From Bugula neritina (Eukaryota > Animalia > Bryozoa), in assembly GCA_964035545.1 (NCBI GenBank), contig OZ037771.1, positions 9,045,408-9,109,407 on the forward strand: 64,000 nt of DNA, in the 5' to 3' direction. How positions within the stretch are numbered: position 1 is the stretch's first letter; the number at the start of each line of letters is the position of its first letter. The position numbers were made by a program, and so were the translations under genes. The notes below the pieces were generated by a model that ran no database searches, was not told the DNA's origin, and worked only from the letters and a program-made list of their open reading frames with translations. This document shows, in pieces, positions 1 to 64,000 of the stretch.

Positions 1-229
1 TAGGACTAATTATCTAGTTGATTGACAGCACACTTGATAACCGCAGTTGGATAGCAATAGTGGATTAGTTAGATTGTGTTTCTGCTATTGGATAATTATG
101 CAATGTTTGTCTTTGCGTGTAGTTGGGAACTTGTGTATTACTCATATAAATAAACTCTTTCATGCTCTAAGCCGGTAGCTTTACTTTAATTCTAATTCCC
201 ACAAACTAGGTGAAGCACAAATTCAAACA

Positions 230-629
230 CTGGTAATTACTGCATATTCACCATGAGGTTATGTGAATAACCGAACCAGTTGATCGTTTAACAAAAGAAC
301 TGTATTGTCAATTAATTACGCATGATTAAAAATTAAGTATAAAAGAGAAAAGAGTACAATCTGTAAAAACGTTACATAAAGTTAATCTAGTTTATTACTA
401 CTACTTTCAAGACTGGCCAGGTACGCCGGAAGGTATTACTTATATATATATATATATGTAGAGCGGATCCTGTTTGAATAAGATAAGGTTCCAGCGGTGT
501 CATCGTGGAGAGTAACGGAGTACCGCATGGAAATGCGGCGTGACTTGCAGAGTTGTCGTCCTTGACCATAATCTAAAGAGTCATGTTTAGCAGAGGGCAG
601 AGAGGGGTATACTTCACATAACCATTACA
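230..629 (-). repeat. 3' LTR of deleted Gypsy (truncated at left)
   Basis: Aligns by eye with 2560-2955; polypurine tract adjacent at 630-637. Confidence 0.85.
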
Positions 630-869
630 TCCCCTCCAGCAGAAAACCCACTTTCTGATAGTTCCAAAAAGTGTAGGGAAGTATCAGCAATGGAAGCAAA
701 ACCATAAAAAAACACAAAATTATATAAAAAAAAGTACATGATGCACAATTATATTATAAGATATGGAAAGGTTTATAATAAGCAGCCGTTAACCAAAAGA
801 GAAAGAAATGTCTACATAACAGCAAATAACGAGATAGCATTGGAAGTAAACGCATACCCGGAGTTGGGT

Positions 870-1580
870 TAGTGTGCATGAAGCTTCTATTTCAGATGGC
901 TCACCGAGTCCTTCAGGAGTCCTTCGGGAGTATCGTATCCCATTCTTCTTGGCTGTGGCGGAGGAGCAGGCTCCGGAGTGCATCTCCCAACATGCGGTTG
1001 TTGCGCTCCATAATCCCATTACCTTGAGGATGTTATGGGGTGGTCCTCCTCTGATTCACCCCCCAGAGGCGACAGAGGTCACTCATTAGCCGAGACTAAA
1101 ACTAGGCACCTTGGTTCGAAAGTACCTGCTTAGGGAGGCCGAGATAGCAGAAAACATTCTGGTCGAGAATCTGGGCCACAGCTGGTGCTGACGCGTCTGG
1201 GATAGCCAGGGCGTCGGTCCACCAAGTGAAGTGGTCCTTGAGCACCAAGATCCAACTGTTGCCTTGGGATGTCAGGGGCATTGGGCCTACCAGATCAACA
1301 GTGACCACCTGCCATGGTCGACCAGCATACAGCCATCACCACCCCGAGTCACCTGGGGGTCGGCCATGTTTGCTAGCGTGGCAGATCTCACACTGCTTAC
1401 CTTTGAGCCGCACATCACGCCCCAACTTCGGCCAGTACCACCGGAGTTGTAACTTTGCAAACACCCGCTGGACCCCTGTGCAAGCCTGCTTGTGGGTATC
1501 CCAAATTAACTCCCAGCAGATGGCAAAGGGATAGACCACCTGCTCTCGCTCCGGGTGTCTGCCGCTGGCGACCAATGTGA
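870..1580 (-). pseudogene. Gypsy integrase remnant
   Basis: Frameshifted pieces LIWDTHKQAC...LRWYWP...CEICHASK and VDLVGPMPL...WILVLKDHFTWWTDALAIPDA, closely similar to the integrase of the element at 15382-25895. Confidence 0.9.
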
Positions 1581-1776
1581 TGGTGAAAATCGCAGTATGA
1601 GGGCCCGAGCTATCCGAACAGGTGATAGCGCGATGGTGATGGTGAATGGTGAACATGAGGGATCGGGCTATCCCAACAAGTGATAGCCGAATCCCTCGGC
1701 CGCCCCACTTTCGACCTCAAGGGTCTGTGAGCAGGCCTCACTGTTGGAGAGTGTGTCAGCACCTACACCAGTTTCG

Positions 1777-2330
1777 CTAGCATGTTGCCAACTCCGCTTT
1801 GACCTGACGGGACCCCGCACGGCTCCTGTGTAGCTGAGTAGCCAACAGATAAGCCTCACCTTCACACCATGCATTTTCGACCGTCGCGACTCTTCTTGCC
1901 AGAAACTGGTGATGGAGCCCCAAGTCATTTGCAGACTGCACAAATGTGTCGAAGGTGTACCGCTCACAGTTAACGGGTGACAGCTCACTATGCGCAATTT
2001 GCACTAGCCATGTAACCGTGGCGGCATATTCTTGCAGAGAAGTGCCCGAGTCGCGCCACAACCCTTGCAAACAGACTAGGGTTTCTATAGCAGAGAGGTC
2101 GAATCGAGTCCGTATTGCAGCGGAGATACTGTTGACGTCAGGTCCTAACCCATAGGGTTTAGCCTTATCTGCTAACACCAGCTGCAATTGCAACAGGACC
2201 GCACGAAGTGGCCACTGGGTGACGGCTATCACGTCACTGAACTGTCTAATGAATTGTTCTACATCTTCATTGTCAGTAAAAACAGGGCCTTCAGGTGGTA
2301 CCTGTTACCAGGTATTTCCCTGTGAGCCTT
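1777..2330 (-). pseudogene. Gypsy gag remnant
   Basis: EDVEQFIRQFSDVIAVTQWPLRAVLLQLQLVL...FVQSANDLGLHHQFLA resembles the gag at 15824 (GDVEQFIKDFEDVATTAEWPVRVRVLQLRACL...FFRSVNHPDLQWYWLA). Confidence 0.8.
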
Positions 2331-2498
2331 CTCACTCCGTGGCAGAGGATTTTCAAGAAAAATATGATTTGCGAGCTCACCTCCATCCTGCTGTGGAGGC
2401 TGCGCAGGTTCTTCCGCTCCGGCGGGAACTCCATCGTTGTGTACTGCCCTTACAATCCCTCTTTATCGTCCAGATAGCAGTTGCATTGGCACACAATT

Positions 2499-2516
2499 AT
2501 CCCACTGCTGCCACTA
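2499..2516 (-). promoter_or_regulatory. Primer-binding site, tRNA-Leu type
   Basis: Minus strand TAGTGGCAGCAGTGGGAT, 2 mismatches to the PBS at 15774, directly after the LTR-ending ACA. Confidence 0.8.
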
Positions 2517-2517
2517 C

Positions 2518-2955
2518 TGTTGCAGTTTTGTGCACTACTAATTAAGGAGTTATTGTGAGCTGGTAATTACTGCATATTCACTGTGAGGTTATGTGAATAT
2601 CTAAACCAGTTGATCGTTTAACAAGAGAACTGTATTGTCAATCAATTACGCATGATTAAAAATCAAGTATAAGTATAAAAGAGAAAAGAGTACAATCTAT
2701 AAAAACGTTACATAAAGTTAACCTAGTTAATTACTACTATGCTCAAGACTGGCCGTGGGCGCCGGAAGGTATCACTTATATATGTAGAATGGAACCTGAT
2801 TGAATAAGATAAGGTTCGGGCGATGTCATCGTAGAGAGCAACGGAGTATCGCATGAAAATGCGGCATGACTAGCGGAGTTGTCGTCCTCGACTATAATCT
2901 ATAGAGTCATTTTTAGCAGGAGGCAGAGAGGTGTATACTTCCCCTAACCATTACA
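2518..2955 (-). repeat. 5' LTR of deleted Gypsy
   Basis: TGT...ACA ends; followed on the minus strand by the PBS. Confidence 0.85.
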
Positions 2956-3766
2956 ATATTGCTATTTAGTAGTTGTAGTACAGTAAATCACACTAAACTT
3001 GATGATATATCTTACAAGTTAGAAAATATGCTTATGTAAATAGTGTACTTTTTGGCAGTCAACATCACTTTGACTCACTACCATGATGATTGTGATTATG
3101 ATTCCAAGTTTATTAGTATGATCATCATTCATTGGTATTAATTTATAATTTTTAGATATAACATAAAAATTATTGAAATTGGCTAGTTAAACCAAACTTA
3201 AAATATCTATATAAGTCTTGGAACTGAATTTAAATTAAAAATATAACTGTCAAATTTTAATTTATACTTCAACTTGGGTAAAGTTGAAAATTTTAATAAA
3301 GTACACTTAGAGTTAGTCTTACTCTTAGGTCTACACTTACATTTTAAACGTAAATACTAGTAGCAAGATTGATGCTAATCAAAAAATTAGCTAAAGTAAA
3401 AGTTAACGTAAAACAAGGTAAATGAGTTAAACTTAAAGTAGTTACAAGCTCAATGACTAATGAGCTAACTCTAAGTGAAAATGAAAGTGAAAGGATTACG
3501 AATTCGGATTAACTTTACTGCAACCATCAGAAACAATATATATGAGAGAAAAAACAATTCAAAAGCACAATTTTAAAATACTTTTTGCAAAATATGAATA
3601 ATCTATTATACTGTAATTTAGCACACTAAACTTACAGAAATGCCACTTTTAAAAACTAGCTGAATTCTTCATAAACAAAACTCTTAGCAACACGACGCTT
3701 GTGTACGCCATTTTATTTTCTGTCGGAAGCTGTAACCTTTGCCCTTTACTTGAGGATTTGCAATGA

Positions 3767-3785
3767 CCAATCATTGTAGACCACA
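3767..3785 (+). promoter_or_regulatory. ER-stress response element (ERSE-I-like) upstream of DNAJC3
   Basis: CCAAT-cattgtaga-CCACA matches CCAAT-N9-CCAC(G/A), ~150 bp upstream of the DNAJC3 ATG. Confidence 0.65.
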
Positions 3786-3933
3786 TCGCTTTTACCCATG
3801 TGTATGTGTAAACTATTGTTGACTACTATCAACACTACGATTGTAGTGCCGCTCGTGATCGGATTTACTGTCTTAATTTGGTCAACGCCTTGTTAGATTT
3901 TTTTATACTTATACTATCTCAATCATTTTCACC

Positions 3934-6900
3934 ATGTTTTGGCCAGGCCAGGGTGGTTATAATGCTTTGGAACCCACTTTGCCTTTTCTTATAGTGTCAA
4001 TTTACCTTCAAATGCAAGGTAGGTGTACAAAAATTGAATCATGATGATAATATTAACAATTAACATACTCATACTGATACTGATGCTTCAACATTAAGTT
4101 TAACTGTCAACTGATAAGATTAACTTTAAGTTTAAGAATTACTTCAAGTCGAAGTTAGAATTATAAAAAATTTTTGCTCTAGCTACGTCACTAAATTTAA
4201 GTAAATTGATGTCAAAAGTGTCTTTCACTTATTAATTTTTTATTTTGAAATCATGAATACGAGGTGAAGGTCAAAATGAGAATAAAGCTGAAAGTGAAAG
4301 ACAAAATTAAAAATAAATGTGGCATGAATTTTAAACTCAAGCTGATTTTGGATTGTATGCTTACTCTTAGAGTATTACTGTTACTCTATTACTATTACTA
4401 TTAGTAATGCTATTAGTTATAAATTATCTAACAGTAACACTAAAGCCGAGGGTAACTTCTACGATTTGTAGTTATACTAATACTAGACTAAGACTAAGAG
4501 TAAAACTATAAGTATACGTTATCACTATAAGTATAACCATTTTTAAAGTAAAAGTAATGCCGATAAAGTAATACTTTGACTGTAATAATATCTGATTCGC
4601 TTTTCACTGCCATGTCCTGGTTGGGTGGCGGGTGTTGCCTAACACAGTAACAGTAACTCCTAGGTGAACCAAACTTTTCCATTTCACTCAATCACTTGTA
4701 TCACTTTGGTTTAGGTCTAGCCAGCGAGATTTTATTATGTCGCTTTACCATTGTTTTGGCCATCCATGCCCTCTGCTTCCCTCTACTCTCACCATGCATG
4801 TTCTCATATCTATTGCGTCAACAAACATTGCCATACCATTCTAGCTTCTTTTTTCTCAAGACATCTCTGATTGACATAACATTTGCTTCTGTTGTTGTCT
4901 CTTCATTTCTTTTGTGTTCTTCTAAACTTATTCCTAGGCAGTACCTCAAAACGCTCATTTTGCAGGAGCTTATCTTGTCTATTAGAGTTCCTGTTACAGG
5001 CCAGGTCTCATTTCCGTATGTTAATGTTGATTAGATGGCAGTCTTATTTATAAAAACTTTCAGGTGTTTGTAGTGTTAAGTTTAACCAGCAGCCCCTGTG
5101 GTGTAATTGGTTAGTGCACCTGCTTGCGAGCCGAAGTTCTGTGGTTCAAATCCTGGTGGGTGCAATTATTTTATAAGCTGTTTCGGTCTTTAGTGATCAT
5201 GGAAGTACTCTGGGGAAGTTGAGTGGCCAGGGGAGCGTGGACAATGAAGGAGTAGTAGAAAGGCCGGTGGAGTTCTTGAGAACTGGGTGGGATGTAGTGT
5301 TGAGTTTACCCAGCAGTCACTTGCTTGCAAGCCGGAAATCTGTGGTTCGAATCTCGGTGGGGCAAAGGTTTTGCAGTGTGCTGAAATTTTTCTATCATAG
5401 TACTTCCCTTAGCTTGCTCCATTTGCCCCGTGTTTTAGAGGTACGCAGCTCAGTCTCCTTATGACATCCTCCTCCCGGTGAATGGTGGTACCTTGGTATT
5501 TAAACTGTCTGCTTCTAAGCAATGTTTTTTTATTTTTTAAATTGTACTTCGTCATCCAAATGTTGCCATCCTCACCTATCGATCGCAGTTACTCTGTTTT
5601 TGGTCTGTTTATCTCGAGTCCAACACTCTCATTCTCTCTTCCTTTTTCCAATATTTTTTCCAGATGTTCGCAGCTACTGTCACAGAGCACCAAGTCATCT
5701 GCAAATAACATCGCCCATGGTGTATCTTCTTCAATGCTCTCAGCAACTGGGATACTATAATGAATCTAATACTTGTAGTTATACTTGTATACTTGTTTAC
5801 CCTTATAGTAATATTAATAGTCATATGTTTACTATTACTATAAGTATAGTAAATATAATGCACCAATAGTAATACTAATATTGATAATAAAAATTATTTT
5901 AAGTAATTAGGCAATATTAGTATTATTTGTGTTATTATAATGAATTACAATGCAAAAAATTGTATTGCAGTTTACAATCTATCAATAACTAAGAGCTTAT
6001 ATACCCATATGACTTCCACTTAACTTTTTTACAGGAATCCTGGCCAATACACAAAAAGACATTGATTCACATTTAGAAATGGGCAAGAAATTTCTAGCTG
6101 CTGGTCAACTAGCTGATGCTTTAAGTCACTACCACGCAGCAGTTGACCTGGATCCTGACAATTACCTCACTTACTTTAAAAGAGCCACGGTGTTTCTGGC
6201 TATCGGCAAATCCAAGTCTGCCTTGCCCGACTTGGAGCGAGTACTTGAAATAAAGCCGGATTTTTCTGCAGTAAATTCTTAGTTCCTATTTAATAGCACC
6301 AAATTTAGTGAACGATTTCTTTGCGTCATATAATATTCTACTATAAATTTGCTATGTTTGTTATAGGCGCGGTTGCAAAAGGCAAACATTCTGTTAAAAC
6401 AAGGGCATATAGACAGAGCAGAACATGAATATAAAACAGTAGTAAGTAAATCATTTAATATCTCTCTCTCTCTCTTATAAAATAGAGACATTTGATTAGT
6501 AAATAGTAAAGCTGTGCAGAGCCCTGAACACCAGGCAGACCCTGGAGTATGTCACTCAGCCTTTCGTCTGCTTAGGCTGTATTTGTTTACCAAATAAAAA
6601 CTAACCATTATTTGATACCCGATAAAGTGTCTACTTACTGTACATATATGCACAATGCGGTGGTAGAGACGAGTTCAACGCTAAGTTTTATTTACAGCTG
6701 GCAAAAGATTCTGAAAATTCCGAGGCATCTCGTCATATAGCAGAAATACCCATACTCAATTCTTTATTAGAATCGGCGAAGTTGTTTATGGAGCGGCGGG
6801 ATTTTGCAGCAGCTGAACAAGAGCTTTCAAAGCTCATAGAGGTAAATGAATCTTGTAAAAATTATAGCCGATTGTATAGGTCGTACGCAACGTCATGTTA

Positions 6901-9900
6901 CATTTTTGTTTAATTCTACAATCTAGCTAGTCAAATGTCTTACAATCCTCCCAAACATGGGATATGTTTTCAATTACCCCATAAAAACAATTCACTCAAC
7001 TGCCAGTAACCTAGTCCAATATGGTCTATTCTCACTGCCTACCTGCCTACTCTCTGTTTCAGTCATGTCCGTGGGATGCAAACTTACGAGAATCTCGAGC
7101 TGACTGTTATATTGAGCTGCATGAATACTTTAAAGCGATCAATGACATAAAATCTACAACTAAACTTGTCGGAGATAACACTGGCGCCTTCTACCGAATC
7201 AGCGACTTACACTACCAGCTGGGGGAAGCTGAGGACTCATTGCGGTGAGCTCTAGACTTGATTGTCATAATGAAGTGTCAAGATGTCTGCTAGTAGTTAG
7301 CTCACACATCTGATTGTCAATAATAAGCCTAGGGTATTTCTGTCTTTGGAGTTGTATTTTTTCAATAATTGTTACTAAATCACTGAAAAACAAACAGTGA
7401 TGAAATTTCTAATAGGTGTGGTAACGGAGGTGTAGTGGTAGCAGTAGCAGAAGTTGTGGTAATAGCAGTGGTGATAGTAATAGTAGTAGCAACCAGTAGC
7501 AGTAGCAACCAGTAGTAGTGGTAGTGGTGTATTGTATGATTAGTTTCCTCTGGGTGTTACAGAGAGATCAGAGAATGTCTGAAGTTGGACCCAGATCACA
7601 AGATGTGTTTCCCCTTCTATAAGAAAGTGAAGAAGTTGGTGAAGCAGATGGAGCAGGCGCGTCAGATGAGAAATGAAGGGGAGTGGGATGACTGTGTGAC
7701 TAAGGCGAAGAGTATGCTGAAGACAGAGAGCCATGTACACTCCTATGTCCACACTGCAAAGAGCCACATCTGCCACTGTCAGGCGCAGGTAGGTGTCCTC
7801 TCTCAATATCAACCATCTCAGCTACTCTGGTCTGTAGAGTCAATAGACTTTACAATGCCAACTTCTATGTGTATCATCAACATGCTGCGCAAGAAAATCT
7901 GTCAAATATTGCTACAAGTGTTATATTCACGTTGCACTACATAGTGTAAAAACGTACATTTCTATAGAACAAAACAAGGTGTTTATTGACTTCAGTGTAA
8001 GCTTGTATAATGACGTAGTACATGGTTGATCAGAGTATAAATAAGTATTAAAAATTTGCATTCATTGTCTTTGCATGGGTTTGCAAGTTAAGAATCTTGG
8101 TGGTTTATGTTCAAAAGAAAGAAACAAAAAATTTAAGTAAATTTCCAATTTGTGTTTGTAGCATTACTTACGTCCATTTGTTTATTCGTGCTTTATCATT
8201 TCATATGTTTAATAAATCCTAGCTTATAGCCAATAGAAAAGAATGTGTGTATTACTGATACAGAATGCTGAACTATAGTTGTAATACATATAGAGTTTGT
8301 GTGTTACAGGCAGGTTACAAGGCAGAGGCAGTGAAGTCATGTAATGAAGTGCTAACTCTGGATAGTCATAGTGTAGATGCTCTGTGTGATCTTGCAGACT
8401 TGTATATACTAGACCAAGATTATGAAACAGGTAAGAGTTGGTTCCTCTCTGCACATCTGGTCGCTGCATCACCACTATTACACTCAGAGTAGAGTAAGAA
8501 TAAAGCAACTCATACTGCCCAGACATAGCAAAACTATCTTCAGTGTACATGTGCGCTACTGGTATTTGTAGCTATTGAATATTTCCAAAAGGCCCTTGGT
8601 ATCTCAGAGGGACACCACAGAGCTAAGGAAGGCATGGAGAAAGCTCAAAAGTTGTTGAAGCAATCAAAAAAGAGAGACTATTATAAAATATTAGGAGTTC
8701 CAAGGTTTGATATTATTGCTACTACCTCTGCTTGTAGAACACGTTGAATGAATACGCCTATTATTACTGCTTTCTAGTTAGTTGAAAGAAATATTGTGTA
8801 AAGTATGAGTAAATATGTAGACTGTAATGCTGTTGACTGCACTTTTACCGTTCAGGAGCAGTAGTGGAGAAATTGAAATAGCCTAAGCTTTTTAATTTTT
8901 TTTAGTAAATTTTGGTTTGGGGTGCAGGTTTGAATTCTTGCGGGAACTTCTTTTGTTACATTACAAATCTAGAACACAGGCTTTTCTCAATTTCTCCATT
9001 ATTGCACCTACCTCACATTTACACATGTACACATCTACACACCACACACACACACACACACCATTGTGAGTACTTACTTATTCTCAAAACATTTACCAAA
9101 GTTCTATATGAAAACTACCTTTGAAAGTTGGATCATTATCATTGAGTATTTCTCATTGCAAATTCATTTTTGGTTGTAATAACAGTCTTCAAGCAAATTC
9201 AGTGTTCATGTTTTAGAGGAAAGTATTGAAATTTGCCAGCTTCTGGCACACAGAATTTACCTAGTAATAAGTGTAAGTTCACTAGAACATTGTTTGCAAG
9301 GCTTCATTCTGCTACCTTGTTTATTTATCTAGAAATGCCCCCAAAAAAGATATATTAAAAGCATATAGAAAATTGGCCATGGTTTGGCACCCTGACAAGT
9401 TTGAATTGGAGGAAGAAAAGAAGGAAGCAGAGAAGAAATTCATGGACATTGCGGCAGCAAAAGAAGTTCTAACAGATCCCGGTAGGTGCTCACTCTTCTA
9501 ATAAGAGATTCCTCTAGCACCCCCTACCTCTCTTTCATCTGCCTCTTGTGGCCCTCCGCCAACCTCTGTGTGTTGTATGATTACTTGATGATTAAGGAGG
9601 AAGTTGCTAGTTGTTTGCTAAGCAGTTATGTACTACAAACTCATTGCTATGCATGTCTGTGGTGTTCACTTGACTTATGTAGTAATGCAATATCCCAACT
9701 AATATCATTTCTCACCCACACATAGTAGGCATAAAGCTCAGTTGTGTAAACTCTAATGGTGTACATTATATGTATCAACATGCTTTTGCTTGGAACAAAT
9801 ACAAGAATTGAGTTTAAATTAGAGTTGTGCTCTCTTCACATGAACTAATTTTCATAGGTAACAAATATCATGACTTTATGGTTAAATATGTGTTGACTTT

Positions 9901-10049
9901 CTGTTGTAGAAGCAAGACAGAAGTTTGATAATGGAGAAGACCCTTTGGATCCTGAACAGCAGCAAGGCCAGGGAGGTCATGGCCATCCATTCTTCCATGG
10001 CTTCAACCCCTTTGGCAGTGGTGGAAGTTTTAAATTCCACTTCAACTAA
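3934..10049 (+). CDS. DNAJC3: DnaJ homolog subfamily C member 3 (P58IPK), ER TPR + J-domain co-chaperone. Exons 3934-4018, 6035-6270, 6367-6441, 6698-6841, 7063-7244, 7563-7788, 8310-8430, 8572-8704, 9333-9481, 9910-10049
   Basis: Signal-peptide-like PFLIVSIYLQMQG; HLEMGKKFLAAGQLADALSHYHAAVDLDPDNYLTYFKRATVFLAIGKSK; KRDYYKILGV...WHPDKF J domain; C-terminal FKFHFN*. All introns GT-AG with consistent phases. Confidence 0.97.
4690..5740 (-). mobile_element. Degenerate RTE-type LINE fragment (RT C-terminal half) in DNAJC3 intron 1
   Basis: Minus-strand remnants PWAMLFADDLVL (~5685-5720), KTAI*STLTYGNETWPVT (~4990-5045) and VEGSRGHGWPKQW (~4750-4790), with stops and frameshifts. Confidence 0.75.
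5092..5365 (+). mobile_element. tRNA-derived SINE-like sequence with two degenerate tRNA-like heads (5092-5164, ~5315-5365)
   Basis: A box TGGTGTAATTGG and B boxes GGTTCAAATCC / GGTTCGAATCT; cloverleaf pairing is poor. Interrupts the LINE fragment. Confidence 0.5.
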
Positions 10050-10467
10050 TACTAGGATTCTATGTTTTCAGACGAGGAGTTGCCTATGCATGCTTATTGT
10101 GTAACTGTAACGATCTCAACCTTCAAATATTTTTTGCAATCAATGTTGCACAATACCACAGAACAACTTGAGGAAATTAATTTCATCATTTAATAATTGT
10201 GTAGCTCATATTCATATATTATATTATATAAATATTAATTTTTGTGAATAGTTTGATAAAATACAAATTTTGTGTAAAAATCTCTGCTGATTTTTGTAAG
10301 TGAAGCTACACACAGAAAATGTTTGATGATATATCAAAAGATCCTAAAGATAACTGTTCATAAATGTTGAACATTCAAACTCTTAAATGCTAAAAGTCAG
10401 TAATGGTTTGCCATGAATAATAATTTTTGGTAGCAGTTATAAAATTGATAATATTAAGCATAAAGTA

Positions 10468-13068
10468 TTAGTAATGAAACAGGTATTTGTCCATACTGTC
10501 ATGAGTTGTAGGAGCTGTTGCTGTAACACGAGTGTCTCCTCTTTTAGTCTTTAGAGGGTACTCTTGTTTTAAAGTTCTGCGTACTTTAGTCATAAATTCC
10601 TTGAATTCACACTTCTTTAGTTCTTTATGTTGCTCAACCCATTTATCCATTAATACTGGTATGAACTGATTCCTTTTACTTCTCACCCCTTCTTGCCCAC
10701 TTTTCCATATGATGAAATTTGTCCAGTTCTGTTCATCAATCTGGGAGTTCTCCTTACCAGTACAGCTTTGTACTATCATCACCTAGCAGTAATAAATAGT
10801 ATAGGTATAATGTTTATAGCTCTTTGTTAATTTCTGTAATAGTTGGTGGAAAGCATAATTTGCTATTTTTTTATTTACCAATTACAAATAAACTTAAGGT
10901 TTATAGGTGCTAATTATGCAAGTTCAAAATAGCTTACTCTTTGTTGAGGCTAAATACATATTATATATGACCAAAACGATGTTAGTTTATAGAATTGTCA
11001 ATAGAATTAGTTGATGCATACAAATGGTTACCTTTGGTATCTCTTCATGTATGTGCTCATTGATTTTGTTAGCTATCCAGTTGAGAGGTACTAACTGCTC
11101 GTCCTGCTTAGCCTGCTCGGCCTGTTTGTCCTGCTTGCCCTGCTTAGCCTGCTCGACCTGTTTGTCCTGCTTAGCCTGCTCGGCCTGCTTGCCCTTTTTG
11201 TCCTGCTCGGCCTGCTTGCCCTTTTTGTCCTGATCGGCCTGCTCGGCCTGCTTGCCCTTTTTGTCCTGCTTGGCCTGCTCAGCCTGCTTGCCCTGTTTGT
11301 CCTGCTTAGACTGCTCGGCCTGCTTGCCCTGTTTGTCCTGCTTAGCCTGCTTGCCCTGTTTCTCCTGCTTAGCCTGCTCGGTCTGCTTGCCCTGTTTGTC
11401 CTGCTCAGCCTGTTTGTCCACACCTTGTACAGAGCTACTTGTTCCATGAGCCATTATAAATACTATCAGTAGTGAACACTGCTGCTGTAATTCTTTTAGA
11501 TGCGTTTCTAAAGACTGCCTCAATTTTTCAGCTGTCCAGTCTTCTTCCTTTTTGATGGTTTTATACCCCACCTCCCTTAGCTTAGTTAACAAGTTTTCAG
11601 CTTCTTCTTGCCCATTATTGCATTTTCTTCCATGCTCATCTTTTTCTTCTCTACCTTCTCTGCCAATTAAGTTATAGTACACCAATGCACATTTGTGAGC
11701 TCCTTTTTGTTTATTGGTGACAACAAACCTGTCAAGGAACTCATTTAGCAAAATTATGGTGTCTTGAGTCAGGCTCTCCCTTCTTGCTTCTAGGTGTATC
11801 TTATCTTGACTAGCTTCATCAAATTCATTATCAAAACCCTTACTATCTTCAAATTGTTGGTCTAAGATGTGGTCCAGGCGCTTGGAATATTGGGCATTCT
11901 TTGCCACTCTGACAAGCAAGCAAGACCACTCACTTCTGAATGACATGAATACCTCCTTTATATATTTTTTTGGCAGAAATTCTACTATCTTTATATAGAC
12001 TTCATCATTCGCCACATAAAGTAAGGCGTGTTCCAACAATGAGCGGTGTGGTGGTGGTAGCTTGTCGAACTTTTCTGTAAGCGCTTTGTATGCATGTAAC
12101 TGCGTTTCTGTTTCAGTTAAATTTTGTTTTGGTGTAAACATTCCTAGCACAGATTCAAACTGTTTAACATTAGATGTTAAAGAATAGAGGAGGAGATATG
12201 TGAACTCTTCAGAAAGACAGTTGGTAAAACTTGAGCCAGTTATATCTTCATAAACGTCTATCAGTTTTTGGATCAAAGTATTGTTGGTAGATGCAAAAGC
12301 TATAGCAAAGGCAAGAGATGTAGCTTGATCTGCTGGAAGAGTCTGTTGCTTGCTATTTCCAACTCTTTTAAAAAGCTCTTCAACAACATTTTTATTTAGT
12401 TTCAACATGTTTTCTACACATGTAGCTACCACTTCTTCTTTCTGGGAATCCACCAATATAGCAAAATGGAAGAGAGGCATGTTAAGAGCTTCAAACTCTG
12501 TAATTTTCAAAGATGCTAACTCGCTGTTGATGTTCAAAGCCCTGACAATAAAATCATGGTCTTCTTCCAAAAGCATGTAAGCCATGAAGTTGATTTCACA
12601 GCCCACATTCTGAGTTTCAGGCATAAATTTAATTTGTGTTGTACTCTTGATATCTTTTCGACAAAATTTATCCCCAAAGTAAAATAATTTCTTAGTAACA
12701 ACTTCGTATAATTTTTGATGATCACCACTGATGATGCAAGTTTCAGCCTGCTGCCTTAGTTCTTCTCTTTCAGTTTCAAGAGCTTCTTCATTGGCATTTA
12801 TCAGCAGTGGAGTTAATCCAGGACAGCGGACATACGACTTATCTGAAGGCTTTTTTCTTGCTGAGCTGAACAAATATTCAAGTACTGGATAGATGTCTTC
12901 AATATCATGCTCCTCAACTGCAGGGCTGCTCTGTCCATTAAATATATTATGTAATTTATCTCTCAGCCTTTCAAGTTCTGGTTTGTTTTCAAAATTTGCT
13001 GAATCAAGAAGTTGAATAATTGACGTTTCATGGACCTGTTCTTCAACTTGCTGCATGTCTGTTTCCAT
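10468..13068 (-). CDS. Caspase-domain (peptidase C14-like) protein with ankyrin-like N-terminal region, copy A; coding exons 13068-11032 and 10782-10468 (~783 aa)
   Basis: p20-like ALVYYN...EEAENLLTKLREVGY...WTAEKL...SLLIVFIMAHG; a phase-0 GT-AG splice joins IPK|VMIVQSCTG (cf. KPK..IQACRG); p10-like NFIIWKSGQEGVRSKRNQFIPVL. Ankyrin-like motifs PLFHFAIL, TSLAFAIA, SLLEHALL are weaker. Confidence 0.85.
11101..11415 (-). repeat. Coding 9-nt tandem repeat, 35 x (K/E)Q(A/D/G), inside the caspase domain
   Basis: Units such as cctgcttag / cctgtttgt; 105 aa inserted between VQGVD and EQLVPL. Confidence 0.95.
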
Positions 13069-15381
13069 CTTTCAATCTACCAATTACCAATTAGCAGTTT
13101 TAAAACAACACCAGTAACATTAGAATAGGCATCTTTGTTATAAGCAGCTATTCTAAATCTTAATAATTGTGGATATTCATAATCATGTATGTTCATGCCA
13201 AAACATATAGCGTAATGGGTGGGGGGGGGGGTCACAACTGCCATAGGGTTACAAAAAGCCGTCAAATTGTGATAGAACTTATCGACTGTGAGTTGTGATT
13301 TCTTCTTTAATAAAAAAGCAATGACATAATTGTTCAGTCATTGTAATTTCAACAATAGCGGAACATACATGTTGACGAGGCGAGTAAAGATTTGTTTCTG
13401 CCTACCTTTTGTAAGCTTTTTAAGATGTTGTTAAAGCTTTATAACTTTTTACACTCAAAGGTGACAAGCCTAGTTCTTACTGATATTGTTGCCCTTGCTT
13501 GTATTTACATTGCTAAACTAGTATAACAGCAGATTCTAAAATAAATTTTCCTTGAGCCCCGTTTATTTTCAACTTGGGCACAATGGGCCACCTAATCATT
13601 GCACCTTGATTACTACCATTAGTTTGCTTGCCCAAAAGTCAGTTGAAATTTTGGTAAATTCATAGATATAGCCATAACTGTTTTGTAAAATATCAAAGAT
13701 ATCATGGTAAGATTACTAACTGGTGTAGCATTTAGACTAGATAATAGATATTATTAAACTAGTAACTTGAAAAACAGAAGAATGAGACCAGAAAATTCAA
13801 AATTCGGTTCATTGTGCCCTCCCCCTGTTATTCCTACTGATAAGAGCCCATATCAATCTGTTTAGCCCATCGATTTAATCTATAGCAAAGTATTACATGT
13901 ATGAGAAATAGCAGTTGCAGTATAGAGTGTGCGTGCGTGCGTGCGTGCGTGTGTGTGTTTATCCAAACAACATGGATAAAGACATAACATGGTGTCAGGT
14001 ATCATGACCTGACATCTTCACAACCAGGGATGCAGTGGGTATATAACACAAGGCATAACTATAGGCAGTTCAAGCTACTGGCTTTGACATTAACTGTAAG
14101 AAAAGTAGATTCCGTTTTTTAATTATTGACTTAAAGTCGATGGTGCACTAAAGTTAATACCTGGTAGTAGTTCTTAGACTTTGTTACTGAGCTATGGAAG
14201 TCAAATAATACTGGATAAGATCAGAGTCACACTGTGAAGATTAATTTAAGTTAGTACCTAAAGCTAATAGTATTAGCAGCACTCAGCAATGGCGTCGCTT
14301 TAACAACCAACTCCCCTCAACTTGAAGGTTGACAATCTGAAGCCGTTGGATTTCGTAATGCTTCATCAACTGATAGCCCGAATAGATTTATTAGGTTAAG
14401 TTATCTCATGCCAAAGGGTTAAAGCCTAAAGGTCATATATCACTCTACAGTCTCCTTCATGCTAGCTTGTGTGAAGCTAATCAGATTGATGCAGGGTTAA
14501 TGATCACAGGAGTAAAGAATGAAGAGCTGCTCACTCACAACTGACTGTTGCTGATGGTGGTCGTTGCAACATTCACTTAAGCTTGCTTTCCACCAAGGGA
14601 AAATATATTGCACTACACAACATAGTTTTATTATATAAAACAATGACACTGTGCACAATGCACTATGATTTCCTGTAAAATTCACAAGTATGTATGTGAC
14701 CTTAGTGATTAAATGGCTAGTGGCTAGACATAAAGTTGGTGATGGAGCTGTACAATAATATGTTAAGAGCCAAAGCAAAGTAGTTATTCATCACCATTGT
14801 TAATATTTATCTAAATAACTTTAAAGTTGAGCAGTTTTTCTGACTTGCATGTTTAACTTATTTAGGCTTATGCATGGGTTTATTTATGCATAGTTTGTTT
14901 ATAGAAATGTGAATTTTAATATATGTAATTTATAATAAATAAGTCAATATCGGCATAATAAATCATGTTCCTAGTTCTAGTCCTAGTCAAAACAACAACA
15001 ATAAACCAATTTAATCCTATGCAGATAAAACACACAGTTGACCTAATAGTTTTATTTCTAGTTTTTGCTCCTACAATGATTGTGTTTATTTTTATTGTGT
15101 AGGCCTATATGCATTGTACTTAATATAAATCGGGTTCAAATCCAGAACTCCTAAAAATTGCTTGCCATGAGTGTGTGTGTGTGCGCGTGTGCGCAAGTGC
15201 GCGTGTGCGTGTGAACATGTACTAGTAGCAGCAGTAGCAGCTAGCAGTAGCGACATGTTATAATGGTATGGTGATGATATGTGACAAGATGAATATAAAA
15301 TGATAATATCACTTTGAAATCTAGCAACTAACTAACTCTTTAGCAAGAACTACACAAGTATTATATATAGATGCGGACTAT

Positions 15382-15772
15382 TGTGGTAAATTTATGTTGT
15401 GTGCATGTGTCCTTTGTTGTCGAGATCGGCACTTCGGTCCTCCGAAACACCGATATGCCGATTCTCGGCATATCGGAATACCGAAGTGCAGAAATGCCAG
15501 GATCGGCATTTCGGATTCCCGAAGTGCCGATATTCGGCATTTCGGGCCTCCGATCTCGGCAAACAAAAGAATGTCTTTGTCCTGCATATATATAAAAGCC
15601 AGCGAGTTCCAGTGTAGTTCAGTCTACTACTGGAGCTCGCTGGATAAAGACCATTGATTCACTCGGACTATACTACAATAAAGTTATCTACCTTCTACCT
15701 TATTTCTCGCCTTGTTTCTCATAACAAGCATGTAAAGCACTAGTTTCATTCACAACCCACAAAATTATCACA
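15382..15772 (+). repeat. 5' LTR (391 bp)
   Basis: Near-identical to 25497-25895; TATATAAAA box ~15589, AATAAA ~15678. Confidence 0.95.
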
Positions 15773-15773
15773 T

Positions 15774-15791
15774 TGGTGGCAGCGGTGGGAT
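15774..15791 (+). promoter_or_regulatory. Primer-binding site complementary to tRNA-Leu 3' end
   Basis: TGGTGGCAGCGGTGGGAT is the complement of ...ATCCCACCGCTGCCA-CCA, the 3' end of eukaryotic tRNA-Leu(AAG/TAG). Confidence 0.9.
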
Positions 15792-15823
15792 TCTACGAAT
15801 AGCTAGTTGCTGAGAGGAATAAG

Positions 15824-16691
15824 ATGGCCCCAGGGGACCCAGCCCCTGCGGCAGCAGCACCGCCAGCCCTCACTGTTGAGGCGCTGGTTACAGCCCTCCA
15901 GGGATTGCGGGAGCAAGGACAGGCATCACCTGGTGACAGGTATCGCCTCCAGCCCCCGACTTTCGGAGGAGATGGAGACGTGGAACAGTTCATCAAGGAC
16001 TTCGAGGACGTGGCCACCACCGCTGAATGGCCAGTACGGGTGCGCGTCCTCCAACTCCGGGCCTGTCTGACAGGCCGGGCCAGGAACTTCGCACTGGGAC
16101 CCGACGAGGCCCACATCATGCGGGCTCTTAGGGCCCGGTTCGGCCTGACCACGGAAGAGGCGTCAGACCAGCTACAAGTGATGAGGAGAGACCGAAGGAC
16201 ACCTCTGGAAGATCACGCTAACGAGGTAGAGCGCCTGGCTCAGGCTGCTTTCGGTCACGCCACTGGCGAATATCGGAAGCGCCTCGTTTTTAACGCGTTC
16301 TTCCGGAGCGTGAACCACCCGGACCTCCAGTGGTACTGGCTGGCCGCGAAGGTCAAGAGCCTGGACGAAGCACTAGAGATGGGGAAGGCCTACTTCCAAG
16401 TAGAAGAACCACGAAGGGCGAACTACGCAGCTCGCAACCCCACAAGTGGCAGCAGCAGCTACTCCGTCGCCTGAGCAGACGCAGCTCAACATGCTGATGA
16501 GCATGATGAAAGGCCTGCAGGCTACGGTGACAGAGTTGCAGCGCAACCAGACGGACAGGCGGGCTCCCCGCTCGCGGGACGACCCTGTCCGCCCCCCTCT
16601 GCCCACTTGTTGGGAGTGCGGGATGCCAGGACATGTGAGAAGGCACTGCCCTAAGGGACAGAAGCCTTTAAACACCCAAGGCTCACGGTGA
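15824..16691 (+). CDS. gag: Gypsy Gag with CCHC knuckle, one frameshift near 16430-16450
   Basis: Capsid-like ORF 15824-16474 continues in another frame (16446-16691) containing CWECGMPGHVRRHC. Confidence 0.85.
16667..16673 (+). promoter_or_regulatory. -1 ribosomal frameshift slippery site T TTA AAC
   Basis: In-phase X XXY YYZ heptamer just before the gag stop; a -1 shift enters the open 16688-17200 frame. Confidence 0.7.
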
Positions 16692-17049
16692 ATTCCGCCA
16701 CCCGTGCGCCCCACGCCAATCCGGTCCGGGATAGGACTCGGAAGACAACAGAAGAGACCTCTCCAGAGTCGACCTACATCGAGTGGCACGCAAACCGGAG
16801 ATCTCGGAGAACGAAAGGCCTACCCGATCCCCCTGCCATGCCACTCGATACCCGGATGGAACTAGAAGAAACCGGATGGCAGGCACCTCGGAGATCTCGG
16901 AGACCGCAAGGTCTACCCGATCCTCCAGCCTGGCCACTTTGTAACCGGTTCGCGGGGTTGCCCGAGGAGGTTGTGGAGGAGGATTCAGCTTACTCGCAAG
17001 AGTACCCCAAGCTACCCTCCCGACCTCAGAAAACCCCCGTTGTCTCTAA

Positions 17050-20000
17050 GACAAAGAGGAGGCCCAAGTTGTGTCTCCCCCAGAGACTGACCGCTCCAGG
17101 AGCACCCAGCCGTATGGAAGCAGCTACTTCCTGCCCGGAAAGATTTCGGGTAAAGCTGCCACATTCCTACTGGATACTGGGTGCACTACCAACCTGCTGA
17201 GTAGGCGTCTCTTTGACACTCTTGGTGCACGAGAGCGGGCGAGCCTCGAGCCGTATGAAGGTGCGCATGGTACGTTGGCGGACGGATCATGCTATCCTTT
17301 CTACAGCGTCATTTCACTACCTGGACGCGTTCGTGATCAAGCGATTCACGAGACGTTCATAGTCAGCCAGCTGAAGGAGGACGCCATCTTGGGAATGCCC
17401 TTCCTGGAGAAACACCAGTGTCACATGGATTTCCAGAAGTCAGTGGTGGTGATGGCTGGGAAGGAACTTGTCTGTGTTGACAAGTTTGGCAGGCCCTTGG
17501 TGGGCGGAGTCCAGGTAGTGCGGGACTGCACAGTTCCGGGGAGGTCCCAGGCGACTCTCCGATGCAGAGTCAACTGCAAGGGGATCGCCGGCCTGGGGAT
17601 GGTTGAAGGAACGCACGGAGCCATCCGACTAGCAAACAGCCTGAATCGGCTAGATTGTCGGCAAGAGCTCCTCGTGCAGTGCATCAACCCCTTCACGGAA
17701 CCTGTCCAATTATCGGCTGGAGCGCTGGTGGGGAAGTACCACTCCATCCAGGAAGCGGATGTGGGTCCGGCACTGGAGACAGTGGCCGACACCCAGGGGA
17801 ACCCCCCTCACACCAGACGAGAAGCAGTCCCGGAGCACCTAGCTGACCTGTATGGCGGAGCATGCGGAAACTGTACGGGTAGTACTGAACGCCAAGTACT
17901 GGCTCAACTACTCGCGGAGTACAGTGATGTCTTCAGTCGTGGCGATGGAGACATGGGGCTGACTAAGGTTATCTCCCACGAGATACCCCTGGCGGCCGGC
18001 ACCACTCCCATCAGGCAGCCTACCCGACGTCTAGGCCCGGAGAAGGAGAAGGAGGTGAGCCGACAGGTACAGGATCTTCTGGACCGGGATCTGATTGAGC
18101 CTGCCCACGGTGCGTGGAGCTCCCCAGTGGTCCTGGTCAAGAAGAAGGATGGTAGCTGGAGATTCTGCGTGGACTACCGCAGACTCAACAACGCTACCAT
18201 CCAGGACGCCTACCCTCTCCCCAAGATAGATGAGTCTCTAGACGCCCTCGCGGGTAGCAAGTACTTCAGTACTTTGGATCTGCTTAGCGGGTACTGGCAA
18301 GTGCCCCTCAGTCCTGATGCACAGGACAAAGCAGCATTCATTACTCGCGACGGGCTCTGGAAGTGGAAAGTACTGCCAATCGGACTGACGTCCGCTCCGG
18401 CAACATTCCAACGACTCATGGAGCAAGTCCTCAGTGGGTTACACTGGAAAACCCTCCTCATCTATCTGGACGATGTCATTGTCATCTCCCCAGACTTCTC
18501 GACTCATGTCAGCCGTCTGTGGGAGGTCTTTGACCGTCTCCGGGCAGCTGGACTGAAGCTGAAGCCCTCCAAGTGTGCACTCCTGCAGCCAGAAGTCACG
18601 TACCTGGGCCATGTGGTTGGCCGTGATGGGGTCGCTACCGACCCGGAGAAGGTACAAGCTGTGAAGGAGTGGACCGTCCCCCGTGACCTCCCTGAGTTGC
18701 GTGCATTCCTGGGCCTAGTAGGGTACTACCGGCAGTACATACCTGGGTTCGCAGGAGTGGCTCAGCCGTTAAATCGGCTGACCGCAAAGGGAGTCCGGTG
18801 GCAGTGGACACAGGAGGAGCAGCAGGCATTCGACCACCTCAAGCGACGGCTAATGGAAGCACCAATCCTGGCGTATCCTGATCCCGCCAAAGAGTACATT
18901 CTGGACACCGACGCCAGCGACCACAGCGTGGGAGCCGTCTTGTCTCAAGTCCAGGGTGGAAGTGAGGTGGTCGTGGCTTACTACAGCAAGACTCTCGCGG
19001 CCGCCGAGAAGAACTACTGCACCACTAGGAAGGAACTCCTAGCAGTAGTCAAGGCGGTCAAGCACTTTCGGCCATATCTGTATGGGAAATCGTTCCGTCT
19101 GCGAACAGACCATGCATCACTGATATGGCTGTGTAAGCGTGCAGAGCCCTCGAGCCAGGTGGCTCGTTGGCTAGAGATTCTTGCCGAGTTCTCTTACCGG
19201 ATAGAGCACCGTGCAGGCCGGAAGCATGGGAACGCCGACGGCATGAGCCGCCGGCCGGTAGAGGACTGTAAGCAATGCCTGCACATTGAACAGCGGGACG
19301 GGGGACCCGCTCGCCTTGACGTGGAAGCAGAGCTAGTGAAGGGCACCGCCTACCAGTGGGAGCACGGCCATCTTCGGACCGAAACCCACCAGGACGGTGT
19401 CCAAGCACTCCACGCCAACCCTACTCTGCACCAGAACGTCAAGGAGCTGTGCCGACTCCAGGAGACGCTACCCGGCGCGGTAGCGGACATCTTCCGGGCC
19501 AAGAAGGAGGGCCGACGACCTAGCGAGGAACAGCAGCAGCAGGGAGACGTTGAGTTCCAACTCCTCTGTCGTCGCTGGGATGCCCTCAAGGTCAGTCCTG
19601 ATGGCCTCCTGATGATAACGTTAGCAGCAGACAACCGCCAGCAGGAGAGGGACCGCGTCGTCTGTCCACGGGCCCTCCGGCGGAAACTGATCTGGGACAC
19701 CCATAAGCAGGCTCATGCTGGAGTCAGTCGGGTCATCAGGTGTCTGCGGCTGCGTTGGTATTGGCCCGGAATGACTCGGGACGTACGACTGCAGGTACGG
19801 CAATGCGAGGTCTGCCAAGCTAGCAAGCATGGCCGCCCCACGGAAACCACTGGTCGACGCCGGCTGTACGCTGGTCGACCGTGGCAAGTAGTGGCGGTAG
19901 ACCTCGTTGGGCCTATGCCGTTATCCGCCAGAGGGAACACCTGGATACTGGTGCTCACGGACCACTTTACCCGGTGGGCGGACGCTCTGGCTATTCCAGA

Positions 20001-23000
20001 CGCAACCGCCCCCACGGTGGCCCGGACCCTGGACCAACATGTGTTCTGTTACCTCGGTTTGCCCGAGCAGATACATACGGACCAGGGCGCCCAGTTCCAG
20101 TCCCAGCTCATGGGAGACCTCTGCCGGATATGGGGGGTGAACCAGAGTCGGATCACCCCATATCACCCGCAAGGGAACGGAGTCGTCGAGCGGAACAACA
20201 GGATGTTGGGTGACGCACTCCGGAGCCTGCTCCTTGGTCGAGGTCAGGAAGAATGGGACGTGGTGCTGCCGCAGATCATACGGGCTTACCGCAGCACACC
20301 ACACTCCGCCACGCAGGAGACCCCAAACTTCCTGATGCTAGGCCGAGAGACGCGGGTCCCGGAACACCTGACGTACCATGTTCCTGCCCCCGAGTCACCG
20401 GTACACGAATATGTGGAGGGTCTGATGGACATCATGGGCAAGGCTCATGATGCACTGCGCACACAGCAGTGGCAGACCCGCACAGAGGACTCGGAGGAGC
20501 CCCCGTTGTACCAGGTGGGAGACTGGGTCTGGATGGTGAGCTACCGTAGGCGACGCGGACAGTCGGCTAAGCTTCAGCCCAAGTTCGTCGGTCCCTACTG
20601 CGTAGTGGCGGTGCTGCCCAACCACACGTACCGTGTGGAGCGCTCTAGACAGATCTCCGTCCAGAGCGAGCAGCGCCTCAAACCTTACCATGCCAGCCCA
20701 GACGCGGTGGGTCAGGCTCCGCCTCTCCTGGAGCCCCACCATCAGCCCAACCGTCGAGGACGGGCCACCCGGCCCCGAGAGGTGGAAATTATGGTCCCAA
20801 GGGAGACGGACCAGGAGCAGGCCGCCTTGATAGAGCAGCTGGAGCGGCAGCAGAGAGCAGAGCGGGAGCAGGAACAGCGACAAGCTCTTGGATCACCACC
20901 CTTCCTGGGGGAGGACACCCCCACCCCCGTGTTGGGTGAAGACGGGGACCCCCCTACTAGGCTAGCCCAGGAGCCACCAACACCACCAGTGCCTGTTCCA
21001 CTTGAGAGGAGCCAGCGGTCAAGAAGACCCCCCAGGTACCTGGCAGACTATGCTGTAGGGCACCTGGAGTGGCCCCCTCCTGAGGACGACCCCCCCCCCC
21101 GCACTGACTACCACCCCATCTTGGTTGGAAATTCCCTCCATCACCTCGGAGAATTCCACCAAGAAGAAGAAATGGCCGACCAAATTTCGGAAGACACTCG
21201 ATCACGCGAGTTGTCTTTTCGAAATCCGGGGGAAATTCCCACGAGCCACGCAACTCGGGCTTCAGCAGGTAATACTTCTGAAGCACGAGGTTCGGCCATT
21301 TCTCATTCTGATTTCACACAGCTCGCACGGCAATTACAGCTCAAGCTAAATTCTGATTCTAATACTAATTTTGACTTTAATACTGTTCTCCAAACGCTAT
21401 CAGCAGCTATGGGAATTACTTTACCAGACACGCAATCAGGTATTTCTTCTAGATTAGATCCTCCAGTTACGGAGTCTAGTCAAACTAAAGTAGACTGGTC
21501 TTTACTAGACTTACTTGGTTCTGATTTCTTAGAACCGGAGGCCGAGATGGATCTTGGAGATGACTCTGCCATTGATACCTTGTTAAATCATGATGTAGGC
21601 TCAGTCAATTTCTGCGATACACCTCAGCCCTCGGTTTTTAATTTAACTCCATACACACCTGTGCCGAATTTCGGCGATAGTGAGACCGGCTTATCACAGC
21701 CTCTACTATCTGTTCTAGAGGAGCGTATGGACATTGAGGAGGCCAGTCAGTCCGACTCCCCACTCCCACCGACCCTTGCTTCGGCTTCTAACAGCCAGCA
21801 GGCCGCCACCTCCTCCACAGAGGTGTGTTCTGCCATCGTTAGTGGCCCTGACCCCAAACCGGTCGAGCTTCAGCTCACGGCCGGGGAGGAGCAGGGCATC
21901 CTACACGGCGACCACCTGCCAGCAGAAGAAGATAACTCCCCAATACTGGCCCTGCCTCGGGCCCTGGTCGCCCGCCAGTATTGGGTGACTGGACCCACCA
22001 ATCTGAAGATTGGCGAAGCTTGCGGTGAGCCGGGCAACCGCATCTGCCATGAGTGTAAGAGGAAATTCTCCTCTGCACGGCGGTTGCGCGTACACGCCCC
22101 ACAGCACTACATCAACGTGTTTTGCCCGTGTGGGGAATTCTCCTACCAAAGAGACTATGTGTTGAGACATCAACGCATAGCTCACTGCCACACGGGCTAC
22201 ACGTTTGCTGTAGACCAGGCCTCCTTTCCCGAATTTCGGGACCTGGTGCTGCCACACGTGGCGGATCCCCATAAACGGGCTGCTCTCGCCCTGGGATTCC
22301 CCGCGTGTAGGCCTGTTCGGGAGGAAGAAGGGGAGCCCACAGTTAGTTTAAGGTCATTACTTTCCAGATTCAAGCACTGCTTTATGCTATATATAAACGG
22401 TTTCCAGGGGATAGCTCGAACAGTTTTTGTCTCACATTAACAAATTTTACATGAAAAGATAGCTCTTGCATTCCTCTTTCATATACTTTTTTAATTTTTC
22501 AATAAAAAATTTTCTGAGAAAGTTGTTGCATAATAAGTAAAATTTTATACCCTCCATGTTCCACTGCTGTAGCACAGGGGATTCATTTTATAAAGTCTAA
22601 AAGTTAAACTTGACATTCCTTGATATGTTTTCTCTAATATACTTTCTTTGTTTTTTGAAATTCTGTTTATGCTCTTCACAATTTGGTAAAAACATACACC
22701 ATTTTGCAAGTTTCACTGCAATTTTCTAAATTCTTCATATGGTGGTTCTAGCTACGCTCCTGTGACTAATTATAACATTTCTAGTACGTTTGCCGCTCTG
22801 CGCTATCACAATAACATATAGTACCCTCTCGCACAAATTGGCAATCTATTGGATTTCTGCCAAGATAATGTTCCCTGTTTTACATTAGCACTTAGCTGAA
22901 TCATCTCACTATGTTACAATAATATATTGAAAATGCCTTAGCACAACATAATTCTTTGTTTGTTTGGCAGAGTTAATTTCAGCTAAATCACTTCACTTCT

Positions 23001-25101
23001 CGTCAGTAAAGGTCTGTCTATAGCACAGCAGGTGTACTTTCAGTTTCTCTAATTCACATATGATTATTTTAAGTACATTGTATTCTATAAGATCAATTTA
23101 AGGTTTAGTCCAGCGTTCAGTATCTAATTATTATGCATGTATGTTGTCTTACTGTTGAACAAAAGTTAAAAAACAACTTTACACTTATAGCCATATTTAT
23201 TATACATGCGTAGGATTTGCATAAATTGACAAAAAAAATTGCAACAAAACAGGGTTGAACTATGACCAACCAACTCGTCGCTGACGCCTCTAACCTCTGG
23301 ACCACGCAGTCATCGTTAATGAGACACGCACTATATGAGTCACTATCATTACATAAATATTTCGCGCGCAAACGGGTTATAATTATTAGGCTGTCAATTC
23401 ATGTTGATAGCAGTCAACTGTTGCAATAGTCTCGGGTTACTAGCAAAGCTAATGGTTTTGAACAAATAACCCAAAAGTTTAAAAATAAGTAGCTTGCGTA
23501 TTACTAGCTACAAAAACAGGTCTGAAATAGACTGGTAAAGCAAGCTCTTATTGTAGAGTTTGCAGATGTGCTCTAAAATAAAACTTAAACTGTATGCTAT
23601 TACATAAGTATTTGTATGCGAGAGATAAATAGACATTACTGAGTTTCTGGAAAACAACATACTTGAAGTTAACTTTGACAATGGTGTGTTATTTTCATCA
23701 TAGCTAGCCTATAGCATAAATCTCTAATCATATGAATCTTTATGAAGCCCACAGCTCATGTAAGGGTGGCAATGTAATTTGAAATGAACAATTATGTTGC
23801 TGCATTGTGTCTTAGGTATATTAGAGAGCAGAATTTGGTTTTAATAGCCTACCCCAACGGCATTCTACAATGCAGCTTATATGCTGGCAGTTGTAATAAG
23901 TACTGCCAATAGCAAGGTTACTATCACTGCTAGCTCTGTGCAGTATGTAACCTCTTGAATAATTGCGCCAATTTTAAACTCTTGGAAGTTGGCCAAGTTA
24001 TCATATCGCAGCCAGCCACCGGAGACAAAGCATCAGAGCTATTCATATAATATTATACTGATGCACTTGGTAGCAGAGTGGCTAATCTAATATAGTTCAT
24101 AGTTCAACACCCTTTACTTTGGGAATACAGCCTCTTTTTTTAGGTTTACCTTACAAAGCATGAAAATATCTAAACTGATATTCTGATAATTTAGAGGTAC
24201 ATTTTGAAAACTAGGTTAATTGCACTTGTTTGCACAACAACAATAATAAAATAGATATTATGCAGTATAATAAAAACACACATAATACTATATAATATAT
24301 TATAATGATAATAATATAATATTATAAGTACCATTACTGCATTTTATAAATCACATGGTTGCCAAAAAAATGTATCACAAATTTTGTAATTATACATCAA
24401 AAATAGAACTAGCTAGGCAGCAGGTTAGAATAGAGTAAATTTTTAAAACATGAAATCATGATTTGACTATTGTTTTATTTAGGCCAACCAACCTAGGAAT
24501 ACAAGATTGGGTTTTAGCGGACAGTTTATAACATTTAGCTTTTGAGCCAGCAGCACTGGCACTTGTGAAGTATAGGCAAAGTTAGTGAAGCGAGACTAAC
24601 AAGCACTCAAATACAAGGCATATTGAGACACAATAACAAGTCAGGAGCGTATAAATTGAAAAGAATGTGGAAGGGGGACTATGTTTTTCAACAAGCTATA
24701 ACTTAAACACGAATTGGCTTTTGAAAAAAATAAAAAAGTATATTGGAGAACATAAATTTCTTTATCTTTTCATATTTTTTTTGTTCCTGTGACATTCAAC
24801 CTGTTCGAGCTATCAGTGGAACATTGTTCATATAGAACATAAAGCACCTGGCAAAGAGCCAGAAAATGAAAAGTATGACCTTAAACCAACTGTGCCCGCC
24901 GCGACACCCCAACCGGCAGCCACCCAGCCACTTCGAGTCATACTGGCACGGGTCGGACCAGGCGCCCGGGCCGATTCATCGGACCTGGGCCCCCGGCCCT
25001 CGGCGGCGGGCGAGAAGCAGACGCACCGCCAGCGACGTCCTGCCATGGTACCACCGACCGCCCTAGACATCAGACGTCGGCCCAGTTGGCAGAGGAGGTA
25101 A
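17050..25101 (+). CDS. pol: Gypsy Pol (PR-RT-RNase H-IN) with long C-terminal extension; interrupted by insertion 22338-24894
   Basis: LLDTG protease, YLDD RT, DTDAS RNase H, HHCC + D,D,E integrase, GPY motif. Removing the insert plus one CC restores EEEGEP|AATPQP in frame with ORF 24892-25101. Confidence 0.93.
22338..24894. mobile_element. Non-autonomous CACTA/EnSpm-like DNA transposon nested in Gypsy
   Basis: TIRs CACAGTTAGTTTAAGGTCAT / ATGACCTTAAACCAACTGTG, with imperfect inverted similarity over roughly 150-200 bp; 2-bp CC TSD supported by restoration of the host reading frame; AT-rich, no transposase ORF. Confidence 0.85.
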
Positions 25102-25464
25102 ACCAGTTACGCCGGCAGCTCCGCAGGTATGAGGAGGAGCTGGGGCAGCTCAGGAGACGAGTTAGCCGCCTAAAGCGGGGCCGATCTGGAGACCGCCGCT
25201 GAGACTATTTGTATAGTATTTTCTTTCCTATTCTTATTTCTTTGTTTTTTTTATATATGTGTGTAAGTTTTTCGTGTAATGTATGTACCTATTCATGCTC
25301 TGTTTTCTTGTGTGTGCACAATTTTCCCTGTTTTTTTGTTATCATTGTATTATTAATGTCACTGCATGTTTACCGTATTGTCTTTTTTTTTGTGTTACTT
25401 ATCAACTGTGTGTTTTATTGTCGTGTCATTCCCTGTTGTGTGTTTGTGTTGCGTGCGCCTCTTT

Positions 25465-25486
25465 ATCGGAAAGCATGCTTTCCGAT
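25465..25486. repeat. Perfect 22-bp palindrome immediately 5' of the Gypsy PPT
   Basis: ATCGGAAAGCATGCTTTCCGAT is its own reverse complement. Confidence 0.9.
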
Positions 25487-25496
25487 GGGGGGTGTG

Positions 25497-25895
25497 TGTG
25501 GTAAATTTATGTTGTGTGCATGTGTCCTTTGTTGCCGAGATCAGCACTTCGGTCCTCCGAAACACCGATATGCCGATTCTCGGCATATCGGAATACCGAA
25601 GTGCCGAAATGCCAGATTCGGCATTTCGGATTCCCGAAGTGCCGATATTCGGCATTTCGGTGTTTCGGAGGACCGATCTCGGCAAACAAAGGAATGTCTT
25701 TGTCCTGCATATATATAAAAGCCAGCGAGTTCCAGTGTAGTTCAGTCTACTACTGGAGCTCGCTGGATAAAGACCATTGATTCACTCGGACTATACTACA
25801 ATAAAGTTATCTACCTTCTACCTTATTTCTCGCCTTGTTTCTCATAACAAGCATGTAAAGCACTAGTTTCATTCACAACCCACAAAATTTTCACA
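25497..25895 (+). repeat. 3' LTR (399 bp)
   Basis: Matches the 5' LTR; followed by TSD CTAT. Confidence 0.95.
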
Positions 25896-26638
25896 CTATG
25901 ACAATAATAAAGAAATGCATGATTCTCATAGAAATCTTATATCTACTAATTATAGTTAATAAGATGTGAACTCTATGAGACATTATTACATCCTGTCTGC
26001 TTTCAGTATAACAATATTGAATTCTATAAACATTTACAAAAGCAAGATATATATAAAAGCAAAGATGTATATAATATATATGTGTACTACTAAGCATTTC
26101 TCTAATGGTAGATTTACTTCAGTCAGCTAAGTTTTTTGCATCGTAAACATTTTGACCAAACCTGATTAGAGGTTTCAAAACCCTACCTACTTGAGTCACT
26201 GTGCTATGCCCACTAGAAACACTGTGTCTGTTTGTTCCCTGAACTGAACTCGAATTGGGTGTATTATTGAAAACAGGGTCATTTACTCTAGCAACTCGAG
26301 TTAGGTTGGTGGGTGGTGTAATTCACGCTACCCCAGAACCTAGCTGTAATAGAGTTTTTCAAATTTTCAAGCAAGACTGATTGCGTCAAAAAATCCTACA
26401 ATCATGGAGCCTAACTATAATATTCATAGCGTGGGTTTATATATATATAAATCGTATCATGTATTATATTCTTTAGTAGATTTAAACATTTTGTCTGAAG
26501 AGTGTATATATTAATGTGCACGAAACTATTAGTAATAAAATGTTTTATCAAATTTAACTGTGACATTTTAACTCTACTTTATGATATGCTCTGTTTTAAA
26601 CATTGAGCTCTTTTTAGCAGCGCACTATATCTCACAGT

Positions 26639-26736
<98 letters not shown>

Positions 26737-26748
26737 ATATATATATAT
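26639..26748. repeat. (CA)n(TA)n microsatellite
   Basis: Direct reading. Confidence 0.95.
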
Positions 26749-26751
26749 CAA

Positions 26752-26798
26752 TCTGTGGACAGCAGCTGTTTCGGGGTTTGTCCCCTCATCAGCACAGA
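26752..26798 (-). ncRNA. Type I minimal hammerhead ribozyme (Penelope-like element type)
   Basis: Minus strand UCUGUG-CUGAUGA-GGGG-ACAAA-CCCC-GAAA-CAG-CUG-CUG-UC-CACAGA: intact core, 6-bp stem I, 4-bp stem II, short stem III, GUC cleavage triplet. Confidence 0.9.
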
Positions 26799-28731
26799 AC
26801 AGAGTACCATGGCCCACACCTTCGCAATAGTAGAAACTTATGATATATATATATTTATATATATATATATCATCGATGCATGTTGAAATCTTTTGAGTAC
26901 CGACCAAATGAGTTTGCTATTGATCTGGCGGTAATCACTAAATATATGTAAAAAAGGAATAAGATTCTGTAAATGTATTTTAAAATCACAAAAATATGGG
27001 GATGATTAAAACATGTAATGTAAAATTTCTTGTTTGAAGTCAATTATGTAACACATGTTTCAAAGTAGTGCTTCATTGTATAAAGTCTTCTTATCTTTAT
27101 TGCTACCATTAATTTCATTTCTCCAAAGTATATTCTGCAGTTTAGACAATCCTTGCAGTGACATACACCAGTGCACTGCATTTAAGGTCAGGTCAGGTCA
27201 GGTTGATCGCCAACCTGCTATTGGTAACCATGTAATCCAGTACTACCTGTTGCATGGGTCAGGCCGTCGGCGACTAAACCGACAACTCCTCTTTTAGAGA
27301 AACCTGGGGGAACTAAAAACAATATCCACCAGGAAACATCTCAGGAATTCTGACAGCACTACCATCAGCTGGTAAGGGCGGATGAGTTTCTTACAGACCA
27401 ACGGCTGTCCATTGCAACTTATTATATCCCAAATTGTCGAGGTATTCGTGCCATTGGATCAGGGTATGACAAGCCAAGCCAGTGGCTCTCTGTAGTGCAT
27501 CATGAGAACCACGTTAATCCACGCACAGCATTCTGCCTGCAAACACTCACCGACAAAGTCCTATGGCGATTAGAAGGTAGCGACGGGGACAGGGTAGTGA
27601 AGCCTAGAAGTCCTCAGCTCCAAACTAGCACATAGGTGGTGAAAGCTCGTCAGTCGCTCATCTCTTGGATTGGACAGGAGAGATGTTCGGTTATGGCTTT
27701 CATGACTGAGCAGCCCTTTTTAGGGACCGCCCTGCTCACCTCAATCCGAGAAAGGGACTAGAAAATGTGTCCCAGACATGGTCTGTTCAACCTCAACCTG
27801 GTTGAAATACCGCGTCCAGATGGTTCACCTTCATGCGGTAGAAAATAGCATATGACATTGGCAACATGGAACGTTCGAACACTTATGGATAATAAGAGCA
27901 GCGACAGACCTGAGAGGCATACTGCATTTGTGGCGCGTGAACTCAGAAGACTGAACATTGATATCGCTGCACTTCAAGAGACTAGACTCGCAGATGAGGG
28001 TCAGTTGACTGAGGTGGGTGGCGACTATACATTCTATTGGAAAGGAAAAGAGGCAGATGACCACAGGCTGTATGGAGTGGGTTTTGCTGTCAAGAATAAA
28101 CTGGTAAAGCACATGGATCATCTTCCTGTTGGAATCTCGGATCGACTGATGACTCTGCAAATAAACACTGGAAATAACAGGAAAGCTACCCTGGTCAGCG
28201 CATATGCTCCAACGTTTTTGGCTGAACAGGCTGACAAGGAGCTATTCTACTCAACTCTTGATCACGCAGTGTGACAGATCACAATTGCTGACAAGGTTGT
28301 TCTACTGGGAGACTTCAACGCAAGAGTTGGTACTGACAGTGAGACTTGGAAAGGGGTTATCGGCAAAGACGGTATTGGTAATGTAAATGCAAATGGTCTG
28401 ATGCTTCTCAGCAAATGTGCAGAACTTGGACTTATAATCACAAACACCATGTTCAAACAGAAGAATAGGCGTAAAACTTCTTGGAGACACCCACGTCCTG
28501 GTCACTGGCACCTAATAGACTACATAATTACCAGATGCAGAAATTTGGCTGATGTGAAGATTACGAAGGCTATCGATTCATCAGACAGCTGCTGGACAGA
28601 CCGCAGACTTTTAAAAGCTTTGTTGAGCTTTTCAATTTAGCCCACATATCGCCAAGTGAAACACACACCACGACCACAGTTTAATGTCAGACTCCTGCAA
28701 CAACTGGCAGTGAGACAAAACGCGAGACAAA

Positions 28732-28842
28732 ATGTACATTATATGTTATTTAATTTTATTAACCGTATTTCATGAGTTAAAACTGAAAAGTAAGAAGAAA
28801 ATGAAATACGGTTAATAAAATTAAATAACATATAATGTACAT
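28732..28842. repeat. Perfect 42-bp inverted repeat with 27-nt spacer
   Basis: 28732-28773 is the exact reverse complement of 28801-28842; lies at the left junction of the insertion in the RTE. Confidence 0.9.
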
Positions 28843-29351
28843 AGTAACATCACGCAATAATACAAGTATAAAAGTAAAAGTAAAAAAGTAGTAATTATTT
28901 CAACTTGAACTTGACAAGATTTAAAGCTTTCAGCAACAAATATAAACGCCGTATGAGTTAGGCTATTACGGAAGTAGTGTTAGCTACCAAACAGTCCCAA
29001 TCTGTAATTGCCCACGTTTATATGAACTTATTCTCGACCCGGTCGAGCTCACACCCGACTGGGCCGTATCATTTGTGAAATGTCATTTTTAGAAATGTCT
29101 TTTTTCTAAAAGTCAATTTATTAGTTGTCAATTTGGGAATTGTCAATTTGGGAATTGTCTTTTTTGAAGTAGGTGTTTTTGAATTGTCATTTGTAAAATG
29201 TCGCGGATTCTTTTTATGCCTTCATGCCAGTCTGATGCTTTCTCCACTGACTGTTGTAGTTCTCACTAGTCATTTTTGATTTTTGATTAAACTTTCACTA
29301 TCACAACTTTATATATTATATAATTCTAACTCTCCCCAGGAAGGGTAATTT

Positions 29352-29658
29352 TGTTATAATTTTTCGTATTTGGGTTGATATGCAATCCAGAGAGTCTAAT
29401 TACTTGCTAGAGAACTTCACCAGGATAAGTCGAGTGAACGAGTATATATTTTAAGCACAAGAACACATTACAAAAACTATACAAATACATTCAATAATTC
29501 CACACATCTAGATTATTCAACACTCTAACTTCGACTGACTAACAGCGGAAAAACTACTATTGCTACTGACCACTTAAGCCGCTAATTGGCTGTCATTGTT
29601 CCGGGTCAATTACGCGACCCTGCGTATTGTGCTGCTGGAGGCTCCACGAGCCACCACA
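29352..29658 (-). mobile_element. Putative solo LTR within the RTE insertion
   Basis: TGT...ACA ends, near-TSD ATTT/ATAT, LTR-like size; no second copy in the window. Confidence 0.35.
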
Positions 29659-31959
29659 ATATAGGTATGTCAAACATTGTTTTGCAACAATTTTGTAATT
29701 TTTGTATGTTTCATTTTTCTTTCAATAATGTCTTTATTATCAAATCGTATTATTGCATTATTGTAGTTTCACGTTGGTTACCAGTTGGTTTCAATAAACA
29801 TCAGCATAAATCCAGCAGTGCAACCTGTTATAAATAAACTGGGGCAGAGTTACACATACCATGCAGTGAGAGCAGATGTGCAGAGATGTATCCAGAAGAT
29901 GCAGAATGACTGGTGGACCGAAAAATCAATGGAATTGCAGAACTTAGCAGACCAAAACAAGACTAGAGAGTTTTTTGCAGAAACCAGAAAACTGTGTGGA
30001 CCAACGTCTCGAGGATCAGCTCCAATCAAGGACAAAGACGGTGTACTTTACAAGGATAAGGATGATATCAGGCAATGTTGGAAAGAACATTTTTCACGCC
30101 TCCTGAACCAGACCTCTACAGTTGACGATACAAGTCTGCGGAAGCTCCCTCAGCTGCAGTACCATGACCAGATGTTAAAAGAGCCATCTTTTCTGGAATT
30201 GAAATCTGCAATAAAAGTGATGAAATGTGGGAAAGCTGCTAGTGCTGATGAAATACCTGCAGAGGTTTTCAAACATGGAGGCTCTGAACTCAGCAGGAGA
30301 CTGCACAAGCTCTTCTTGCGTATCTGGACAACTGAGAGTATACCAGACGATCTACGTGACGCACTGATTGTGACTATTTTTAAAAAAGGTTATAAGACAC
30401 TCTGTGGTAACTACAGAGGCATATCTCTCCTATCGATAACTGGTAAGATCTTAGCCAGGATTCTATGTACAAGACTTTAACACATAGCAGAAGGCATTCT
30501 CCCCGAATCTCAGTGCGGCTTCCAACCAGGTAGAAGCACAGTAGATATGATCTTTGCTGCAAGGCAGATCCAGGAGAAGTGTACAGAACAGCACCAGGAC
30601 CTGTACATGGCCTTTATCCATCTGACAAAAGCTTTTGATACTGTGGACAGAACATCCCTCTGGACTATACTTGGAAAGATTGGATGTCCCCTGAAGTTTG
30701 TGACCATGGTCCATTTCCTTTATGATCAGATGGAAGCATCTATCCTAGTCGATGGCCAAAAATCAGAATCATTCAGGGTGCAAACTGGTGTTAAACAGGA
30801 CTGTGTTACAGCTCCACTGCTGTTCTCCATCTCCTTGTTTGCTGTGTTCTACCTTGTGAAACAAAAACTTTCTACAGGCATCAGACTAAACTATAGTATC
30901 GGGCACTTGTTTAACCTGCAAAGACTGCGCGCCAAGACACTAACATCAGAGACATCAGTCCTTGAGTTGCAGTATGCTGATGACAATGCTCTAGCGGCGG
31001 GTTCTAAAGAACATCTTCAAGCTGCCATGGCTGCATTCAAGAAGGCCTACAACTCTCTTGGACTGAAGCTAAATGCAAAGAAGACACAAGTTATCTGCCA
31101 ACCAAAACCAGGAAAAAATGTTGACCCTCCCACTATTGTTGCTGGGGGTGAAACATTGTGCCCTGTTGACAATTTTGTGTACTTAGGAAACAACCTGTCA
31201 TCAAAGGCGTATCTGAGGAGAGAGATTGACAGACGGCTTCAAGCTGCTAGTATTGCTTACAGCAAGTTGAAGCAGAGAGTCTTTGACAACCCTAACCTGC
31301 AGGTAAGCACAAAGCTGAAAGTGTACAAGGCTGTCATTATACCAACACGTCTGTATGCATCTGAGACATGGGCTACCTATGGTACTGACATAAAGAAGCT
31401 AGAAAATCATCATATGAGAAAATTGCGAGGAATACTGAACATCAAATGGACTGACAAGCGCACTAATAACAGAGTATACTAACAAACAAAGATTCCAAGC
31501 CTTGAAAGCCTCATCATCAAAAACAGATTTCGTTGGTCGGGACATGTAGTGAGAATGAAAGAACACAGACTTCCTAAACATATCCTTTATGAAGAGCTAC
31601 GAATAGGTAAAAGATTGCAAGGAGGACAGAGGAAGCGCTTTAAAAACTGTCGCAAAAACAGTATGTAGCGCTCTCACATCAGAACAGAGACCTGGAAGTG
31701 GAATGCCGCAAGGAGGACCAGATGGAGATCTATGGTTTATAAAGGCATGCAAATCTTTGAAGAAGAAAGAATGCGACACAGATCGAAGACGAACTCAGAG
31801 CTGACCGTAAGAAGGCTTAGCTCAACAGACACACCGAGTGATGACCTCAAATGCTCCCACTGTGACCGCATATGCAGATCACTGATAGGACTCAAAAGTC
31901 ATCAAGCTACTCACAAACAGCTGTAGGCAGACATCATACTTTACTTAGAGGGATAGCAA

Positions 31960-32135
<176 letters not shown>

Positions 32136-33051
32136 TGTAGTGAAATTAGCGCTATTTCGCTCAGCTATTTTAGCTACACTAAGAAAAGCTTTCTACAGCA
32201 CAGCGAGTGCTAACTCTGGCACTTGGCAATAGTTGGTGCTAGTGAACTGGTGTAATTTTAAGAGAGCAAAATAAGTAAGTTATTTACATTAATTCTATTG
32301 TTTCCTTTTTTTGTTTATTGTTTATTGTTTATTTATGTTTATCCTGATCATGTAAGTTTGAATTGCAATAATTGTAGTCTTGACGGTGTCAATAGGATGT
32401 CAATAGAAGTACAATAAAACATAATAAAGAACATCAGTGAAGAGTTAATGCTCAACTCAAAGCCTAGTTCACTACAGTCAAGATTATTTTGCTCTCTTAA
32501 AATATGAAATATATATACATGAAATACCAAAAAATGTTTTGCGTGCTGCTAAGGCACTTGGGCTGCTGTCAATAGACTTTACAATGCCAACTTCTATGTG
32601 TATCATCAACATGCTGCGCAAAAGTCGTATCAAATATTGCTACATGTAGTCTTTTATAAGCTCATGTTGAACTACATAGTGTAAAAACGAACATTTCCAT
32701 AGAAAAAAAGACAAAGTATTTATTGACTTGAGTATAAGTTTGTATAATGCAGCAGTACATGGTTGATCAGAGTATAAATAAGTATTAAAGAGTTGCATTC
32801 ATTGTCTTTGCATTGGTTTGCAAGTTAAGAATCTTGGTGGTTTATGTTCAAAAGAAAGAAACAAAAAATTTAAGTAAATTTCCAATTTGTGTTTGTAGCA
32901 TTACTTTAGTCTATTTGTTTATTCGTGCTTTATCATTTCATATGTTTAATAAATCCTAGCTTATAGCCAATAGAAAAGAATGTGTGTATATTACTGATAG
33001 TACAGTATGCTGAACTATAGTTGTAATACATATAGAGTTTGTGTGTTACAG

Positions 33052-34857
33052 GCAGGTTACAAGGCAGAGGCAGTGAAGTCATGTAATGAAGTGCTAACTC
33101 TGGATAGTCATAGTGTAGATGCTCTGTGTGATCTTGCAGACTTGTATATACTAGACCAAGATTATGAAACAGGTAAGAGTTGGTTTCTCTCTGCACATCT
33201 GGTCGCTGCATCACCACTATTACACTCGGAGTAGAGTAAGAATAAAGCAACTGATACTGCCCAGACATAGCAAAACTATCTTCAGTGTACATGTGCGCTA
33301 CTGGTATTTGTAGCTATTGAATATTTCCAAAAGGCCCTTGGTATCTCAGAGGGACACTACAGAGCTAAGGAAGGCATGGAGAAAGCTCAAAAGTTGTTAA
33401 AGCAATCAAAAAAGAGGGACTATTATAAAATATTAGGAGTTCCAAGGTTTGATAATATTGCTACTACCTCTGCTTTTAGAACAACGTTGAATGAATACGA
33501 CTATTGTTACTGCTTTCTAGTTAGTTGAAAGAAATATTGTGTAAAGTATGAGTAAATATGTAGACTGTAATGCTGTTGACTGCACATTTACCGTTCAGGA
33601 GCAGTAGTGGAGAAGTTGAAATAGCCTAGGTTTTTTAATTTCTTCAGTAAATTTTGGTTTGAGGTGCAGGTTGGAACTCTTGCGGGAACTTCTTTTGTTA
33701 CATTACAAATCCAGAACACAGGCTTTTCTCAATTTCTCCATTATTGCACCTACCTCACATTTACACATCTATACACTTCTATACACATCTATACACATCT
33801 ATACACATCTATACACTTCTATACACATCTATACACATCTATACACATCTATACACATCTATACATACATACACATTATTGTGAGCACTTATTTTCAAAA
33901 CATTTACCAAAATTCTATATAAAAACTACCTTTGAAAGTTAGATCATTATCATTGAGTATTTCTCATTGCAAATTCATCTTGGGTTGTAATAACAGTCTT
34001 CAAGCAAATTCATTGCTCATGTTTTGGAGGAAAGTATTGAAATTTGCCAGCTTCTGTCACACAGAATTTACCTAGTAATAAGTGTAAGTTCACTAGAGCA
34101 TTGTTTGCAAGGCTTCATTCTGCTACCTTGTTTATTTATCTAGAAATGCCCACAAAAAAGATATATTAAAAGCATATAGAAAATTGGCCATGGTTTGGCA
34201 CCCTGACAAGTTTGAATTGGAGGAAGAAAAGAAGGAAGCAGAGAAGAAATTCATGGACATTGCGGCAGCAAAAGAAGTTCTAACAGACCCCGGTAGGTGC
34301 TCACTCCTCTAATATGGTATTCCTCTAGCACCCCCTACCTCTCTTTCATCTACCTCTTGTGGACATCCGCCAACCTCTGTGTGTTGTATAACTACTTGAA
34401 AGGAGAAAGTTGCTAGTTGTTTGCTGAGCAGTTACGTACTACAAACTCATTGCTATGTATGCCTGTGGTGTTCACTTGACTTATGTAGTAATGCAAGTAT
34501 CTCCAGCTACTATCATTTCTCACCCACACATAGTAGGCATAAAGCTCAGTTCTGTAAACTCTTTTGGTGTACATTATATGTATCGGAATGCTTTTGCTTG
34601 GAACAAATACAAGAATTGAGTTTAAATTAGAGTTGTGCTCTCTTCACATGAACTAATTTTCATAGGTAACAAATATCATGACTTTATGGTTAAATATGTG
34701 TTGAATTTCTGTTGTAGAAGCCAGACAGAAGTTTGATAATGGAGAAGACCCTTTGGATCCTGAACAGCAGCAAGGCCAGGGAGGTCATGGCCATCCATTC
34801 TTCCATGGCTTCAACCCCTTTGGCAGTGGTGGAAGTTTTAAATTCCACTTCAACTGA
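33052..34857 (+). pseudogene. DNAJC3: Partial DNAJC3 copy (exons 33052-33172, 33314-33446, 34144-34292, 34718-34857); no 5' exons, but frames and splice sites intact
   Basis: Near-identical to exons 7-10; only H>Y and P>H changes seen plus silent changes; stop TGA. Confidence 0.85.
33762..33875. repeat. 10-bp tandem repeat (ATACACATCT)n
   Basis: Expanded relative to the (CA)n at 9043-9061 in the paralogous intron. Confidence 0.9.
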
Positions 34858-35391
34858 TATTAGGATTCCAATTTTTTAGATGAGGAGCTGCCTATGCATG
34901 CTTATTGTGTAACTGTAACGATCTCAACCTTCAAATACCTTTTGCAATCAATGTTGCACAATACCACAGAACAACTTGAGGAAGTTAATTGTGTAGCTCA
35001 CATCCTTATATTATCATATTATATTAATATTAATTTTTTGTGAATAATTTAATGAAATACAAATTTTGTGTAAAAATATCTGCTGATTTTTGTAAGTGAA
35101 GTAACACACAGAAAATGTTTGATGACATATCAAAAGATCCTAAAGATAACTGTTCATAAATGTTGAACATTCAAACTCTTGAATGCTAAAAGTCAGTAAT
35201 TGTTGGCCATCAACAATAAATTGATAGTACTAAGCAGAAAGTACTAGTAACTTGGTATATAACGTGGTTTATAATATTTAGTAGATTAGCTACAAGCTAA
35301 CCTGAGGTGATTGGCTACCTGCCCTACAAGTATTTGAATTTCTTACCAGCTACAAGAGGACTTCATTACAAACTATTGAGTGAGTTGAACC

Positions 35392-37793
35392 TTATTTTTC
35401 ATAATCGAACAACTTTTTCATCATACTGTTATGAGTTGTAGGAGCTGTTGTTGTGACAGGAGTGTCCCCTCTTTTAGTCTCATCAGGGTACTTTTCATTT
35501 AAATCCATGCGTACTTCAGCTACCAAGTCGTTGATTTCGCATATCTCCGGTTTTTCACGTTGCTTAACCAATTTATCCATTAACACTGGTATGAACTGAT
35601 TCCTGGGACTTGTCTCCCCTTCTTGCACATTTCTCCATACAATGAAATTTGTCCACTTCTGTTGATTAGTCTGGCAGGTCTCCTTCAAGAGCTTACCAGC
35701 ACAGCTCTGTACTATCATCACCTAGCAGTAAAAAACCGCATAGGCATAGACATTTCTAGCTTTTTGTTAATTTCTGTACACATACAGTAATAGTTGAGGA
35801 AAAGCATTTGCTATCTCTCATTATATAAAATGCATGTTCAGAATGGCTTACTCTTTAATAAGACAAAATGCATATAACCAAAAACATGTTTGCTTACACT
35901 TTATAGGATTGTCAATAGAATTAATTGATGCATACAGTTGGTTACCTTTGGTATCTTTTCAGGTATGTGCTCATTGATTTTATTAGCGATCCAGTTGAGA
36001 GATACTAACTGCTCGTCCTGCTTGTCCTGCTTGTCCTGCCTAGCCTGATTGGCCTGCTTGGCCTGCTTGTCCTGCTTAGCCTGCTTGCCCCGTTTGTCCA
36101 CACCTTGTACGGAATGACTTGTTCCGTGGGCCATTATAAATACCATCACTAGTGAACACTGCTGCTTTACTTCCTCTAGATGTGTTTCCAACGACTCTTT
36201 CAATTCTTCAGCTGTCCAGTTTTCTTCCTTTCTGATGGTTTTATACCCCACCTCCCCAAGCTTAGTTAACAAGTTTTCAGCTTCATCCTTCCCATTATTG
36301 TATTTTCTTCCATGGCCATCTTGATTTTCACTTCCTTCTCTGTCAATCAAAGTGTAGTACACCAATGCACATTTGTGTGCTCCTTTTTGTTCATTGGTGA
36401 CAACAAACCTGTCAAGGAACCCATTTAGCAAAATTATACTGTCTTGAGTCAGGCTCTCCCTTATTATTTCTCGGTGTATCTTATGTTTACTATCTTCATC
36501 AAATTCAGCATTAAAACTCGCACTAGTGATGAAGCATTCCTTCAAGATGTGATCCAGGCGCTTGGAATATTGTGCTTTCTTTGCTGAAGCCAATCTAACA
36601 AACAGGCAAGACTCCTCATCTCTGGATGACATAAGTACTGTCTTTATATAGTCTGTTGTCAGAAGCTTCACTATCTTCATATAGACTTCATCATCAGCCA
36701 AATCAAGTAAGGTGTGTTCCAATAAGGAATACTGTGGTGATAGTTTTTCATACTTTTCTGTAAGTACCCTGTATGCATGTAACTGTGTTTCTGTTTCAGT
36801 TGAATTTTCTAGCATCTCCTCAAGATCTTCTTCTTTTTTTTCTGGTTCAAACATACTCAGCACAAACTCAAACTGCTTAAAATTAGTTGCCAAAAAATAC
36901 TTGAGGAGGAGATATGTGAACTCTTCAGAAAGACAATTGGTAAAACTTGAGCCAGTTATATCTTCATAAACGTCTAACAGCTTTTGAATCAAAGTATTGT
37001 TGTTAGATGTAAAAGCTATAGCAAAGGCAAGAGATGAAATTTCATCAGTTGGATGAGTCTGTTGTTTGCCATTCCCAACTCTCTTAAAAAACCCTTCAAC
37101 AACATTTTTATCTAGTTTCAACAAGTATTCTACACATTCAGATACCACTTCTTTTTTCTGGGAATCCACCAATATAGCAAGATGGAAGAGAGACATGTTG
37201 AGAGCTTCAAACTCTGTAATTTTCAAAGATGCTAACTCGCTGTTGATGTTCAAAGCCCTGACAATAAAATCATGGTCTTCTTCCAAAAGCATGTAAGCCA
37301 TGAAGTTGATTTCACAGCCCACATTCTGAGTTTCAGGCATAAATTTAATTTGTGTTGTACTCTTGATGTCTTTTCGACAAAATTTATCCCCAAAGTAAAA
37401 TAATTTCTTAGTAACAACTTCGTATAATTTTTGAGGATCACCACTGATGATGCAAGTTTCAGCCTGCTGCCTTAGTTCTTTTCTTTCAGTTTCAAGAGCT
37501 TCTTCATTGGCATTTATTAGTAGTGGAGTTAATCCAGGACAGCGGACATACGACTTATCTGAAGGCTTTTTTCTTGCTGAGCTGAACAAATATTCAAGTA
37601 CTGGATAGATGTCTTCAAGATCATGCTTCTTAATGGCAGGGCTGCTCTGTCCATTAATTATATTATGTAATTTATTTTTCAGCTTTTCAAGTTCTGGTTC
37701 GTTTTCAAAATTTGCTAAATCAAGAAGTTTGGCTAGCTTTTTATTGATATCAATCTGAATGTTTTCATCAACTGGTTGTACATCTGTTTCCAT
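35392..37793 (-). CDS. Caspase-domain protein with ankyrin-like N-terminus, copy B; coding exons 37793-35946 and 35721-35392 (~725 aa)
   Basis: Paralog of copy A: SLVMVFIMAHG, IPK|VMIVQSCAG, NFIVWRNVQEGETSPRNQFIPVL; repeat insert only 9 units (36015-36095). Confidence 0.85.
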
Positions 37794-38689
37794 CTTCTGT
37801 TACTATTAATGAACAAGTAACAGTTTTAAATTCCATTTCAAAACGGTAGCATTAAAACATATATTTCGTATGATCAGTTATTCGGAATCCTAATATAAAT
37901 TGTGAATATCCATAATTTTATAAATTCTTTCAAGAACCTGCATTGGCAAAAACCTACATATAGTCCATTGGTTCAATCTATAGCAGAGTATTATACCACA
38001 AAGTATTTGCACTATAAAGGAGAATAAAGGATATTTGACTAATGCAGATGCACTTGTAACCTATAGGGTTATAATTTTCACTTATGCTACTTTAAAAACA
38101 ACTAGATAAGAAGCCCCAACAGCTCAATTCATAATAGTTTGCTTATAGCTGCATGCACCAAGTAAAATCCAGTGTAACTGTGAGAATAAAACAAATAATT
38201 TATAAGCTGAAATGTTAATGCTAGTTAGACCAACAATGTATTGTACCATCTGATCCAACATAAGTACTACGTACTTTTTTAATTTGCTTAATGTGTCATC
38301 ACTAGGTGAAATTTGTGACAAATGTATAAGATATAACATGGTAAATGCAAGTATACTTACAATATATCTGATAGCATTGAAGCTATTTTTCAAAATGGCT
38401 GTGTTAGTCAAACAACTTGCTAAACAACTATAACCAGGCATGAATGGGGTGACAAACAATGAACTATTGAGTTGTGCATGGTCATGTAAATGCTGCAAAA
38501 TAATCGAATAATTAAAACTATTTGCACTATTTTTCTTCTATAATGTGCAAAACTATTTGGAACTTGGTCATGCGACACTAAACTACAAAGACCACCATTC
38601 TCATACTATTCACAAATGCTATTTATCAACAATCATTGATCCTGTGAAAAATGAGTTTAAATGACTTCATTCAAGGTGAATAGACTGTG

Positions 38690-38953
38690 TAAAACTCAGC
38701 CATGCAATCAGCAAAGTGTACAAATTGAATATCTCACCATTGTAATTGTTATATAAAAGTTCAATTGCAAAATGCATGCTTCTAAAAACTAACTGCACAA
38801 CTTTTGTTAAGTGCATTATTTTAATTCATATCTTAAATTTATAACCATTTAATTTATTGTTAGAAATGTCCAAGTTAAGTGTTTACAGAATTTTATGCAA
38901 GTTATAATGGTGAGATATGCCATTGGTACACTTTGCTGATTGTCTGAGTTTTA
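38690..38953. mobile_element. Degenerate foldback/MITE
   Basis: AAAACTCAG...CAATCAGCAAAGTGTAC...ATATCTCACCATT versus AATGGTGAGATAT...GTACACTTTGCTGATTG..CTGAGTTTT. Confidence 0.5.
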
Positions 38954-40189
38954 TAGTTTATTCTGTGCGAGTGTGTGTGCGTATTGTTGTGAATTTATGC
39001 TGCAGATAAATTACACTGTGGGTAGTTATGAGATTACTGCTGGAACATGAAATCTTTGTGCACGATAGAGATAGAGGAGTGCTGCGAGATTATAATCCAA
39101 TTAGAGTGTATAATCCAACAGTTTTTTTACATCCAATAAACCAAAACAGGCCCAACCCTGGCATGTTACGAGTAAGAAAGATACACACAGAAAAGTATAA
39201 GAATATAACTAACTACTTATGATAAAATTCAAAATGTGTATAGTCATGTGGCCCTTCCTTTTGGCGAACTTCTGAACTTGGCCCTCATGCAAAAGAAATT
39301 GCTCACCTCTGGCATAAAGCTTTGTAAACTGTAGAAAAAAAATAATGTGATGATGATAGGTTTGAGCATCGGCAGCATTTATTTACTATAATGTGAAACT
39401 GCCTTTATTCACCACACTACCAAGCCACTTCCACCAAGGACAAGATGAAGTGACCACCACCCAGAGAGTCCACAGATTGTTACACAGGGTCTCCTTGACA
39501 CAGCAGGTAACACTATGGACACTTTAACTGTACTTGTAGTCCATAAGCTATTACAATCGCAATACTCATTCAGTAAATAGGCGTTTTTATTAATATTTAG
39601 GCTCATAAATATGATAACATAAATATGAAGAAACAATTACACCAGTAATGGGCTACACTTTCTTGAAATTAATCTATTTATTAGCAGATTGTAAAAATTA
39701 CAAATATGTGATGCAAAACATACAGATTTATTATAAACTGTATGCTTTCAAGTTGATACAAGATTTTCCAGTAGAATAAAAGTAAAGACCTGCCAACATT
39801 GAGATGCTTTAGGTTTAAACATGACTGTCTTTAAACATCACCACCACTCTTAGAGAACCAGTGCCTTGTAAACAATCAGACTTACTCCTCAGAACTCATG
39901 CAGTCTACTCTGTTTGATGGAGGAGTTGAAAAATCATGTCTAAGTGCATAAAATCATATTTTTTTACAAGACTGACTAGAAAAGTAATATATGTATGACA
40001 TGTGCTATTTTTGTGATGTCCAACTTCAATGGCAGAAATTTCCAGTTTCACATCATACATGTTATACATAATATATACTATAAATGGTGTACCTATTACA
40101 CTATACATGTTATACATGATATAAGTAATACACAATACATGTAACAAAAATAAATACAATAAGCTTGATGTTGCTAAAAGGCTACAGCA

Positions 40190-40418
40190 CTGGTGCTGTT
40201 GAAAAGCTGATGCTGTCAGAGAGCTGGTGCTGTCAGAGTACTGATGCTGTCAGAGTACTGGTGCTGTCAGAGTACTGGTGCTGTCAGAGAGCTGGTGCTG
40301 TCAGAGTACTGATGCTGTCAGAGTACTGATGCTGCCAGAGAGCTGATGCTGTCAGATAGCTGGTGCTGTCAGAGGGCTGGTGCTGTCAGAGTACTGATGC
40401 TGCCAGAGAGCTGATGCT
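40190..40418. repeat. 17-bp minisatellite (CTG(A/G)TGCTGTCAGAG(TA/AG))n just after the zinc-finger gene stop
   Basis: About 13 tandem units. Confidence 0.9.
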
Positions 40419-43400
40419 AACTAGAATTGGAGCACACAACTTGTTCTGTCTGCTGCCCAGCCTGAGCCACTATTACTGAAGCCATCTCTAGCAACTGCTG
40501 ATCTGACTCCGGCATAACTACACAATAAGACAAGGGGAAGTATTACTACTGTAGCATTGTGGGATGGAGTTGCTGTCTTCTAGTGGTCACATGATTCAGT
40601 TAAAATGAATGGCCACTAGAAGAAGGAAAACAGAGCATTAGTTACCGCTTTTCCCAACTCTAAACATCAATTCAGCTCAACTTATGCAATAATTATTATC
40701 TGAAACCTACTAGACAGGAAATATTCAATAAAAACTCTAATGCTGACTAAAGTCATTTCTTTGCAATGCCCTTCACAAACACACACACCTGTAATAAAGC
40801 CATTGTAATCCCCGTGTTGACCATCTACAATAACAGCCTGACCAGAGTGATCTATTACAATAGAGTGAGTGTGAGCCCCATCTGAGAGAACTACCGAGTG
40901 GCCATCGTCCCCACCCGACAAGACTAGAGGTTGGCAGCTACTTTCCTCAGGAATAACCACTATCTGAGAGTTGTCGTACTTCTCCCCCATAGGGAGGGGT
41001 TCACTAGCACCCTTCTCCTTATCTCCAGAATCTACTTCTACAAGTAGTAAGTGAGAAGTTAAAGCATACGTCAGCTGAGTAGCTAGCCCTTCACTTCAAC
41101 TAAAACACTAAGTTTGAAGTCCTCAAAGAGTAAGCCTAGGGCCACACGGTGCGTATTTTCGCATGCGAAAATTCAAATCACAAGTAGCAAAGGTGTCCAC
41201 TGTGCGCGTTGAGAAAACGTTCGCACTTGCGTTGAAAATGCTGAGCGACAAGTGCGAATCGTCTCCGTCATCGTCACCTAATTGGCTGGTAGCTATTCAG
41301 CGAGCCCAATTTCTTTAATTTAGTGCTACATTCCAGCAAATTGCGTTCTATTGAAAGCGAGTGCGATTTAAAAATGAAAGCTTTATTTATCACGCATCAC
41401 TGACGCTACAGTGGACACCTTTGCTACTTGTGATTTCAATTTTCGCATGCGAAAATACGCACCGTGTGGCCCTAGGCTAATACAAATATTTTAGTAGAAA
41501 ACAGCATTTTCATAGCAACCACTGAAATAGATAAATAATTGACTAGTAAGCAAGATCTTTTTTAAAATATTGCCAAGTAGCCACTAAACACACTACTTAT
41601 TCTTAATGATAGGATGCTAAGTTGACCATCTGGCACACTGGGCTTTGTGATCATAGTGTTATATAGCTAAATTGAACAGACCGACAGTAACTAGTGTCCT
41701 AACTGTCCAAGAAACCTGTTGGCAAGGAAAATATAACCTACCTCTAGAAGGTGCAGCAAGTGCTGATACGTCTGAAAGGGTATCAGCAGGTGTGGGCACA
41801 AGTGACCGGACTTTAGGATGGCGGCGTCTCTTGTGACAAGCGAGAGCATGCGAGTCAGCAAACACTGTGTTGCAGTCTCGACAGAGATGTACCTGACAGA
41901 GAGTATATAATATGTATAGAGTAGTAGAGAGTATATAATATGTATAGAGTAGTAGAGTATATAATATGTATAGAGTAGTAGAGAGTATATAATATGTATA
42001 GAGTAGAGAGTATATAATATGTATAGAGTAGTAGAGTGGTAGTATAATATTTAAACCTGTAGGCCTAATGCAGAACTAAACAGAACGGTGGACGAACCTT
42101 TAAATGAGTTTTCTTGTGCTTTTTCAAGTCAAATGCTCTATAAAATGCATATCCACATGTTTCACAGACATGCTTTTTACCATTCACATGTTCCTGTTCA
42201 TGTCTTTTCAACTCATATGGATCTGCAGTTCTACAGTAAGTTCACATTATATAGTTTTCTAACAGTATGACATCACTATACTAGATACAGTATGACATCA
42301 CTATACTAGATACGGTATGACATCACTATACTAGATACAGTATGACATCACTATACTAGATAGACAGTATGACATCACTATACCAGATACAGTATGACAC
42401 CACTATACTAGATACGGTATGACATCACTATACTAGATAGACAGTATGACATCACTATACCAGATACAGTATGACATCACTATACTAGATACAGTATGAA
42501 ACCACTATACTAGATACGGTATGACATCACTATACTAGATACAGTATGACATCACTATACTAGATAGACAGTATGACATCACTATACCAGATACAGTATG
42601 ACATCACTATACCAGATACAGTATGACATCACTATACTAGATACAGTATGATTTCACTATACTAGGGACAACAAGTTTATTATTACTCAATGTTCTGCTA
42701 AAAAGCTTACTTCCATTGGCAGTTGTTTTGTGGGCAGTGCAGGTTCTTCTCCTGGTGGACATAGAGATGACGTTTCAGGTTGCCAGGTCTCTTGAAGACC
42801 AGGTCACACTGATGGCATTTGTACTCAACATCTGGATGCTCATTCAAGTTGTGTTTACTCAGCTCTGACTTCAAGTTAGTCTGGAATGCCATGCAGTCAG
42901 AATAAACTAACTAACAGTGTTGAGCTACACTACAGTCCAACTTAATGCTGTTACCTCAACTATAATCACATTTGTAAACTGCAATTATAAAATTTTTGCT
43001 AGAATAATTCACTGAGCTGTCAGTTCAATAACATAATGATTCCCCATCAGATGTGAAATATTTGAGTTAAAAGCTATCATAAGAATATATCATAATTTCA
43101 ATAAACTATTTCTCTTATAAATAAAGCTATGATTGTTGTTAATACAACTATTATACTTACGCAGCAACTATTAATTTACTTGTACTAGTGCTAGTAATGT
43201 AGCAATCATTAAATTAATAAAATTAATATTACTGTTTTCACTATCGTTACCATCACTGTTAGCTTCTTTATTACTACTATTATTGCACGTACTTTGTATT
43301 CACACTGACTGCAGGAGAACTCTTCTGTACTTGTATGCACCTTGAGATGGGTACGCAGTTTGTAAGGGTCTGCAGTCTTGTAGTCGCACGACTCACATGA

Positions 43401-46400
43401 GAGGTTCTTCTCTACAACCAAATAGCCTCTGTTCTAACTGTGTGATGTACATCAAGTAATAGTATATCTAGTTTTATACTGAAGGTGCAGTCATAAGCTG
43501 GGCATTCAGACTAGCAACAAATATGAGGAACCAAGGAGAACTTTGAATAGAATATATAAGAGCATTACACACAAGAAGTCACTTAAATTGTGATGTATAC
43601 AAATCGCACACCAGTATATCCATTAAAAGTTTAGTCGAAATACATTACAACTGATAATAATGAGGGAACGAATCCTGAAAGCAGCAGCAGTACACAGTCG
43701 GGTTATATATATAAAACTCACATAAAAATGTACAACACAAACCATACAACTTGCATGCGTGTATGTGTGTTTATGTAAGTGTGTGAGTGTACATGCATGC
43801 TTGTGAGTGTTGTAGGCGTGTGTTGTAGGTGTGTGTTGTGTGTGAGCATGTTGTACGATTCAGCAGAAAAGAGGACACAGACTCACTGACCCTTGTGTCT
43901 ATACATGTGTCTGTCCAAATGCTTCTGAGCATAAAAATGCTTCTGGCAGACGGAGCATTGATATGTTTTGTCTTTGATGTGTTTAGCCATATGTCTAGTC
44001 AGCAAGCTCTGTAGTATGCACTACAATGGTATTAAAACTATAGAGTGTGTGCATGTACTACACTGGACACACTACAGAGTAAGTATATGTACTACACTAA
44101 ACATACCTACAGAGTAAGTATATGTACTACATTAAACACACTACAGAGTAAGTATATGTACTACACTAAACACACTACAGAGTAAGTATATGTACTACAC
44201 CAGACACACTACAGAGTAAGTATATGTACTACACTAATCATATCTACAGTAAACACTACACCGATTCTAGCCAACACCTGCACAATAAACACATCAACTA
44301 AGTGAACCTATACCCTGTAGTCACAGTGCGGACAAGCAAACGGCTTCTCCCGGTTAGGCAGGTGTCTACTCCTCATGTGATTGTTGAGGTAGAGCTTCAG
44401 GGCAAACCTCTGCCCACACTGTTCACACACAAACTTCTTTTCATCTGTATGTCTAACTGTGATGTGTCTTTGCAGCTCAAACACTCTCAGGAAGGTTCTC
44501 TCACACATTGGGCATGGGTGCTGTAATATGATATCAAACAGATAAAGTGTAATGTGTATAGTTTACTGTTCGTAGTGTACTGTGTGCAGTGTAGTGTGTG
44601 TAGTGTACTGTGTGCAATGTAGTGCGTGTAGTGTACTGTGTGCAGCGTAGTGTGTGTAGTGTAATGTGTGCAGTGTAACTTGTGTAGTGTAGTGTGTGTA
44701 GTGTACTGTGTGCAGTGTAGTGCGTGTAGTGTACTGTGTGCAGCGTAGTGTGTGTAGTGTAATGTGTGCAGTGTAACTTGTGTAGTGTAGTGTGTGTAGT
44801 GTACTGTGTGCAGTGTAGTGCGTGTAGTGTACTGTGTGTAGTGTACTATGTGTAGTGTACTATATCAAATGTACTATGTGAAATGCATGTTAAAGAATCC
44901 CGGACACACTTCACTTATGCAGTATTAAAATATTCGTATATATCTTAGTTTCCATCTACATACTGTTTTAAGATATTATGTTTAAACAGTTTTGTTATAT
45001 AATGAATATTGTGCGAGTATGTGCTGAAATGATTTGGGATTTTCGATCGCTTGCGGATGACGTTTTCAGTCGGCTTGGATGTTACCGCTACTATTAAACT
45101 TATACTAATTATAGCTAACTTTCATTGCATGCTATTTTTAGCTGCTACACTGCACACTCTAATCACTGATATGGCTTGAAAGTTCAAACTTTAAATTCTG
45201 CAATGAAACAAAAATACACCCAGCAGTAACTAGCTTAGAGTAGAGTAGCCTAAGAAACTAACCAAATTGTTAGAGTCGGATAGTTTGGAGGTCGCCATTG
45301 ATTTAGCCTTAGTTTCTACAGACTGTATGTGTACCCTCACACCGTCTTGCTCAGTCGTGGTGAAAGTTGTGACTTCAACATCTTGGTCTATACTAGTTCC
45401 TATATCATGCTGCAAATAGAGTGATGTTGATGCAGAACAGCAAGCTCTTTGCACCTAACTACTCGCTAGCATTAATAGCCACACATTATTCTGGAATGAC
45501 AATAAATATTTTGCAAAAAGTAACAAACAATCCAAGTTTAAATGACCTGCCAATTCCAAACTTAACTACCACGTTCTCATGACAGTGTTTACGAGCTTAG
45601 AAGTCCATCAAGCTTTTCCACCACTGATTTCAAACAAAAGAAAACACTTACTGGTTTGGTGGAAATTCTCAAAATTTTAGAAAATAGGTATACTCATTAA
45701 TCTACCCGATAGGTTTCAAATGTATAGCTCTAATAAAATATTGTAAGCTCCAACATAATAGTATAAGCTCTGACAGAATATCATAAGTTGCATAGAATTT
45801 TATAAGTTCATTAGTTGTCTCAATTACTAGTTACCTCTCCCGCAATTGATATTTCAGATATTTGTGGGTCCACAATTAGCTCTTCAGCAATTTGTTGATT
45901 GGTACATTCCTCGTCTACAGCACATTCTGACTGTATTGATTCAGACGTTAACTGCTGTTCAGAATTCACCAGAGAGATCTCCTGCTCATTGACATCTAGC
46001 TGCTGATCAGAATTCACCAGAGAGATCTCCTGCTCATTGACATCTAACTGCTGTTCAGAATCTCTCAGTGAAATTTCGCTAGCAACCATTGACTCACCTA
46101 TCGAGTCTACAGAGAGCTTTACATTGAATATATGAGGAGATTCTTGGTCTGCATCTACACTCTCCAACAACGTTACTCTCTCAACCGACCTGATTGGCCC
46201 ACCTATATCCTGAAACAGCATAAGAATTTGAATAACCTACATGAAACAATAAATTGTAACATTTCCGACTTGCTTTAGAGTTTAGACAAACATGACAAAC
46301 TAAACACAAACTAACTTGGAGCTTTTGAGGGTTCGCTGCTATAAGAGCAATGATTTCCCGCAAAACATTCTCAAGATTGAAGATTGTTGAGGCTATAGAT

Positions 46401-46501
46401 CGTTCACATTTACTAGAAACACTGACTAACAGCTCATTCATTTCAATCTCGCTAATGGTCATCTTTCCCTGGAACAATGTCGAAATAAGTTCAGGTTTAG
46501 C
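40417..46501 (-). CDS. Multi-exon C2H2 zinc-finger protein (10 fingers, acidic N- and C-terminal regions); further 5' exons not resolved
   Basis: Spliced exons ~46501-46316, 46209-45835, 45409-45263, 44520-44314, 44020-43891, 43411-43293, 42880-42711, 42230-42098, 41892-41742, 41037-40789, 40517-40417 (some edges approximate) give CPMC..H, CEQC..H, CPHC..H, CSVC..H, CESC..H, CSQC..H, CHQC..H, CPQNNC..H, CETC..H, CRDC..H fingers; GT-AG boundaries with consistent phases. Confidence 0.9.
41134..41477. mobile_element. PIF/Harbinger-type MITE
   Basis: ~70-bp near-perfect TIRs (GCCTAGGGCCACACGGTGCG...), TAA TSD on both sides. Confidence 0.9.
41897..42050. repeat. Intronic minisatellite (AGAGTATATAATATGTATAGAGTAGT)n
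   Basis: Direct reading. Confidence 0.9.
42262..42665. repeat. Intronic ~25-27-bp minisatellite (CAGTATGACATCACTATACTAGATA)n
   Basis: About 15 units. Confidence 0.9.
44030..44260. repeat. Intronic ~36-bp minisatellite (ACACTACAGAGTAAGTATATGTACTACACTAA..)n
   Basis: Direct reading. Confidence 0.85.
44560..44880. repeat. Intronic GT-rich minisatellite (GTAGTGTACTGTGT...)n
   Basis: Direct reading. Confidence 0.85.
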
Positions 46502-47454
46502 CTATAAATATTTCAAAAACAGCAAATGACATCTGATCCAAAGAACATAAGATCTACTGATGACTTTGATATTATAAAAATACATTTACTTAATTTAGAG
46601 CTATGCACTGCACAAAACAGAGAATTACAGTATAAACAGAAATATAACAAAATTACTAAAGGACAAGCTTGGCCTCGTGACTGACTAACTCAATCTAACC
46701 CTGGTGAGATATAAGTAAAATTCTTCAGTGAGCTAAAAAAACTGTACAGATATACATTAGTTTGTAAAGCTTAAGCTCTCTAACCAACTAAATAATTGTA
46801 GCAAAGAGCTTACAAATCAATGTGAAATTATGCAAAAAAATAGTGAGTATTGTAGCAGGACTTCAAAAAAGGAGTTACATGCGGATTTTATTGAGCTAGC
46901 AAATAGTGAATGATAATTTGATGAATGCTATATTTTCACAGGCAAACTCTACTTGCACATTGCTAAAAGGTACTAAAAATTTTGGTGCAATTCAGCACCA
47001 CCGATTTTGGATTATATGCACTTCTTAGTCATTGACTATCCTTTTTTAGTTTTGATTCATCTTCAATTTGGTTTATTATTCTTTTGCGGCATACCATCTT
47101 AACATAGTTTTTTCCATTACGCTGTATCTCCTCTCGATTCTGTTTACAACTCTCTTGTATGCTTCCATTTGACAACTTTGTTTCCTGTCTAACCACCCCA
47201 GCTCTATATACTAATTTGTGCATTATTTTACAATCTAAGGTGTTGTGGTTGCTCATTTTACAATGAGTGCAGTACTTTCTGTGCTTTGTACCCCGTTTGG
47301 GTGTATTGTTGTAGTTTTGTGCACTACTAGAGTGGGGTATTATTGCATAGTTTACTATGAAGTTGCGAGAGAAACCGGAGGAGTTGATGTTTATAAAATA
47401 TTTACATTCAAAGGCTAATTAGATACAAACAAAGTCATTAATAGCTGCAAAAGA

Positions 47455-50400
47455 ATATGTGACCAGTCGCGATAAAACCGGGGATGTGGCGGCGTTCATA
47501 AAGTGTAGTAAATGAAGGTTTAATTTGGAAATACTGAAAATTGAAATTAATTTCTAATTTTTAGATTTTAAACTTCTCTAATGCAAAAGAATCCAAGGAT
47601 TTCAAAAATCATATTTTTACAAGCATTTGATAATTCCTTCAGCTCTGAAATTGCATTTAAAGTTGGTAACTAAGGCATTCAATTTTTTAAATGATGAAAA
47701 AATTGCGAAGTTATCAAATAAAAAAAGAAGACAATTTAAGTCATCTTTTATAGATCCTGCATATTTAGTTTTTACCAAATGAATGTAGCTTACACCTTTT
47801 TCTTTGTATTGTCAAAAGTATTATATTTAAAATCGAAGGCTAGTTTTTGTTTTTCATCTTGCTCCATGCAAAATTAGCTTTTAATGTAATTAGTTACTGA
47901 GCTGTTTGCCCTTTGGTGATAAATGCTGAACTTAATCTTTATCTTTAGCGTTCAAGCTTGAAAATCACAACAACACAGGTAATTATCTTGAAAACAATCA
48001 TTTACGCTACTAACTTGAAATTGTTGCCAGGATTATTTGTAGTTGTCCATTTATTTATACTTGGTCTTACAATTAGTATTACACTTTCAATATGACTCAC
48101 AGTTTGAGTTCGAGGTACAGTTCCTCATAATGATAATCATAATGGACATCATCCATGATTTACTGGTACTTGGTAGTAAAACTAAATGTAGCTCACTAAC
48201 AGTAATGAATAATTATAAATTCACTATTTGAGGCTGAGTTTCCCTTCGGTCTTAAAACTTGTATTATATTTATTGATTTATTCTATTGGATTTGTTGATA
48301 TTTGAATTTACATTAGACTTACTCTTAGTATCTGTCTTAGATTTTGTCATTGCAGTTACTGATTACTATTACTATTAGGATTAGTAGTACTGACAGTTGA
48401 CAATTATTACAGCAAAGTTGTTAATAGATTTGAAGATGTTTAGAAATAAATATTATTTTAATTAAATATTATTTTTCAATATATTTTAATATGATCAAGC
48501 TATCATTTCTTTTTGTTATGTTTAAATTAGCTCAAAGTTTGATTTAAAATATAATGATAAAATCAATATGATTATAACATGATGCAGGCTTACTGTCAAA
48601 GCTCAAGTGATAATCATATTCATATTGATAAAAGCATCACCTATAACTAAATTGAAATGTTGAATGTGATTAAATGTAAATGAGTGTAATGATGCAAATA
48701 TTAATGCGAGTTAAAATGGATCTATAGTTGACTGACTTAGTTTTTTAATATGCTACCTTTAGTCTTATAGTGAGTAGTAACACTAACTAAATGCATTAAT
48801 AGTCTCAACTTTCTAACTTTATTATAAAAAGGGAGTACAAATCCATTCATATTTAAAAGTAATTAGTTGAATTCAAATTTATTTTATAGTAACTATCTTT
48901 AATAGATTCAGTTGCACTTGGGTCATTTTACTTGATTTAGTACACACTGGAAATATCCAGTTTTAGCCATTTTCTACATTTTAGCTGCTAATGAATATGG
49001 GTTTTTGTCCAAAACTAGTAAAATATTCATAAATACACCTCAATAATCAAGGTTATTTTTAAATTTGCTTGATTCCCATATTTTTTCTTAATTATTCAGC
49101 TACTTTCGATTGCGGACCGTTATGGTTATTTCGCAACGGTCCGCAATTCAAATTAGCTAAATAAAAAGGAAAAAACATGGGAAATGAAGCAAAATTAAGA
49201 GGAACCTTGATTATTTCGGCGTATTTATTGATATTTTACTAGTTTTGGGCAAAAAACCCATGTTCATTAGCAGCTAAATTGTGAACAATAGCTAAAAACT
49301 AGATATTTCTAGTGCGTACTAAATTAAGTACAATGACCCACTTAGCTAACTCCTTTTACTCAATTAAATGCCCGAGTGGTAAATAGTTACCAAAAAACTG
49401 CTCCAATATTGCCAATTGTAGATTTGCTAAATATTCAAGTGTATAATAGCTAATTTTACTAATAATACTATGTTAGTATTCAATAATCTAATATTGTGTA
49501 CATTTTAGAAAGTAGACTTGTAAGGGCATCAGAGTGAAGACTTTTACCTACGCAACTCTGCTACATATCAATCTTATACTTCTAATGCAGACTCTTTGAA
49601 TTTTCGCTTGCATGGTTATGGCTTTTGCTTATTTCACACATAAAAAAGGTTTGCAGTCTTTAAATGATGTGCTTGAAAATGTTCAAGTTTTTTAATTTAA
49701 ATTGTTCTGTTTAATTCAATAAATTTAAATGTTGGTAAAATGCAGAATCACAACTGCTGCCATAATAGTACCAGAACAGTGTTTAACCAACTACTTTTCT
49801 ATAATATTTATTTTCTAATCAAACTACTATTTCCTTATGTTATTTAAAAAAACTCAACATTAAACTTTCAGCTCTGGAAAAGACAGTAAGTGGGTAGATT
49901 GGCAGGATGGACGTCAAGTAGCAGCATATACAACTGCTGGAAAATCAATTAATGACAGTGATGAAGCTTTTGCCACACACATGATGTTATGTATCCACAC
50001 TCCATAAACTAGTATTATGGAGAACAAAGTAGAAAGTTAAAAAGTGCCTTTTTGCAAAAACCATAGAAGCTACCTAATTTTCTTTTCTTGATAAGAATTA
50101 TTTCAAGCATAATGGTTGTATCAAGACTACATTTTTTACTGCATTTAACTAGTTTTTTTTAAATAATGTATTTGATGTTTTAAATGTGAATATTAATGCC
50201 TAAATAAAACTCAAAAGTTCTCATAGCTATTTTTCTGTTTATATTTTTAACATCTCGGCCAAATCAATTGCTAAATGTAGTTGCCGTTAGAGATTATAAA
50301 GATATTTCTGAATGAATTTCGCATGATCTCAAAATAGCAAAATAATGTTCCCATAAGTGCTATACTCATTAAGAAATAACTAGGAAAGAGCACGGCTCAA

Positions 50401-51006
50401 TAGCTGCAGTTTGACGTATTACACAATATACTAGAGGAGAGGAAGATATTCAGTGTATAACAGAAAACGACTGTCATTTTGTTTTACATAACTTCTTGCT
50501 TACTTGGTTGTCTAATTTAAATATCTCAACACACAAACTCGCTAGAACATCCTCTTTTTTGCTGGATTTGTTAAACCTTTCAACTAATAAACAAAATAAA
50601 AAGCGATTTGGCAAAAGGTTTGGCGACCATATTGGACCTGATTTTCAGTTGAAGCAGCATAAAATTTAGTTCACCAGAAAGCCCAAATTTTCACAAGTAT
50701 TTTGATACCAAATTTGTCACTATTCCTATTATAAAAAGGCTCGTTGCTAAAGGTTGTAAATTGTAAACAAATAATCTTAACTTATTCTAGAGTTGCCAAC
50801 TTCAAACTGAATTTTTTCAAAATAGTAAAATAGTAATTCTAAAAACGTTAAAGTTTTTAAATGTTGATATCTTGAGTTCTATTTGTACTAGAGACCTCAA
50901 ATAAAGTGCAAAATGTTTGAAAAAATCTGGTCTATCACTCTTTAATAATAATTGAGTTTTGACATTTCTATATACATCCCCTGTTTTGTGGTGCCAGGTC
51001 ACATAT
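47455..51006. mobile_element. Putative ~3.5 kb non-autonomous element with imperfect TIRs, superfamily unassigned
   Basis: Left end ATATGTGACCAGTCGCGATAAAACCGGGGATG; reverse complement of right end ATATGTGACCTGGCACCACAAAACAGGGGATG; a similar terminus occurs at ~61738. Confidence 0.5.
48920..49339. mobile_element. Fully foldback MITE, Sola2-like
   Basis: GGGTCATT...AATGACCC with ~200-bp imperfect arms; ACTT 4-bp TSD on both sides. Confidence 0.85.
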
Positions 51007-53155
51007 ACACATATAGAGCGGCTACACAATATTATCCTAGTCCATGTGACAGTTATCTTCCAACTGAGGCTGGGCGCCAGAAGGGGCTGTTTATATCTGA
51101 AGGGTTTGCTGTGATTGGCTGGTGGAGGGTTTCGGCGATGCCGCATAGAATTGCGGCATCGCTAACAGAGTTGTAGTTTCTTGGAACTTTATAATACTTC
51201 ATAATATAATACAATGTCACAACTCTGCTGCAAGTACTTATACAGGGGATGTTGGGGGGTATGCTTCCCACAGCCACTATACCATGACCCTTTCCTTGGA
51301 TTTATCTATTTATGTATGACAGTTTACTGTCGTACACCGTGATATATCTGTAAGCATTTTTGGCAAGATTTTCCAGGTTGCCAAATTTTCCTATCTTTTA
51401 AATAGGTTGACAAATCAGATGAAAATAAGATAATAAGCTGCTCTTTTAAGATTAAATTTTGAATCGTTGCACCCATCTATCCAAATAATTTTTCAGTCTA
51501 CTATTGGCTATTGTGGAGTTTCATCTTGCTCTATTTGACATTTTCTGAAGTTTTTTCAATATTATTTTTAGTGAGATTATATCGATGCAGAAAAGCTTGC
51601 AGTCTAACGGTTTGTTTTGTAGACAGCCTTGTAGAGGTATCTGTTGCTTTTCCTGCTTTTAATTAGTATTACAGTAAATCTATAAGTAATACGAATACTA
51701 GTAGTAATAGTACTTAATACAATTAGTGTTGCTATTTACTATTAGTCAATTACATTTACTATAACTGTAAGTATAAGTATTCAAAATGTCAAATTTCAAT
51801 GTAGAATACTAATACTAAATTCAATAGTAATACTAATACTAATAGTAATGAATAACCGTCTAATAAGATCAAGTACAGTATGTGCACGAGTATGACTATG
51901 TTATTGTTACTACTAGTAATATCACTATGACTATCAGTATTATCATCATTACCATTAATGGCATTATAATCATTAGACTCAGAGTCAGATTGAGTATGAG
52001 TGATACTCAATACTCTGTACCTATATTCTCACTGATAGCAATACTAATAGTATAGCAACAATATTAGCATTACTATTACTATTAGTATTAGTAATACTAA
52101 TACTAATAGTATTAGTGTAATACTAATAGTAATACTAATACTAATAGTTTCACTGTTGGTTTGGGTGCTACCGTCTTATACTGATAGTGATACTGATAGC
52201 ATTTCAATTTGTAATTTGAATTACCATTAGTAATGCCATTTGTATCAGTATTACTTTACAGTTTACAATCAATTTGAATTTAAACAGTGAGTGTAACAGT
52301 GACATAGTGATAGTCACAGTGAAAGTGTGTGCGACTATAAGTATAAGTATTACTATTACTATTAGTAAGTTAGTATTAGTATAACTATAACTATAGGATT
52401 AAGTATAACTATAAGATTAGGCATTACTATTACTATTAGTATTACTATTAGTAATACTATTAGTATTAGTATTACTATTAGTAATACTTATACTAATACT
52501 AATACTAATAGTAATACTAATAGTAATACTAATAGTATAAGATTAAGTATAACATTAGCACTCGACAGTATAACTAATATTAAGATTATACTATGTACTA
52601 CTATACTATTTTAAATACTATCATTATCGTAGTACATATTCATAGTGATAGTAATAGGACAGCTGTACAAGTATTGCATTGTATTACAATTATTATTATA
52701 AGTATAACTATTAACTTTTCAAGTAGAGATAACAGTTCGACGACGGCTTGATGTTTACCTTGACCTTTACCTGAGTCCTTGCTTCTTAGCGTTATAGCCA
52801 TCGAACTCAATAATATCCAGCTCAGTGGTAACAACTGTGAATGATTCTACAATAAGCAGCATCGAGCTGGTGGTGCCGGACTATTTTAGTTCGGGGAGTC
52901 CCACAATAATAATATTTTGTTTCTGTGGAATTACCCTGGGATTCTTTAGGGGATAACTCTGAAACCATAATAAATTTTAGGAAGAAATGTTGGGATTACT
53001 TCACCAAACCAGTGTGATATAACATGAACTTCAACCCTTTGCACCAAACCGAATGTTCCTTTAATTAAAAAGACCGGGATTAACAAGCCCGAACCCCAAC
53101 ATGTAAATTTACCTCAAAAGCTTGTATTCTTTATTGAACACACGACATTCTAGAA

Positions 53156-53487
53156 CAGGGTGTCCAACCTTTACAGAGCAAGGGCTACAATAATAGAATA
53201 TTCTGGTGATGAGGGCCACGTTATAAAATTTAGCTTGACCTGGAGGGGCCACAGCATCAGTGTTCTTCAAATTACTTAATTCAAAATTTCTATGAATCAT
53301 TACACAATGATGTTCCAATAATTATTGCAGGTTATATCAGTGCATGTTTTTAGCCTTTTAAAGGTGTTTTTCGATGAAATTCATATTTTTGTGCAAAATA
53401 ATTTTCTTGTTGTTATGCCCTTGAGGGCTACATAAGTATAGACTGGGGGCTACATCTGGCCCTGGGGCCGTCTGTTGGGCAGCTTTG
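53156..53487. mobile_element. hAT (Charlie-like) MITE
   Basis: 8-bp TSD TTCTAGAA on both sides; CAGGGTGTCCAAC / GTTGGGCAGCTTTG ends; GGGCCAC-type subterminal motifs. Confidence 0.8.
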
Positions 53488-54127
53488 TTCTAGAACATAG
53501 TAAAGGTACTCATGACTATAAAACCAGTTAGTCTCTATAGCCGTATTATTTACATGTGAGCAGCGAATGAATACTCACTCTCTGTAATCAGAAAGAGTAA
53601 GGCATGTTAGTGAAAAAAGTTTAGTATCAACCACATCAACTTGTCATTCCTAGTATCTTTTAGAAAATGTATTATTTACATAGTGTATCACAATTGATTT
53701 ACAGCTAATAACGCTCAGTAAAATATAAGAAATTTATTATTGCAAAAATTGCAAAGTATTGTGGTAAAAATTAGTTGAATCTAATAAAATATTGCTAGGA
53801 TTCTAACAAGTCATCAGATAATCAGAGTACTTGTGTTTCACGAGCACTATTATAAAACAAGTCAGCGGTCTTACTGCATTATTTGATAAAAGGCAATGAA
53901 AATTAGTAGAACTTGCGAAATACTGCCTCTACTAATTAAATTTTATAAGATTGTCAAATTTTTAATACAATTACATTACGAGTTTTATAATTATATATAG
54001 AATAAAATTATTGGCTTGCAAATACGTAAAAGTATAATTTGTACTTTTGAAAAGCTTGAGCAGTAACAATAAGCATAACAAATATAATGAGACAATTGCT
54101 ATATATTGCTAATGGTTAGCCAGTGTG

Positions 54128-57100
54128 TCATAGCTTCAAGATCTGATCATGGTAAGCTTCAGTCCACCTCTTTTCTATGTCATTAAAAGTTTGATTCCAG
54201 GAATGAAGTATTTTCCTAACTTGTCGCTGATCATCTGCTGTACAGGCTAGTATCATTTGCTGGAAGTTAGAGTCAATAGGACCTGCTTGCTCAGCACTAC
54301 ACGCATTAAGATACATTGTGATCATCTTTTTACCACCATCTATGTTAGAGCTAACTTTATTTTCTAGTTCTGTGAGAAGTATCTTTACATTACTATATGC
54401 CTGCTCTTGATCTGCTGTTCTTGGAATGTCTACTTTAATATTGACAGATAATAACCGCAGCATAACTCTGTCGGTATTAGCTTCTATTTCTTCCCTATGA
54501 CCTGCATATTACAATATACACACCACAAGTACGTATGTGTGAGTAGTGAGTACTATATACCAAATGTATTTAAAGACAAATATCGGATCTGTTACAATTA
54601 TAATGCAAGACCTGTATCTACAGAGCACTTTTCAATTACTCATTAATTGTTACCTGAAGGTTTGTAAAAAGTTGGAGCATATGCAAATACAGTAAGAAAA
54701 TTATTCAACACTACAGAATGACTTCAAAGATGCCTTATACTAATTACATGTGTCAGATAATGATAAGAGATTATTCTCATGCAAATGGTTCTTCAAATTT
54801 ATTAATTGTAAATACAAAAATCCTACCAGAAGCTAATGCTGATTGATTGATGGTTTGAGAAATATTAGTAAGAAATTTGGTGAGTTGCACTTTTTGTTCT
54901 TCAAGTTTAGATGCTGCTAGTCTGAGATTCTCAACTTGTGTTTCTAGCTCATCTAACTTCCCAACAATAGCCTCATTGTTATCTGACAATACACCAGAAT
55001 CGGAAAAATGGAGTGAGGACTTCATCGATTCACTTGCATCTAAAACAAAAAAAGTTTAACTATATATCACTCACTTCTCAACGTGAAGCCCCCGAGAGTT
55101 ATAAACTATGCTTGAACAAGAGTATGAAAAGAGTAAAATTATTTGATGGTCTGTCTGAAACCCATCAAGTGTTAAAACATAATATATTGCTCATGAAGTC
55201 AAAAAAAACATTTATAAATATTATAGAAATTGTATATAACATTTTTAGCATTTGCATAAAACAAATAGAATATGCTTCAATTAGAGATAAACAGCACCTT
55301 GTAAGTGTAAAATATTTGTAGTAAAAAACTTAGCTTTGCCAAAACCAAAAACCCAGGCTTTTATGAAATTATATCAAATGACTACACTTTTAAAGTGGAC
55401 ATTCTTATAATTAATCGCTTACCATTGCCTTAAATTTACTATTTGTAGACTATTTATACCCATCATACTAAAATATTAACACTGTCTAGAAACCTGAAAT
55501 CTTTGTGCTAGAAAATCAAATCAAACTAGCATCAAAGCCCCAATGTTGAAAAATCAGCTACATTAGGCTGATCATGCTTTCAGGACAAAAAGCAATCATC
55601 TGCCAAAATGGTTCTGTTTGGTGAACTGCGTGGTGACCAACAGAACATCAGCGTGGTTTTATAGAAAAATTATAAGACTTAAGGTTGCACTACAGCATTT
55701 GGACAAGACTTGCTTTTAACTATTTATTATATAGTGTCAGCATTTTAGGATGAACTCCATACAGGTTTTAAAATCTGGAAAAGACTGATAATTTCTTCAT
55801 ATGCTGCTATCTGATATTTCCACTCGAGCCATTCTGTGAGCTTGTCCATGAGTGACATTGTTTTCAACCACCAACTTCACGATTTTTTCAATATTGTTGA
55901 TCTGATTCACTGCTCTAACATTCGTTGATTGAGGTTGGTCTGAGTTTTCTGAGCTCTCTACGCAGTATAGGCAGTGCCAACGTACCCCTTGCTGGCTATC
56001 TTGGTTACTGTTAATATTTCATTGGGACGTAGATCCTGACACTTTTGACTTTAATTTTCCTACTCTTCCTCCCTCTGTAGTGTGCACTCAGATTCACCAC
56101 AGGTAGCACATTTTCCCTCACGGCTTCAATTTTGGTCCTCAGTCCCCGCAACCAACTGACAGCTGTTTAGTCTTGCCAGGTGTAGGTTGAGATAAAACTG
56201 AACCTGATATCATTTTCTTCCAATTCACAGGGACCGTTGTTGTTCACAAACAAATGCAATGTTGATTGCTTCTTTTGATGATGATTGATTATCAATAACA
56301 ATAAGTATCAGTATGACTGCGAATATCAGTATCAGTATGTTAATGTCAATGTGATTATTATTAATTATTATCAATTAGTATTAGTATTACCATTAGGTTG
56401 TTGTCAAAATTATCCTGTTCTCAGGGTCGCTAGTTTTGGTAATTATTATTATATTAATATAAACTAAAACAGTATCAATATGAATACAGCAAAATATATT
56501 CAGCAATGTGCTCTAAATGGACTTAGAGGCAGTCCCTAGTTTTTATGATAATTTTGATTCAATATTCATAATGATAAATATTCGAATTATCATTTTTATT
56601 TTTATGTCAAGACGCCATCGCCATGACCTCAGAAATTTTGATAATGATAATCTGATTAATCGTAATACTAATAAATATAACTATACCTATAGTATAGGTA
56701 TAAGTATTGCATTTAATTGTACTATTACTATACTAATAGTAATACTAATACTGTAATACAGTAAGTGTAACAGTAATACTAATAGTAATACTTATACTTA
56801 TAGTTATACTTATACTAACACTGACTGTACACTAAGTTAGTGATACTCATACACTGATACAGTCACTAGTCAGTCAGTATCATACACTCATACAGTCATA
56901 CTCATACTGTAAGTCAAAGTGTTACTCAGTTAGTGACTAACACTTTGACTTACAGTAACAGTATCAGTGTGAGTATCAGTATCAGTATCAGTATGACTAT
57001 CACTATGATACTGCTATGAGTATGAGTATGACTCAAGTATGAGTAGGAGTATACTTGAGTTATACTATCAGAGTATCAGTATCATTGTGATTGCATCAAC

Positions 57101-57264
57101 TAATAATAATATTAATAACTTAAACTAAAACTATGCTATGTTAATATTTTAACTTTCAGTAAACTCTGATAGGTGATATCATATTATAATAATGAATATT
57201 AACAATAATATAATTAAATTACTATTAAAGTCTAATTCCTTTCTAAACTCTCACCTTCCCCCAT
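54128..57264 (-). CDS. BAG2: BAG family molecular chaperone regulator 2; exons 57264-57255, 55039-54827, 54501-54128
   Basis: LDELETQVENLRLAASKLEEQK and REEIEANTDRVMLRLLSVNIKVDIPR...YLNACS...GPIDSNFQQMILACTADDQRQVRKIL match BAG2. Micro-exon ATGGGGGAAG|gt joins in phase; this first exon is less certain. Confidence 0.88.
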
Positions 57265-60200
57265 TTTTTGATGCGGCTTTGGAATTATTCTCTTTTAAAT
57301 GCGTGCAGACTAAGTGAGACTTCAGATAAATAGATACAGCCACTGAACTGAAACTGGCGGCGTCGTTCAATGGATACAGCGCTCAGAGAGTACACGAAAA
57401 TTAGAGACAACTCCTAAGTGAAGCGGTATGAATTATGATGATTATAATAATATTATTATGATCATCAAAAGTGTCCAATTATTATGTACGGCGTGCGCGT
57501 ATCGACTGTCAAAAAGCAACTAATATAATATAATTGCAATTATAAATTATAATAAAATTATCTGCAACAGAGTATTGCATTAGAACTTATAAGTATACAT
57601 AAAAGTGCTGCAAGCTAAGATTAAATTGAGGCCATAGCCTATTTGTTACAGAAAGACCTTAACCCACTAGTATAGGGACAAAACAGCAGCCTAGTCTATA
57701 TAGTTTGTATAGTCTTTATAGTTCAGTCTAGATTGATCTTTATCAATCTGTGTAAGAAAAATTTTCTGTTTAACATGATCATTAGAATACTTGCAGACTA
57801 CACATATATCTCTATAAATTATATATAGCTAGAGGTTCTTAGTGTGTAAAGCTATTATAAGAGAGGGGAGGGAGAGGAGGAAGGCAGATTTGACACATGT
57901 TTAATGTAAGCTGATGGCATAAATGACTAAACTATATTTCGAGGTAATTACAAACAATTCTTCTAAACTGTATGCACTGCACGCAAGAAAAATTATATGG
58001 CAGAGTTAGCAGCCCTGGCTAAGTAAACGTAATATTGTTGATCATGATTGTCAATAATAAACTGTTGATCAGAGTGTAAAACTCTGGAAAATAATATTAT
58101 AGAGTGCCTCTACAAATAAATTAATGTTTCCAATTTCAAAATTCATTCTTGACTAGACAACTGCATTATTCGTAGTCAGAATGGCAAATAATTATATGTC
58201 TCAACATGTAAGAGAATAGTAATGCATAAACTTTAATTGTTGATGTTTGTGTTTCATTTAACCACATGTCACGGACATTACATGTAGCTGCTGCAGCAGT
58301 TTAGTGTATATTGTCAATACCAATGTATAGTTATCATTAATGTCTGACTGAGGCCATATTAGGTTTTTACATTCCATTCTGATTGTTTATAATTAATTAT
58401 TTGAGTAATTTTATTTATATGAGTATATGCTCAGCCTCAAGTATAGTTTATCATATATGAATTTTTTCGCACATTCTCTCTGGCTTAGAGGACATGACAA
58501 AATATACCCAGTACCTAATAAAGAGTATCTTGAACGACTAATTAATGCAGTGCATCTTTTACTTACCAACATCTACAACCACAATAACAATAATTGTGAT
58601 AAAGACAGCAGTTAGGGCATACGTGCTGTTCTCTATAATATGCTCATGCTGAGCAGAAGTGTTAGCATAAAAATTAATGTTATTATGCACTATGCAGTCG
58701 AGACAACCATTCATGGCAAAATGCCGACGAGAGTTATACTCTTTTAATTTTTCGACTCCAGAGTCTACTTTTCGAGCTGTTCTAAAGTCTTTGTTTAACA
58801 ATAATAAACAAAATTAAAAATGATATTTTTATTTTTATGCCATAAATTGTTTAATATAAAAACACATGTATGTATCTTTCAATTTGTCTTTGCTTTTATT
58901 AGAGAGTTTCAACAGTTTCCGGACAACTAAACAACTAGCGGTAAGTCAGTTGAGACTATATTTATAATTTTATTTAACTCTTCCTAAACCTTATACTTAT
59001 GTCTTATAGTGCATCTGTTTGGCATTTGTCAAATAAATGTAATCATAATGTGTTTTAGGTGCATTTGAACTAATTTGTTTTTATTGAGTGTGATGATTAC
59101 TCATACTGTTAGTGTTGGTAACTAAGAGTAAAACTAAAAGTAAGAGTAAGACTAACTCTAAGTCAAAGTGAAAGTCACTAACTCTAAGACTTATCGTAGA
59201 CTAAGAGTAAGAGTTAGTCTAACAGTTACACTTACAGTATGAGTAACACTAACTTTAAGAGCAAGACTAAGAGTAAGACTAAGAGAAAAAGTCTTACGTT
59301 ACTGTAAAAGTGTTTCACTTTGAGTTTGACTCAAACTTTCATGACACTGACAGTGACTTACGTATTTAAATTGAAATACAAGTTTAGATATATCCTCTAC
59401 TGAGCTTGCAGTTTTAGTTTACTTTACATTTAGCCCTAGGCGTTTAGTTTAATTTTAAGTTTTAGTTTAAAGTAATGAAATACATGTTGATGTTTACGTT
59501 ACAGTTACACTATTAGTATTACTGTTAGCAAGTGTGTTACTGTTAGTGTTAGTGTTACACATTGATTTGGACTTAGTAGGTTACACTTACTGTGACTAAC
59601 AGTTACAGTGTTAATTTTACCATTGGTGTTACTATTACTAATAATACTATTACTATTAGTACTACTAGTGTTTAGTGTTACTGTTACAGTCAAACTCAAT
59701 GTCATGATGATATTCATAATGATAAGAAGTTAACTGACTATGAGTTACAGTAACTGTAAGTGAGAGTGTGTAACTAACTCTAAAACTTGCACTTACTCTT
59801 CCCTTTACTCATTTGCTCTTATTCTTATAGTTCGGAAAAGAGGTCGGTCACTCATAGTCATTATGATTGTAATTATTACTTTAATTACGGCTATCACAAT
59901 TTTAATGACTATAATAGTGACAATGTGAATAAATTCATTTCAATACTGAATATAAATACTAAGTTAAACAAAGTCATAGTGTTGCACTATACACTTAATT
60001 TTAGTTTTACAGTTACCGTATGACTATATGAGTATGCAATAATACACTGATTTTAAGTCTAACATCTATCCTATACTAATACAGTATGATTATACTTCTG
60101 CTAATACTTGTAGGTATACTTATACTTCAAGTTTATTACTTGATGATAATCTTACAGTTATGCCTATAGCAATACTCAATACTTATTATTTGAAAACGAC

Positions 60201-61841
60201 TTTAATTTCTGTCAAGCCTAATGTTGAAGAATATTGTGCTTACACTAGGCACTTGAAAATGTATATATGGTATATTATAATTTATATTTATATTAATCTT
60301 CATTTATACAAACAATTACTATTTGCATTAATAATTATCCATTTATTATTACTTTATTATTACATTGATGGTTTATATATTTTAAGTTATGACTTTTGAT
60401 TCAATATGAATATCCAGTAATTGACGTGTTGAATTATAATTGAGAATACTGTTAAAAAGGTATTTCACATTAATATTAAAGCTAAAAGTGTGGTTCACAT
60501 GATTATCATTATAACAATGACAATGTGTGTTAGCCACTCAGACATATTATAATGACAAGCATATTATAGTCTGAATACCACAGGTAGGTTTGCCTAGGTA
60601 TATGTCTATGGCTTTGTGCTTGGTATAGCTGCTAACTTGATTAATATGGAAATCAAGCTATTACTGAAAAACTAATAGTATAAAACTTGGATTAAGTTTA
60701 AACTAATATATATCCCACAGTGAACAATTCTCAGCAGATATTTTATTTTATGTAAAACTAGGTTGTTTTGATTCTAGATTGTTTATATATAAATTTTACA
60801 TTAATAAAACTGTATCTTACTTTTAATTTTTAGCAGCACTAACTTGTACCTGTAAATTATATTCTAGCTTGTGCTATGGTTTCACTCATTAAATTATGTC
60901 TACATATTATAAAACATAGATTAGGCTCCTTTGCTTGCCAGTAGCGTTTGAGACTGAAACACTAGTTATAATCTATAGTCTGTAACATACTCATCATATT
61001 TGTTGAACTACCTATCAAGTCAAAAAGTATTTTTATAGTTTTTCAACAAGGCCTATCCGGTTTGCTTGTGTGACATAGTAAATTTCTAAACTTATAAATT
61101 TCTTCTTGCGATTTTGACATTGCAAAATTGCCTAATATTTATATGTAGTATATTCATGTTGAATTCATGTGAAATTTAACAAATGAAAGTGAATGTTAAA
61201 AAAGGTGTATTGTTCAAGGAACAAAAGTTTTATAATTTGAACTTTTGATGAGAAAGAGATTTTTGCTTTAATTTATTTTTTTGACTCGCTCTTTGCTATC
61301 TACTTGAAAAAAAGATCATCCTTTACAGAAATGTCTCATTTTGTACAAAAACAAGCCTGATATAGTTTTGCTTTAAATTTTACTCTTCCTATACTTTCCT
61401 GTGCTTGTGTGGCACCATCCAGCTAATCGTAAACATTGTTTTTAGAGGCTTTCTGGGTGGTCAATAAGTGGTCCTGTTGGTTAATATATTATGGCAGTAA
61501 TCTGATAAGCAAAGGTATGGTGATAGTTTATGATCTTTCAAAAGTAAAATTATCATGAGTTTGCAGTACACCTTATACAGCCACTGTTAATTCAATGAAA
61601 ATTAACAAGTCTGGTTGTATGTATGTATGCGTCATATCATAAAGTGTTCTCTTCAATTCCACAGCACTGAGCTTGTCAAAAATGTTTTGCTGTGAAAACG
61701 CTAAAAATTAAGTTGATTACACGAGTATGAAATTCACATATGTGACCCAGGCAGTCAGAAAAGCACTTTGTGACAAAATTCAAATTTTTAGTTAATGCTT
61801 GATTCTTATTTGCCTCTTTATACTGATTGATTTGCAGTTTA

Positions 61842-61891
61842 AATTTTTGAAATCGGACTACTATTATAATAGTAGTCCGATTTCAAAAATT
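61842..61891. repeat. Perfect 50-bp palindrome without spacer
   Basis: AATTTTTGAAATCGGACTACTATTA|TAATAGTAGTCCGATTTCAAAAATT. Confidence 0.92.
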
Positions 61892-62034
61892 CAAATGCTT
61901 TTGAGATCTTAACAGGTAAATAGCTCCGATATTTTATGATCAGATTTGGTAGGATGCCAATATTTTCAACAGGCTAAAGTATAAATGTTAAGTTGTTGAT
62001 GGACTGTTATAGGTCTATCAAACAGGCAGGAGAT

Positions 62035-63306
<1,272 letters not shown>

Positions 63307-63460
63307 GTAAGTTGAACTTGCAGTGCTTTTATATCACTAGAAAACTTAATATGCTTCACTAACTCGGCAGAGCAAAAATATGCGTGCTCTAAGAAAATAA
63401 TTCTTACCATTTAACAGAGTAGATGTGTTATATAAACATTATATGAATGTTTTTATTGAT

Positions 63461-63820
63461 ATGCTGTAGTAATATATTCTATACTGTAGTAATATATTCT
63501 ATGCTGTAATAATATATCTTATGCTGTAGTAATATATTCTATACTGTAGTAATATTTTCTATACTGTAGTAATATTTTCTATACTGTAGTAATATTTTCT
63601 GTACTGTAGTAATATATTCTATGCTGTAGTAATATATTCTATGCTGTAGTAATATATTCTATGCTGTAGTAATACATTCAATACTGTAGTAATATATTCT
63701 ATGCTGTAGTAATATTTTCTGTACTGTAGTAATATATTCTATGCTGTAGTAATATTTTCTGTACTGTAGTAATACATTCAATACTGTAGTAATATATTCT
63801 ATGCCATAGTAATACATTCA
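63461..63820. repeat. 20-bp minisatellite (ATGCTGTAGTAATATATTCT)n
   Basis: 18 units in register. Confidence 0.95.
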
Positions 63821-64000
63821 GGCTGGATAGAATCGCTCCGCCTCAAGCTTTCTTATGATGCAAAAAGTGCTGGTAGCAGGAGTAGTAAGTCAAAGTTGGA
63901 AATTGATCAGTTTTGGCTAAAGTTATGTCTATTTCTTCCCACTTGTCAATCCCTATATGCAGACAAACAGCAAACTACAATTGTTTTGGCCCATAACAGT

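Follow-up and report, generated by a model that had tools for sequence, protein, structure and literature searches.

The window, a stretch of 64,000 nucleotides of Bugula neritina DNA, carries on its minus strand two tandem copies, A and B, of a two-exon caspase gene. In copy A, an open reading frame of 693 amino acids (13068-10987) reads through the MAHG motif (11454-11443) to the tripeptide IPK and, as an earlier note on this DNA had claimed, ends before the catalytic Cys (10764-10762). A splice donor (AAG/GTAACC, last exon base 11032) follows directly after IPK, and an acceptor (TAG/GTG at 10783/10782) precedes an exon that opens with VMIVQSCTG. The predicted intron (11031-10783, minus strand) is a phase-0 GT-AG intron of 249 nt situated before the catalytic strand; its sites, length and phase agree with the junction of IPK to VMIVQSCTG put forward in that note. 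The predicted spliced product has 783 amino acids. Exon 1 (11032-13068, minus strand; 679 codons) would contribute a helical N-terminal domain (11734-13068), the caspase p20 subunit up to IPK, whose first part (11413-11733) includes MAHG and the catalytic His codon (11448-11446), and a repeat insert. Exon 2 (10468-10782, minus strand; 104 amino acids) holds QSCTG, a linker, the p10 subunit with S-K-R (10680-10672) at the Arg341 position, and the stop codon.

Donor and acceptor are kept in the related sequences L004-L007 and L073, and the intron position is common to six family sequences, copy B among them. An intron in this place, between P-x and the catalytic strand, is also present in L042, L043, L045, L046, L047, L057, L058 and L060 of the window's genome, and L038 and L039/L075, caspases from other samples, have an intron at a matching position. 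Among the five sequences compared, indels were multiples of three in 12 of 13 cases in exon 1 and in all five in exon 2 but in only 3 of 14 in the intron; taken together, 17 of 18 coding indels thus leave the frame intact. We therefore rejected chance splice sites, given an intron position shared with relatives and other caspases and a conserved frame, and conclude that the two-exon caspase gene is real at the level of sequence.

Copy B (35392-37793, minus strand) follows the same plan, with exon 1 at 37793-35946, an intron of 224 nt at 35945-35722, exon 2 at 35721-35392 and a predicted product of 725 amino acids. The duplication unit also took in the 3′ end of the adjacent TPR-DnaJ (DNAJC3-like) gene, whose second copy (32568-35222, plus strand; 92-94% identical to 7839-10426) marks the unit. 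Upstream homology of copy A stops at about 13209, where an interspersed repeat with at least 40 genome copies begins (13217-13720) and replaces the conserved upstream region some 140 nt before the ATG; for this reason copy A may have lost a promoter or 5′ UTR exon. The corresponding single-copy region (37930-38412, minus strand), a candidate promoter or 5′ UTR exon, is kept by copy B and by the B. neritina alleles. The ancestral upstream neighbourhood is retained by B and the downstream one by A.

An LTR retrotransposon and a LINE lie between the copies. The former is a Gypsy-type element (15382-25895; LTRs 95.5% identical) whose 1789-aa pol ORF (protease, RT, RNase H, integrase) continues into a long C-terminal extension, and the latter a remnant in pieces (27852-31482) with endonuclease-like and RT ORFs. 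A second, degraded Gypsy-like element (230-2955; terminal repeats 86% identical) is related to the one at 15382. Upstream of copy B is a C2H2 zinc-finger gene (39222-46560), syntenic with B. neritina, whose region contains minisatellites at 40186-40418 and 42262-42665.

Caspase domain and helical prodomain

With exon 1 as a single query, every PDB match was a caspase (best E 5e-4), and a profile of 12 p20 sequences matched caspases with an E of 2.6e-12. Homology of the p10 subunit is weak but specific: exon 2 of copy B matches positions 122-228 of Pfam C14 (E 0.009), the sole PDB match of the exon-2 profile is a caspase small subunit (E 0.016), and Pfam C14 was detected in three of seven exon-2 family members. 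Both profiles match caspases, in agreement at the level of homology with the C14 assignment that had been read from MAHG and the S-x-R motif of p10. His-Gly, Gln-Ser-Cys and Ser-x-Arg are invariant across all family sequences despite 20-35% protein divergence, and by homology the product is a member of the caspase family (C14A). A metacaspase or paracaspase was ruled out, since the S1 pocket of these enzymes is acidic, with Asp at 283 and Asp or Glu at 341 (PMC2064784), and the sequences here have Gln and Arg.

The basic S1 pocket of caspases is formed by Arg179, Gln283 and Arg341 (PMC2064784), the last two of which are retained. The Arg179 position (11622-11617 in copy A, minus strand) is Cys/Asn in A and Tyr/Asn in B, L004 and L073, leaving four of the six family sequences without the arginine found in L005, L007 and most paralogues; a neighbouring Arg or Lys might stand in for it. 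The His/Cys dyad, previously described as intact, is indeed present in the spliced model, but this is no proof of activity because neither copy in the window has Arg at that position. The Q-x-C-x-G pentapeptide around the catalytic Cys, which depends on the predicted intron, reads QSCTG in A and QSCAG in B, as had been stated. Its departure from the canonical form is nevertheless not special: QSCRG has precedents in zebrafish caspase-23, in amphioxus and in a sea snail (PMC5965869), and other Bugula caspases have QACSG, QACAG, VACRS, EVCSG or HACSG. QSC was accordingly rejected as a novel motif.

The linker from the catalytic Cys to the first p10 strand is as short as had been described, 14 amino acids with one Asp in A and 17 without Asp in B, and the loop after S-x-R is shortened relative to metazoan initiator caspases. 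In exon 2 of L004 and L073, the p10 helix after NQFIP carries an in-frame tandem duplication of 10 codons. Between the catalytic His and Cys of copy A lies a coding minisatellite of 321 nt (11095-11415, minus strand), rich in Gln, Lys, Ala, Glu, Asp and Gly. By alignment it maps to the β-hairpin after His, presumably a surface position in the caspase fold. Like the missing S1 arginine, this insert goes unmentioned in the earlier note. Its length varies over about 0-105 amino acids: A has 107 codons and B 29, L004 has about 8, and L005 and L007 have 2.

The N-terminal domain (aa 1-445) is predicted to be all-helical. Pfam and PDB searches returned no match to death folds, on which basis a CARD or DED prodomain was rejected; the model of aa 1-150 is of low confidence. 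The result agrees with the earlier note, which had recognised no death fold in the N-terminal 450 or so residues. That note had also called the domain ankyrin-like, a claim which fared less evenly. No sequence test was significant: the Pfam and PDB searches gave no ankyrin match either, an HMM built from the ankyrin repeats of paralogues scored 1.2 bits on copy A (65 of 500 shuffles scored as high, and reversed sequences equally), and profile comparison with hhalign gave ankyrin a probability of 0.1. The ESM neighbours of aa 150-420 that carry a name (0.92-0.95) are, by contrast with these tests, nearly all ankyrin-bearing clusters, with few shared features; likeness to Shigella OspC clusters was taken to reflect shared ankyrin-type features only. 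The AlphaFold model of the N-terminus is a stack of helices, with a pLDDT of 50 overall and of 63-82 over the last third, while the model of the whole of exon 1 (pLDDT 37) was left out of the fold search.

Fold matches were to alpha-solenoids, ankyrins included, all with Z below 8; HEAT/ARM and VHS are among the top matches, and ankyrins match no better than HEAT/ARM. In VIA, the best match (Z 7.7) was a designed loop-repeat protein, and ankyrin domains reached Z 5.6-5.9, below the level meaningful for repeats. The domain could instead be a helical repeat of a different kind, either HEAT/ARM-like or new, that the caspase exon acquired by a swap, as in L046-L048 and L057. The negative ankyrin tests, the presence of HEAT/ARM and VHS among the top matches and the other non-ankyrin helical N-termini of the clade speak for this; against it are the ankyrin-bearing ESM neighbours, the helix-turn-helix motifs PLFHFA, SLAFA and LLEHA at a spacing right for ankyrin, and a top VIA match that is a designed loop-repeat protein with TRPV ankyrin domains within 2 Z. 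We regard this alternative as the less likely one. Together with the solenoid model and the ESM neighbours, four paralogues with the same exon plan and Pfam ankyrins make it probable that the N-terminus, at least over about aa 160-400, derives from a degenerate ankyrin array, most likely that of the paralogues.

Divergence of apparent alleles at the locus

In the B. neritina assembly GCA_010799875, contigs L004 and L073 each hold one copy of the gene between the same zinc-finger and TPR-DnaJ genes and are therefore most simply alleles. A second host contributes L007/L074 and L005/L006, and single-copy synteny is found in L004, L073 and L074. These comparisons cover three individuals and one error-prone assembly, with the allelism of L005 and L074 resting on short contigs. 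Upstream DNA falls into two deep classes, I (A, L004, L074) and II (B, L073, L005), with one of each in all three individuals; the sequence upstream of copy A is 95% identical to L004 and 66% to B. Between L004 and L073, substitutions amount to 27-28% in the 600 nt preceding the gene; within it they fall from 10-20% in the 5′ half to 0-4% in the 3′ half, against mostly 1-9% in the flanking genes (up to 11% beside the gene). L074 and L005 differ by 13-31% across the gene and by 7% after the stop. Informative sites are clustered beyond chance (none of 2000 permutations was as extreme), which indicates that the alleles are mosaics produced by recombination.

The ratio dN/dS lies at 0.58-0.76 in exon 1 and 0.6-1.0 in exon 2, compared with 0.26 in the ankyrin-caspase paralogue L044 and 0.05 in a DNAJC3 exon as controls; between A and B it is 0.43-0.81 in exon 1 and 0.97 (interval 0.55-1.89) in exon 2. 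As it is never significantly above 1, relaxed constraint fits too. Exons and intron have diverged to the same degree (73%). Between individuals, identity is 92-93% for L044 and 65-73% for the repeat-domain caspase. The pattern is compatible with balancing selection over the long term, accompanied by relaxed or diversifying change in the protein. We make no claim of trans-species polymorphism, because roughly the same distance separates the window genome from the B. neritina assembly as separates the alleles from one another.

Unequal crossover between class I and class II haplotypes explains the tandem arrangement of A and B. A rival explanation would be an assembly artefact that placed two divergent haplotypes of a single-copy locus in series. 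Copies A and B do belong to class I and class II, like the two haplotypes of other individuals, and the duplicated flank, at 92-94% identity, is near allelic divergence. The window nevertheless has no gaps, 19 kb of transposon-rich DNA separates the copies, and the upstream region of class I, which should precede A, is missing from the window. We consider such an artefact unlikely, and the gene would be real either way.

Proposed function and competing explanations

Our preferred reading, to which we assign a probability of about one half, is that of a cytosolic initiator-type sensor-caspase with a diverged helical-repeat prodomain, encoded by a locus that is polymorphic under balancing selection and present here as two types in tandem through unequal crossover. 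Initiator caspases are activated by bringing two protease domains together. By analogy, the variable solenoid would bind a variable ligand, either a pathogen product or a non-self protein, and binding would pair two protease domains and activate them by dimerisation; the short linker suggests that activity might not require inter-subunit cleavage. Alleles differing in the S1 pocket and loop insert may differ in specificity or strength, balancing selection would keep the locus polymorphic, and unequal crossover would have brought the two allele types of the window together. An immune or allorecognition role is supported indirectly by the sharp peak of allelic divergence, the mosaic recombination and the high dN/dS. 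In its boldest form, the proposal would make this a locus for self/non-self or pathogen recognition. A single polypeptide, active as one chain, would serve there as polymorphic determinant and as death protease, and its alleles would differ in their binding surface, in the S1 pocket and in a tunable loop; this we hold to be very improbable.

The same observations can be arranged around a protein with little proteolysis of its own, namely a weak regulator or decoy, cFLIP-like or a bait for pathogen caspase inhibitors, that pairs with other Bugula caspases and keeps its dyad while S1 pocket and loops are free to change. In oyster, a caspase whose prodomain is unusual binds gasdermin E but leaves it uncut (PMC12122919), a precedent to which can be added the absence of Arg at the Arg179 position in four of six sequences, an exon-2 ratio near 1 between A and B, and a 105-aa insert tolerated beside His. 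That His-Gly, Gln-Ser-Cys and Ser-x-Arg stay unchanged throughout so diverged a family counts against such a role, which we find doubtful. We think it similarly improbable that the gene is relaxed or decaying, that is, old paralogues drifting and shuffled by gene conversion, with copy A a silent, promoter-less duplicate. Decay would account for the end of upstream homology at the repeat, the high dN/dS, the intron divergence equal to that of the exons and the L007/L074 frameshift, and a genome with at least 179 matches to caspase exons points to birth and death of such genes. It is at odds with the frame conserved in both exons, open frames of 783 and 725 codons, an exon-1 ratio below 1 between A and B, and single-copy synteny; frameshifts in GCA_010799875 also occur in control gene L072 and are probably errors. 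The L007/L074 frameshift itself, in an A run at the S1 arginine, is present in two assemblies of one host and possibly marks a null allele.

Relation to known systems and to other Bugula caspases

The earlier note had proposed a lineage-specific sensor-protease controlled by a repeat domain. A caspase with a non-death-fold helical N-terminus is supported, but the ankyrin-plus-caspase layout is already on record from parasitic flatworms and from one annelid, Alitta virens, bryozoans lying outside that sampling (PMC11463336). Like those lophotrochozoan proteins, which are proposed initiators, the Bugula gene has a repeat prodomain in place of CARD or DED (PMC11463336); unlike them, it combines a repeat too diverged for ankyrin profiles and a very divergent caspase with a linker of 14-17 aa and hyperdivergent alleles. 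As far as sequence can tell, the architecture would work like that of an ankyrin caspase, although ankyrin profiles do not recognise its repeats. What sets the gene apart is its peak of allelic divergence, an S1 arginine that is polymorphic and an insert of variable length. With metazoan initiator caspases (caspase-2, -8 and -9; C14A) it shares p20/p10 homology, His-Gly, Gln-x-Cys and the Arg341 position, and it differs from them in lacking a death fold, in QSC(T/A)G or QSCAV, in an Arg179 confined to some alleles, in the long low-complexity insert after His, and in the short linker and post-S-x-R loop.

Hydractinia Alr, Botryllus fuhc and fungal het genes are recognition or immune loci under balancing selection, the animal loci encoding surface proteins. 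The local peak of allelic divergence, the mosaic alleles and the connection with cell death in a colonial animal recall these systems; the resemblance is one of pattern without sequence homology, and the Bugula caspase would be cytosolic. We know of no locus for allorecognition or resistance identified so far in any bryozoan. The present caspase gene, single-copy and with alleles that are deeply diverged and recombine, offers a marker that can be tested against colony fusion and infection outcomes. Its natural alleles, which either have or lack the S1 arginine, carry inserts of 0-105 aa and include an Asp-free linker, probe the limits within which caspase specificity and activation can change.

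Relatives of the N-terminus were found in protein searches only in Bugula neritina (65-73% identity), and horizontal transfer was rejected as these searches gave no bacterial relatives. Searches of protein databases returned no spliced protein of this gene or of two paralogues, and metagenome scans added no further relatives. Genome-wide, as the earlier note had envisaged, the family could be counted: the caspase exon matches in the 216-Mb genome are clustered on C1, C6 and C7, many with altered pentapeptides, and a profile of the two-exon clade gave 22 matches, about 13 of them with a long first exon. In a tree of the His exon (72 columns), the query falls outside 21 conventional caspases; the tree does not single out its sister group among the two-exon genes. 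With the other two-exon caspases of Bugula (ankyrin type L042-L045, L058 and L060; helical type L046-L048 and L057), the repeat-domain caspase shares a long first exon carrying the prodomain to P-x, a phase-0 intron, a catalytic strand that opens exon 2 and a related p20, but their N-termini have no detectable similarity to its own. Pfam ankyrins occur at the N-termini of the intron-sharing paralogues L042-L045 and of L038, in which they lie upstream in a separate open frame. L046-L048 and L057 are tandem two-exon caspases (C1, 1.05-1.11 Mb) with a different, unclassified helical N-terminus and an xEACQ motif, a type represented in JGI assemblies by eight variants at 53-84% identity.
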